The position numbers and the translations under genes were made by a program. A DNA stretch of 64,000 nucleotides from Obrimoposthia wandeli (lineage: Eukaryota). The notes below the pieces were generated by a model. It did no database searches and was not told the origin of the DNA. It worked only from the letters and a program-made list of their open reading frames with translations. Numbering within the stretch: position 1 is the first letter of the stretch; the number at the start of each line of letters is the position of its first letter. Positions 1-64,000 of this stretch are shown here, in pieces. The DNA lies in assembly GCA_977020255.1 (NCBI GenBank), contig CDROCS010003603.1, forward strand, positions 1-64,000, read 5' to 3'.

Positions 1-3000
1 TTAAAAATATTAAGTTGAGTTATTCGGCTTCACATGATATTCTATCATAAAAGTAAACTTATATATTTTATAAAAGATTCATACTTTCAAAGTACAAATT
101 AATTTTATTAATTGTGCTTTAAATTAGAGTATAATTTATTTTAGAAATTATAATAATTTAATGTCGTTCAAAAAGCGGATAAGATGGTGACGGGAGTGCT
201 GTTTTTCACCCAAGACGTCGGATGAAATACACATGCAGATTTCAATCAGCATCAAAGGCCAAAATATTCTAGATGAATCAAAACTAGTGCTGAAGAAACA
301 TCAAAGATATGGACTAACAGGTCCAAATAATGGCGGCAAAACAATTTTACTAACTGCCTTAAGAAATCCAGAATGACTTTAGAAAATTCACCAAGAGCAG
401 TGTTTACTAACTTTGTCTACTTGATTGAGTTCTGCACTTTTATATAAAGTGAATATATAACTGGTTGATTGAACCAATATTATTTTATTATATTCTGAAA
501 ATATGTATTTTCAGCCTTCTGAAAATAGGAAGAAAATTTTAATAAAAAATAAAAATAACTTACTAGAGTTAAAAATATTAAGTTGAGTTATTCGGCTTCA
601 CATGATATTCTATCATAGTAAACTTATATATTTTATAAATAATTTATACTTTTCAAGTAATTTTAAATTAATATTAGTGTTTAAATTAGAGTATAATTTA
701 TTTTAGAAATTATAATAATTTAATGTCGTTCAAAAAGATACGGATAAGTTGGTGACGGGAGTGCTGTTTTCACAAGACGTCGGATGAAATACACATTAAC
801 AATTTCAATCAGCATCAAAGGCCAGAATATTCTACATGAATCAAAACTAGTGCTGAAGAAACATCAACGGTATGGACTAATAAGTCCACATAATTGCGGC
901 AAATCAATTTTACTTACTGCTTTGGCAAATCAAGAATATCGTATAATAATTTAATGTCGTTCAAAAAAGCGGATAAGATGGTGACGGGAGTGCTGTTTTC
1001 ACCCAAGACGTCGGATGAAATACACATACGGAATTTCAATCAGCATCAAAGGCCAAAATATTCTAGATGAATCAAAACTAGTGCTGAAGAAACATCAAAG
1101 ATATGGACTAACAGGTCCAAATAATGGCGGCAAAACAATTTTACTAACTGCCTGAAGAAAATCCAGAATGACTTTAGAAAATTCACCAAGAGCGGTGTTT
1201 ACTAACTTTGTCTACTTGATTGAGTTCTGCACTTTTATATAGAAGTGAATATATAACTGGTTGATTGAACCAATTATTATTTTATTATTTCTGAAAATAT
1301 GTATTTTCAGCCTTCTGAAATGGAAGAAAAATTTTAATAAAAAATAAAATAACACTAGAGTTAAAAATATTAAGTTGAGTTATTCGGCTTCACATGATAT
1401 TCTATTATAGTAAACTTATATATTTTACAAATAATTTATACTTTTCAAGTAATTTTAAATTAATATTAGTGTTTAAATTAGAGTATAATTTATTTTAGAA
1501 ATTATAATAATTTAATGTCGTTCAAAAAAGCGGATAAGTTGGTGACGGGAGTGCTGTTTTCACCCAAGACGTCGGATGAAATACACATTAACAGAATTTC
1601 AATCAGCATCAAAGGCCAGAATATTCTAGATGAATCAAAACTAGTGCTGAAGAAACATCAAAGATATGGACTAACAGGTCCAAATAATGGCGGCAAAACA
1701 ATTTTACTAACTGCCTGAAGAAAATCCAGAATATCGTATAATAATTTAATGTCGTTCAAAAAAGCGGATAAGATGGTGACGGGAGTGCTGTTTTCACCCA
1801 AGACGTCGGATGAAATACACATTAACAGAATTTCAATCAGCATCAAAGGCCAAAATATTCTAGATGAATCAAAACTAGTGCTGAAGAAACATCAAAGATA
1901 TGGACTAACAGGTCCAAATAATGGCGGCAAAACAATTTTACTAACTGCCTGAAGAAAATCCAGAATGACTTTAGAAAATTCACCAAGAGCGGTGTTTACT
2001 AACTTTGTCTACTTGATTGAGTTCTGCACTTTTATATAGAAGTGAATATATAACTGGTTGATTGAACCAAATATTATTTTATTTATTCTGAAAATATGTA
2101 TTTTCAGCCTTCTGAAATGGAAGAAAAATTTTAATAAAAAATAAAATAACACTAGAGTTAAAAATATTAAGTTGAGTTATTCGGCTTCACATGATATTCT
2201 ATCATAGTAAACTTATATATTTTATAAATAATTTATACTTTTCAAGTAATTTTAAATTAATATTAGTGTTTAAATTAGAGTATAATTTATTTTAGAAATT
2301 ATAATAATTTAATGTCGTTCAAAAAGGCGGATAAGTTGGTGACGGGAGTGCTGTTTTCACCCAAGACGTCGGATGAAATACACATACGGAATTTCAATCA
2401 GCATCAAAGGCCAGAATATTCTACATGAATCAAAACTAGTGCTGAAGAAACATCAAAGATATGGACTAACAGGTATGGCCAAGACGTCCACAAAACTGGT
2501 GTTTACTAACTTACTAAAAATTCAAAGCGGTGTTTATATTTGTCTATAATGAGTTCTGCACTTTTATATAGAAGTGAATATATAACTGGTTGATTGACCA
2601 ATTATTATTTTATTATTTCTGAAAATATATGTATTTTCAGCCTTCTGAAATGGATTTTTAATAAAAAATAAAAAAATAAATCTAAATTAAAAAACTATTA
2701 AGTTGAGTTATTCGGCTTCATATTCTATCATAGTAAACTTATATATTTTATAAAAAATTTGCGGCATACTTTTCAAGTAATTTTAAATTAATATTTAAAT
2801 TAATATAGAGTAGTGTTTAATTGAAATATTTTAGAAATTATAATAATTTAATGTCGTTCAAAAAGCGGATAAAAAATATTGGTGACGGGAGTGCTGTTTT
2901 CACCCAAGACGTCGGATGAAATACACATTAACAGAATTTCAATCAGCATCAAAGGCCAGAATATTCTAGATGAATCAAAACTAGTGCTGAAGAAACATCA

Positions 3001-6000
3001 AAGATATGGACTAACAGGTCCAAATAATGGCGGCAAAACAATTTTACTAACTGCCTGAAGAAAATCCAGAATGACTTTAGAAAATTCACCAAGAGCGGTG
3101 TTTACTAACTTTGTCTACTTGATTGAGTTCTGCACTTTTATATAGAAGTGAATATATAACTGGTTGATTGAACCAATTATTATTTTATTATTTCTGAAAA
3201 TATGTATTTTCAGCCTTCTGAAATGGAAGAAAAATTTTAATAAAAAATAAAATAACACTAGAGTTAAAAATATTAAGTTGAGTTATTCGGCTTCACATGA
3301 TATTCTATCATAGTAAACTTATATATTTTATAAATAATTTATACTTTTCAAGTAATTTTAAATTAATATTAGTGTTTAAATTAGAGTATAATTTATTTTA
3401 GAAATTATAATAATTTAATGTCGTTCAAAAAAGCGGATAAGTTGGTGACGGGAGTGCTGTTTTCACCCAAGACGTCGGATGAAATACACATACGGAATTT
3501 CAATCAGCATCAAAGGCCAGAATATTCTAGATGAATCAAAACTAGTGCTGAAGAAACATCAAAGATATGGACTAACAGGTCCAAATAATGGCGGCAAAAC
3601 AATTTTACTAACTGCCTGAAGAAAATCCAGAATGACTTTAGAAAATTCACCAAGAGCGGTATTTACTAACTTTGTCTACTTGATTGAGTTCTGCACTTTT
3701 ATATAGAAGTGAATATATAACTGGTTGATTGAACCAAATATTATTTTATTATTTCTGAAAATATGTATTTTCAGCCTTCTGAAATGGAAGAAAAATTTTA
3801 ATAAAAAATAAAATAACACTAGAGTTAAAAATATTAAGTTGAGTTATTCGGCTTCACATGATATTCTATCATAGTAAACTTATATATTTTATAAATAATT
3901 TATACTTTTCAAGTAATTTTAAATTAATATTAGTGTTTAAATTAGAGTATAATTTATTTTAGAAATGTCGTTCAAAAAGGCGGATAAGTTGGTGACGGGA
4001 GTGCTGTTTTCACCCAAGACGTCGGATGAAATACACATACGGAATTTCAATCAGCATCAAAGGCCAGAATATTCTACATGAATCAAAACTAGTGCTGAAG
4101 AAACATCAACGGTATGGACTAATAAGTCCACATAATTGCGGCAAATCAATTTTACTTACTGCTTTGGCAAATCAAGAATATCGTATAATAATTTAATGTC
4201 GTTCAAAAAAGCGGATAAGATGGTGACGGGAGTGCTGTTTTCACCCAAGACGTCGGATGAAATACACATACGGAATTTCAATCAGCATCAAAGGCCAGAA
4301 TATTCTAGATGAATCAAAACTAGTGCTGAAGAAACATCAAAGATATGGACTAACAGGTCCAAATAATGGCGGCAAAACAATTTTACTAACTGCCTGAAGA
4401 AAATCCAGAATGACTTTAGAAAATTCACCAAGAGCGGTGTTTACTAACTTTGTCTACTTGATTGAGTTCTGCACTTTTATATAGAAGTGAATATATAACT
4501 GGTTGATTGAACCAATTATTATTTTATTATTTCTGAAAATATGTATTTTCAGCCTTCTGAAATGGAAGAAAAATTTTAATAAAAAATAAAATAACACTAG
4601 AGTTAAAAATATTAAGTTGAGTTATTCGGCTTCACATGATATTCTATCATAGTAAACTTATATATTTTATAAATAATTTATACTTTTCAAGTAATTTTAA
4701 ATTAATATTAGTGTTTAAATTAGAGTATAATTTATTTTAGAAATTATAATAATTTAATGTCGTTCAAAAAAGCGGATAAGTTGGTGACGGGAGTGCTGTT
4801 TTCACCCAAGACGTCGGATGAAATACACATTAACAGAATTTCAATCAGCATCAAAGGCCAGAATATTCTAGATGAATCAAAACTAGTGCTGAAGAAACAT
4901 CAAAGATATGGACTAACAGGTCCAAATAATGGCGGCAAAACAATTTTACTAACTGCCTGAAGAAAATCCAGAATGACTTTAGAAAATTCACCAAGAGCGG
5001 TGTTTACTAACTTTGTCTACTTGATTGAGTTCTGCACTTTTATATAGAAGTGAATATATAACTGGTTGATTGAACCAAATATTATTTTATTATTTCTGAA
5101 AATATGTATTTTCAGCCTTCTGAAATGGAAGAAAAATTTTAATAAAAAATAAAATAACACTAGAGTTAAAAATATTAAGTTGAGTTATTCGGCTTCACAT
5201 GATATTCTATCATAGTAAACTTATATATTTTATAAAGAATTTATACTTTTCTAGTAATTTTAAATTAATATTAGTGTTTAAATTAGAGTATAATTTATTT
5301 TAGAAATTATAATAATTTAATGTCGTTCAAAAAAGCGGATAAGTTGGTGACGGGAGTGCTGTTTTCACCCAAGACGACGGATGAAATACACATTAACAGA
5401 ATTTCAATCAGCATCAAAGGCCAGAATATTCTAGATGAATCAAAACTAGTGCTGAAGAAACATCAAAGATATGGACTAACAGGTCCAAATAATGGCGGCA
5501 AAACAATTTTACTAACTGCCTGAAGAAAATCCAGAATGACTTTAGAAAATTCACCAAGAGCGGTGTTTACTAACTTTGTCTACTTGATTGAGTTCTGCAC
5601 TTTTATATAGAAGTGAATATATAACTGGTTGATTGAACCAATTATTATTTTATTATTTCTGAAAATATGTATTTTCAGCCTTCTGAAATGGAAGAAAAAT
5701 TTTAATAAAAAATAAAATAACACTAGAGTTAAAAATATTAAGTTGAGTTATTCGGCTTCACATGATATTCTATCATAGTAAACTTATATATTTTATAAAG
5801 AATTCATACTTTTCAAGTAATTTTAAATTAATATTAGTGTTTAAATTAGAGTATAATTTATTTTAGAAATTATAATAATTTAATGTCGTTCAAAAAAGCG
5901 GATAAGTTGGTGACGGGAGTGCTGTTTTCACCCAAGACGTCGGATGAAATACACATTAACAGAATTTCAATCAGAATCAAAGGCCAGAAGATTCTAGATG

Positions 6001-9000
6001 AATCAAAACTAGTGCTGAAGAAACATCAACGGTATGGACTAATAAGTCCACATAATTGCGGCAAATCAATTTTACTTACTGCTTTGGCAAATCAAGAATA
6101 TCGTATAATAATTTAATGTCGTTCAAAAAAGCGGATAAGATGGTGACGGGAGTGCTGTTTTCACCCAAGACGTCGGATGAAATACACATACGGAATTTCA
6201 ATCAGCATCAAAGGCCAAAATATTCTAGATGAATCAAAACTAGTGCTGAAGAAACATCAAAGATATGGACTAACAGGTCCAAATAATGGCGGCAAAACAA
6301 TTTTACTAACTGCCTGAAGAAAATCCAGAATGACTTTAGAAAATTCACCAAGAGCGGTGTTTACTAACTTTGTCTACTTGATTGAGTTCTGCACTTTTAT
6401 ATAGAAGTGAATATATAACTGGTTGATTGAACCAAATATTATTTTATTTATTCTGAAAATATGTATTTTCAGCCTTCTGAAATGGAAGAAAAATTTTAAT
6501 AAAAAATAAAATAACACTAGAGTTAAAAATATTAAGTTGAGTTATTCGGCTTCACATGATATTCTATCATAGTAAACTTATATATTTTATAAAGAATTCA
6601 TACTTTTCAAGTAATTTTAAATTAATATTAGTGTTTAAATTAGAGTATAATTTATTTTAGAAATTATAATAATTTAATGTCGTTCAAAAAAGCGGATAAG
6701 TTGGTGACGGGAGTGCTGTTTTCACCCAAGACGTCGGATGAAATACACATTAACAGAATTTCAATCAGAATCAAAGGCCAGAAGATTCTAGAAATCAGTG
6801 CAATCAACGGTATGGACTAATAAGTCCACATAATTGCGGCAGCTTTGGCAGCCAAAAAAGCGGATAAGATGGTGACAGAATATTCTCAGCATGAAAATGA
6901 TGAATCAAAACTAGTGCTGAAGAAACATCAAAGATATGGACTAACAGGTCCAAATAATGGCGGCAAAACAATTTTACTAACTGCCTGAAGAAAATCCAGA
7001 ATGACTTTAGAAAATTCACCAAGAGCGGTGTTTACTAACTTTGTCTACTTGATTGAGTTCTGCACTTTTATATAGAAGTGAATATATAACTGGTTGATTG
7101 AACCAAATATTATTTTATTATTTCTGAAAATATGTATTTTCAGCCTTCTGAAATGGAAGAAAAATTTTAATAAAAAATAAAATAACACTAGAGTTAAAAA
7201 TATTAAGTTGAGTTATTCGGCTTCACATGATATTCTATCATAGTAAACTTATATATTTTATAAATAATTTATACTTTTCAAGTAATTTTAAATTAATATT
7301 AGTGTTTAAATTAGAGTATAATTTATTTTAGAAATTATAATAATTTAATGTCGTTCAAAAAAGCGGATAAGTTGGTGACGGGAGTGCTGTTTTCACCCAA
7401 GACGTCGGATGAAATACACATTAACAGAATTTCAATCAGCATCAAAGGCCAGAATATTCTAGATGAATCAAAACTAGTGCTGAAGAAACATCAAAGATAT
7501 GGACTAACAGGTCCAAATAATGGCGGCAAAACAATTTTACTAACTGCCTGAAGAAAATCCAGAATGACTTTAGAAAATTCACCAAGAGCGGTGTTTACTA
7601 ACTTTGTCTACTTGATTGAGTTCTGCACTTTTATATAGAAGTGAATATATAACTGGTTGATTGAACCAAATATTATTTTATTTATTCTGAAAATATGTAT
7701 TTTCAGCCTTCTGAAATGGAAGAAAAATTTTAATAAAAAATAAAATAACACTAGAGTTAAAAATATTAAGTTGAGTTATTCGGCTTCACATGATATTCTA
7801 TCATAGTAAACTTATATATTTTATAAATAATTTATACTTTTCAAGTAATTTTAAATTAATATTAGTGTTTAAATTAGAGTATAATTTATTTTAGAAATTA
7901 TAATAATTTAATGTCGTTCAAAAAAGCGGATAAGTTGGTGACGGGAGTGCTGTTTTCACCCAAGACGTCGGATGAAATACACATTAACAGAATTTCAATC
8001 AGAATCAAAGGCCAGAAGATTCTAGATGAATCAAAACTAGTGCTGAAGAAACATCAACGGTATGGACTAATAAGTCCACATAATTGCGGCAAATCAATTT
8101 TACTTACTGCTTTGGCAAATCAAGAATATCGTATAATAATTTAATGTCGTTCAAAAAAGCGGATAAGATGGTGACGGGAGTGCTGTTTTCACCCAAGACG
8201 TCGGATGAAATACACATTAACAGAATTTCAATCAGCATCAAAGGCCAGAATATTCTAGATGAATCAAAACTAGTGCTGAAGAAACATCAAATATATGGAC
8301 TAACAGGTCCAAATAATGGCGGCAAAACAATTTTACTAACTGCCTGAAGAAAATCCAGAATGACTTTAGAAAATTCACCAAGAGCGGTGTTTACTAACTT
8401 TGTCTACTTGATTGAGTTCTGCACTTTTATATAGAAGTGAATATATAACTGGTTGATTGAACCAATTATTATTTTATTATTTCTGAAAATATGTATTTTC
8501 AGCCTTCTGAAATGGAAGAAAATTTTTAATAAAAAATAAAATAAATCTAGAATTAAAAATATTAAGTTGAGTTATTCGGCTTCACATGATATTCTATCAT
8601 AGTAAACTTATATATTTTATAAAGAATTCATACTTTTCAAGAAAATTTTAAATTAATATTAGTGTTTAAATTAGAGTATAATTTATTTTAGAAATTATAA
8701 TAATTTAATGTCGTTCAAAAAAGCGGATAAGTTGGTGACGGGAGTGCTGTTTTCACCCAAGACGTCGGATGAAATACACATTAACAGAATTTCAATCAGC
8801 ATCAAAGGCCAGAATATTCTAGATGAATCAAAACTAGTGCTGAAGAAACATCAAAGATATGGACTAACAGGTCCAAATAATGGCGGCAAAACAATTTTAC
8901 TAACTGCCTGAAGAAAATCCAGAATGACTTTAGAAAATTCACCAAGAGCGGTGTTTACTAACTTTGTCTACTTGATTGAGTTCTGCACTTTTATATAGAA

Positions 9001-10056
9001 GTGAATATATAACTGGTTGATTGAACCAAATATTATTTTATTATTTCTGAAAATATGTATTTTCAGCCTTCTGAAATGGAAGAAAAATTTTAATAAAAAA
9101 TAAAATAACACTAGAGTTAAAAATATTAAGTTGAGTTATTCGGCTTCACATGATATTCTATCATAGTAAACTTATATATTTTATAAAGAATTCATACTTT
9201 TCAAGTAATTTTAAATTAATATTAGTGTTTAAATTAGAGTATAATTTATTTTAGAAATTATAATAATTTAATGTCGTTCAAAAAGGCGGATAAGTTGGTG
9301 ACGGGAGTGCTGTCTTCACCCAAGACGTCGGATGAAATACACATTAACAGAATTTCAATCAGAATCAAAGGCCAGAAGATTCTAGATGAATCAAAACTAG
9401 TGCTGAAGAAACATCAACGGTATGGACTAATAAGTCCACATAATTGCGGCAAATCAATTTTACTTACTGCTTTGGCAAATCAAGAATATCGTATAATAAT
9501 TTAATGTCGTTCAAAAAAGCGGATAAGATGGTGACGGGAGTGCTGTTTTCACCCAAGACGTCGGATGAAATACACATACGGAATTTCAATCAGCATCAAA
9601 GGCCAGAATATTCTAGATGAATCAAAACTAGTGCTGAAGAAACATCAACGGTATGGACTAATAAGTCCACATAATTGCGGCAAATCAATTTTACTTACTG
9701 CTTTGGCAAATCAAGAATATCGTATAATAATTTAATGTCGTTCAAAAAAGCGGATAAGATGGTGACGGGAGTGCTGTTTTCACCCAAGACGTCGGATGAA
9801 ATACACATTAACAGAATTTCAATCAGCATCAAAGGCCAGAATATTCTAGATGAATCAAAACTAGTGCTGAAGAAACATCAAAGATATGGACTAACAGGTC
9901 CAAATAATGGCGGCAAAACAATTTTACTAACTGCCTGAAGAAAATCCAGAATGACTTTAGAAAATTCACCAAGAGCGGTGTTTACTAACTTTGTCTACTT
10001 GATTGAGTTCTGCACTTTTATATAGAAGTGAATATATAACTGGTTGATTGAACCAA
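1..10056 (+). repeat. Tandem array of an ABCF2-like gene fragment (563-bp main unit, 234-bp sub-unit); begins before the window
   Basis: ATGTCGTTCAAAA recurs at 161, 723, 954, 1515, 1749, 2312, 2851, 3418, 3965, 4196, 4757, 5320, 5883, 6116, 6677, 7348, 7911, 8144, 8708, 9271, 9504, 9735. Spacing is 563 (4757/5320/5883) or ~234 (1515/1749). The array stops abruptly at ...GATTGAACCAA|GTACTAC near 10056. Confidence 0.97.
5883..6116 (+). pseudogene. ABCF2: Representative array copy: ABCF2-like ATPase fragment through Walker A
   Basis: VTGVLFSPKTSDEIHINRISIRIKGQKILDESKLVLKKHQRYGLISPHNCGKSILLTALANQE aligns by eye with ABCF2 '[62 protein letters not shown]'. It is truncated after Walker A, and long units have a TTTTAG acceptor 16 nt upstream of the ATG. 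Confidence 0.8.
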
Positions 10057-10089
10057 GTACTACTTCCAAGGCACAAGAAAACATTTCAT

Positions 10090-10290
10090 ATACCACCTCA
10101 ACTGACAGAAACGACATTTTGGCACTACCATATAATTCATTTTCACGAACTCATTAGCAACTGGTGAAACCATCTTCGCCAAAACACAACTTGGTAATTC
10201 TTCTTAATAGCCATTTTCCTTGTTTATTCTTTTTATCCAGAATCATCACTATATCGCTTCACCTTTTTGAATATTTTTCATTTTCTACAC
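10090..10290 (-). mobile_element. BEL/Pao LTR-retrotransposon relic (C-terminal DUF5641-type segment)
   Basis: Minus-strand translation across frameshifts gives KNIQKG-DIVMILDKRINK-KWLLRRITKLCFGEDG...AKMSFLSVE, resembling the BEL/Pao 'VGDIVLIKD..W.LGRI...PG.DG.VR...KL..L' tail. Confidence 0.5.
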
Positions 10291-10609
10291 TAAATATTTT
10301 AATTGGTATCACTTAATTAGTTTTCTCATTGCAAATAGAATCTTTTACAGCCCTAATATTTAATAAAAAATTAAAATTAAGGTAAAATTAAAAAATGATA
10401 GTAGCCTTGAAATTAGACCCTATAAGTCTATAAGGCCAACATTATTGTAAGTAAAGGTGTGTGAAAGTTATATGAAAGAGCGAAAGGAGAACGAGGGAGA
10501 ATAGTCACGTCAAGCGTATACACCAGGTAGGTTTAGGTGTGATGAGCGATTTAAATGATTATCACATTGTCATAACACATATATAAGCAAGTTGTTTGTT
10601 CCTAATAAT

Positions 10610-11450
10610 GTCAAGAAAAGAATGCTGTTGATGTAATGATAAACACTAAAATCCAATATGGTGCTCTTGTTTACCAAACATGAAATGAAGCAATGGCACC
10701 TTTCAAATAATGCCGTGTTGCATAAAAAATGTTGAGTGTTTGAATGAGATATCGCAGAAATTGAATAAAAACATTGCAAATTACAGTGTAATGAATAGTG
10801 GGTGGCGAATTTTACAGTTAAATTTTACTCTAACTAAATATAGTAATGTAATGTATGAGTGGTTGTAGCTATATTTCAACACTCCAAGATTTATACTGAT
10901 CAAAAGCAGTCGTTAATGTACAAAACTATGACTCATAGTGTTTTTTATAAAGTATTCTCGCCATACAAAAACGGAATGAGATAGTTGTAAATAGACAAAG
11001 AGTTTCACAATATACTTAATATTTAAGTAATTTAATATGTAAAGCTTCTCAAATGCCGATGAAGCTTATAGATATTCCAGCATTTGAACAACAAAATGAT
11101 CTCTCTAGAAATGTATTTATATATGAATATGATAAAGATTTTAAAAATGATAATCATGATGTTTTCAAACATTATTTTATTGATGTTATATACGTGACAC
11201 GCAATCCTGATCAAGAAGCAATAAAGTTATTATTACTAGAAACGAATGACAATTTCCATTATATAGCAAAAACAAATTTAAATAGCCTTTTAAATTATCG
11301 TAATAGTGGAATAAATAATAAGAAATAACGTAGAAAAATGTAACGTACTTTTATATAAAACATATAGTTCACATACACATAACCAGATGTGAACATTAAT
11401 TATCATACTAGCTCAAGACTTTGCATTACAACATTATATGAACCCTCATC
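10610..11450 (+). pseudogene. Degenerate N-terminal fragment of an older Polinton pPolB, outside the intact element
   Basis: KQWHLS..NKNIANYSVMNSGWRIL..TKYS, SKAVVNVQN and ORF 11053-11328 (MPMKLIDIPAFEQQN..KLLLLETNDNFHYIAKTNLNSLLN) are collinear with the in-window PolB (KEWYAS, SGWKL, TKYS, SKAVVNIQN, MPMKISNISKFERQN, NLLLLESKEQFHYI). Multiple stops and frameshifts. Confidence 0.88.
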
Positions 11451-11680
11451 TGTATAGCATATATACACATTATGACATTTATAACGTCATATGACTCCAC
11501 ATCTTTTTATACAACATTGATCTATTATCGCATACTAAAAACACCATAGAAATTTTCTGATACATAATCAATTCTAATTTTCCAAATACATTGACTAATT
11601 TATTCCTAAAATAACCTCTAATTTCACTTCTCATACAAAGAAAATTCTGCTTCTTCGATATTATTCTATTTTAATAAAGC

Positions 11681-11686
11681 CCTGTT
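11681..11686 (+). repeat. Left target-site duplication CCTGTT
   Basis: An identical CCTGTT follows the right end at 23769-23774; 6-bp TSDs are typical of Polinton integrases. Confidence 0.95.
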
Positions 11687-12629
11687 AGTAGGTAGAAGGA
11701 TGGAGTCTAGACCACTTGACCCTCTCACCTCTGGTGAGGCAACATATACCCTTATGGTATGGCAAGACACCCTTATGGTATGACACCCTTTAGGAGGAGG
11801 CGGGAGGCGGGGAGGGGAGGAGAGGGGTCAAGTGATCTAGACTCCACCCTTCTTTTGACTATAATCTATGGTTGTCCATAATTCAAAGGGTCAAGTGGTC
11901 TAGTCTCCACCCTTCTTTTTGAGATATACCACTATGAAAGGGTCAAGTGGCTTAGTCTCCACCCTTCTTTTTGAGATATACCACTATGAAAGGGTCAAGT
12001 GGCTTAGTCTCCACCCTTCTTTTTGAGATATACCACTATGAAAGGGTCAATTGGCTTAGCCTCCACCCTTCTTTTAGTGATCTAGTCTCCACCCATCTTT
12101 TTGTGGTCTAGTCTCCACCCTTCTTTTAGTGATCTAGTCTCCACCCATCTTTTGGTGGTCTAGTCTCCACCCTTCTTTTAGTGATCTAGTCTCCATTCAT
12201 CTTTTTGTGGTCTAGTCTCCACCCTTCTTTTTGTGGTCTAGTCTCCACCCATCTTTTTGTGGTCTAGTCTCCACCCTTATTTTTGGCTAACCACTAATTC
12301 AAAGGATCAAGTGGCTTAGTCTCCACCCTTCTTTTTTGTGATCTAGTCCATAATGAAAATTTATGATAAAGTTCACACTTATCAATTAAGAATATATGAC
12401 GTAATCATACACACACACTATTCTATGTGAAATTTAGGCTAAGTTCACTCTTATCAGTTAAGGAATGTGGTTTTAACACACACACACTATTCAATGTGAA
12501 AATTTAGACTAAAGTTCACTCTTATCAGTTAAGGAATGTATTACGTAATCACACACATACTATTCTATGTGAAATTTAGATCAAAGTTTTTTCCCAGGCT
12601 TACACATCTAAAGAATTATGGTAAAATTT
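11687..12629 (+). repeat. Left terminal inverted repeat (~943 bp) with terminal hairpin and internal direct repeats
   Basis: Reverse complement of 22917-23768. Contains 14 CTCCACCC-core units (one variant; 25-26 and 52 bp periods) and three ~70-bp units. Confidence 0.95.
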
Positions 12630-12681
12630 ATTTAAATAACATAAATTATATATTAAAATAAAATATCCTTAATAAATATAT

Positions 12682-13134
12682 TTATATACAATTTACATAA
12701 TCAATACATAGAGAAAAACATTTCAAATAAGCACAATGTTTTCCGTGTTTTCTAAACGGACATCGAATATTTTTTGGCATTTTCTTTAAATTTTTGAAAC
12801 TTTTATTATAATTCACAATTCTCAAATTTGGAAACATTCGTTTCACTAAATTAATTTTCTTTCCATCAATAGAATCCATAACATAGAATATTGTTTCAAC
12901 ATCATCAATATGAATATCAGAGCTTTCACCTTCAAACCAGGATAACTGATGATGATGATTTATCAAATATAGATTTTTTCTTTTAACTGTAAATGATAAA
13001 CTACTCCATGGTATTTGATTTTTAAACACGTAATGAAATGGACAAGTCATATCATTCACATACATTATACATAATTCCTTTGGAATATATTCTCCATTAT
13101 TATCAATAAAACATTCTAAATCAATAAAAGCCAT
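12682..13134 (-). CDS. Accessory DEDD-family/Maelstrom-like RNase H-fold nuclease (150 aa)
   Basis: N-terminal FIDLECF (DxE, Exo I-like), PKELCI, FHYVFK, HQLSW and a C-terminal CPFRKHGKHCA Cys/His cluster; intact ORF. Confidence 0.6.
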   Translation of the reverse strand: MAFIDLECFIDNNGEYIPKELCIMYVNDMTCPFHYVFKNQIPWSSLSFTVKRKNLYLINHHHQLSWFEGESSDIHIDDVETIFYVMDSIDGKKINLVKRMFPNLRIVNYNKSFKNLKKMPKNIRCPFRKHGKHCAYLKCFSLCIDYVNCI

Positions 13135-13188
13135 TTGAAAATAAAATAAAATGAAATACTAAAATGATATATTTGTTTATACTTAAAA

Positions 13189-13526
13189 TTATTTGTGTTG
13201 AAGTTTCAACCATAAAAGACTCAGAGGTCCGCAGTTTTTAGTTAATGGATTCTGACATTTAACTCGATTATAGTAGACTGGAATGTTTTCTTTTTCAAGT
13301 GTAGACACCAACTTTGCAGGATAATAGAATCCAAAGGATCAAACACTCGAATCTCGAATCTGTCAACGAATATTGCTATCCAATGTTCGCCTGGTAGATT
13401 TGAAGTATGAGTATTGATAATGTAACCTCCGGGTTTTAATGATGGAATTTTATCCAATGAATATACTCCATTAAATTTGTTATTCAATAATATTTTTCCG
13501 GATTTATGAATTTCTAAAGTACTAAT
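13189..13526 (-). pseudogene. Adenain-like (adenovirus-type) cysteine protease with a 1-bp deletion and no ATG
   Basis: YIINTH..PGEHWIAI (His) and VFDPL. Restoring one G at ~13332 gives FDPLGFYYP..VKCQNPLTKNCGPLSLLWLKLQHK* (Gln, catalytic Cys). The expected start reads ATT (ISTLEIHK) at 13526. Confidence 0.88.
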
Positions 13527-13560
13527 TTAAATAAAGAATATAATATACAATAAGCTTACT

Positions 13561-14781
13561 TCATACAATCACAGTTTTATTTTTCGTAATCTGAATTTCG
13601 GAATCAAATATTCCGTAAATCAAAACACTTGTTGGAACGGTCAAAGGAGAATTAAATCTAATTTCAAGTCTTAAATTACCAGTTTTAGGCACTTGAGTAG
13701 TGTTTATATCAAAATCTGGTGCTAATAGAAAAGTGAAAATCGAACTTCCTGATTTAAAATCAGAAAATCTGATACCATTATTCACGTTTTTATCTAAAAT
13801 ATTCATATTTCGAATAATTGACTGCATATATGCTAATGAAAAATTGTTATTATCTAGATTATAAGTTTCTCGATAATCTGTATTTCTAGCTAATGATATT
13901 GTTGAAACATTAAATGTATTGAACGTAGAAGATTTAACTTTGTATTCCTTACCACCCTGAGGTGTATCTTTGAAACCAATCAAAATGAACTTGGGTAAAC
14001 GATAGTCTCCGAATATTTGATCTTTATTAAGTTCCAAAGAACCCTGAGGAATTGAATATGTTACTAACTGAGTTTTTCTAATTGGGTAAACTGCATTCTG
14101 ACTTTGCAAACCTAACTGATGTCCAATCATTACTGAAGAATCAACTTTTACTCTTCTAACATACAATCTAGCATCTAGAATTTGAATAATTGGTTTTGAA
14201 GTTTCTGAATAGAGCGAAAAATTATGCTGATTTCTCATAAATCTCAAATGAACATTAATCCCTGGAATCAAATATTTTGGTTGATCAAAGAAATCTAATC
14301 TAATTGAATTACACAATGAAAATATTTTAGATTCACTAATCCATTGTTTACGATTTTCTGCATCATCATCATACCCACTACATTCAAGGTTAGTATACTT
14401 GGTATCACTACTAAAATTCAAAAGAGTATCGAATATAGCCTTATGAGTATACGTTCCATTTCCTCCTTCAACCTTTACATTATTAAGTGTTAGAATAACA
14501 TCTCTAAACAAAGTTTGAAACATTTAATTCTCTGGAGTTACATCGCTATCTTTCATTAAATCAGTACCATCTTCATTTACAACTTTTAATTTAATATTTA
14601 ACAAAGTATCATTCAAATCCAGATAATCTTCTTCAGATGCATGAATATTAAATTCTATGTCATTTAAATTTTTTCCAGTAATTGAATTGATTGGAAATAT
14701 TTCTTCAAAACTTGAATTTTCAATCACTACTTGAGGTAGTGGTCTATCGAAAATACACAATTCAGATTTTATACTAGTCAT
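13561..14781 (-). pseudogene. Major capsid protein (double jelly-roll, hexon-like), ~406 codons, split by one in-frame TAA at 14524-14526
   Basis: ORFs 14524-14781 (KSELCIFD..EEIFP..YLDLNDTLL) and 13561-14523 (QTLFRDV..LDFFDQPKYLIPG..GNLRLEIRF..LIYGIFDSEIQI) are in the same frame, separated only by TAA. The relic MCP at 33.7 kb has Phe at this position. Confidence 0.9.
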
Positions 14782-15167
14782 TTTTGGAAAATAGTACCTT
14801 TAAGACGTTTGTTTATACTATTTAAATTATTTCTTTTACGTTTAAGACCCTTTCCATTTTGTTCAACACAATTTGCGACTTTATTTAAACTATCAACAGC
14901 ATTATTTTTTAATTTTGGAATCAAATTGATTGTATTTTCTTTGAGAGATGAAATTATGTTTTTTGGATTTGTTAACGCAGTTCCTACCGTTTCACCAATT
15001 ACATTGGCAGCACTTGTAGCTGCTGATAAACCAACTTTTTTTAACAATGGAATAGCTAATCTAGAAATAGTTTGATACCAACCAGATCCATATTGTTTAC
15101 CAATGAAATAGGGAAGTTCACCGCCCTGTTGACTTTTGCTATAAAATTTTATAATTGATGTATTCAT
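14778..15167 (-). CDS. Conserved small Polinton protein (putative core/membrane-active; QxGG and QxGxG motifs, amphipathic segment, basic tail)
   Basis: SQQGGELPYFIGKQYGSGWYQTISRLAIPLLKKVG...QNGKGLKRKR. ATGA overlap with the MCP start; the same arrangement is seen in the relic at ~34.0 kb. Confidence 0.7.
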   Translation of the reverse strand: MNTSIIKFYSKSQQGGELPYFIGKQYGSGWYQTISRLAIPLLKKVGLSAATSAANVIGETVGTALTNPKNIISSLKENTINLIPKLKNNAVDSLNKVANCVEQNGKGLKRKRNNLNSINKRLKGTIFQK

Positions 15168-15210
15168 TTTATATATATATATATTTATATTTTAAATATA
15201 TTTATATTGT

Positions 15211-16224
15211 TTATACTTTACGTAAATGAAGAGTTAAACTAGTTTTTGCTCCATATGAAAATGGAATTAAATTACCAGAATCATCACGTATATTTACCTC
15301 GATTCTATTAATACTTGAATCTCTCATTTTCAAGTACATTGGATTATCAATTTTAACATTTACTACATCTCCATATCGATATTTTAATGATTTTAACCAA
15401 ATAGACTTTAACAGTGGAACATAATCAGATCCTACTAAGACAGAATCTGTTAAACTAGTATAAATATACATTTGATTATATGAGCTAGAAAGTGTTGGTT
15501 TTTGAAAACCTTTAATTCGTTTCTCAAAGAAAACATTATTAAAACCTAATAAAGATGCAAGTTTTTCGTCAAATAAAACTGATTTTACATTTTTCTTTAA
15601 TAAAATATCAAATAATCCGTCTGAATCTATATTACAGCTTTTAAAAATTTCATTACATTTACTGGCTATAATATTACATAATGAAGTACTATCTTGTATC
15701 AAATAATTTTGATTAAATTTTATTTCGTATTCATATTCAGCTAAATAATAAATTGTAATTCTCATTTTAGCATGAATATTTTTATTTATGTCAACAATTT
15801 CATCACTTGTTATAACATGACTAGAAATTTTTTGTATTTCATTAAAACCTATAATTTTTGATTCATCTAAAGTTTCGAATTTTAACAACATTCGATGAAT
15901 GCTGTTAATTGTACTTATTTCTAATTTTTGATTCTTTGTAATTTTGAAATTGAAAACAGTATTTAAATTATTAAAAATTAATCCATTTAAAATTGCAAAA
16001 GATACATCGAAAGTTTTCATTTCTATCTTTTCCGTTTTATAAAGTATTTTTGAATTAGTTTGTATTGTTAAAGGAGTATAATTAAATACAAATTCAGTCA
16101 AGGCAACCTCCCATTCACCATCTAAATTTAGAGAGTTTTCCCAATCTACAGTAAATTGATTGGCTGTATTGTTAGGTTGAGTACTTGGACAACTATTACT
16201 AGGTAAAATAATATATTTTGACAT
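15211..16224 (-). CDS. Minor capsid protein (penton, single jelly-roll), 337 aa
   Basis: N-terminal IILPSNS..PNNTANQFTV..LNLDGEWEVALTEF and C-terminal YIYTSL..LVG..VPLLK..NPMY..IEVNIRDDSGNLIPF..LTLHLR are typical Polinton mCP motifs. Confidence 0.88.
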   Translation of the reverse strand: MSKYIILPSNSCPSTQPNNTANQFTVDWENSLNLDGEWEVALTEFVFNYTPLTIQTNSKILYKTEKIEMKTFDVSFAILNGLIFNNLNTVFNFKITKNQKLEISTINSIHRMLLKFETLDESKIIGFNEIQKISSHVITSDEIVDINKNIHAKMRITIYYLAEYEYEIKFNQNYLIQDSTSLCNIIASKCNEIFKSCNIDSDGLFDILLKKNVKSVLFDEKLASLLGFNNVFFEKRIKGFQKPTLSSSYNQMYIYTSLTDSVLVGSDYVPLLKSIWLKSLKYRYGDVVNVKIDNPMYLKMRDSSINRIEVNIRDDSGNLIPFSYGAKTSLTLHLRKV

Positions 16225-17251
16225 TATTCAATTTGAGAAGCAAATATCCAAGAAGGTTCAGAGTATCCGTGCCACTTTACGTAATATTGTTTATTCTTAC
16301 CACGACCTTTAGTTTCTAAAATTTCTTGTATTCGATATAGTTTAGGTTTATCAATTAATTGTAACTCTTGTTTATAAAATTTTCCTTTGATGATGACGTT
16401 ATCAATATCTTTTAAAATATACATTATTGTATTTTTTATTTATAATTAATATCATGAATTTGAAAAACCTCATCACTCCAATTTTGATTAAAATTTTTAA
16501 TAAATGGACTTGTACTTATTTTTGATATTCGAACATAATCATCAATTTTATATTTAGATTTAACTTTCTTTTCTTTTAGATTTTGTTTCAACAAAATATC
16601 AAATTCATTTTTATTATTTACATCTACAGGTTTTAAACCATCTAAACCTCTATGTTTAGAATTATTATAAGCATAAATAATTTTTGGTAATACATTCACC
16701 CATTTCTTATTACCTTGTTTAGTAAAATATTTCTTTAACCGTTCTCTTAACGTTCTATTAAATCTTTCAACTACTGCAGCTTTATATTGAGAATATACTG
16801 AATAATGATTGATATTTTCAGTTTTAAATAATTTCTTAACATGTGAATTAAAAAATTCTTTACCTTCATCGGTTTGGATATTTACTGGTACATCATCAAC
16901 AATTAAAGATTCTATTGCATGTAATAAATCAATACCTGATTTTGATTTAACACCAACTGCTTTTGCAAAACGATTAAATACATCAATACAAGTTAAAATA
17001 TACTTGAATCCATTATTTACTGAAGAATAAGGAATCATTTCCATTAAATCCATCTGCCATAACGAATTAATACCATTAGTTTTATATGATCTAGTAGGGA
17101 ATTTACGTCTTAAAGGTTTATTCAGACTATATGATAATTCATTTCTTAACCATTTTTGTGTGTTTGTTTTTGATTGTTTGACTCTTTTTGTCAATTTTTC
17201 TAACCCTGTATAACCGTCTGGATCTTCTGGATTGTTCCAAATCTTTTCCAT
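16224..17251 (-). pseudogene. Retroviral-type (rve) integrase with C-terminal chromodomain, split by a 1-bp frameshift near 16430-16445
   Basis: DDE triad WQMDL / IQTDEGKEF / AVVERFNRTL. ORF 16224-16424 (YILKD..IKGKFYKQELQ..YRIQEILETKGRGKNKQYYVKWHGY..SW) is the usual Polinton integrase tail plus chromodomain; adding one A joins the two ORFs. Confidence 0.9.
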
Positions 17252-17395
17252 TGCAGCATGAAGAATTAAAATTTATAAATATGTTAGACAACTTTGTATT
17301 GTTTATCCCCATTATTATAAAAGTTAAATATATTTTAATCTGTTTATATGTTTGTATAAAACGAATGAATGTAATTATTTTCGTTATTAAGACAA

Positions 17396-17809
17396 CTATC
17401 CCCATCTTGAAGATATAACACTAGCTATTACTGATGCTATAGCGGGCAGTAGGGCCAATATGAATCCACCATTTTGATTATAAATAATGTTTCTTTTATT
17501 AATTTTACCACGTGAATTTGCTAAATTTATTAATGAATTTTTATATTTTAAAATATTATCATCAGGTTTAATTTTACCATAAATTATTTTATTTAAAATT
17601 TTTATTAAATCATCAACTACATAAATTGGAAATGTTTTCAACATTTTCATTTTATTCGTTTTTGGTACGTCAATTAAGGTTTTAAAATAAGGTAAACTTT
17701 TTGAAAATTCAATATTATTACGATCATATAATACAGTATTTATTAATTTTTTAACTTCATCTTTATCTGTCCTTTTACTATGTTTAAGAATACTCTTTTT
17801 AAAATTCAT
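17396..17809 (-). CDS. Small basic Polinton protein ending in a GG|F motif plus amphipathic helix (137 aa)
   Basis: C-terminus NQNGGFILALLPAIASVIASVISSRWG, a candidate protease-released membrane-active peptide. Confidence 0.65.
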   Translation of the reverse strand: MNFKKSILKHSKRTDKDEVKKLINTVLYDRNNIEFSKSLPYFKTLIDVPKTNKMKMLKTFPIYVVDDLIKILNKIIYGKIKPDDNILKYKNSLINLANSRGKINKRNIIYNQNGGFILALLPAIASVIASVISSRWG

Positions 17810-17810
17810 T

Positions 17811-18464
17811 TTATTTTAAAACTTTATTATTATTTATTTTGTTTAATATACGTTTTGTAATACCATTACGGTTAAATATATCAGTAACAATTCTTAAATC
17901 ATCAGGACATGATTGAGTAAAATTTAAAAATAAATAACCATGTGGTATAGATGTAGCATCATGAAACGCATCAATTAAATAACTCTTGTTATGAGGAAAT
18001 GCTTGACGAGCAATAAAATCTATCACTGTTTGATCTCTAGGATTTTTGAATAAAATCAAATAATGTACATTAAGATTACGAGTACGATGATTTCCTCCTT
18101 GATGAAATAAATTTTGGGTTATAAAAATTACAGTAACTTCTCTATGTCTTGCAATTTTTGTAAATAAATCATTAAAATCAGATTCTTTGTTAGCCTCTTG
18201 ATATAAGTCATCAATAACAATTACATCACCTTTTACGAGTCTTGTCGTCCAATTTTCATCAAAACCGTTAATAATCTTAATGTTTTTTATTTTATTAAAT
18301 TCTTGGTTTGTTAAACCAGCTTCTCCGTCACCACCTTGATGCCAATATATTTTATTAAATTTATTTTTAAACATTTTTGAATTTAATAATTTACAAACAA
18401 ATAAAGTTTTTCCGCTACCACTTGGTCCTACTACTTGAAAAGTCGAATTGTTTGTTAATAACAT
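17811..18464 (-). CDS. FtsK/HerA-family (A32-like) DNA packaging ATPase, 217 aa
   Basis: Walker A VVGPSGSGKT, Walker B VIVIDD, then ARHREVTVIFITQNLF, RNLNVHYLILFKNPRD and PHGYLFLNF. Confidence 0.93.
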   Translation of the reverse strand: MLLTNNSTFQVVGPSGSGKTLFVCKLLNSKMFKNKFNKIYWHQGGDGEAGLTNQEFNKIKNIKIINGFDENWTTRLVKGDVIVIDDLYQEANKESDFNDLFTKIARHREVTVIFITQNLFHQGGNHRTRNLNVHYLILFKNPRDQTVIDFIARQAFPHNKSYLIDAFHDATSIPHGYLFLNFTQSCPDDLRIVTDIFNRNGITKRILNKINNNKVLK

Positions 18465-18552
18465 TATATATAAATATTAATATAAAATAAATATATCAGA
18501 ATAAGTACATGTTTATAACAATAACAACATTTTATTAAATATTTATTAAACA

Positions 18553-19101
18553 TCAAAATATTCGGTCGCTGTATGAATCGGTCCAGATGAGACTTCTTCC
18601 ATCTTCTTGAATATCCGAAATCTTTGTTTCACCATAATTAATTAGAAATTGTTTCGTATTTATATAATTTTTTTTAATGTATGTCATGATATCGTTAACT
18701 TGATCTTGAAAATCTAAATTTCTAAGACCTAAAATTACGACCTTTCCAGATGTGAAAATATTTACACACAATGGATTGAAAATATTTAATCTTAAGCCTG
18801 GGAAAACCTCAGGGTCAAATGAACATGCGTTACGTAATACATTCGATAATATAAATAGATTGATACTTTGTTCTAAATTTTCACATATCGTAATTGATTG
18901 AATACCAAGTATATTTATTCTTAAAGGGTAAGAAATATTTTTAATAGGTACCTTACATCCCATAATCCTGCATTTCTTATTTCTAAAAATAAGTATTGTA
19001 TAATCTTTGGCTTTATAAACGTATTGTTCTGGTCGTGTTCGAAATTTTAATTTGGATACATCATCTAAGCAAATTCCTTTATAATTAATATTTGTTAACA
19101 T
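18553..19101 (-). CDS. TBP: Divergent TATA-box-binding protein (TBP)-like protein, 182 aa
   Basis: Two TBP repeats: LTNINY..TILIFRNKKCRIMGCK (cf. LQNIVS..TALIFSSGKMVCTGAK) and IQSIT..SFDPEVFPGLRLNIFNPLCVNIFTSGKVVILGLR (cf. IQNMV..SYEPELFPGLIYRM..LLIFVSGKVVLTGAK). Intact ATG-started ORF. Confidence 0.85.
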   Translation of the reverse strand: MLTNINYKGICLDDVSKLKFRTRPEQYVYKAKDYTILIFRNKKCRIMGCKVPIKNISYPLRINILGIQSITICENLEQSINLFILSNVLRNACSFDPEVFPGLRLNIFNPLCVNIFTSGKVVILGLRNLDFQDQVNDIMTYIKKNYINTKQFLINYGETKISDIQEDGRSLIWTDSYSDRIF

Positions 19102-19203
19102 TGTAAGTAAAATAATTAAATTATTGTATTTATATATTTTTTTTATTCAGTCTACAAATCAACCAATATCCAATCAGTCCAATCAAATCAATCATATCAT
19201 CAG

Positions 19204-22200
19204 ATGAGTATATGTAAAACTTATTCAAATATTTGTTTTTCGGATACACATTTTAATCCTCAAGAATGTCATGATATATTGAAAAAATATTATGGTTATT
19301 CATACAAAAAGATAAATTATTTCATATGTCCACAATGTTTAAGCACTGAAAATGTTGATTACAACTTATTTTATAGTCGACATGTTAGTCATTTAAAAGC
19401 ATATGAAAATGTTAGTAAGAAAAAATTATTTAAAGTACCGGCTTTAAGCAAAAGAACTGATATAATTAATGTACCATCAAACATAGTAATTTCAGCTCCT
19501 ACAATTACGTCACGAAAACGTAAAATAAATGATAATATACATACTAAAACATCATTAGAAAATAGTTATTCAATGATATCCATGAAAGTAGATCATCTCA
19601 ATCTTGTAAGTCTTAAGGTTCCAGTTTCATTATTAAACGAACTAGTGCAAATAGTGCAATTAATGGGAAAAGCAAAGATACAATACATCATAAGAATGAG
19701 GTTTGAAAAGAATGATGGAGAAACTAAAGAATGGTATGCTTCGCATCGAGCAATGATTTTTTCACATGCTGTAATTTCAGAAATGGAAAATACAATGGAA
19801 AATAAAGTTGAAGAATATTCAGAAAAAGGTAGTGGTTGGAAATTGATGAATATACTTGAATATGCATTTATTGTTACTAAATATAGTCAAATTTGTGCAT
19901 TGTCAGGTCATTCATATATTAAATCACCAAATTCTCTTACAAAATCTAAAGCAGTCGTCAATATTCAAAACTCTGATAATCTTTGCTTTATTTATGCAAT
20001 ATTGTCAATACTTAAATATAATGAAATAGACTCACATAAAAATAGACCAAGCCAATATGAAAGATTTTTAAATGATTTTGTATATAATTCCGAAGACATG
20101 CCTATGAAAATATCAAATATATCAAAATTTGAACGGCAAAATCCTGGTATAATAATAAATGTATTCATATTCAACGAGATAAGTGAAAAAGAATCAAAAA
20201 CTGATGTTATCAAGAATCCTTATATTGATATTGCATACAAATCAAAAATAAAGGAAGGAACTATAGTTAATTTATTGTTACTAGAATCCAAGGAACAGTT
20301 TCATTATATAGGAATAACTTGTCTTAACCGGCTATTAAATATTCGAACTGGAACGACTAGAATTAGCAGAAAATGGTGTGAAAAGTGTTTACATGATTTC
20401 AAAACCGATTTGTCATTAGAAAAGCATAAAGTTTTATGTGACTATAATCAAGAAAGCACTACAATGTATACTATGCCTAAGAATAAGTACGTTAAATTCA
20501 ATGATTGGTCAAAAACTATATCACCGAAATATGTCGTTTACGCTGATTTTGAATCTGTATTAGTACCAGATGAGAGTTATCATCAAAAGCATATGCCTGT
20601 CGCATCTGGCATGTTATTTATGAGTACAGATGAAATTGAAACCCAGTATCAATATAATGTTGGTGATGACTGCATAGTTAAGTTTCTTCAGTCAATAGAG
20701 AACTTGGCTAAAGAAAAGGTTTTACCATGGTATTTAGATGCTCTTAAAAACGTAATGATTCCCTTAACAAATGCAGAGATTCATACATTTAGCAATGCCA
20801 ATGAATGTTATTTATGTCACGAATCATCTGAAAAATATGTTAAAGATCACGATCACTTTACTGGTAAATATCTAGGTCCTGCATGCAATGAATGTAATTT
20901 ATCAAGAAAACTTCGTCCAACTTTACCTATTGTGTTTCATAATCTCAGAGGTTATGATTTACATCATATTTTAAAACATGCATTGAATAAATTTACTGAC
21001 TGGGATATAAATATTATACCACAATCAACAGAAAAGTTTCAAGCCATGATTGTAAGATTAGGTCAAATAACTCTGAGATTTATAGATTCTTTGCAATTTT
21101 TACAATCATCTTTGGAAAATTTAGCCGGTAAATTACCAACTATTCCATTAACAAGATCAGTTTTTCCATCTAAACTTATTGATGGCAAAGGAATATTCCC
21201 ATATGATTTTGCTACATCATTAAATGTCCTCCAGAATAAGTTAAGTTTACCAGTAAAATGGAATGATAAAATCACAGACACTGAATATCAAAAAGCACAA
21301 GATGTTTGGAAAATAACCAATTGTAGAAATATGTTGGATTATATGTTAGTTTACTTAAAGACTGACGTATATTTATTAGCTGACGTATTTCAAACATTCA
21401 GAAGAAAAGCTCTCAGTGAAGATGGTTTAGAACCACTTAACTTTTTTAGCATTCCTGGGTTGAGTTGGGCAAGTGCTCTAAAAATGTTAAAACATAAGGT
21501 TGAACTGATGCAGGATCCTGAAATGTACAACATGATTTCTTCGGGTATACGAGGAGGAATGACATTTGTCAATAAGCATCATGTAGTCGCTGATGAAGAA
21601 ACAAGTCTTTTATATATAGATGTTAATAATTTATATGGATGGGCTCTTGATCAACCTTTACCAAAAGGAGATTTTGAATGGATTCTTGATGATATAAAAT
21701 TAAACGAAATATTGCATGAAATGAAAAATGTGAACATGGAACATATTGAATATGGTTATTTTATGGAAGTAGACTTGGTAATACCAGAAAACCTTCATGA
21801 CTTTTTAGATGATCTTCCTATAGCTCCAGAAAAGAAATGTCCACCTGGTAAAAAATTTGAAAAACTTTTAATGACACATTCGCCAAAAAGTCATTATGTT
21901 ATTCATTGGAGACTATTGCAGATGTATGTTAGTTTAGGAGCAGTGGTAACAATTATTCATCGAGCAGTAAAATTCTCTCAGGCTAAGATATTCGCAGAAT
22001 ATATAGAATATAATTCAGAAATGAGATCACAAGCAACGAATAAATGTGACAAAGATTTTTATAAACTTAAAAATGTTAGTTTGTATGGAAAGACTGTTGG
22101 AAATGTTAAGAAACGATTGAATCTTCGCATCTGCACTAGTTCTACAAAATTAATCACATATACTAGCAAACCTATGTTTCAACGAACAATTGAAATTCAT

Positions 22201-22843
22201 GATAATTTAATAGCTGTTTTATTAAGAAAAGATTTTATTTGTCTCGATCGACCAAATTATATAGGCCAAGCTGTACTAGACCTTAGCAAATTACGAATGT
22301 ATACTCTTCAGTATCATGATTTGCAAATATATCGTAATTTATTCAATTGTTCAATTAATATAGTTGCCGGTGATACCGATTCATTCTTTTTGGAATGTAA
22401 AAACGTTAATTTAAGAAAACAGTTGTTACCAAAAATGATTGCAGATGGATTATTAGATACGTCAAATTATAATGTGAATGATCCATTATATTCTAATACA
22501 TTTAATAGTAAAATAGGTTTATTTAAAGATGAATCGGAAGGAAGAATGTATAAAGAATGGATTTTCTTACTTTGTAAATGTTATTCACTTAAGTTTGAAG
22601 ATGACTTTGAAAATAATAAAGCAAAAGGAGTAAATCTTAAGGGTTCAACGGTTGTACATCAAACATATTTAGACGTGTATGAAAAACTTTGCATATACTA
22701 TACCTCAAAAGAAGTTTGGAACAATAAATCATCAACTATACACAATCAAAATACAAAAGACTGCTTTCAGCTCATCAGATGACAAGCGCTATTGGATCGA
22801 GAAAAATAGAAGCCGCGCTTATGGACATTATGAAATAACATAA
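19204..22843 (+). CDS. polB: Protein-primed family B DNA polymerase with internal endonuclease-VII-like Zn motif; +1 frameshift near 22685 truncates the C-terminus
   Basis: Exo I VYADFES, Exo II VFHNLRGYD, CYLC..DHDHFTGKYLGPACNECN, YIDVNNLYG, SLYGKT, GDTDS. The +1 frame from ~22690 reads ..IQKTAFSSSDDKRYWIEKNRSRAYGHYEIT* (stop 22841-22843), the conserved Polinton C-terminus. Confidence 0.95.
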
Positions 22844-22916
22844 TAAATGTGTTTAATTTTGTATTATTCTCTGACTTCTTTCTTATTTATTTTTGATTTA
22901 ATTTTTGATTTAATAC

Positions 22917-23768
22917 AAATTTTAACATAATTCTTTAGATGTGTAAGCCTGGGAAAAAACTTTGATCTAAATTTCACATAGAATAGTATGTGTGTGATTA
23001 CGTAATACATTCCTTAACTGATAAGAGTGAACTTTAGTTTAAATTTCACATAAAAATAGTGTATGTGTGTATTAAAACCACATTCCTTAACTGATAAGAG
23101 TGAACTTAGCCTAAATTTCACATAGAATAGTGTGTGTGTATGATTACGTCATACATTCTTAATTGATAAGTGTGAACTTTATCATAAATTTTCATTATGG
23201 ACTAGATCACAAAAAAGAAGGGTGGAGACTAAGCCACTTGATCCTTTGAATTAGTGATTAGCCAAAAATAAGGGTGGAGACTAGACCACAAAAAGATGGG
23301 TGGAGACTAGACCACAAAAAGATGGGTGGAGACTAGACCACAAAAAGATGGGTGGAGACTAGACCACAAAAAGAAGGGTGGAGACTAGATCACTAAAAGA
23401 AGGGTGGAGACTAAGCCAATTGACCCTTTCATAGTGGTATATCTCAAAAAGAAGGGTGGAGACTAGACCACTTGACCCTTTCATAGTGGTATATCACAAA
23501 AAGAAGGGTGGAGACTAAGCCAATTGACCCTTTGAATTATGGACAACCATAGATTATAGCCAAAAGAAGGGTGGAGTCTAGATCACTTGACCCCTCTCCT
23601 CCCCTCCCCGCCTCCCGCCTCCTCCTAAAGGGTGTCATACCATAAGGGTGTCTTGCCATACCATAAGGGTATATGTTGCCTCACCTCTGGTGTGGCGAGA
23701 CATCCTTATGGTATGTCACCCTTTAGGGGGGGGGGTCAAGTGGTCTAGACTCCATCCTTCTACCTACT
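22917..23768 (-). repeat. Right terminal inverted repeat (~852 bp)
   Basis: Reverse complement of the left TIR; 10 GGTGGAG-core units. Confidence 0.95.
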
Positions 23769-23774
23769 CCTGTT
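23769..23774 (+). repeat. Right target-site duplication CCTGTT
   Basis: Matches 11681-11686. Confidence 0.95.
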
Positions 23775-26149
23775 CAAAGAAAATCTTATAAACAATATCA
23801 ATATACATTAAATTGAAAATTTGGAATAATAATAATGAACATAGAGCAAGTACTGGCTCAGGAAGTAATTTATATGTTAATATGAACCAGAGCAGAAATA
23901 ATCATAGAGAAAATATTAGCTGTTCTATACAAACACTTACATTTCCGAGTAGCATTACTACAATTTAAAGATCTTACAAATAACTGTTATATTTAAATTT
24001 TTTTACTTCGGTTAAAAATCGATAAAATCATATTGCATCTTATATGTAAGTAATGTCATGATATTTAAAATACATAAACTTTTCCTACTGACTAGAAATA
24101 GTAGATGAAATTACTGATACATTTTTAGAAATGTGTAAAAATAATTTTTTCTAAGTTTCTTATTTGAATTTTTGATAAAAAAAAAACTTTTTAAATATTA
24201 AAAAAAAAATTGATTTTTAAAACTTGAAAATGGTGGGCCCAAAAATTGATGCATTTAAACAAATATGACTTAAAATTATCATACTATAGTACATAATAAC
24301 CTTAAACAAATTGTAATGCGCGCTCACGTAAATTGATGAGTTTAAACAAAAGAGTGATCCTCAAATGACCTTGACATACTCAGGAGAGAAACTGTGACGG
24401 CACTTGTATTGCTTATCATGGCAACATGCATACGGTTACTATGCCGATGATGCACACATTGTTACACATTGATAACACGCACATATGTGCTCGGCAGAAT
24501 CTGCTCGTCTCGTTTAACATATATAATGAGTTTTTTAAAGAGTACCGGTTTTATGAATTAAATTTTAAAAATACATTAAACATTTCTCAGTTTTTTTAAA
24601 TAGAAAAAATTATAAAAATCCATTTATAAGTAATAACAAACATAAACAAAATTTTCTAAATCAAATTTTTTTAATAACGTTTTCACGTTAAAACATATCA
24701 AAAAGATTATATTGTTGTCTTCAAGTAGTTCGCCAATGCAGGCGGAGTTGCGCATGGGTGAATAGTTAAGCGCCCACATTAACTGTTTAATATATGTCGA
24801 CTGTGACATCAAAATAGATAGATAGTGTTGGCACAATCATGTAAATTATGTAATATTATGTTAATGATATTAATAGATTTTATTGTTAGCTACTGCTGCC
24901 AAAGTATGTGAAAAGTTGTTTGAAAATTTGATTTGAATGAAATAAATCGATATTGAGTTTGGTTTACTATTGTTATTTTGATATGCCTTCAAAATAATAT
25001 AAAGATGTATATTTGATGCGTTTCGATTATTAAACATAATACCATTCACATTGTTTTGTTCCAGGTCATGTATTTTTAGAATATCCAGTTGCTCCCTGAC
25101 TGGTCATCCGTAATATCTGATTGACCATGGTGTGTAATAATCGTAATTTATCTATAAAACATAAATAAACTTCAAATATTAATATAATTTACCAGTTCAA
25201 ATTTTACAAATTCATTGGCATAGTTTTCATATGTCAATTCCTTGCTGCTCTCCACGAAAGTATTTAGTTGTGCAGATAGCGGTCCATATTATCCATCTAG
25301 CTTGAGTAGTAAGTCGTTGCATAATATGAGAGTTGTCTTCCTGAATATCCAGTGCTTTTCTACATCGATAGAAATTAAAATATTTTAAAATACTCTTGTA
25401 TTCCTTCACATCATGTTCCTGACATCTAGAAAAATATTAAAGAGTCCAGAGTTTTCATTTTCATCAGAAATTGATAGCGGTTTTTCCGAAACTTTCGACT
25501 CGCAGAAGAAAAGGTTGAGAAAAGCTCTTCTTAACCGATTTGTCGGTCTAGTGATGATATTTTCTGATATATCGTCTGAGATAAGAATTCATGTTGCTTT
25601 TTTGAGTTCCATATATTATTTCATGTGCATCTTTATTCTTACAGACAGTATCATACATTTATATTATTTCTTGGTCAGTTAGTTCTTCTTTACATTCTTC
25701 ATCATCTGAGATGAAAATTGTTTCCATGGCTAAGACTTCACATACATCTTCATCCTGGCAAACATTATCCCGTATTTGATTTAGATCAGTTGGATCTTTA
25801 CCTTTAAAAAGTTTGAAGTTCTTCTTATCTAATAATTGTTTAACCATTAAAATATTATGATTTGTATAAAATTATTTTGGTTTATATATTTGAACCGTGG
25901 GATATTATGTAATATTTATTGTCGATTCATTAAGGAGGACCATGTGGTTGAAAATGATGAACTTTGGTAATTCATTGGTGCTTAACAGACAGGTAAATCA
26001 TGATCGCTCGCTGAAATTACAATGTTTACATATTGGACTTGCATAGATGAATCATCGGGGGTAGAGAGGATACTGTAACTGAATTGACACATTCACCTAC
26101 TCCGGTCAAAACTAAATGATTATATTTGCAAGATAGAACATTTCAATTG

Positions 26150-27072
26150 TATCAGGATCATCTGTGTGGCATGCTGATGGCACAATTTCAGTGTGTCCTA
26201 GTTTATTCAGCCAACTGTATATTATCCACGACTTGTTTAAAAGTCGCTCACTACCACTTGTATTCATTCTTTAACCAAATAAAGGAAAAGCAACATTTAT
26301 CAAAATGTTGACTGCAATAAAAACTGCATTTTCGAAAACTACTCAAACAAAGGCTTACATGAATTTTGAAATAAGAGCTATATCTGCTTTTAAAGAGGTG
26401 TTTCCGTGGACCAAATTGCATTCATTAAAAAAGATCAATATATCTCAATCTTTGTAGCATCAACTCACTGAAAATTAAATTTGATTCAAATCCCATTTTT
26501 CTCTATTAATTAAACATATTTTTGCATTAGCAATCATTCCTAAAGAAACAGTTATACAGTATTTTATTACAATTTTCGCAGAAACAATTATTCCTAAAGA
26601 AGCAGGAGTGTTTATTTACTTTGATGATTAGGTTTAGGGGCCACGTGGAGATTTCCAAAATTCTTGATATCTGAATGGAACTGTTATCAAAGTGCTTTAA
26701 ATGAAAATGATAAAACAAACAATGTTTGTGAGGGATGAAACAATGGCTGTTCATGAATACAATTATTACCGAACAAGCTAAAAATGTTATGACCCGTGAG
26801 CAACTTATTGCAGATCATACAGGAGAACCCAAATACAAGTAATAGAGGAAATTGGGTAGTAACAGTTAGAAATTGTGGTTAAAGGGATGTTATAAACTAT
26901 TTGAGGAGTGTTGTGCATAATTTTGAAATATTGGTTATTTATTATTTAAAAACTGAAAATGATTAAATTTACCATTTGGTACACCTACGTAATTGTATTT
27001 TTTTTATTTAACAAAAACAACTGCGATGAATTGATCTTACAATGAATTGTTTGCGATGAACTAGCCGGGTAT
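26150..27072 (+). mobile_element. Mutator/MULE transposase relic with probable terminal repeat
   Basis: WHADGTISVCPSLFSQLYIIH..PLVFIL*PNK..NFEIRAISAFKEVFP and ISEWNCY..KTNNVCEG*NN match the MULE DDE pattern. Repeated GCGATGAA(T/C) units near 27020-27070 look like a terminus. Confidence 0.75.
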
Positions 27073-27107
27073 GGAAAAATGTATGTGATATGAACAAACA
27101 TAAATTA

Positions 27108-27352
27108 ATCATTTTCCATGAAATAGACATTCAGCTGCACATCGTTAGAAATAAATGTTATCAATTATTATTAGAAATTGTCAATTATGCACATTAAAAT
27201 CCTGAATCAAAGCGATAACCCAAATATTAAACCCTTTAAAAAGAGCGGGGAAATATAAGCATGTATCTCAAATCAACAGAGGTGTGGTTCTCTTGTGAAA
27301 AATGTGGCCTTGGTCTCCACTTATAGTGCTTCAAAATATTTCATACATATTA
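27108..27352 (+). mobile_element. piggyBac C-terminal cysteine-rich domain relic
   Basis: HFP..., then STEVWFSCEKCGLGLHL*CFKIFH (CxxC..LH..CF..FH). Confidence 0.45.
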
Positions 27353-30300
27353 ACTCATATATTAGATATTTAAAACTATACGAATTAAATTATCTAAGCT
27401 TGATAAGAGAAATTATATGATCCACCTACTTTTAAGCCATAATTGCTTTCTGAGATTAGTTTGAATAGAGTGATAATGTAAATGATCTAGCAGTCACATG
27501 ATGAGACCCTCTAATATAGATGGGCCAATGTGATACTATGTGTCTAACTTATGATCTTTAATGACTTCAGTCAAGTTCTGATAGTCTGTAGGACCATTTG
27601 ATTTTTCAAAAGGCCACCGTTTGAGTTGAGTTATTAACTAATGCAACAAATTTAAATGTTAAAAATTATATTTTCTATTCATATCTCCAATAATAATTTA
27701 CCAACTGAATTAATATTTACATTTTGAGTTGCATGAAAATACAAATAATATAGTCCCTTTTGCGTATTATAAAGTAAAAAGATTTAGTATAGTTTGTTAT
27801 ATTTTATTTGATACATATGAATATAAAGCAACGTGTTTATTTACATTATAGTTGGAAAATTTTAATTTTAAATATGTAATTAGATATCTATAAGAAATGT
27901 TTGAATATACTTAAATGTATGAAACTTCTTGACGACCAGTAAAGATAATTTTTCAAATTTTGTTTAAACTAATATTAGAAAGATTTTTTTATTTTAGAAG
28001 TAATTCAAAAAAATAAAACATTTATTAGATATCGATCAAAAAGTAAATTTAAAAACAATATAGTTGTCAAAGGAACTGTGTTTAAATATCTTATAAATGT
28101 ATAAAAAACTTTACATTTCCCGAATTTCATTATTGAAACGATCAACGATTTCTTCTTCAACAAAAAAATGAAAATTCAAATCTCTGTTGGAAGTGACAGT
28201 CTGAAATCACGATAAAAAATAACAACTATACACGCCGATAATAAAGAATCTAAAATTCAAACAGGACGCAAACATGTGACTAATAATCGTGCTAAACGTC
28301 GAATTTTTACAATCATGACACAGAATTAGCGTATGTAGAGAATGGCTTGTTAGTTTCCTCAAAACAATTGATGGTACCATCATTTAAATCATCCGATTAA
28401 ATATTGCATCAAAAAAACTTCAATAAAACAACAGGTGTACATTGAGTTATGAACCACTGCACCAAAATATGTCATCAAATTGGATAAACATAATTTAAAC
28501 ATTTTATTCTCTTTTCAAGAGCATTGGGGATCTCTTTGATGACCGACGGTCAAAAATCTTAGTTCTGCATACGAAACTCTAAATGAAACGAATAAATATT
28601 TACAGCAATCGAAACAGTGCACATTAAAAAATGTGAATATTTTATAATATTTAATTTATCTCTATAATTTTGAATTAGGATGATACATTTGAGAAAGAAC
28701 CTTCATTGTAAATCCCAGACGCTTTGACAGCTTTAAAATAATAACTATTTGCAAAATAATGTTTATCATAACATTTATAGCAACATTTAATTATTTTATA
28801 ATCGTCAAGATAGGCAAGATATGAAAAGAACTAAAGTGTAAGTTAAAATACGAATATGCAAAGGAAACAGTTGAGAAGTGAAAACTGTCGATTATGATGA
28901 ACCAGCTAAACTGTTACCAAGATGAAGGAAGCTGTTAAAGAAGAATCACAAGTAGAAAACAGTGAGAAACTTTTATAATAGATAATGTATTCTTAAAACT
29001 TGAATAAATATTAAATTACATTTCCAGTTGTGAAAGGAAAGTAAACATTAAATAATCGATTGAGCCTTATTAAGATTTTAACAGACAATAATATTTAAGA
29101 ATATTTAAAATTTTAGCAAATGTAGCATTCTTAAAACATTTATTCACCTAATATATAGTAACCCATTACAATGAATATTTCTCTGCTTAATGAGAAACAT
29201 ACTACGAATTTGTCTAGACATATGAGTGCCATGTTTAAACATATGAACACAGGTCTTCGATTATTCGATTGTTTTAAACTTTAATTCTCAACACCACTGT
29301 ATTTGTACTTTTTGACAAGGAGAAGAATACCGGATTAAAAAGAAAAAAGTTATTCATCTGAATTATAATTTTATGTTGTCAGTTACACAGAAGAAAACAT
29401 TCAAACAGAGACAGAACGATTTTGAGAAGATAATTTTTAATTGATAGTCTGAATTAGATTACGGTTTTATTTCAGACTACTAAACATTGGTTTTCTTAGT
29501 TGACAATCTCACCCATGCTATCACTACCACTGTTTTCCCCAAAGTTTAATCAGGACAGAAAAAATCCTTTTGATAAGGTGTATTCAGATTATTTATTTAT
29601 ATTTTTTATTACTGTTAGAATTAGGAACTAAAAATAAAATAAATAATAAGAACTATTTATATTAAAAGTTCTATCCTAAAAATCAAGGTTAAAAATAAAT
29701 TTAAAATAAAATGATTTTAAAGAACCGTAATTAAATAAATTAGGACCTTGAAAGGTAACGTGGAAAAGTATTAAAAAAGGTTAAATCAATGTAAAAGGGC
29801 ATCCAAGAAATGTATTAATAAGAAGAAGAAAATTGAAAATTTGAAGAAAAATCAAGTAGCTAGACAAATACCAGCTGTTAGAAAAGTCAGAGAAAAACGC
29901 CATAAGTTGCAATTAGCAACATTCACTCGTAGTGTTGTGGGAAAAAAGAGTTATGTAAAAAACTCCATTAGTCGCAAGTGTCTCGACAGCGGAGAGAAGC
30001 CATTATTGACACCGGCCGGTTCTCACGGTGAGTTGTTATAAATAGGAATCGAAATTGATTCCCCATTTGATAACAGAATTCAAATCGACAGTATTTGACT
30101 GACGACGACCGCAAACCAAAAACATAAGCGAAGGAGTACCCAGGAAACCAGCGAATATATCGCAGACTGACTATCTCGGAGTGAATTTATCTATCTGGGG
30201 AGGAGATCTACACAGAAACTGGTGAGGAGCATAGTTAGGAGTTAGTTTCGTGTTAAGAAAGTAAATTGAATAGTTGTCAAAGAAGTATATTTTAATTGTC

Positions 30301-33244
30301 TGAAAATTATCAAAGGAGTAAAGCGTTTAATTGTGAAAATTTATATTCTAATTGTTTAAATAGTATATTCTAATTGTTTAAGAAGTATTTTAATTCTCTG
30401 AAAAGTGTCAAAGAAGTAAAGCGTTTAGTTGTTTCAAAAAAATGATAATAAATATAAGTTGTTTTAAAAAGTAACATCAACAAGTTGATCCTGTGAATAA
30501 GTCTATGAGACGTAAATCAGAATTACTAGGATAGGAGTAAAGTTAGTAAAGAGTCATCTCACTTTCCAAAGTGTTGGAATCAATAAAGTTTATTTGTAGG
30601 CGTGCTTAATCGCATAATTGTTTTAGAATTATTTAGTTGTATTCGTAAATAAATGGTTTCCTAAAAGACCACTAGTTGATATATAAGCCACCAGCCGTAT
30701 ACACGTAAACACTACTAATCTATAGGTCAGCCGAGGGACAACCACGTGACGGTTTTCTAAGCACTGTGGTATTTGAGGATTGTGTCCCAATATTACCGGT
30801 GGAATATCGTTATCGTCGCTTGGCTCCGGCTCTTTTCCATATGTTCTGTCTAGGTTGCTTGGTTTCCTTAATCTAAAAGTTTAATCCCTAAGTCTACATA
30901 ACAACACATTAGTTTATGGAGCTTACTAGCTAAATTGTGAACACACCACAACACAATAGTACAAAAAGCTTTTCAGATTTGAGATTAGAATTAAGTAAGA
31001 TTAACACAGATAGCCACATCCATCTGTAAGCCCAATCGCTACAGAACTCACTTCAGGGGCCTCCATACGAGGATCTAAGAGCTTCAATTAGAAACTCCAA
31101 TATTACTGTTACATAAATTTATTAGTATTTGATAAATGATAATTTTTCTGAAACTGCAAAAGTACGATGTGATTTTGAATTTATAAGGGAGAGTAGCGAC
31201 AGAGTAAATTTAATGAACCGATTGCTGAAATACACTTTTCCAGTTTTATGAACATCATTTTTCTACACTGGTAAAAGAAATTCAATCATACATCAACATT
31301 CAATAATTAAAAAATCGATATTTTATAAATTTGAATAAACCTGAGACAAGAAAAACTTTGATTAATTTTTAAAGGAAATAAATCCGATCAAATCAAGCAA
31401 GCGATCATGTTCAAGAATTTTGTAAATGAATAAAAATAACTTAAAGAAGCAGATTTATTTTAATACTTCCACAACCTGAAGAATGAAATAATTAGAATCA
31501 AGTACTTTGTGTTCAATTAGTTCAAGGAACGACGAGTACCATACTCCAAAAATTTCCACGTTCAACAATGTTGCTGAAAGGTTACGAAGTAGGTTACAAA
31601 AGAAAAGTAGCAAGGCCATTTGATTTGACATAAGTAATGCATTTTCCCAGTGTACACGTGACGAAGAGGAGCGGGTTATGGTAAAGAATGCAATCGTGGT
31701 TCGCTATCTTAGTGGGAATAATATGTGAAGATGTTTCATTTTAGATTGACACAGTGTTTTGGATTAATTATAAGGTTAAAAAACAACGTATGGTTCTTAT
31801 CAAGAAATGTAACATTTCACTTGTTAAAAATATTTAGCAAAAATTGTAACACACAAACCAGTCTGTAAGTATTCATGTGATTTATGATTTTGGATATAAA
31901 ATAGTACTGCATCTGGGTCTCTCAGAACCTGAACTCTACACAGGATATATTTTCCGGTGCTCAGCTGCTTTAGCTGTGAAGGAATCGTAAACAACATAAA
32001 GTGATATGAAGATACATTTCAACTGTAAAAAAGTGAAAACATTGCATTGAAGTATATGATTAACTAACGAACAGAAAATGAAAGTGATGTGGCTCATCAA
32101 AATGATTGGGATCGAGTGGGAAAATATTATCAAGTAAAAGGACTCATCATAGACCGGACAGCTTCACCAATGTGGCCACAAATAACAACAACAAAAATTC
32201 AAGTTATGGAATTTAAAGATACATTTCAAAAAGTCACAACTCATGCCAGCGTATGAAGTGACCTATTGTGGCATGAACATAAATTTAATGACGCAACAAA
32301 AAGATCCATAGCCACCCCGCCAATCTAAGGTCATGGCGTAATTACATGCACATAACAATAATGTCTGCTGACGTGTATCACAACAAGCCACTGCCTTTGC
32401 TCAACACAGGTACGGTTGAGGATTTCTTAGAAGAAACAAAAGTGCTAACACGTATGTCAATAAGTGTCACCCATTAGCGAAGTTAATGAAACAGCTTCCC
32501 AGGACTCAGTACCTGCATATTTCAACGATTCCAGTGGCTGGCAGCCATTTCATGCTGCAAGACAAGAGAAGACACGATCCGAGAAACCACATCAGCCGAC
32601 ATTGGCGGAGGCCTATAAACAAGGTTTGCCTTTGCAGTGTCGGTTGATGATGGGGACAGCGTGGATTTAGACGCAAGGATCGTGGCATTGGCATCAGAAG
32701 GATATGCTTCGTTTCCCAGTATCGCTGCATCTAGACAGCCATAGAGGAAGATAGTTGATATGACAGAGAAAACACACATCGATACATGTGTAGAAGCCCT
32801 CTTTTTCAAGAGGATTATTGAAATCGCGCGCAAAGGACCAATAGCATGTGCGTGTTACTTCATAGGTGGCCACCATGACAAACATACATGTGCCTTGTAT
32901 CACGAGAGGTTGACGGTGGGAACCGTATACATGTGTTGCGCCTTAACCGATTGCCATGTAATGAGTCATCATGTCACCGTGTGTGTTTCGCAATCGTCGG
33001 TATCTATGGTAAGCTCATATAGGTCACAAAATGTTGAAATTTGTTTTAATATTTAGAATGTGCATGAAATGTAAAATTTTAAATTTTTAGCTTACATTTG
33101 AGTAATTACTTTACAAATTTAATGTGAGAATTATCAGATTGATGGATTATTTTTTATATTCAATTTTTACACAGTAGAAATAAGAATAAAAGATAATATA
33201 TATATCAGATTTTGAATTATAATTAACAACAGTATTTATTATAA

Positions 33245-34100
33245 TAAAGGATTAATTTAAAATTCAGGAGTTGCATATCTCCCAATTTTTGATCCTTATT
33301 GTATGGGAGGGAACTGGTTGGAATATCATAATAAATTATATTTGTTTTTCTAATTGGTTAATAAGCATTCTGTTTCTCGAGCTCTATTTGATATCTAAAC
33401 AATACGGAAGGTTCAACTTATACTTTTCTAATATGTTATTTAGCCACTAGAATCTCAATCGCAGAAAGAATTGTTTATGCGCAAATCACACTATATCCAG
33501 TTAAATTTCTTTTCATTCGAAGATGGATATTAACTCCAGGTAAAATATATGTTGGCTGTTTGAAGAAAATTTAGATGGAGACTACTGCACATGAATAGTG
33601 TTTTCGATTTTTGGATCCATGATATTCTATTCATTGAATTACTATCATACCCGATAACATCTAAACTAATTGATTTCGTATCATTTCCATAATTCAATTA
33701 TGTTTTTATCACTGCTTTATAACTGATATTATTTTATTTAACTTTATTAAGTCTGAGAATCATATTTTTGAAAAAAGTCTGAAACTTGAAATTCGCTGCT
33801 TTAATATCAGCCGTTGCTTGCAAACTTATTCCAGCTTCCTTTGTAACTTTTGATTTAATAATCAATAAAGTATTATTCAAATCGAGATATTGTGAATTTG
33901 ATGCATTGATATTGAATTCCACATCGGGACTAGCTGCGTCAGTTACAGTATTTGTTGGAAATATTTCTTCAAAACAAGCACTATCCACAACTATTTCAAA
34001 AATACACAATTCAGATTTAGCACAACTCATTTCTTAAATATTGTTCCACCTAGTTTCAATCGATTGCTTATTATTTTCTTTGTAGTTTTGGTGGACATTT
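33245..34100 (-). pseudogene. Second Polinton relic: major capsid protein plus tail of the upstream small protein
   Basis: MSCAKSELCIFE..EEIFP..YLDLNNTLL..FQTFFKNMIL, then with stops LNYGNDTK..PGVNIHLRMKRN..PIRKT..NKDQ. It is preceded by ISNRLKLGGTIFKK* with an ATGA overlap, as in the intact element. Confidence 0.88.
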
Positions 34101-34984
34101 GGTGGAAATTCTTAAAAGAATGTATCTATATTTCTTCATATAAATGTTAGTTCAATTAAACTTGATTGTATTATGAATTTCCTTGAAGTATATACTAATG
34201 ACTGTGATGATGATGATTATGTCGTGTCTATTGATGAATATAATGGGTTTAAAATTCAAGAAATTAAGAAATGAGAATTATAAATTTTCCAAGAAATTAA
34301 GACGATTCCATCTAATATTACATGTCCATATATTGAACTCTGTGCATATCAAAAAATCCTTTACTACAAGTCTAGATTTTAAATACACTTTACAATTTAA
34401 ATTAATAATTAGCTATACTTAATAAAAATTATAATTTAAAAAAGTAATAAATGTTCACATTTTCATAAATACACACATGGTTATGTGTATTTTAAATCAA
34501 AACATGCTGACCTATTGCATAACGTCATTCATATAAAAAGGATGTGAATGTATTTGTTTACTCTGTCGATTTTCAATTATGAACAACGTAAATCTTATTG
34601 CATCATTTTATATTTGATTTATTTTAGTGTTATATAAACAAACCGATGTACGTCATAAGCAGTGCGAACAGAATATGAAGACAACATACGGAGTAAACAT
34701 GGACAAGCAGGAGTTCTATGTCGTGTTCTCAAAGTGAAACTGTCCATGAAGAGGAGTTGGCAGACTTCGTGAACCAGCCCAGTGAGCATCTCGCTTATTG
34801 TCAGGCTAGAGCCAACAGAGTAATCTTTTTATCCTCACCTTGCTGAATTATAGGTAGCTGAAGTATAGGAATAAAGGTATATCCAATTGCATCCTGTGTA
34901 TTTGATGCCATAAGTGTATTCACGGGTTCCGAAGACCGATAAGTTACGCCAAGCATGTTCCACTCTGTAGGATGAATTTGGAGC

Positions 34985-35895
34985 ATACAACACTCTACGG
35001 ATAAGCGTATTGAGTTTACGGTCTTTTCGAAGACGATTTCTCCTCCTTTTGCTGTTTACGCGGACTTTGAGGCTGTGCTACCATCATATGGTATTCACAA
35101 TCAGATCCAGCTCCCAACCACAGCCGGTTGCAGCAATTTCAGGATACACATAGTTACTCAGTTTTCACTGGATAATCTTTTGTTGTGTCATTTTTACAAA
35201 ACATTGGAGTTGGTGAAACACGTTGTTCTCCCATGGTATAAAATCATGCGAATGAGGTGATGCACCCACTTAAATTGGAACAGATATCAAGTTTCAATTC
35301 TGCAACAATATGTTACCTGTGTAAGAAGAGGCTAGAAAACAAGGTTTGAGACCCCGATCACGTGACCGGCGAGTACCTTGGAGCTGCGCATTCAAAATGC
35401 AACTTATCAATGAGACTGAACCGATCCTTTTCTGTGATTTTTCACTATTTGGTGGAGTACGATATGCATCACATACTCAAGTATGCATTAAGTCAATTTC
35501 CCCACTGGAGTAACTCAGTCATTCCTTAATCAACAGATTCTAAACTTTGCTGGTGCATATTGAATGAATCTGTATTTGGTTTATCAACACGTTACCGTGG
35601 TTTCGCGAAACTGGTCAAGAATCTGTGAATCAAGAAAGTGGAAATAAGACGATCAAACCGATCGAGCTTGCCGACGTTTCCCAGCATGCCACAAGGCCAT
35701 CACAGACGACGAGCTAGAGCCACTCAAGGGAGTAAAAGGTAGTTAGACATCTAAATTATTAATGACACATTATCTCAAGAAACATTATGTTGTTCATTCT
35801 AGATTGCTACAAATGTACGTTAGACTTTGTGCTAAGGTAGATTTTGTATATAGAGCAATACAGTTTGAACAAACTAATGTTTTTCTAAATAAATA
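34985..35895 (+). pseudogene. Second Polinton relic: pPolB fragments
   Basis: SKTISPPFAVYADFEAVL, CYLC..DHVTGEYLGAAHSKCNL, YDMHHILKYAL and, after a large deletion, KHYVVHSRLLQMYV..RAIQF; collinear with the in-window PolB. Confidence 0.88.
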
Positions 35896-36539
35896 GAGGA
35901 TAACTCAGTGAAATGAGCTGTAGCTACAACAGATTTCTAGCGAGATTATTACAAACTGTAGAACAATTATTTATTTGGAAAACTCATTGAGAATCTAATG
36001 AAATGAATTAACCTTCGGATTTGTAATTTTTGTGACCCTATCCTTTCTCTCTCCCTCTTTCATCACATCATTACCTTGTGTTTTTAATGCGTTTTAGTGT
36101 TTTTTATGTTGCTATGTTTATACAAATTCAATTAGTAGCCTTGCTACTAGAATATGAATTCAAAATTACAAATATATCGATTTTATATAGTATACTTGTT
36201 TTGCCGTCCTTCTTGCCCGCATTAATCTTATTCGCAAAACAACCTCGACAAATAATACGCCCAATCAACGACAGTAATACTCCACAAAAGCTGGTTGTTA
36301 CCTATTGTAGTTCAACTAAATAAGAAAAATATAGTTTTGGATCGTCTTAGTTACATAGCCTATGCGGTTTTAGACCTAAGTAAACATTGTTTGTATGAGT
36401 AGCAATATATGCAGTTGGAGAAATATCGAGGGTAATTTAACTGCCTTGAATAAAATGTGTTTTTCGTTATAAAAGTAGAAATTTTCAAAGCAAGGAATAT
36501 CAATACTTACATACTTTTCACTACAATGTAGAAAAAATC

Positions 36540-37053
36540 AGTTAATTAGAAATTGTAAAATGCATAAACCTGAAAAGAAATCCTTAGTTGGATTATCGAG
36601 CGAAATGGCGAATAAAGGAGGTTCACTATATTGAACATAAAATCCAACACCAATTGCAGAACACCAACTGCAGAAGACAAGGAAATTATTCACTTATTTA
36701 TTCAGATAAAACTAGATAAACTTGTGATGACGTTGGCAATGACGATATTGTTGCATCTCAAGTTCCTGCCAAAGATGTGTACAATGCAATTGAAGTTATT
36801 GTCGATTATTTAAATTTTAAAAAGTTTCACTGAGATCTCATCCAGATCTAAGAAACCATTTGACTGAAATGAAAGAAAATATCGAAGAATTGCGTATAAA
36901 AAACATGAGACAAACTATATTGAATGATTTTGTCGAAAATAATTGAATGAATATATGCATCTATTTAATTTTCAACAAAAAACCGTAATACGAAAAAAAC
37001 GCTATCCAAAACTAATTAATTTTTGACAAGTTCGGATTATCGGGGGTTGACTG
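36540..37053 (+). mobile_element. Tigger/pogo-like relic (3' end)
   Basis: C-terminal RQTILNDF-type tail and a right terminus TTCGGATTATCGGGGGTTGACTG|TA. Confidence 0.45.
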
Positions 37054-38145
37054 TATTATAGAATGCTGTTAAACTGAGGAAACGTCTGTTAACTATAGAA
37101 AGTTCACAATTGTCGACGGTTATAGATACTTTTGATTGGCTTATGTTGGCCGTCTTTGTTTGTTAATCTAGTGTACACCCCTTGTTGAGATCTAAAAGGA
37201 ATGGTAAATGAAGTGGCTGTGGTGGAACGCGCATTATGTGATGAAGTTCGAGCACTGTTAATGGGATTGGAGACTAATGCAAGTTTATGATGCAGCTGAT
37301 CAAATGCCAGATAGGTGGTGGAGACGACGGATGTTAATTGGGAATATGTAACTTAGAAAACTTTCTTAGATATATTATATGTTGAAAGCGAAGATTTAAA
37401 TGGGATTTTTTTATTATTTAACTTATTTAAACTGAATTTATCTTTGTTAGAGAAATAAGTGAGAGAAGCAAAGTTCATCAAGAACAAAATTCATTCACTT
37501 TACAGAACATAACTGATTACTCAGTTATTTTGGAATAAAAACAAGAAAATACATCAACTTTGTATAAACTACAGATTAATTTATGAACTTCAAAAAATCC
37601 AAGTTTTAGTTATATTAAAGTTAGTTAAACTCTCAAACTTGTTAGTAACTCCAAATTTTGGCTAACCAATTTTTTATATATTAATTTATTCATATTTTTT
37701 ATAATTTTGTTATTTGATCGTTTTTCATTAAATCAAATCCGGTAAAACCCAACAAATTCTAAAGACGTTAAGTCCACCCAGGCCAGTTAATCAACTACTT
37801 CATTACTTAAAAGTGTATTTTTTGTAGAAATATTTCGTGCATTGTTATTTTCGGTCGATTTGATCTTGTTGTAGGATTGATCAAGCCCCAGAAACTTTCT
37901 TTTTAAGCTGATCAGTCTTAATGCAGTCGAGTTGGGTACATGTTGACAACTGACCCAGTTCAAGTGACAGTGTGCTGGTAGTGATTTTGTGTTTTGAGTA
38001 TGTTCAAAATTTTATTCAATGCCCAAACATATTAAAAATGTATTCCTAATTAAGTTATCAATATAATGTATATTTAAATTTTTTTTTGATTTCTACAAGA
38101 ACGATTGAATATGAGGGATTAGTCTCTAGTGAAGCATGTACTTAC

Positions 38146-38380
38146 AATGTCGTATGTTGTTGTTATCGTCGTCATCAAGCACCACAGAAGTAATTATTGG
38201 GTCGTTATGGAGATTGCTCTCCGGTGTTGACTCTAGCGAATGGGTTTCATCACTGTCGGTGTCGCGAAAAGAGGCGGTCGGATTGGAATGAGACTCTGGG
38301 AAAAATGACACCGAACAGCCAGATGACGGAGACACCAGTCGTAAAATCGTGCTGTTGTTGCACTGCAAAACAGTCGCTTT
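38146..38380 (-). CDS. Possible host exon (Ser/Asp-rich), gene unidentified
   Basis: GC-elevated open frame ending in a GTAAGT donor at 38145-38140; no recognisable domain; 5' boundary uncertain. Confidence 0.3.
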
Positions 38381-38539
38381 CATCAATATAAGTAAGTCAT
38401 TTTGAAATAAACGAATATACTATTCACATGCATTTCATTTACATTTATTTAAGTTATTTTGAAAATGTAGACAAATGTAAAATATATTTTAAACCCTCTT
38501 TAATGGTCAAAGTCGATGAAATTTTAATTGAAAAGTTTT

Positions 38540-38660
38540 GTAAAATATATTGGTTGCGTACGTGACTTAAATCTGTGTATAGTTGCACAAATGAACAAAA
38601 CAGTAAAGGCATGCAATTATGAACTGAAGAAAATATTTAAAATAAGAAAAAACTTGAAAG
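38540..38660 (+). mobile_element. Non-LTR (CR1/L2-clade-like) RT C-terminal fragment
   Basis: VRDLNL..QMNKTVKACNYELKKIFKIRKNL resembles 'VRDLG..H..K..K.CYY.LR.I.KIR..L'. Confidence 0.55.
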
Positions 38661-40869
38661 GTTACTGGTGCCAAGGGAGTGGTGAGCGGATATTTTCGTT
38701 TGAGAAGACAGAGATCGTCTCTGGAGACCCGAGCTGGCACCGGCGCGGGATACAGGTACTGGTGAGAGTGATGTCCAATTTCCATGGTCTGGGGAACCGG
38801 TAGATCCCGGCGCCTGGAGATGATTGCTGGTGATGGCGAGACCATATGTACCTGGCTAGCACTACGGCATCTGAACATAGAGTGCACAGTTACGGCACTG
38901 GGGTAGCTATTCCAAATTGACCTGTCAGTTTCATAATAAGCGATAAAGTAGTGAAAATATATTTTTATCGATATATGTTGCCGGTAATTTTTGAAATAAG
39001 ACAATTCCTGAATGTCCAAAAATAATCTAATATTTTTTTAAAATTGGTTAACTCATATTCTAAATATTTGATGTATCTGTTCATTAAAAATTTAAAAGTT
39101 AATTTTCAAATTGCAAAAAGAATTAATACATCTTACTGACAACAGTAAACAGTTGATACGCATATAATTATTAGGTTGATTTTACTAGGTTTAATTTGTC
39201 AGACTACGATTATCAATATTTATTCTCAATTGGAAATTTTACCAATTAAAAAAACTTTTTTAAAATTTTGATGCTTTGTCAACTTAACAACACACTAGTA
39301 AAATTAATCAATAATTGTTTGTAATTTGACTTTTATTATTTTATTTTTGAATATAATTGTGCCTTACATGTCAGTGTTTATTCACAAGTTTTAAATCTAT
39401 GTTATGTGTTTTCTAGAAATTTTTTATAAGGTTAGATGATTAATATTATATTCTAATTTAATTATTCATTGTTCAACATGTAATAACGTTAATCACTTTA
39501 TTTTATTTGGGTTTATTATTTAAAATCTTCATAAATGTTGAAGTGTACTTTACGAAATGAAAAATAATACATATTAGTTTCAGCTGTTTTATAGGATAAA
39601 AAAATTCAACGTATATTTCCAAGATAATAAAAATTACACTTTACTCTCATTCACCCTTGTATTCTCAGTTTTGTATTGATAAAAAAATTAATTTTATACT
39701 TCTGATGAAAACCGGTACCAAAAAAACAATTTACAACTAAAATTTATTTACCAATATATTTTTAAACATGTTTAATTTTTTTCAAAAAGTCACCGATATT
39801 AGTCGGTTTCATTTTAGATTCAAAACAGAAAAAAACATATTTGGAAAGGGTTGAAAATGCTTGAATTTTGTGTGTATAGTGTTTTGTTGGACTTCACAAA
39901 AACAGAAAGAGGGTTTCCAAATGTTTCTTATCAGCTGAAGTTGTTATAATGAGTTCTAACATTGTTTGCATCTCCCTGATCGATTAAATGTGCTTCGATA
40001 ACATTATTTTCCAAAACATTACTAAATATATAAACTGTCAACTGCGATGTAAATCAACACCAAAAAACAAAATAAGTCTTATTGGAATTGTAGTTTAAAT
40101 AAATTTCATAATCAATAATTTTAAAATTTTAATCGATTTTTTAAATGCCTTTTTAATAGAGCCTAGCTACAAAATTTTAGCGAAATAATTATTTTTGTAG
40201 GCATCACAATGAAAATGTGCATTTGAAATTAATTGAGGGATGGCAGGAAACAAAACAGAATTATAACGATTTTTACATTGTGATTCATTTGTTTGTTCAA
40301 AATGTTGGGCAAAAACTCAGCTTGGCGTTATAACAAGAGTAAAGTATATATTTATAATATTGATTGGTACATAGATATTTGGAAATTATAAAATTCATTT
40401 TCTAGTAAACCAATAAAAAAAATCAATGAAATGAAAAGACACGCTATTGATACTTAAATTTTGTAAAAAGCTTATAATTAGAAATTTTCTCCGCCAAAAT
40501 ATTTTTTAAAAATTTTAATTAGCATCTTTCGTAGTTTTCGTAGAAAAATATTTTTTGAAATTAACTTTACTTTTTAAATGATACCATACCAAAGACCAAA
40601 ATATAACAGAAACATATCAGTTTCTTAACCTGGCCATTTTAAGTTACCCTAAATTCGATCTTGTAAACCTTGGACTCATTTATAATCCAGACAGAAAAAT
40701 ACAAAATTCTGAAATTAAAATGTTACAATAGATAAGCCAGTCTCATGGAAAAGCCAACTCAAATTTAAAAAAGTATATCCGATTCTTAATTATTCGTAAG
40801 TTTTTTTACAATATAAAGTTTTTAAATTTGATTATATTTAAAATTAAGCATACACAGGCTCGAAAATCG

Positions 40870-41830
40870 TATTCCATTTACAGAAAGCTGAAAGAGGCGT
40901 GTTTTGTTGAAAAGTATGACAATGTGTCGGCAGCTAAAGAGTTGGAAACAGATGACTCAAACATCCAGCGATGGAGAAAATAAAATAATGTAATAAAAAC
41001 AATGCAACCATAGAAGTGCTGCAGCCTGAAACCGTTTTGACCAAAAATTGAGTCACAGTTGACACTCCAGACATAATGCAAATAGAAGAGTCTATACAGT
41101 AATTATTCACCTATAAGGGGTCCCACCTATAATGGTGTCCGGTCACCGAAAATTTCACGCTTCACCTATAATAGTACCTTTCCAAGCTTTTAAATAATGC
41201 ATCTATAAGTGATTCGGTGTCGGTCTCTCTCAAAAACATGTTTTAATGAATACCCTTACAGGTGAATAATTACTGTACGACTGGCATTCGTTTGAAAGTG
41301 AAAGAATTGTTAAAACATTTAAAAATCTGACTTAAAGGAGTTGTCACAGCATACTAAAAGGAATGGGTCACTGCAGATATGGTCCGCTAATGGTTAAAAA
41401 CCATATTAAGCAAACAAAAGAATTAATTTTTTTGGGCCAGAAATAAGTTTTCATTTACGATTCAGCTCGATCTCACATTACAAAGAAACCAAAGAAAAAG
41501 AATTGAAAAAATCAAAATTGTCTGTCAATCCCGTAAGACTAACATCCAAACTACAACCTTTGGATCTAAGCGTCAAAGAAATTGGAAAACTGGATGATCA
41601 ATGGTTACCATTCATTCACTAGGCCTGGATCAATGAAAGAGCCTCTTATGCTAAAATATGTCGATGGGTCGACGAATGTTGGTGTAAAGTAAATTACATT
41701 TGAAATGGATTTAAAGTCGGGAATATCCAACTAAAGCACTAGGCGATAATGAAAATGAATCTGAAGAAGAATCCGAAGATCAAATTGATTCAGAATCTGA
41801 AATGAATCTTATGAAGAGTTTGATTTCTTT
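40870..41830 (+). mobile_element. pogo-like (Brinker-type DBD plus DDE_1) transposase relic interrupted by a MITE
   Basis: LKEACFVEKYDNVSAAKELETDDSNIQRWRK (HTH), YDSARSH and LTSKLQPLDLSV. Confidence 0.65.
41097..41275. mobile_element. 179-bp Tc1/mariner-type MITE
   Basis: 23-bp TIRs CAGTAATTATTCACCT(A/G)TAAGGG with one mismatch, and TA on both flanks (41095-96, 41276-77). Confidence 0.9.
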
Positions 41831-42489
41831 GATTAGTAAATGTGTATAATATTTTTTTAATAAATTGATATTGTACATAAGCTGCACTTATGTATAAGAG
41901 AAGTGTTGTTTTTTTCTCATTTTTCAACCAATATTTCTTTAGTTAAGCCTCTGCTTATCGACAAGAACTTAGGATACATCCTATGCTGATGACCTTTTCT
42001 TCGCCGAAATTTCTCTTGAGAAAATTATATGTACTGTGTGCGATGTCACAACACCTCATTGAAAAACGAATGATAAAAAAAAGGTATTTTGTTAAGTGCA
42101 TGTATGATATATTTTCATCATAAATTTTCAGGAAAAGGGTTGAATTTATATTTTTGTATAAACTCTGACGCAAACTATCAACTTTTGTGAAAACTGTTTG
42201 TACCCGTCCCTTTCTCAGTTAACCTTGTGATAAGTCAGTCAGCATTCGCAAATTTTCTCTCATATCACCTTGTCGCGGCCTGTGTAAAGAAAAACTTAGT
42301 AACTTAGTGTTCCTTTTCTATCTAGCTACAGTGAAAATAAGTATTTTGGAGAAGTATGTATATATTGTTAATAGTCTGGATAAACTCGTGTTAACTACGT
42401 GTTATTGACCCTGAGGTTAATGTGGTTGACTGTCAACAAAAGCGGTATTGGTGCATATACATAGAATACTGTTTGTAAAGTTGTAAAGC

Positions 42490-43340
42490 ATGTCGAACAA
42501 ACGAACAAACTGTACGCTCAAAGAGAAATATCAAATCGTTTTTCAAAAACTGACATTTCCAAACAGAAAAACATTACACTGACTACGCTCTTGGTTTATT
42601 GTAAAAAAACAGTTGAAATAATTAATGCATATGAAAAGGGAATAAAAATGTCCAATACTAAAATAATCAAAGTGTACAATTTCGAGGAAGTTGATACACC
42701 ATAGCTGGATTTCTTTTCTTTGGCCTGTGACAAGACACTTGTTTCCAGTGAAATGCTCTAGGAAAACGTTGACTATATTGACTGGATATCAACTGGGTGG
42801 ATCGATGGAAAAAGCGCAATGATGTCGTAGAATCGCGTTGGTAATAGATAATTGTATGGCGCTTTCAGAACTAAGTCTATCTTTTCCATCTGCTTGTCTT
42901 TACAGAAACAACTATCAAGAACTGCTTTAAAAAGGTGGGTTTGATCAAGGATGAGTGTGAACAAACTAATGAGTCAATGGACGATGACGTCTAAATGATA
43001 GCCCAAGGTAACACTATCTGGGAGACTGGCTGCTGTGTGAACTCTTGCTTACATGAAGTTCAATGACTTCGTCGAACAATATGTAGATATGGCTATCAGA
43101 GACTGTCTTACCTACAAAATTAAGCCTTCAACCTACAGCTATGACAGATGATGACAAACCCGCTGTTTCTCCCCAACCAATATTTAGAGGAGTTATTACA
43201 ACAGAGAAGCAACTGAAACGTTTTCTGCAATCTATTGACAGTAAGAGAACTATGCTTGGTAAGTTGGATTCGGTTAAGATCTTGATACATTACGTATCAT
43301 CAGACAGAAAGAGTCAAAGCTCAATTCTCTAATACTTTGA
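42490..43340 (+). mobile_element. Tigger-like transposase relic (internally deleted)
   Basis: KRTNCTLKEKYQIV, FEEVD, LVIDNC, TTIKNCFKKVG and a C-terminal SQSSIL*YF. Confidence 0.6.
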
Positions 43341-44803
43341 ACTCAAATAGCTTTGCATTCGCTCATTATATGTACAAGAAACCATTAGATAATCATGTAA
43401 TGTGCTAAACAGAAATTCAAAAATAAGAATTAATAATGAATCCTTTATTCTACAGTGATTAGAAATATTCTCTCAATAAAGGATTTTTTAAAACACATAT
43501 AAATAAGTTAATATGTTTTATAATATAAAAATATTTTCTCATAGATAAGCATAAATAAGCATACAGTATTGTGCAGAAATAAATGTAACACACTAAAATA
43601 AAATTTACTTATGAAATGTTAGCTTTTTTAATATATGTATTTTATATTCTAATATAAGTTTAAATAATTTTTTGATTTAAAAAAAATAAGTAAAAATTAT
43701 CATTGGAATCATTAGAAAATAATGATTTTAGAAAATTAAGCATATTTATGTAAATATGTAAAACCCTGAAAGTTGTGTTTTAAACCCAACTTTAAAAATG
43801 ACTCAATAATAATATGAAAAATATTTTAATATGATTAACAAGCAACAATATCCACTATCGAAAGATAAAATGAATCAAAGATTGTTCAAAATAATAAAAA
43901 GAAATCAGCCATTAAAGAGATATTAATGAAATTCAAAACGAAGATACATTTTTTCTACTCCATATATATTTCTTTGGCTAAAAACTGTACTCCACGTTTC
44001 AGTTAATTGGGTTTTTTTTTAGCATTTTTTACTATTTTTAAGACTAATCTAAGAGAATTATGATTACTTTTTTCAACAACAAAAAAACTAAGATGTATAT
44101 AGCGTGTTATAACATAGCGTGTTATAACATAAAATTTTAAAGAAATTGTAGTTTCAATAAAGAAATATGACTTTTCGTTTCATTTAAAATCTGCTGACAC
44201 ATACCGAAATTTTCCCATTAAAGAACAGTTGAATACATTAGAAATACCAGATTAAAGATTAAAACATACATTTGGACTGCAACACTCTCCAAAATGGAAA
44301 CCCAATATTTGTTTGTAAATCGTTTATCAAATTTATGGTTTGGTTTGAGTGACATTATTCATAGAATAGACATGAGCACTTTTCATCTTCTTTGCACACA
44401 ATTTTTCATTTTCTCACAAACACGATAAGCTATGAGAGTATATTAAATTATTTAAAGTCGAACTTCAGCTTTGTGTTCGCCATTTTGCTCATTCCCCCGT
44501 GAACCGACGGAAGTTTACTGCTACGTTGAAGACGCTCAATAACTACTCACGGAATGTACAACACGATCCAATGATTTCAATGTCATTCACATTTAATGTC
44601 GATGAGTGTTTTAGAATGGAAGCAATTTATGTAGATAATCACATGCTGAATAATAAAAGTAAGCATTTAATAAAATAAAGTTAAATATTAAAATAAATTA
44701 AATAGTAATAATTAGGATGACGATGATGGTTAGGCAATAAAAGTAGGGGTGAAGATTTTTTTAAAAAACAGTAATTGTTTAAAAAATTAAATAACCTTGA
44801 AAG

Positions 44804-44930
44804 TGATGTTGATAAGAAAGTTTTAAAAAAAGTTATTGATGTTGATAAGAAAGTTTTAAAAAAAGTTATTGATGTTGATAAGAAAGTTTTAAAAAAAGTT
44901 ATTGATGTTGATAAGAAAGTTTTTTAAAAA
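44804..44930 (+). repeat. 33-bp tandem repeat, ~3.7 copies
   Basis: Unit GATGTTGATAAGAAAGTTTTAAAAAAAGTTATT (reads DVDKKVLKKVI in frame). Confidence 0.9.
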
Positions 44931-44953
44931 AGAAGATGAATCGATGTAAGGTT

Positions 44954-45100
44954 GATCGTTTAATTGTTGACGATCGTGTTAAGAAGAAGGACGAATTACA
45001 ATTATGCCGAGGTGATATTGTTCTTATCAAAATAAAGAAACGCACAGAGACCGTTTGTATCGAATTATTAAATGACACTTCTATAGATGGAATAATGAAG
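44954..45100 (+). pseudogene. VCP: VCP/p97/CDC48 N-domain fragment
   Basis: DRLIVDD..KKDELQLCRGDIVLIKIKKRTETVCIELLNDT vs VCP [39 protein letters not shown], with an internal deletion. Confidence 0.8.
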
Positions 45101-45534
45101 TATAGTTTATCTTGCATTATTATCAAAAATAAAGTTTTAGCGTTTTATATGCCTTCCATTGTTATTGACTCCCCAAACTTGGATCATTATGATAAAAAAA
45201 TTAGTTTCCAACAAATTTAGTGACACATGTACGAGATTCAATCAGGACGTTATTAGATTTTATACAAATCCGTTCATCTTTTCACAGATAAAAACAGACG
45301 TGAATCTAAAAATTTTTCCCCTAACGCCAAATTGTTATTTGTGTCACTGATCACAAGCAAAATTAATAGATAGTACAATATGCATGTGTATTGGGCATTT
45401 CTTGGGATAATATTCAAGTGTTAGAACAAAATCCACTGATAATCAAGCTCATCAATTGAACAATCTTAATTTGAAATGAAAAAGCCTCAACATCAATATT
45501 ACTGTTAACCATGGAGAATTTCTCATTAGGGATT

Positions 45535-45653
45535 CCACTTCTAACCACAACATCTATTCCATTTAATTCATAGACATCATCGTCTGTTTCCTCCATTGGG
45601 TATCAGTCGGAGCCAAATTCACCATCAGAGATAAGATCTTCGTAAATTAATAT
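45535..45653 (-). pseudogene. TPT1: TCTP-like N-terminal fragment
   Basis: (I)LIYEDLISDGEFGSD*YPMEETDDDVYELNG resembles TCTP MIIYKDIITGDEMFSDTYKMKLVDDVIYEVYG; start codon lost and an internal stop. Confidence 0.5.
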
Positions 45654-45989
45654 ATTAATTTATGGACGAATTTAAAAATACAATATAAACTTTACGAAAT
45701 CGAACACTTTGTAAATCTTTATTAGACAATTTAAAAACTTTTAATCACACTTCAATACATAATCTCTTTTATTTTAAATCTTTATTTTTACAAGTTACCA
45801 ATTTTTTATATTTTTGAATCATAAAAAATAACATTTTTAAAAACAAGCTTATTTTGATCAATTCGCAGATGACATCGACAGTCTCTTTGCCAAAACTACG
45901 TTAAAATTATTAATTCATAAACATGTATGCATGTGAAATTTTCTGTATTTGTAAATTATGTAGAAACATGGTAGTCTTAATGTTGCACA

Positions 45990-46360
45990 TACTAAGGTTA
46001 TTGAGAAAGCAGTTTCAATGCAATTATCTAAGTTTCTGAAATAGAAAAGTTCTCATTTTCAAGCAGCTTAAAGAAATGCAGATTCCTCTAAAATTGCTCT
46101 ACTTAAGATCAATAATGAAATATTGAGTAGTATTATGGAGGGAAATGATAGATTTATCTGCCACTTTCGATACGATTATTTATGATGTCGGTTTAATAAT
46201 CTCAGTATGCAAACAAGTTGGTTGGCCATTTCAATTATTTTAAGGTATGTTAGCTTATCAATTCATAGGCCACCAATATGATTTGTTTGCTTCACTTTTC
46301 TCAGAACAGTGCCCAGTCTTGGTCACATGATTTATGACATATATGTAACATATTACAACT
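45990..46360 (+). mobile_element. Non-LTR retrotransposon RT relic
   Basis: KVIEKAVSMQLSKFL..FQAA*R..SSKIALLKINNEIL..IDLSATFDTI matches the CR1/L2-type RT region (LEK..Q..FQSAYR..STETALL..DLSAAFDT). Confidence 0.75.
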
Positions 46361-48209
46361 TAAAAATAATGACACTGCCCGGGTGCCTAAAAGGTTTCTT
46401 TACTTTGACTGTAAAATTCTACACAAAAAATAAATTTAGATACTAATTCGTAATTATACAGTATGGCATGAAAATGAAGTTTTTTATGTAAAAACACAAA
46501 TAGAAGATAAGTATATACATTTCTGAATATATTATATGTCGTTCATTGCATAGGCGCTCAATATGCTAAAACATATTGTTCGCGAAATTATTCCATTTGT
46601 CGGTATTACATGATATGCAACGTTTAATGGGTATGTTTATGTGAATAAAGATGGATAGACCAGATTACACGTACCATCGACAACAAAGTCAGATGTGACA
46701 ATAAATATACAATACAAGTTTAAATCTAAAATTAAGAGTTTCACTTGTACCCCTGGACTTTGTCTCTCGTGGAATGTAGACACTATAAATCCATCATTGT
46801 ACACACAGTAATAGCTACAGATATGACTTTAGTACGAACTACTTAAAGAAAAGTTTATATTGTTACAATGAATAAAGAAATGTAACATTTCATTTAGGTT
46901 TTTAACAATGTTACCCTTTACATTTTCAAAAAATAATTTTTAAAAAATTTTAAAAGAGTATAAGATAGGAAATCCAAATTAATAAATTAAAGAAAATAAA
47001 AACTATTTTAAATAGTTTTTACTGTACAAATTTCAATATTCAAAATTGGCCAAAATATAAATGTTCAATCTTTTTTTATTCACTTTTTTTTTGTTGAAAT
47101 TGTATAATTTGTATCATGTGTAATCCAGTACAAGAAATTAAAAGAAATAAAGAAAACGGTTTTGTAATATGTATACCAACTGTATTTCGTGAATTATTAG
47201 AAATTGAAGTAGAACAGCTATTTTGAATAAACTTATTCAACCATATTATACTACTTTTCTTTAAAATCAATATGTAATTTAAACATTTTGAAAAGACATA
47301 TATTACTTTTATAAAACTGTTTGATCTACGTAAATATTAAAAAAGGATATAAAATTTAATGATACATTTTTGTAAACATGTCCTAAATATCTCACAAAGC
47401 CATCAAATACATATTTTACCAATCATATACCGTATATCGTGATTGAGCAGTCAAATAAGTCCAGTTATAAGAATATTAGATATATAATTTGAAATTTTAT
47501 TTCAATAATATTTTTGAGAATTTAGACCAAATTTGCACTAGTTTCTCTCTAGTAGCATTATGCAATAATTCTCAAATAACTTAGTATTTGAAAATTAGTA
47601 AGTGTTATTATACTTCACACTTTGAGTGATAAAATGGTTGTTATCTAAATAAAACTGAATGAAAGTTTTCCGTCAACATTTAATCGGAATAGCACTAAAT
47701 TTAGTCGATAACATCTAGTTAAACTGATTAAGAATATCATTTTTATATTCCATGTCCTGAAAGTATGAAAAATACGTAATGATTAATTATATTATATATA
47801 ATAATTAACGTTTTGATTTTCAGATTCACAGTTAAATATTTTTTACAAAATATATATAAAATCTTAATAATTTCTTTATTTGAACTATATTTTTGATAAA
47901 CAATTGGGTACCTTTCTCGTCTTTAACCCATTGCAGATCAGTTGCATACGGTAAACGAATGATTATAGGTATTGGATATGTATAGTACCCAACTTATTCT
48001 CAAACTTTAAATGGGTACGATAAGTGGCCTTCATTGCTCATTTTCAATACAGTTTTTGGTAAGAAGAACTGGCGAGGTGGGATGTTTTTCCGACTTATCT
48101 TACATACTTCTTTTAAGGCTATAGATTGCTCATCTAGAAGACCTGGTGCAGAATTCGGTACAGATCAACACAAGATTTATTACAGCTTATTATTATCTTT
48201 TTCACAATA

Positions 48210-50250
48210 CAGTAATACCCCGAATAGTGAGGTTCCAAACAGTGCATATTTCACTATAGTGTGGATTTTGTAAAATATTAGTAAATAAATAAAATAAAAC
48301 TATATTTAATCCTTTAAAAATATCAATATTGATTTCAAGATCTATATTTAATATTCTTAAAACTCACATTTTAGAAATGATTCTTTCATCTGATATTTTC
48401 CGAGTCAATATTGCAGAATACTATTATTAAAACAGGTTGTATTGAAATGTCAAGTCAAACAAAAGGAAGCACAGACAATGTTGGTCCAAACAAACAACAG
48501 TGGTTAACATTAGAAAATAAACTAGATGTTATAAAGTGTCATGAAAATGGTGCATCATTGGCTAAAATTCCACGCGATTATAAAATAAATGAGTGATATG
48601 TGTGTGCCATTGTAAAGAAGAAACAACAATATAAAGACCATGGAATTGCTACTGCATCGTATATGTCAAAAAGAATTGCAAAAAAGATAGACAAAAACAT
48701 GTTGAATAGGGAGCGACTTTTATTAATGTAGATTGAAGATATTGTAATGAAAAAAAAAATTCCACTCAGTCAACTTATTATTCAAGAAAAAACACGAAGA
48801 TTTTATAGCGCAGTTACCACTCAAAATGAAAATGAAGGGGAGACCTCTACGACTACAAATGAAGAAACAAATGCAGAAAAATCTTTTAATGTGAGCCGCG
48901 GTTGGTTCAATCGCTTTAAAGAACGTACAAAGATTCATAATGTTAGAATTGTTGGTGAAAGTGCTGATGTAGAAACAGCCACAAAATATCCTGATGAATT
49001 TAAAAATATTAATGAAGATGGTAATTACATTGATCATCAAATATTTAATGTGGATGAAACAGAATTGTTTTGGAAGAAAATACCTACTCGAACATATTAA
49101 GCTGAAAAATAAGAAGCACAACCAGGGTATAAAATTACAAAAGATCGTCTGACTCTTTTGTTAGGTGGCAATGCGTCTGGTGAATTTAAATTTAAGTATA
49201 TGCTTGTTTACTGGGCAAACAATCCAAGAGCTTTAAAAGACTATGCCAAAAATACTCTCCCCGTATTTCGGCGATCGAATAGAAAGGCGTGGGTTACAAG
49301 ATTTATTTGAATACTGGTTCACAAATTATTTTTGTTCCCGCAACTGAACGATATTGCAAAGAAAATGATATTGCATTTAATATTATTTTGTTATTACATA
49401 ACGCACCAGGACATCCACCTGCACTTAGTGATTTAAATAACAATGTTAAAATTGTATTTTTACCACAGGACACAACTTCGTTATTACAGTATTATGTACC
49501 AAGGAGTGATCGCAACATTCAATGAGACAAGCTTTTTCTCAAGCAATTAAAGTTACGACAGAAGAAAATGTCATTTCATTAACTGATTTTTAGAAGAACT
49601 ATAATATCAGAATTCCAGTTGAAAATATTGATTTAGCATGGCGTGAAGTTACTGTTAGCAACATTAGAGCTGCATGGGAAAAGCTTTTGCTTCACTGCAC
49701 AAATGATTTTGGTGATTTTGAACCTCAAGTTCAAACAGTTGTATAAAATATTGTTCAGATCGGGAAAGAGCTTGGATTTAATAATGTAGACAATGCTAAT
49801 GTGCGTGAATGCATCGATTCTCATTCTGGTGAGCTCGATAACGAAACTCTCGTAGAAATTGATCAGCAACGAGCATATGAAGAAGAGGAAGAAAAAGCAT
49901 CAAATGACGATCTAGTTAAAATTAAAGAATTTAGCATTGCTGACATGGACACATTATTTTCACTTTATGATGAACGGAGCATCCAAGTGCGAAACACTGT
50001 TGAAAAAAGTATTCGATGCTACAGAGAACTTTATGCCACAAAAACGAAGAAGAAATCAGTGCAAACTTCTTTGATTAAATATTTTTAGAAACAATAAAAA
50101 CATTTCAGTATTATTTTTGTTTCAATAAATATTTAATTATAATCTTGTATCATTATCTCTGTTAATGCTCGTTTTTAATGCATTTAATAACTTTTAATTA
50201 TTTTATCGTATGTACGTATCGATATTTATTCAGTTTGGAACGAATTAAGC
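48210..50250 (+). mobile_element. Tigger/pogo (CENP-B HTH plus DDE_1) transposon, near full-length, pseudogenised
   Basis: Left end TA|CAGTAATACCCCG. Transposase 48447-50088 has LTLENKLDVI (psq HTH), SRGWFNRFKER, QIFNVDETELFWK, LLLHNAPGHP, FLPQDTTSLLQ and QTSLIKYF, with multiple stops. The right TIR was not found. Confidence 0.9.
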
Positions 50251-51182
50251 CCATTATATAATGCATTAAACAGTGCAAACATAGGAAAAATTCGTTTATA
50301 TAATTACAAAGTTATTGTTGAAGGAATAATAGAAGCTAAACTATAACTAAAATACATTTTTATTACATTTCGGCAACAGTTTTAGATTTTAATTTGTTTT
50401 ACGTTATGTAGAATAGATTAATACAAAAAATCTTTGATTACATTAAAACCAGATTCATTATGAATGCAAAACATACTATCATTTAAACATTTTGAGATAC
50501 TGGATTAAATTTGAGTTTCAAAAATTTTATTGAAAGTTGAGAAACATTTTTTTAATTGAGACTTTTTAGTATTCATTAAAATAATTCAAAATCGATAAAA
50601 AAAAAGATAGTCATTTTCTACAACTCTTCTTTCCAACTACATCTTTCCATCAACTAGGAAGATCCATCCTGTCTTCGCAAAACTGCTTAATTGGTTCTCA
50701 ATTTTCTAATTGAACTTCACCAAATATTATATTTTTCTGTCACTTTATGCGTACTTTTATCGTATTTGAGATGGTTCAGAGCTGGTAGTTAAAGATATTT
50801 AATTTTTGTCGTTTTAACTCCAATGCATTATTGAACAGCAACTAAACGAGGATAACCAATAATTCAAGTTGATTTGTATTACTACACTAATAATATACAA
50901 AGATAACAAAAATATATTTAATATAGTACACATATCTAATAAATGCATGATTTATTTCTGAAAAGCGTTTTCATCTTTTCTCGAATTCTTGGAAATACAG
51001 TGTTGGCAACAAATATCGAATAAAGGTGAATTGTTTCTAATAATATATTTCATGTAATTTACACTTGAAATTTTTTATAATATTTATACCTGGCAATAAA
51101 GGTGGATTAATATTTTTATGTTAAAATTTTTATTTCACTAGATATTTTCTTCTACTTATTTATTAATCAACAGATATATTAC

Positions 51183-51460
51183 GAAAACGGTCAAATATAC
51201 TACTCAGACGTTAATGGTATGGGCTGCAATAAAAGGCGATGGAACAGCAACCATAAACAAATGCCCACATAGGTTAATTTCACAGAGATACAGAAACGTT
51301 TTGGAAGGGCTCTTCAATAATACTCCATAGTTATGCAGGATGGCGCTAAATGCCATACACCTAAAAAAAACTATATATGATTTCTTGAAAATAACAATGT
51401 TATGATCTTAGTTGACCTGAATATAGAGAATCTGTGGGCCATATTTAAGAAGAAAGTAAG
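51183..51460 (+). mobile_element. Tc1-family transposase relic
   Basis: KTVKY..LMVWAAI, MQDGAKCHT and DLNIENLWAIFKKKV. Confidence 0.75.
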
Positions 51461-54400
51461 TACTACTCTCATTATCAAATGAATATCTTTGGACTATCGC
51501 AAAAGACAAATAGTATAACATAGACAAATCAGTTATAGATTCACTTTATTGATCAATACCGAAGAGATTGAAGGCTGTAAAAGGTGCAAAATGATGGGGT
51601 ATAAAATACTTTTTATACATGTATTTATCGATTTTATCAATTGTTGTGTACATATAATACTGTAAACGGCTTGTTTAATAAATTATTCCATATTTGTTAC
51701 AAAGCGAAAAGTTTGAAACAATTACATAGTACAATTATATGAACGATAAATATTTATTTGAGTTGTGCTATCTCATATAATAATTTTAAAATATTATGCA
51801 TTAATATTGATTAAAATCTTTGATTAGATAGAATAAAAATATTAGATAGTATTAGAATAAAAATTGTTAGTTGTAATAAAATATTATAATATTCCATGTT
51901 TTTTGCAAACACTGTATTTTCTAAATAGTTATGTCTGCAGCTGCTTAGATTTTTCAACATTGTTATTGTTTCTTATATTTATCGGTAGATTGTTGTAAAT
52001 TGATTAGGACTATACATTTTAAATATTCCATCAATCTGTTTGAGGATTTTGAGGATTTCACAAATTTGCATTGATCATCGTTGCTCTTAAGATGTATATA
52101 CATGCACACTAATTTAGGTTCGAGAAGATCATATAAATATTTGGGCTTTTGTAGGAGAAATAAAAAATAAGTCTTGAAAAGAAGTAGATTCTTGAATTCA
52201 ATTTTGGCATTGATCGATCAACTAATGAACAAATAAAGCTACTAGAACGAGATTTATGTTAAATAACATGGAAAGAATGAATGGATATTTAATAAAGTTA
52301 GATTGACTCTTGAAGGCAAGAATTGAAGAACTATTTCAACGCAAATTCAAAAATTCTCAATTCTAAGTCGTTATATTTAAACAAAATGCTTTACATTGAA
52401 CAACCGAATATCTCAGAATATCTTAGGCGAAAACAAGATCAGTACAGATTTTTGATTTGAAAAACCATCAAAATATTGACTTCAAAAATTAAATAGTTAC
52501 AATCCAAAAAAATTAAGAAATGTTAAGGTTTACAACAAAAATCTATGAAAACCGAAAATAAATCTTTTCTATTTTTGAGGATCTATAAATAGTTATAATG
52601 GTTAGATTTAGGAGCCATAAGAAATTAATAAATTCTATGTTATTATCAATTATTAATGTGACTAGTTTAAACTACAATAAATTGAGTGCCATCAAATTGT
52701 ACCCGTAAACAGACTGTTGGTAGATTAATTTTTTCCTATATTATTTTACCCGCATAAACCATATTTTAACTTTTATGCTTTTAAACTTTTTATGAAAACG
52801 CTGCTTACTACTTATGCTGGTAAATAGTGTATTCCAAATTATAGGCGTGTATTAGATTGAATTTTATCAACTCAGCAAATATGTCCATATGTTCATTATT
52901 ATTAAAATAACTCATTATTACAAAGCATATCCCAGGATTCTATATTTTAATCTATATAAGCCGCATGTTATAAAGTGAAAAAAGCTATATGTAAAAACTG
53001 TTACTCTTCTTTATATCAGATATAAAATATAATACAAAAAAATGTGAATGTTCTGTTTAGATAGATTTAAATCAGTTTTCAAACAGAAAAGAATAAATGG
53101 AAGGTTTTCTGATGAACTATAAATAATATCACATATGTTTTAATTTGTTAATTGTCGTGGTTCCCAACCATTTTAAGTGTATTCACACCATTTACGTAAC
53201 AAAATTCTCTGTGGAAACCATTTATTAAATACAACAATATTTACCAGTTATCTAAAGGACCCACTAATGCAATCTTTGAGTTTGCTTTTCTTTATTCAGA
53301 TTTTTAGAATCGAAGTGACTGCTAAAGCACATGTGGTAATCTTCCATCAGCAATTCATCTCTGTAAATAGTTTTTTTATAGCTAAGATCTCACTGCTATT
53401 CAAGTTTCCATATCTGGTCTGTCATTTCTGTCATCGGTAGTGACTTGTGTCAGACAAGGAAATGTCACGAACTATAATCTTATAAATCTGCACTGCTAAT
53501 AAATACCTTGAGTAAGTTGGAAATAAAATGTTCGTATCTTTGTCCTTTAGCTTTTTGTCCGGGTTATCGAAAATTTCAAATATATTCACAATATAGACTA
53601 AGTAGACATCAAAATTGTACTGTTAGATTAAAGTTCAAATTAAAATGTAAAAATTTAAACAATTTCCATATAATTTTAGTTAGTGTTAAAAGGAAGCTGT
53701 ATTTTGTTAAGTCATGTACTCATTTAATTTAGCTACGCTACTGAAATATTGCTACTATTTAAAATTACAATTCAAAACTTAGTTGCTTTTAACTTGTAAA
53801 ACAAACAAAGTTATTTGACAAATATGAACTGAATAAACTTTATTTGAATAATTACAAAAAAACTCAGTAGATTCTAGAGTTTATCCAGTTGTAAGTAATA
53901 TATATATATATATAAATTTAAAAAAAAGTTCTGATACATTATTATCATCACAGGTAACAAATTTATCTTTCAAAATCTCAATATCTTCATCTTGTAGCAC
54001 GTCTGTTTCACATATTATGCCGAGTCGTATGGATAATTTAAAATTATAATTAATATCGGATGACAAAAGACAATGTCACCAAAATATTATCTTAATTCAT
54101 TAATCAAAAATCATCAATGTTATTTTAAGTAACTTTCAAATATCTTGTTTCCTTTATTAAAACATTGCCATAGTTACTATGTACCAAAGAACGAAACGAG
54201 AAAATGCATGAAAAAGTAAAGCAAATCACTTAAATAATGACGTCAAATGAATAACCCTTTAAAAACGTAATTGTTAGGTATTAAATAATCAAAGCTTGAT
54301 GTGTTAATTAAATGCAATAAAACGATTATTAGACTTTAAATATATCAACATTAACGTTATTAAATTGAAAGTCCAGGAAATTGCTTTTAAATCCAATTCA

Positions 54401-54693
54401 TGAGAGGTTTTCTTATATATTTAATATATAAATTTTGCTAAGAATACCAAGCATTGTTTGTTTAAGTTTGAAAACTACAATACTTAATAATTTAGGACAT
54501 AATAGAATAATCGGCAAAAACGGAAATATTTTAAACTGTATTATTATTCAATATAAGCTAATCCATTTAAACAGTAAATGAGTCGCACTAATATTTTAAG
54601 ACCTGTACAAACACAAAACAGATTTTAAAATTAACAAGACTGTATAGTAAAATAAACGTACAAATATTCCTAGTGAAACAAATTCAACCTTAC

Positions 54694-54853
54694 CTGATGA
54701 TATTGTTATTCACAATTGCATCATTTTGGTTTAGAAATGGAAATTGCGGATCAACTCCATTGTTGGTAGTTTTTGTATTTGTTATTCGAACTCGAGGAGC
54801 TATACTTTCTACCATAAAATCATCTTCACTATCTGTTTCATTGTCAATCATTG
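54694..54853 (-). CDS. Possible host exon (160 bp), gene unidentified
   Basis: TTTTGTTTCAAG acceptor and CAG|GTAAGG donor flank an open frame (MIDNETDSEDDFMVESIAPRVR...). Confidence 0.35.
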
Positions 54854-57485
54854 CTTGAAACAAAATTAATATTTTACATTTTATTACGTACTTGATAAAT
54901 ACAGATTTTAATTTTATAGATTTATTCATAAATTGATTAACAATAGGATGACTAGTAAAAACTTCACGTAAAAACTTCACATTTTATTAATTTCTCAATA
55001 CGAGAAGGTACAAAGGAGACAAATTATTTTACGGCTACATTTAATTTGACATTTAGATTTTAAATTAAATAATTTTAATTTGTTTTGTATAACCTAACAA
55101 GTTTATTTTTAAACTAATATTCATGTGCTTAATTTAATTATAATATTATTGGAAAAAATTTAACCATTTAATATTATACAAGGAAAATGTAGATATCCAA
55201 ATTTGCCAAAAAAGTGGGTTTATAATTTAGTTTTTTAACAACATTTGATTTTAATACACTGGGTGATGTTGTGACAGCCATTAATATGGTATCTTTGTTT
55301 CTATAAAGATATACTAAAAGGAAATTTGGTAAATACTTTTATTTTATATACGTTATATATAATAATTAATTTAGTTGAAAAACCATATCCAAAGTACTTA
55401 TTTTTTTTTATTTATGAAACAAGTTGATAAAACTGTTATAATTAGTTTTGACTTCACAGCTCATTAGAAATTATCAAATATCATCAGTATAAAATATGAC
55501 TTTTAATTTAATATTCAATTTCTACGATCATTTTAAAACTATATCTAAAAGGTAAAAGTATAATAATAAACAGAATAACTCAAACAGCAACAGATAATGA
55601 CAAGTATTAGCAAACATAAATTTCTAAAATCGAAAAAAGTAATTAATATTTATAAATATTATTTTTATATCGTAAAAGAAATAATTTCAAAAAAATAGCA
55701 TAAAACTTTTAGTTTCTTTCATTTATGAATAAAATAGTAATTTTTATTTAAAATAAAATTTAAATAGAAGAGTGATGGTAAAATTGAAACAAATATCAGA
55801 GTTTTTACGATAATTTTTGATTTTAATTTTTCCAGTGAATCAAAAATAATATTGTAATTAAATAGCCAGCCATAGAAACAAGAGCACTTTCTTATGCAGA
55901 AACAGACTCCAGAAGACAAGTCCTGTTAATAAACTCAAAATTTCTGGGCTAAGTATACTGATCTAAAAACTGTTATTGAAACAGTAATTATGTTAACATC
56001 ATGATGCAAAACGATCAATCGTTCGACTGACGACTATTTCATAAATAGAAACCAGAGGTTAGCAATATTTGATCAAATTTTAATTTTGTCATTTCAATGA
56101 TTTTTACTCTTTTATCATATGAAATTACATATATTTCTTAAAATTATATATTAATATTTACAACAAAAAATTTAAATGTAAAATTTTAAAAGTAATCTAT
56201 AATTACAATGTGGTTTTAAGAAATTAAAAATTCATTTAAAGTTGCTACAATAATGCAACAAAAAATAAGATTACTAAATGATATTAAAATATTTTTTTCT
56301 TTCAAATACAACAAATTGTAAAAGTTGATAAAATAAACAACCAAAAATTACACTGAAATATATACATTGATTACTCAAAATCTACAGATATATTATCGTG
56401 GTTATAAACAAAGCTTGTTTGAATTATTTAGAAAACCCTTAAAATAACTGGGTAAGCCAATAAAGCTTATTAATTTTGATTTAGAAAAAAATCAGACAGA
56501 TAATGCGGGTTAATGTGTACATTCAAACTCTACACTACATATGAAGTAAATGATTTTCAATTAAGGAAAATACAGTTCAGTAATTTTTCTCGATAAAGAA
56601 CTGTAGTTAAAAACTTTCCTTTAATATATCACTAAAAATATTCAGATGAATTAACGGGTTCATTCTTAAAATACATGCTTCTTAAAATAGAGCACTCACC
56701 AGTTCACATAACTGAGTTTAATATTACTTTGTTTTAACAAGAAAGTGTTTGTTAATCATTTACAAGTTTTGTATTGTTAATATTTTGTGTGAATACCTGT
56801 GTTCTTAAATAGACATTGTGATCAAAGCTTATGTGTTGTTAAATTTTTATTTTATTTTTTTAATATAGAAATAATGACTACAAATTATACTAATTGTTTA
56901 CAGTAAACACTTTCAGACAAAATTTTTATTATAAAACTTAAGAACAAAAATTCAAAAAATTTTACCCTTTAAGCATGAAACGAAATTGGCAGGGAATTTG
57001 GAATATCTTACAAAATATCGTTTTTCAGTTAGAAAATATACGTTAGAAATTTTGAAATATTTGGGTGAAAAGGATTAGTAAAGTTTGAAGACTAGAGGCA
57101 TCAATTTATTTTAAAATTTTATCTGTGAATAAAAACCACAGATACAAATAAAACTTCTATCATCAAAATAAGTGAAATAATCAATATTTAACAAAAAGAA
57201 AATATTTATAAGATATCACTTTCACAATTTATAACTATTAAATATTTGTATAAAAACTAGGAAAATTTTAAATCAAAGATCACATTATTTTTTTAATATT
57301 TTGTCATTAAATAATCAAAATTTCAAACAAAAGTGAATTTAAAAAAAATATTTTCTACAATTGTGCAACTAGATTATACTTCTAAATAAGTATAATAAGA
57401 CTAAAGTTAATAATGTTGGGGTTTTTGTAATAAATTGATGTATCTTTAATAAAAACAAAACAGAGAGTAAAGTCCTAATGGATCA

Positions 57486-57537
57486 ACTCCCGACCGGCTT
57501 ATCACCAGTTTCACCTTACCAGGTTCGTCGAGGGAGT
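57486..57537 (-). ncRNA. Degenerate type I hammerhead ribozyme (copy A)
   Basis: Minus strand ACUCCC-UCGACGA-ACC(UGGUAA)GGU-GAAA-CUGG(UGAUAAG)CCGG-UC-GGGAGU. All three stems pair, but the core reads UCGACGA instead of CUGANGA. Confidence 0.65.
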
Positions 57538-58087
57538 GGCGAGTGTTATTTCTGACTTGCAGGTAGTTGAAACCCGCAAAGACGGAGATAACAAGTGAAA
57601 AAATAACATGTTTCGTGAGGGAGAGTCGATCACAGATTGATTAGACCACGGAGGGCCAACTTTATCTGCTATCGAAGCAGATATAATCTTTTCATTGATC
57701 TGTCCTACATCTCAGCCACCATTGCCCTTTTCATCCATCTATGGCATATCAACATATGTCACTGTCAAATAGGAATAACCGCAGTATCTACTCATATCGC
57801 GATGCGTCACTTATCTCTCCCTGATAATATCTTCCGCGATATTTCCTTTCTCCAGTGTTGCTTTCATGTCTCCTCATGCATGTCTCCACTGCCTTGTCTT
57901 TCACTGTGCCAACTCACACATTTGGACAGTAGTCTCCCTGTCAGTTCTCTTTCTCACACATTTTCTCTCATCTACCGTTTGTGTTTAAAAGTAGTGTTGG
58001 GTTTAGAATTTAATAAATTAGTCAATTTAAATTGACATTTAAAAAATTAATCTAAAGTGCCCACAATTAGGGATAAATTCCATTTTA

Positions 58088-58140
58088 GCCTCCGACGGTG
58101 TAAAAACCCCGTTTCGCCCTGCCAGGCTCATCAGGGAGGC
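58088..58140 (-). ncRNA. Type I hammerhead ribozyme (copy B)
   Basis: Minus strand GCCUCC-CUGAUGA-GCC(UGGCAG)GGC-GAAA-CGG(GGUUUUUACA)CCG-UC-GGAGGC: canonical core, GUC cleavage triplet, perfect 6-bp stem I. Confidence 0.92.
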
Positions 58141-58312
58141 GGCAGAAAAAAATGCATAAAAGAGAAAAGATAAGGAAGTACCTTTAGTTGGAAATTACCG
58201 CCCAGTAGCGGCGGTCTATCTTCTCAGCCTTCCTCCATCATCATCCGGAGAAGGCATCAGTTTCATCATCGTCATCATCATCATCAACATCATCATCAAC
58301 ATCATCATCCGG

Positions 58313-58605
58313 NNNNNNNNNNNNNNNNNNNNNNNNNNNNNNNNNNNNNNNNNNNNNNNNNNNNNNNNNNNNNNNNNNNNNNNNNNNNNNNNNNNNNNNN
58401 NNNNNNNNNNNNNNNNNNNNNNNNNNNNNNNNNNNNNNNNNNNNNNNNNNNNNNNNNNNNNNNNNNNNNNNNNNNNNNNNNNNNNNNNNNNNNNNNNNNN
58501 NNNNNNNNNNNNNNNNNNNNNNNNNNNNNNNNNNNNNNNNNNNNNNNNNNNNNNNNNNNNNNNNNNNNNNNNNNNNNNNNNNNNNNNNNNNNNNNNNNNN
58601 NNNNN
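58313..58605. other. Assembly gap (293 N), preceded by a (CAT)n microsatellite
   Basis: Run of N. Confidence 1.
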
Positions 58606-59101
58606 TATTTCCCCTATCAGCGGTAACAACGGCTATGCGCTGTCAGTGCGCCTCATGCATGCCCAAATCATTCAGTGCCAGACACATGAACTACCTCTCG
58701 TTATCTCACGTGCGCACCATCTCAACTACAGCAGTGGCTGTAGTGACAGCAGCATCAATCGATCGTATGATGTTGACCTACCTCCATGTAACTATCTCAC
58801 TGTGGATTTTTATGTTGCCGTTTTACAATCCCTGCCTCACTTCGGCCACTGCCATTACTTTTTGTTTTGCATTTCGGCGAATGTGTATGTGTGCACGCTT
58901 TACACCACAGCCTCTCTCCCTCTGCTACACATTTAAATTTGATTTTGGTCGATGTGATCGAAAATATATAAAGTAAGTGTCTCCTGATCTGGACACTACT
59001 AAAATGATTACTTCAAATATATTCATGCAACAAGTTGAAAACAATACATACGGTCAAATATTAATATAATAATTTTAAAAAATTTAGAATCAATTAACTT
59101 G

Positions 59102-59224
59102 TTATTTCAACCAAATTTGGAATCAACTCTATTATTTCAACCAATTTGGAATCAACTCTATTATTTCAACAAATTGGGAATCAACTCTATTATTTCAACC
59201 AAATTTGGAATCAACTCTATTATA
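59102..59224 (+). repeat. 29-30-bp tandem repeat, 4 copies
   Basis: Unit TTATTTCAACCAAATTTGGAATCAACTCTA with an internal palindrome CCAAATTTGG. Confidence 0.9.
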
Positions 59225-60455
59225 AATATTAACAGTAGCACTTCTGAATGTGATGCCAAACGGGATGTGTGTATATGTTTATATTTATTTTGAAGTTCTG
59301 TGTGCATAATTATTATGATCGGGAATTAACTTCAAACGGAAGACAAAATTAATTTATTTGCATATTTTTATTAATCTTGATTTATATCAAAACAATTATT
59401 ATCAACAATTTTGAAGAATTATAACTTTAATCGAATTTGTTTATCAAAATAAATATTACCTATAATTTCTAAGAACAGTAATGATTAACAATAATAATAT
59501 TTATGCTTTCAAATTATAATAAAATTTTGAAAATAAATGAAAAAGTATAAATATAAATAATCATATTTATACTGAATAATAGTAAAAATTACTTAATGTG
59601 CTTTATTCAAAAATATTATCACCTCTCGCAAATCAAGCTTTTTTAATAATTAATAAGTATGATAATGATTATTTGAATTTAAACTTATTTAATTATTATC
59701 ACAAATTTATTATCATTTTGTTGATTAAAAATATAAATATAACTTTCAATCTGGTGAAAATTTTAAATTTATATTTAGAAGTTAAGAAAATCGAAAAATT
59801 ACTAAACTTTCGATTTTGATATTTTCAATCTGATCCAATAGGCGTCTTCGGTCTCAGAAACGCTGCCTATTTTCGAGTATAAATGACCACAAGAGTTAGC
59901 AATTATGAAGTTTATTTTTTGTTGACCTACATAGAACTAAAAAATATAAAGAATTGAGAGTACTAAATATTAAAATGTCTTCGATATTTAAATAAAAACA
60001 CTTTCACTTATTTGTAATGTTAAAAAAAATGATAAAGAATGTTAAAGAAGTATGAAACAGATCTAATTAAAAATGATAAATAAAAAACTGGAATTATAAG
60101 GTTAATGATGACGTTACGTATCAGTTTCGTGTAATAAATAAATGATAAAACGGATAAACTATAGACAATGACATAACTCGTACATATTGAAAAGAAATTT
60201 GTCAAACTTCAAAGTTTTTTTGTCTCTGCCTACCTAAAATAAAGATGCCCTTAATGAAAAACAAATTAAATATCACCATAAGTTCATCCATCATTCATTA
60301 ATTGCTCTTTGAAGAAAAATGAATACTGTAAAATTTATATAACTTTGATATTAATTTAATGTTTTCTATACCAACTACTTTGCATTGGTAATTTATTGAT
60401 AAACGTAGCTAATTCATTTATAGTAGGAAGTGTTATAAATGATTGGGCTGGATTT

Positions 60456-60706
60456 TCAAATAAAATAGACGTAAGTAGTTTCTGTTATATTTTATTTTGA
60501 CAAAATCCCAATTGAATTGTTATATAATAGATTGATCTTGAGATTCAAATAAAATAGACGTAAGCAGTTTCAAATCAGTAGTTTCTGTTATATTTTATTT
60601 TGACAAAAATCTCAATTGAATTGTTATATAATAGATTGATCTTGAGATTCAAATAAAATAGACGTAAGCAGTTTCAAATCAGTAGTTTCTGTTATATTTT
60701 ATTTTG
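60456..60706 (+). repeat. Local tandem duplication (89/103-bp period, ~2.6 copies)
   Basis: TTCAAATAAAATAGACGTAAG recurs near 60456, 60545 and 60648. Confidence 0.85.
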
Positions 60707-61530
60707 TGTTAAATTAAATCAGCTTATTTTTTTGTGTGAGGTCAATATTGCATTTTGCTATTTAAAGCAATATCACATGCAAACACACACACTAATAAGA
60801 AAATGTTGAGAGAGAATCAATGATTATACTATTGGACCTGAAATCCACTGATACGACACACACAGACACACTGAACCCGCTGATGTAGCAACTGCTGTAG
60901 AGACTATAAACACTCCCATGCAGGGGAATTGACTGCATATGTTGACCAGCCTGAAAGTCACGCACCCGCCACTGTGAATGTTACTGGAAATCAGGCCAAT
61001 GAGATAAGTACAAAAATGCAGTTAGGAGTAAAAACATTGCCATCCCGATACACGATTCCATCACAAGAGCAACATCGAGTTAGATCAAAGAGCCATGCCC
61101 ACACATATGAGAGGGAAAGGGAGACGGATGCAGCAGAAAGAGAGAGAGCATAATGAGAAGTTAGGTGATTGGCACGAGAGTGAGAGAGACTGACCATCAT
61201 CAGTGTGGAAACTGCATGTCGGGGAAACCGTCAAGATAAGGGAGAAGGATCCGGCAGCACGAACAGAGTGAAGTGTGAATGACCACTCATTTGATCTAGC
61301 CAACATCGGGTGGCTGATTGTCGCTATTCTGCTTTCCCGGAGAGAACACCGACTGTCTGGGTGCAGTTGCATAGTTGCACTATCACCTCCCCCTGTTCAA
61401 TCGAGATTGCATCAGAGGAAGATTGCGCTGTTGGTCAGGTTGCGGTTCCTCCATCAAAGTCTGCGGTATCCGCCGCTAGAGAGGAACTGGGCGGAAAATT
61501 CTGCCATAAATCTATTTTTATCTATATGCC

Positions 61531-61582
61531 GCCTTCCTGACGAGCCCGGCAGGGCGAAACGGGCTAATAACCCGTCGGAGGC
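61531..61582 (+). ncRNA. Type I hammerhead ribozyme (copy C)
   Basis: GCCUUC-CUGACGA-GCC(CGGCAG)GGC-GAAA-CGGG(CUAAUAA)CCCG-UC-GGAGGC: canonical core with GUC site at 61574-61576. Confidence 0.92.
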
Positions 61583-64000
61583 TAAATTTGAAAAAACCTC
61601 CCTAATTGTGGGCATTTTAGATTATTTTTAGTAAATGTCAATTTAAATTGACTTTAAAATTAATTAATTTTTATTAATTACCCAACAGAAGCATATTAAC
61701 TTTATTGATTAGTGCAGATCACTGCGAGCGTCGTAGCATTACTAAGTCACGCAAATCAGATTACTGACTACATCTGAAAAACATAAGTTTTTATTTTTAA
61801 ATTTACTTAACGATATTTTTACATTACTTAAAGTTGATAAAGGAACTCAGAACAGAACTGAACATGTTGATGTCTAAAGAGGTACAGTTAAATTAAAATA
61901 AATATGGTTATATTTATAGTCCTTACCAAAAATCTGTAATGGATTTTAAATTAAAATTAAGAAATAATATTATTACAAATGGTAGTTTAATTAAGTCAAT
62001 TAACCTGAGATTATATCTAAAGCATGTATAAAAGAGTTACATGAAACAATTACGAAATAGTTGGTAGTTGTAGGGAAATAAAATTGAGGCAGTGAATTAT
62101 AGTGAATAATTATTCAATTATAATCAGAATTGTAAGGTTGTAGAAAAAACCAGTCGTTTAGCAACGTGTACAATTAGAGGACGAGGTTATGGCACCAAAG
62201 TGATATCAACAACTAAACCGATACATTTCATTTCAACTTTGTTCACTTATCTGAGTTAAATTTTATTAAGAAATATTTACTTTAACATTGTATAAGATTA
62301 TTATCTTCGGTAAAATTAAAGCCTTTTTTCTATTGATTCTACTTAATTTACTAAATCACAAAGTTACCTTTCATGTTCAATTGTTTAAAAACATTAAAAA
62401 AAATACATAAAAAGAAGATATTCAAAATTTAAAATACAAAAATTATTTAAAAACTAAAGTTGAATAAAACATATATATATTTATTAGTTTAACCTTAAAT
62501 AGATTTTTTTTTCGATGACCTTGAGATATTTCGTTTTTTTGACACCAATTAGCAAAGACGTTTATTCAAAATTGTAACATTTTGAAAACATTAAAATAGT
62601 ATTTAACCTATATAACATCCCTAATTGGATAACTTTATAAAGAATATAATTTGAAATAATGTATATCTAAAACAATTTTTTATCATTTATTCAATTCAGA
62701 GTTGATTAGAAAATAATAAAAATATGTTGCATGCCAATAAAATATTTTAAACTTTAAAAACAAATTTAATAGAATTGATAGATAACATATCTCACTTCTG
62801 AACTTGGCCTTATTACATTTTAATAATATTTGTATCAACAATTCTAATTTGTCAAAAATTAAATTGATACCAGAATCTTACAGAAGACGCCGAAAATAAA
62901 ACAATAAGTTTATATATATAATGTCAATATTCCTATTGTTTCTAATGTGTTATATTTTATTTTCATTTTTTAATTGCAAAACTTTAAATAAGCAACATTA
63001 TAGTAATTTAGTCCTAAAATTTGCGTATCTATTATATTATTTTTAACTATTTATTGTTTAAATATTCAAAAAACTTTGTAGTGTGCAAAAAATCACATGA
63101 CCATTTTTGTAATTTGAATGATATTCATTCTAATGTTTTTTGTCCAGAAATTCATTTGTTTTATCAAAACTTAATTTTGAAATATTTTACTTTTAGTACA
63201 GGAATATATTAGATGTAAGTTTATTTTTACGTAAATAAAGTTTATTTTCATTTCAGATTAATTTTCAAAATTGCACGATTCTCGGGTTAATTTAAATAAT
63301 ACAAAATTAATTTGTTAAATAAAATGAACCAAAGCTTATATTTGTATTTATAAAAAAGTACGTTATAGGTCTTTTCAAAAAGTAAGCAACAAATAAACTG
63401 CAAGATTCAAAGAAAATTGTACTTTAACAATACTTTACATAAATTTATTTAAATTTCTTTTGAAAATTAAATATATAACTATTGCCTATGAACTATGCTT
63501 ATATAATAATTTTACAATAAGTTAAAAATAAATTTTTATCAAAATTTGAGTTAATTAATAATAATTTTTAACTAAAATATTCTCATAATGTTTGTATTTT
63601 GTAAACTTTAGAAATTTTAACCTATATTAATTCAACTGTACAAAAATACAAAAGACTAAAACTTTAACATGTAAAAGTTATTCCATTATATCGAATGTTT
63701 AATTTAGATAAAAAATGAATAAACCTAAAAATTCGTGGTGGTCAAATATTATAAGATGGTGATGTTGAAAATTGTATTACAATAGAAATCAACCCCATAT
63801 AACTCAGTAAAACAACATATAAATATAAAAACTGCAACCGATAACCCATTACTCCTTATATGAACGAAATCTTGGATATGATAAAAGTAGAAACACATAA
63901 CAAACACATAATAATTCATATATTTAATACATTTATTTGAATTGGCCAAATTTTTTATATTTCACCATTCATTATTGCAATGAATTCTTCCAGATTTACT

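Follow-up and report, generated by a model that had tools for sequence, protein, structure and literature searches.

Why would a 12-kb integrated element carry a gene for a TATA-binding protein (TBP)? The question is raised by an open reading frame (ORF) of 182 aa, running from ATG to stop on the minus strand at positions 18553-19101 of the window, the whole 64,000-nucleotide stretch of Obrimoposthia wandeli contig CDROCS010003603.1 that was analyzed. The initial annotation had read it as a two-repeat TBP inside a Maverick/adintovirus, proposing that it either redirects host RNA polymerase II (Pol II) and TFIIB to the promoters of the element or acts as a decoy.

Carrier element

The ORF lies in a Polinton of 12,082 bp, the ends of which are marked by inverted repeats and 6-bp target-site duplications (Table 1). 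The arms of the terminal inverted repeats (TIRs) are 92-97% complementary. Together with the long TIRs and the CCTGTT duplications, a protein-primed B-family DNA polymerase (pPolB), a retroviral-type integrase, a packaging ATPase and an adenain-like protease (broken here) are present, and the earlier assignment of the element to the Polintons stands. The available part of PMC8502044 gives the same set for adintoviruses, Polintons and MELD viruses: pPolB, integrase, ATPase, protease, TIRs and a 6-bp duplication.

The pPolB of L020, a near-complete element, matches PF03175 (Pfam) at 1.9e-21, and the gene in the same place in L009 matches Peptidase_C5 at 6.4e-06, which is the basis of the protease label. 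The ORFs of 337 aa and 85+320 aa gave no Pfam, PHROG or PDB sequence match; we take them to be the minor and major capsid proteins from size and synteny or position. In the window copy, the putative capsid, protease, integrase-end and polymerase-end frames are interrupted. No ORF of the element matches TFIIB, and PF00382 has 12 matches in the genome and none in the contig of this element.

The TIRs hold arrays of a 26-bp unit with a GGTCTAGTCTCCACCC core and of a 52-bp unit (window 11880-12340 and 23210-23560). About three copies of another unit of ~70 bp, with TGACGT/TTACGTAA words that are presumably CREB/ATF-like, lie at 12360-12560. The element is flanked by decayed pieces of other Polinton families (capsid, pPolB) at 33244-36444 and 10855-11328, and to its left the periodic GC and skew profile of positions 1-11000 suggests a long tandem array. 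The orf150 gene is 31-46% conserved and lies directly upstream of TBP in nine metagenome loci; a DEDD/MAEL-like nuclease fold is a guess for it.

Table 1. Coordinates of features of the Polinton within the window
Feature	Position	Strand	Remarks
Target-site duplication CCTGTT, left copy	11681..11686	+	6 bp, directly outside left TIR
Left terminal inverted repeat	11687..12636	.	begins AGTAG; tandem repeats inside
orf150	12682..13134	-	conserved; often adjoins TBP in relatives; no family match
Adenain-like protease region	13135..13564	-	three-frame read; broken in window copy
TATAAAC	13175..13181	-	47 nt before orf150
Putative major capsid protein (85+320 aa)	13561..14781	-	stop splits window copy; label presumed from size, position
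TATAAAC	13702..13708	-	~145 nt before protease region; weak
orf129	14778..15167	-	conserved; no convincing family match
TATAAAC	14811..14817	-	36 nt before putative major capsid ATG
TATAAAC	15209..15215	-	48 nt before orf129
Putative minor capsid protein (337 aa)	15211..16224	-	label presumed from size, position
TATAAAC	16370..16376	-	152 nt before putative minor capsid ATG; weak, not conserved here in other families
Retroviral-type integrase	16436..17251	-	Pfam rve 2.9e-09; end interrupted in window copy
TATAAAC	17342..17348	-	97 nt before integrase ATG
orf137	17396..17809	-	conserved; no family match
A32-like packaging ATPase	17811..18464	-	Pfam Pox_A32 8.5e-06
TATAAAC	18511..18517	-	53 nt before packaging ATPase ATG
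Non-TBP tail, residues 144-182	18553..18672	-	off-frame TBP end and remnants of deleted SSB-like gene; terminal pLDDT <50
TBP-like core, residues 1-143	18673..19101	-	reduced repeat 1 (H1 vestigial, H2 missing) and complete repeat 2
Canonical TATA box TATATAAATA	19127..19136	-	35 nt before TBP ATG; candidate host-read early promoter
Three CCAAT words	19163..19183	+	in 102-bp divergent spacer, TBP/pPolB
Protein-primed B-family DNA polymerase (pPolB)	19204..22782	+	34% identity to L020 pPolB; near-end interruption in window copy
Right terminal inverted repeat	22910..23768	.	
Target-site duplication CCTGTT, right copy	23769..23774	+	6 bp, directly outside right TIR

Identity and extent of the TBP gene

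The Pfam TBP family (PF00352) matched residues 67-130, within repeat 2 only (E=1.7e-11; 44.3 bits against a cut-off of 22.9), and a profile built from the Polinton TBP family matched both repeats of solved TBPs. All 35 matches in a sequence search of the PDB were TBPs or TBP fusions, and an ESM Atlas search returned TBP-named clusters only. The fold check proposed with the initial annotation gave the same answer. The AlphaFold model (pLDDT 86) matched TBP by Foldseek at E 1.6e-09 and was aligned along both lobes with 38 TBP entries at Z 10.9-12.9 (144-149 residues, rmsd 2.2-4.0), the next fold being found at Z 6.5. Both repeats originally recognized are present as a two-lobed fold.

The only helices in the model are residues 82-92 and 132-158, where four (H1, H2, H1' and H2') are expected in cellular TBP. 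In repeat 1, four strands of at least three residues are formed, H1 is reduced to a trace of three residues and H2 is missing; the profile alignment has an 11-residue gap after GCK in this repeat. Model and alignment agree with the original description of a shortened repeat 1 and no N-terminal extension. The Phe residues of repeat 2 (F100 and F116), one Phe of repeat 1 (F39) and the acidic D96 and E98 occupy the positions claimed for them. The protein is a member of the TBP superfamily, yet not a canonical TBP.

Past residue 143, the window copy departs from the frame of most intact copies and crosses deletion junctions. Compared with the longer copy L138, about 310 bp are missing between TBP and the ATPase, and the frame enters the remnants of the next gene. 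The last 39 residues are a frameshift and deletion scar, and 182 aa is not the normal product of the family. TBP copies terminate at 147-203 aa; among 20 copies chosen via orf150, 14 had a TBP start within the stretch retrieved, and these comprised seven of 154 aa, four of 147-162 aa and three truncated forms, with none of 182 aa. The description of an intact 182-aa ORF inside the TIRs is correct as to the ORF and its placement, but only residues 1-143 are TBP.

A gene of ~116 aa adjoins TBP and is conserved in many elements (L138:3900-4290 and L003:576-926; remnants at window 18500-18640). Its model resembles the T7 gp2.5/Enc34-type SSB fold (Z 7.2-8.2, rmsd 2.6-2.9, 101-103 residues aligned), a moderately supported assignment near the level of common matches; the ESM Atlas returned nothing for this gene. 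A weak BLAST match to a TBP lobe was ruled out by HMM and by the SSB-like fold. The gene is mostly deleted in the subfamily of the window, which nevertheless spread to many copies.

Sister TBP genes appear to contain an intron. Of 34 loci examined, 28 could be anchored, and half of these (14/28) have an AT-rich GT..AG insert of ~38-42 nt, always in the same place in repeat 1, between strands S4 and S5. Thirteen are from other families of this genome and one is the metagenome locus L015; the insert is absent from the TBP family of the window and from most metagenome relatives. A conserved intron of spliceosomal type would imply that Pol II transcribes the gene and that its spliced product is under selection. 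Among the joints listed when contigs of four runs from one sample were compared with L132, none fell at the predicted intron. The flagged TBP loci are L132-L137, L143-L145, L151, L152, L154, L158, L160, L162, L165, L166, L168, L170 and L015; flags in L001, L003, L004 and L005 were rejected, the frame there being continuous.

Distribution, phylogeny and selection

The O. wandeli genome holds at least 150 TBP matches at 92-100% identity, with an in-frame stop in 20 among the matches listed. Further copies, when sought, were found inside Polintons and beside pPolB, the neighbour of TBP in each of the 40 copies retrieved by TBP score. TBP is also present at loci that were selected through a different capsid gene (6/6, 43-46% identity) and in regions selected through a divergent ATPase (10/10, with TBP just upstream of the ATPase match in nine). 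Searches beyond this genome yielded 17 proteins of 41-54% identity and, at E<=1e-10, 90 clusters. Among 85 fetched loci, 15 match another gene of the window element too, all of them among the short-family matches. The TBP gene was present in every Polinton family sampled and in unrelated metagenome elements.

A quick maximum-likelihood tree of 85 rows was calculated, in which the family was represented by 38 of its 73 proteins together with the window, L020 and L021; 21 near-duplicate outgroup rows had been dropped. A branch with an SH-aLRT of 92 (not starred) has the 41 family rows on one side, and all four TBP-type rows of the host are placed elsewhere. The window falls within a 24-row group of short forms (93), outside which the forms with a longer repeat 1 are found. 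The window TBP is not nested among host TBPs in this phylogeny, one of the analyses first suggested for the gene, and the tree indicated no donor lineage.

Between families, pN was lower than pS in 91 of 91 pairs (medians 0.31 and 0.78), with synonymous sites near-saturated, while shared variants within the family gave an omega of 0.51 on nine changes only. Post-insertion decay has broken TBP in 3 of 14 copies (0.5 per kb), the same rate as in other genes; the figure of 2 broken among 49 copies is biased by selection on TBP score, and 3/14 is the unbiased one. Such decay is as expected of dead copies. These comparisons place the gene in an old family carried by Polintons, which evolves under purifying selection and is distinct from host TBPs.

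The genome carries a very heavy load of Polintons of several families. The orf150 matches scored were all at 100% identity (150/150) and, among the matches listed, were confined to contigs C4-C776, pointing to a recent burst in which copies arose by the many hundreds. A TBP copy at L151:4055-4627 has a tandem internal duplication of repeat 2, and in L020 and L021 the longer form of TBP is accompanied by KilA-N and PLA2-like genes.

The host has at least four TBP-type loci. The set (L126 at G000:C238:871796-875365, L128, L129, L130 and L131) includes a head-to-head pair of canonical TBP genes, two divergent TBP-type genes that lack introns and are near-identical to each other, and a further TBP-type locus. 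Several Brf-like loci were also seen (L173-L176), and the nearest named matches of host TFIIB are from flatworms, which makes a host of flatworm type likely.

DNA face and regulator surfaces

Residues were compared between 74 rows of the Polinton TBP family and 16 cellular rows, using yeast TBP numbering. The family retains N69 (73/74), F116 (73/74), F190 (74/74) and F207 (74/74). Three of the four intercalating Phe are kept, the position of F99 being occupied by Pro in 70 of 74 rows. Other DNA-face residues are replaced in a family-fixed way: V71N (69/74), V122R (73/74), T124M (74/74), N159S/T (74/74), V161T/S (74/74), L205N (74/74) and I194R (63/74). Because these polar substitutions on the concave face are fixed in the family, an altered DNA specificity is predicted. 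The N-lobe, which has lost a Phe and gained an Arg and an Asn, is presumably the one that reads base-pair step 7/8, where the candidate target described below departs from the TATA consensus. The Phe positions agree with the Arabidopsis numbers in the accessible text of PMC10005294.

The acidic stirrup pair is likewise conserved (E186 in 69/74 rows and E188 in 72/74; D96 and E98 in the window copy). In the available text of PMC7221094 (Ravarani et al. 2020), TFIIB is contacted by the acidic pair of the C-lobe, and the basic residues of N-lobe H2 form the surface for TFIIA, TAF1, Brf1, Mot1/BTAF1 and NC2; the known viral TBPs it describes have diverged at both. Its readable supplements contain no mention of Polintons. 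As aligned here, the Polinton family keeps the putative TFIIB-contact pair, and the short forms have deleted the H2 regulator surface. Conservation of the stirrup suggests TFIIB recruitment, and loss of N-lobe helix H2 suggests escape from control by TAF1, Mot1/BTAF1, NC2, TFIIA and Brf1. A predicted complex of residues 1-150 with a TFIIB core (P0177, 84% identical to a host TFIIB exon), calculated without DNA, scored 0.11 against a mark of 0.34, which speaks neither for nor against the contact.

A TATA variant upstream of packaging genes

We consider it likely that the viral TBP is made early, binds TATAAAC and brings host TFIIB and Pol II to the packaging and putative capsid genes. According to the accessible parts of the literature, the TATA consensus is TATAWAWR (PMC1935006) and the box is kinked at steps 1/2 and 7/8 (PMC1935006, PMC10005294 and PMC5175364). 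TATAAAC departs from TATAWAWR at position 7. In the window, each of the seven TATAAAC on the cassette strand has a gene start or the protease region 36-152 nt downstream of it, and none occurs in the inverted repeats. Taken alone, the window has nine TATAAAC on both strands against 4.9 +/- 2.3 expected, which is not significant and counts against late-gene control through this box.

Counts were extended to 25 loci, 114,515 bases in all, with each family or contig represented once. These loci are not fully independent, four being from this genome and several from related metagenomes. TATAAAC occurs 77 times on the TBP strand and 15 times on the opposite strand, with 18.0 expected. No such excess was seen for TATAAAA (65, 56 and 54, respectively) or TATAAAT (51, 52 and 43), and the G7 word showed a small excess (30, 12 and 21). 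C7 is fixed in elements of 26-47% GC, without enrichment of A7 or T7 words. Of the 76 TATAAAC boxes in 16 loci, 52 are followed, at a distance of 20-120 nt, by an ORF of at least 80 aa, most often at 32-37 nt, compared with a background of 12.4% of positions; the same placement was found for 6/47 A, 8/38 T and 1/27 G variants.

Gene by gene, within 160 nt upstream in 17 loci, TATAAAC precedes the ATPase (10/11), major capsid (8/9), orf129 (7/8) and orf150 (5/6) genes. It was found before none of 13 TBP and none of four pPolB genes and before 2/13 SSB genes, and TATAWAWR precedes TBP in 7/13 and pPolB in 4/4. In a wider set of 24 loci, TBP is preceded by TATAAAC in one (L017) and by a canonical-type TATA in 14. 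The TATATAAATA TATA upstream of TBP is retained in 46 of 49 copies, and the CCAAT words in the TBP/pPolB spacer presumably form an NF-Y site. The L017 case counts against late-gene control, as do two other results: the box is rare before integrase (4/9), protease (2/7) and putative minor capsid (2/9) genes, and L020 and L021, with the longer repeat 1, have few boxes and no TATAAAC before the ATPase. L021 has TATAAAC ahead of its PLA2-like gene and of two small ORFs.

It also counts against this reading that the Polintons compared all carry TBP (6/6 other-capsid loci and 10/10 divergent-ATPase regions), so that the box can be linked to the gene only tentatively. No Polinton in viral_contigs was matched with ATPase, major capsid, integrase or pPolB queries; the one match, L172, is unrelated.

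TATAAAC is a specific candidate target for the redirection of host Pol II and TFIIB to element promoters that was originally suggested. In the proposed sequence of events, TBP and pPolB would be transcribed early by the host machinery from the divergent spacer, TBP from its canonical TATA; expression by host Pol II at this stage is suggested by that TATA and by the conserved GT..AG intron of sister families. The viral TBP would bind TATAAAC ahead of the packaging and putative capsid genes and recruit host TFIIB and Pol II through its acidic stirrup, while the loss of H2 would let it escape N-lobe regulators. The packaging and putative capsid genes would in this way be turned on late. Such a switch is likely because TATAAAC precedes most of these genes and not TBP or the polymerase, where "late" is a label taken from gene type and not from kinetics. 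The variant TATA stands before putative late but not early genes, as with viral TBPs of the herpesvirus type. Whether one 150-aa TBP, devoid of the regulator surface, re-specified to TATAAAC and acting via host TFIIB and Pol II, drives an early-to-late transcription cascade throughout a widespread clade of Polintons in animals seems to us evenly balanced.

Comparison with cellular and viral TBPs

With cellular TBPs (PF00352; eukaryotic TBP/TRF and archaeal TBP), the Polinton protein shares the two-lobed saddle and the equivalents of N69, F116, E186, E188, F190 and F207. It differs in its low identity (~22%), in the vestigial H1 and absent H2 of the short forms, in the Pro at F99, in eight family-fixed DNA-face changes and in its candidate site, TATAAAC as opposed to TATAWAWR.

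The TBPs of Nucleocytoviricota and other large dsDNA viruses have the same fold (Foldseek E 3.6e-08 to 1e-3) at 9-20% identity to the Polinton protein. Most large dsDNA viruses with TBP homologues have their own polymerase. In the available text of PMC7221094, viral TBPs have generally lost the N-lobe regulator signatures, a likeness to the Polinton family, and have diverged at the TFIIB-contact positions, often alongside a viral TFIIB. In contrast, the Polinton TBP keeps the acidic pair and belongs to a 12-kb element with no TFIIB or RNA polymerase gene.

The TBP mimics of beta- and gammaherpesviruses (KSHV ORF24, EBV BcRF1 and HCMV UL87) also serve viruses that lack their own RNA polymerase. 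As described in the accessible part of a preprint (bioRxiv 10.1101/2025.08.25.672222), the mimic directs host Pol II to late genes via a variant TATA (TATT), and KSHV ORF24 shares with the Polinton TBP a polar, Asn-rich DNA face, Asn having taken the place of hydrophobic residues. The same source gives ORF24 a length of 752 aa, four retained Phe and no acidic stirrup, and has it bind Pol II directly through its N-terminal domain and need five further viral factors. The Polinton protein, by comparison, has ~150 aa, keeps the stirrup and has lost one Phe and H2; no partner gene was found in the window element. By analogy, it resembles a late-gene TBP mimic of the herpesvirus type, although it is not a member of that family.

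Alternative explanations

The protein might instead serve as a general booster or an alternative TBP, unconnected with TATAAAC in particular and adding only unregulated TBP activity during replication, with the box a weak TATA read by host TBP or a paralog. In the accessible text of PMC10005294, TATAAAcg retained 27% activity in Arabidopsis protoplasts, so that cellular TBP can use a C7 box at a reduced level. Partial activity of this kind, the several TBP paralogs of the host, the few boxes in L020 and L021 and the fact that every Polinton compared carries TBP, none being found TBP-less, would all be accommodated. We nevertheless regard this explanation as unlikely, given that C7 is fixed across the whole range of GC content with no enrichment of A7 or T7, and that the DNA-face substitutions are near-invariant in 74 family members. 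A repressor or decoy, which would occupy TATAAAC or host TATA boxes or titrate TFIIB and so silence late or host genes, appears more improbable still. Loss of an intercalating Phe and of H2 could give a non-productive complex, but the TFIIB stirrup is retained in 69-72 of 74 rows, the box lies at core-promoter distance from the ATG, and the known viral TBP mimics acting on Pol II, as far as the sources available describe them, are activators. The decoy half of the initial proposal has lost ground for these reasons, with three Phe and a family-fixed new DNA face also conserved and a matching cis box in existence.

Use of the TBP fold outside transcription, for example in bending AT-rich DNA during replication or packaging while another factor reads the box, is very improbable. 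The gene does adjoin pPolB and the SSB-like gene in many elements; against this, the conserved acidic stirrup has no DNA role, and the box is TATA-like, stands ahead of ORFs and is missing from the inverted repeats of the window. Least credible of all is a recently captured fragment or pseudogene of host TBP carried as passive cargo, a reading to which the scarred C-terminus of the window copy, its degraded element and the neutral decay of copies after insertion might seem to point. Host TBP-type genes lie elsewhere in the tree from the 41 family rows, pN is below pS in every pair at near-saturated synonymous sites, and the gene recurs in at least 150 copies, in every sampled family and in unrelated metagenome elements. 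A one-off capture is incompatible with these findings.

Significance

The novelty of a TBP in such an element, left open in the initial annotation, is weakened by Starrett et al. 2021 (PMC8502044), where the legend of Fig. 5 lists "TBP" for MELD viruses with adintovirus-like PolB, the carrier element not being identifiable from the legend; an SSDBP label appears in Fig. S2. In the available part of that paper, TBP is a label only, with no family, residue analysis or promoter. A term search found no TBP mention in the accessible text of the coral polintovirus paper (PMC11131425) or the cryptophyte PLV paper (PMC12220804). Repbase and most subscription papers aside, the literature covered gave no account of a Polinton TBP family or a Polinton TATAAAC box other than the Starrett legend. 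No description of the timing of Polinton capsid or packaging gene expression was found there either.

The Polinton TBP gene is real, conserved and specific enough for testing. Late-gene timing bears on whether Polintons form virions; with a dedicated TBP and a matching box it can be tested directly, and late genes gain a marker recognizable from sequence. In addition, the family amounts to an experiment of nature on TBP, since DNA-face residues that are otherwise near-invariant have been exchanged consistently; the replacements predict a TBP re-aimed at a G:C pair at position 7 with its TFIIB contact kept. If true, the protein and its box would be a compact natural orthogonal TBP-promoter pair and, among viral switches of promoter specificity for Pol II, the smallest known, sigma-factor-like and housed in a transposon-sized virus. 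It would be convergent with herpesvirus ORF24, yet would retain the TFIIB route.

Follow-up and report, generated by a model that had tools for sequence, protein, structure and literature searches.

On balance, and with modest confidence, we interpret three hammerhead ribozyme motifs in the window (the whole stretch of 64,000 nucleotides analysed here) as the ends of a cluster of separate, non-coding units of the Penelope-like/retrozyme kind, which would be passengers copied in trans. An earlier note on this DNA had proposed a non-autonomous ribozyme retroelement of this kind, and this is still the best explanation, with two of the motifs (B and C) repeated and non-coding. It is built on one window and two cassette loci, and a 293-nt assembly gap hides part of the sequence. 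The three motifs are the following.

58088-58144, minus strand: hammerhead B, type I, canonical core CUGAUGA/GAAA/GUC, stems of 6/4/4+ bp, cut after 58094.
57486-57541, minus strand: hammerhead A, type I fold, variant core UCGACGA, stems of 6/4/6 bp, all paired, putative cut after 57492.
61527-61582, plus strand: hammerhead C, canonical core CUGACGA, stems of 6/4/5 bp, cut after 61576, of the family of B.

The two minus-strand type I hammerheads with GUC sites at 58094 and 57492 were already described in the earlier note, and both the sequence and a descriptor scan of the two strands agree with it (C17 of B at 58094, C17 of A at 57492; residues are numbered by the conventional scheme). The 602-nt spacing of the cuts and the two cores, canonical CUGAUGA in B and UCGACGA in A, are likewise as it had given them. 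Hammerhead C, on the plus strand, is additional to this pair and came from the descriptor scan. B and C have the core CUGANGA, GAAA, NUH and three helices with an open stem I, and are thus type I hammerheads. A has the helices, but carries U3 and C4 within the conserved core C3 U4 G5 A6 N7 G8 A9. Loop II is GGCA in B, where U1.7 is unpaired and the 5' flank UGCC is complementary to loop II. In A, loop II is GGUA, U1.7 is kept and positions 10.1-11.1 form an A-U pair. Folded in isolation, A and B each adopt the three-way junction, with mean stem pair probabilities of 0.75-0.97 and unremarkable folding z-scores (-0.36 and -0.69), and the fold of C competes with alternatives (stem probabilities 0.16-0.67). 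The ribozymes of A and B are identical at 34 of 57 columns, and their stems differ in a compensatory manner.

The three hammerheads are real and stand above chance. With descriptor thresholds chosen with the motifs in view, which makes the nulls somewhat generous, the canonical core with stems of at least 6/4/4 bp occurs twice in the window and in none of 200 block-wise dinucleotide shuffles. When up to two core mismatches are allowed, the window holds three motifs and no shuffle more than one (11 of 200), and shuffling of the A region (57400-58080) gave a relaxed match in 0 of 3000 cases.

A check against the Rfam Hammerhead_1 model, suggested in the earlier note, gave no match at the gathering score. 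Scans of 91 nt with RF00163 matched B (22.7 bits, E 8e-4) and C (25.1 bits, E 1e-4), both below the gathering score of 34 bits, but not A. An Rfam search of the whole window gave no hammerhead match at gathering scores, and one of a 1-kb segment gave no hammerhead at E<=10; the snoRNA matches in the latter arise from a (GAT)n run and were rejected. A covariance model made from all three motifs, run with filters off, found no fourth copy in the window. The sole extra match of nhmmer with the B and C cassette in the window was the ribozyme of A (E 0.007). In bacterial and archaeal genomes, a degenerate ribozyme pattern covering both cores and the tail motif each had 0 matches, and phage records gave no match.

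B and C share a terminal cassette, to which the tail of A can be compared.

57995-58214, minus strand: terminal cassette of B, 220 nt, homologous to 61470-61687.
61470-61687, plus strand: terminal cassette of C, 218 nt, in inverted orientation to that of B, with the 5' ends facing.
57414-57485, minus strand: tail of A, ending at CCCAACA (57420-57414).

Over 148 nt the cassettes share 82% identity (E 1e-34), and their cuts are 3482 nt apart. Homology begins some 70 nt before the ribozyme, at a CCGCC/GGCGG hairpin (0 of 2000 shuffles as good), and terminates at CCCAACA, 99 nt past the cut of B and 111 nt past that of C. The order in B is the hairpin (58214-58198), a pyrimidine tract, the hammerhead, an AU-rich stem-loop tail and the CCCAACA end. 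Outside these approximately 220 nt the sequences of B and C are unrelated, and after CCCAACA cassette C adjoins sequence different from that after B. The hammerhead-bearing 3' end recurs on different copies in two of the three units. Directly upstream of the ribozymes of B (58145-58262, minus strand) and C (61440-61530, plus strand) folding beats shuffles, and the z-scores (-2.76 and -3.46) point to a structured element within the cassette. The cassette words had no match in the searched literature, and five of them had 0 matches in the supplement of PMC8557442.

CCCAACA occurs only five times in the window and starts 71, 92 and 104 nt after the three cuts. In B and C it closes a predicted hairpin with UGUGGG, and the 11-mer following it is present only after A and C. 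That insertions end at this AC-rich stem-loop is suggested by the end of B-C homology at CCCAACA; the folding z-scores of the tail hairpins are weak (-1.54, -0.84 and -0.39). Shared motifs hint at homology of the A tail to the B and C tails, but the alignments are not significant: 223 and 135 of 2000 shuffles do as well, and in an anchored test 830 and 1010 of 2000 do. The end of unit A is therefore only suggested.

Upstream of the cassettes lie the bodies of units B and C and the gap.

58606-58960, minus strand: presumed 5' body of unit B, GC 47%, non-coding, 5' edge approximate.
60790-61469, plus strand: body of unit C, GC about 47%, non-coding, unrelated to the other bodies, 5' edge approximate.
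58313-58605, no strand: assembly gap of 293 N, inside the presumed body of unit B and just upstream of B.
58263-58309, minus strand: (GAT)n microsatellite that adjoins the gap and lies upstream of cassette B.

The segments upstream of all three ribozymes have 42-49% GC compared with a background mean of 29%, and 42% or more is reached in 35 of 1173 background windows of 400 nt. Their alignments with each other are not significant (A-C 99, B-C 119 and A-B 11 of 500 shuffles as good). None of the 28 stop-to-stop frames of at least 35 aa in the three GC-raised segments had a Pfam match at cut-offs (two weak ones, E 0.04 and 0.08). A common 5' motif of bodies A and C, matched by 1 of 1000 shuffles in hand-picked 100-nt windows and by 99 of 500 for whole bodies, was rejected as post hoc. 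A search for target-site duplications gave no convincing case. The (GAT)n run (58241-58312, minus strand) would translate as an acidic C-terminus if the gap held an ORF, and in the same stretch the word CCGGATGATGATG lies at the gap edge and is repeated 60 nt downstream. Units B and C are separated by an AT-rich spacer with small tandem repeats at 59102-59223 (29 bp, 4 copies) and 60474-60706 (104 bp, 2.3 copies).

The window as a whole, with 29% GC, is rich in other repeats, and no host gene was seen in it. Positions 1-10900 are a satellite array of 563-bp and ~231-bp units, many copies of which are 99-100% identical; the descriptor scan and the covariance model found no hammerhead there. A Polinton/Maverick-like element at 11687-23768 has long terminal inverted repeats beginning AGTAG and the following genes.

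16436-17272, minus strand: Polinton-like integrase.
17811-18476, minus strand: Polinton-like A32-type ATPase.
18553-19146, minus strand: TATA-binding-protein-like ORF (PF00352, E 1.8e-11).
19120-22782, plus strand: polymerase-like ORF of 1220 aa with an endonuclease VII match.

The TATA-binding-protein-like ORF has 17 relatives with 41-54% identity on short contigs, and the adintovirus paper PMC8502044 mentions such a gene in the legend of a figure. Degenerate pieces of a second Polinton-like copy, 67-75% identical to parts of the first, lie at 33344-35823. DNA-transposon relics include a broken Tigger/pogo-type transposase at 48381-50088 on the plus strand, with CENP-B_N, HTH_Tnp_Tc5 and DDE_1 in separate frames. 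The short plus-strand frame 51142-51450 we take, by its look, to be a Tc1/mariner transposase relic; a Rieske match at 51142-51327 was judged spurious, as the frame resembles such a relic. Further GC-raised non-coding patches (29831-30303, 32139-33074, 37032-39013 and 42663-43230) gave neither a hammerhead nor a Pfam match.

Between the cuts of A and B lies the piece to which the earlier note had drawn attention.

57492-58093, minus strand: 602-nt piece, composed of the B tail (99 nt, 58093-57995), the body of unit A (453 nt, 57994-57542) and 50 nt of hammerhead A.

The note's description of this piece as GC-raised and non-coding stands, with 41% GC compared with 29% in the window and no Pfam match at cut-offs. 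Its further reading, that A and B are tandem copies bounding a 602-nt retrozyme monomer which is released by double cleavage, circularised and reinserted, was not borne out, and we consider it improbable. The two motifs do share a strand, and their 602-nt spacing is within the 51-972-bp range given for animal retrozymes in part of the preprint 10.64898/2026.07.22.740005. The piece is non-coding, it has less than 50% GC, as passages of PMC7229834 describe for retrozymes, and type I hammerheads flank it. A predicted circle reaches -151.9 kcal/mol, only slightly above shuffles in stability (z -1.85; equalled by 4 of 60), and were A cleaving at all, read-through transcripts would yield a piece with ligatable ends.

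Non-LTR retrozymes, however, are tandem repeats with a hammerhead in each unit, as described in sections of PMC7229834 and of the same preprint, and here the flanks of the two ribozymes are unrelated. In the 602-nt register, ungapped identity amounts to 0.23 on the upstream side of the ribozymes and 0.34 on the downstream side, blastn between the A and B flanks gave no match, and no tandem repeat was called at A/B, with the 293-N gap upstream of B as a caveat. B-C homology stops 99 nt past the B cut, i.e. inside the proposed 602-nt unit. The circle is not highly self-paired either (paired fraction 0.61 compared with 0.60 in shuffles), and its junction, which joins the 5' strand of A to the 3' strand of B, is predicted not to refold as a hammerhead. 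To this come the probable weakness of A as a ribozyme, whose stem I is predicted to be open (0.00-0.04) with at least 50 nt of flank, and the mutagenesis of the CUGA turn discussed below. As a B tail is joined to the body of another unit, the piece would not be a tandem-repeat monomer; judged by its sequence, it is the junction of two units and not a replicating monomer.

A junction of this kind could also lie within a larger whole. B and A might form one composite element (about 57414-58960) with two ribozymes in series that is mobile as a whole, similar to Terminons, which parts of the review PMC6431247 describe as head-to-tail arrays with several hammerheads. GC-raised DNA runs continuously from the B tail into the A body, without a host-like spacer, and the A body aligns weakly with the segment past the gap (11 of 500 shuffles as good). 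Against this, the homologue of the B cassette in C is followed by different sequence after CCCAACA, so the cassette occurs without the A body. There are no ORFs, and no runs of telomeric repeats beside the ribozymes; a single CCCTAA is present in each of B and C, and ten in the window. We therefore regard a composite element as unlikely.

Least probable of all, in our judgement, is that the units represent hammerhead-bearing SINEs of the RNA polymerase III type, like the satellite/SINE elements of Schistosoma. In unit A, one 9-mer at 57631 resembles a B-box, and a loose A-box precedes it by 40 nt. Units B and C have no B-box, however, and the window contains 19 B-box matches. A T6 run at 57603 would stop polymerase III before A, T runs also precede B and C, and there is no tRNA-like gene. 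Internal A and B boxes without a terminator before the ribozyme were thus not found together, and a polymerase III promoter in the units was rejected.

The variant core of A deserves closer attention, as A retains every helix and tertiary-contact position despite the swap. Six pairs change on both sides across A, B and C (0 of 500 shuffles, from three sequences only), and five of the six involve A, in stems I and II. These two-sided changes indicate that selection has kept the helices of A. In each of the three motifs U1.7 stays unpaired, and the last base of the stem II tetraloop (loop II A4) is an A; according to part of PMC11875169, a contact between U1.7 and a loop II A is proposed to speed cleavage. 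The GCC beside stem I, also common to the three, could pair with loop II in 11 of 12 cells, as a candidate contact with no two-sided change; sections of PMC3088659 describe loop II pseudoknots of such a sort as common in hammerheads.

The swap itself argues for low activity. In a type III hammerhead, passages of PMC9901934 report that all single and double mutants of the CUGA turn had low activity except for the C3G/G8C swap. U4C alone considerably lowers activity in vitro, yet it is tolerated by a viroid (in part of PMC3088659). The natural covariation at positions 3 and 8 that appears in sections of PMC4209133 is U3-A8, and the variants that sections of PMC3088659 name do not include U3/C4 with G8. 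A limited literature search found no report of a hammerhead with a UCGA core. A is thus predicted to cleave poorly. Based on the CUGA-turn mutagenesis and on the opening of stem I in context, the A copy is probably crippled, or the assembly slipped at the end of a C-run and so produced UCGA. CpG decay as the origin of the core changes was not supported (CpG observed/expected of 0.81 in the window).

The second option shades into a broader one, namely that A is canonical in the living genome or family and that UCGA reflects an assembly error or a private two-base change, in which a C moved past a U. None of the 16 pairs in A is broken, and A retains U1.7, loop II A4 and the GCC flank. The swap lies at the end of the C-run with the assembly gap 0.8 kb away, and a CT/TC swap is also found between the arms of the Polinton-like element (1 of 27 differences). 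Pulling the other way, A and B differ at 23 of 57 columns, as a separate lineage that may have a core of its own, and the satellite shows few swaps (one among 104 distinct differences). A canonical A is possible, though we lean against it; it is compatible with the best explanation and, if true, would reopen the release of the 602-nt piece. Much more speculative, and very improbable in our view, is that A belongs to a family of hammerheads whose core is naturally swapped (a U3.G8 wobble plus C4) and which are nonetheless active, rescued by the contact between U1.7 and loop II and by the pseudoknot. In a modular system, interchangeable ribozyme cassettes would capture unrelated bodies of 0.5-0.8 kb and free them as circular RNAs that are chimeric and have a silenced ribozyme, of which the 602-nt piece would be one. 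If the UCGA core were active with natural tertiary contacts, the hammerhead consensus would extend.

The explanation we prefer, a cluster of non-autonomous units, would work as follows. Non-coding units of roughly 0.6-1 kb would each carry a hammerhead at the 3' end and be laid out as a GC-raised body, the ribozyme and a 70-110-nt AU-rich stem-loop tail with an AC-rich end motif, which would match the layout of a Penelope-like element end (pseudo-LTR). The units would be transcribed and then trimmed by the ribozyme, when functional. A Penelope-type reverse transcriptase/endonuclease would copy them in trans, starting in the AC-rich tail, with the endonuclease nicking AT-rich DNA or an earlier copy. 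Unit B would lie directly upstream of unit A, head to tail, with unit C inverted 3.5 kb away. B and C would form one cassette family, expected to cleave as monomers, and A would belong to a divergent family, as a local copy with a damaged or mis-assembled core.

We infer cleavage, transcription, mobilisation and a Penelope partner from this arrangement. The search for such a partner, suggested in the earlier note for elsewhere in the genome, was negative within the window, as no frame (93 + 50 frames, window frames of at least 35-62 aa outside the gap) had a Pfam match to a reverse transcriptase or GIY-YIG. An autonomous Penelope-like element, with an ORF for a telomerase-like reverse transcriptase and GIY-YIG, was accordingly absent from the window among frames of at least 35-62 aa, and it is by their layout that the units are linked to Penelope-like elements (PLEs).

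That layout has close counterparts. For the Poseidon element PAc, part of PMC11167929 places the start of reverse transcription in an AC-rich stem-loop (ORF positions 111-118) and the cut at 26, which by subtraction puts the start 85-92 nt past the cut. PLE copies tend to insert side by side (in a section of PMC6765202), and they form tandem and inverted 5'-truncated arrangements (in passages of PMC8557442); B-A and B-C are laid out in these two ways. Non-autonomous PLE derivatives have a common 3' end, as described in parts of PMC8557442 and of the preprint 10.64898/2026.07.22.740005. Metazoan PLE hammerheads are usually minimal and without helix III, according to sections of PMC4209133. Helix III of A, B and C has 4-6 bp, which is nearer to retrozyme motifs or to those of fungal and protist PLEs.

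Compared with known systems, the motifs resemble the RF00163 and pseudoknot-type hammerheads described in parts of PMC3088659 in their core, 6-bp stem I, 4-bp stem II and possible loop II pairing. They differ from RF00163 in that B and C score below gathering and in that the long helix III found here is outside the model. The chains of several head-to-tail hammerheads in Terminons/Athena, the EN-minus PLEs covered in part of the review PMC6431247, are another likeness. Unlike in these elements, we did not meet reverse-complement telomeric repeats after the hammerhead, or reverse transcriptase and accessory ORFs. With the metazoan non-LTR retrozymes of Cervera and de la Pena 2020 (in sections of PMC7229834), the units have in common non-coding sequence, GC below 50% and a canonical type I hammerhead whose helix III is stable, and no LTR, PBS or PPT was seen in them, as in retrozymes. 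Those passages describe retrozymes as one 150-450-bp unit repeated in tandem, whereas the units here are unrelated outside the ribozyme and one has a variant core. The likeness to PLE pseudo-LTR ends, as far as these are described in parts of PMC4209133, PMC8557442 and PMC11167929, lies in a type I hammerhead near the 3' end with a predicted AC-rich stem-loop about 70-110 nt past the cut. It extends to the tandem and inverted arrangement, the adjoining microsatellite and the AT-rich surroundings. In contrast to the PLE pseudo-LTRs in these sources, there is no reverse transcriptase/GIY-YIG ORF in the window, and the hammerheads are full-size instead of minimal and dimer-type. Animal genomes hold many repeats with hammerheads, and the units would be one further family among them. 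Monomer-type, full-size ribozymes in a Penelope-like end geometry on unrelated bodies may represent an intermediate on the way from pseudo-LTR to tandem retrozyme.
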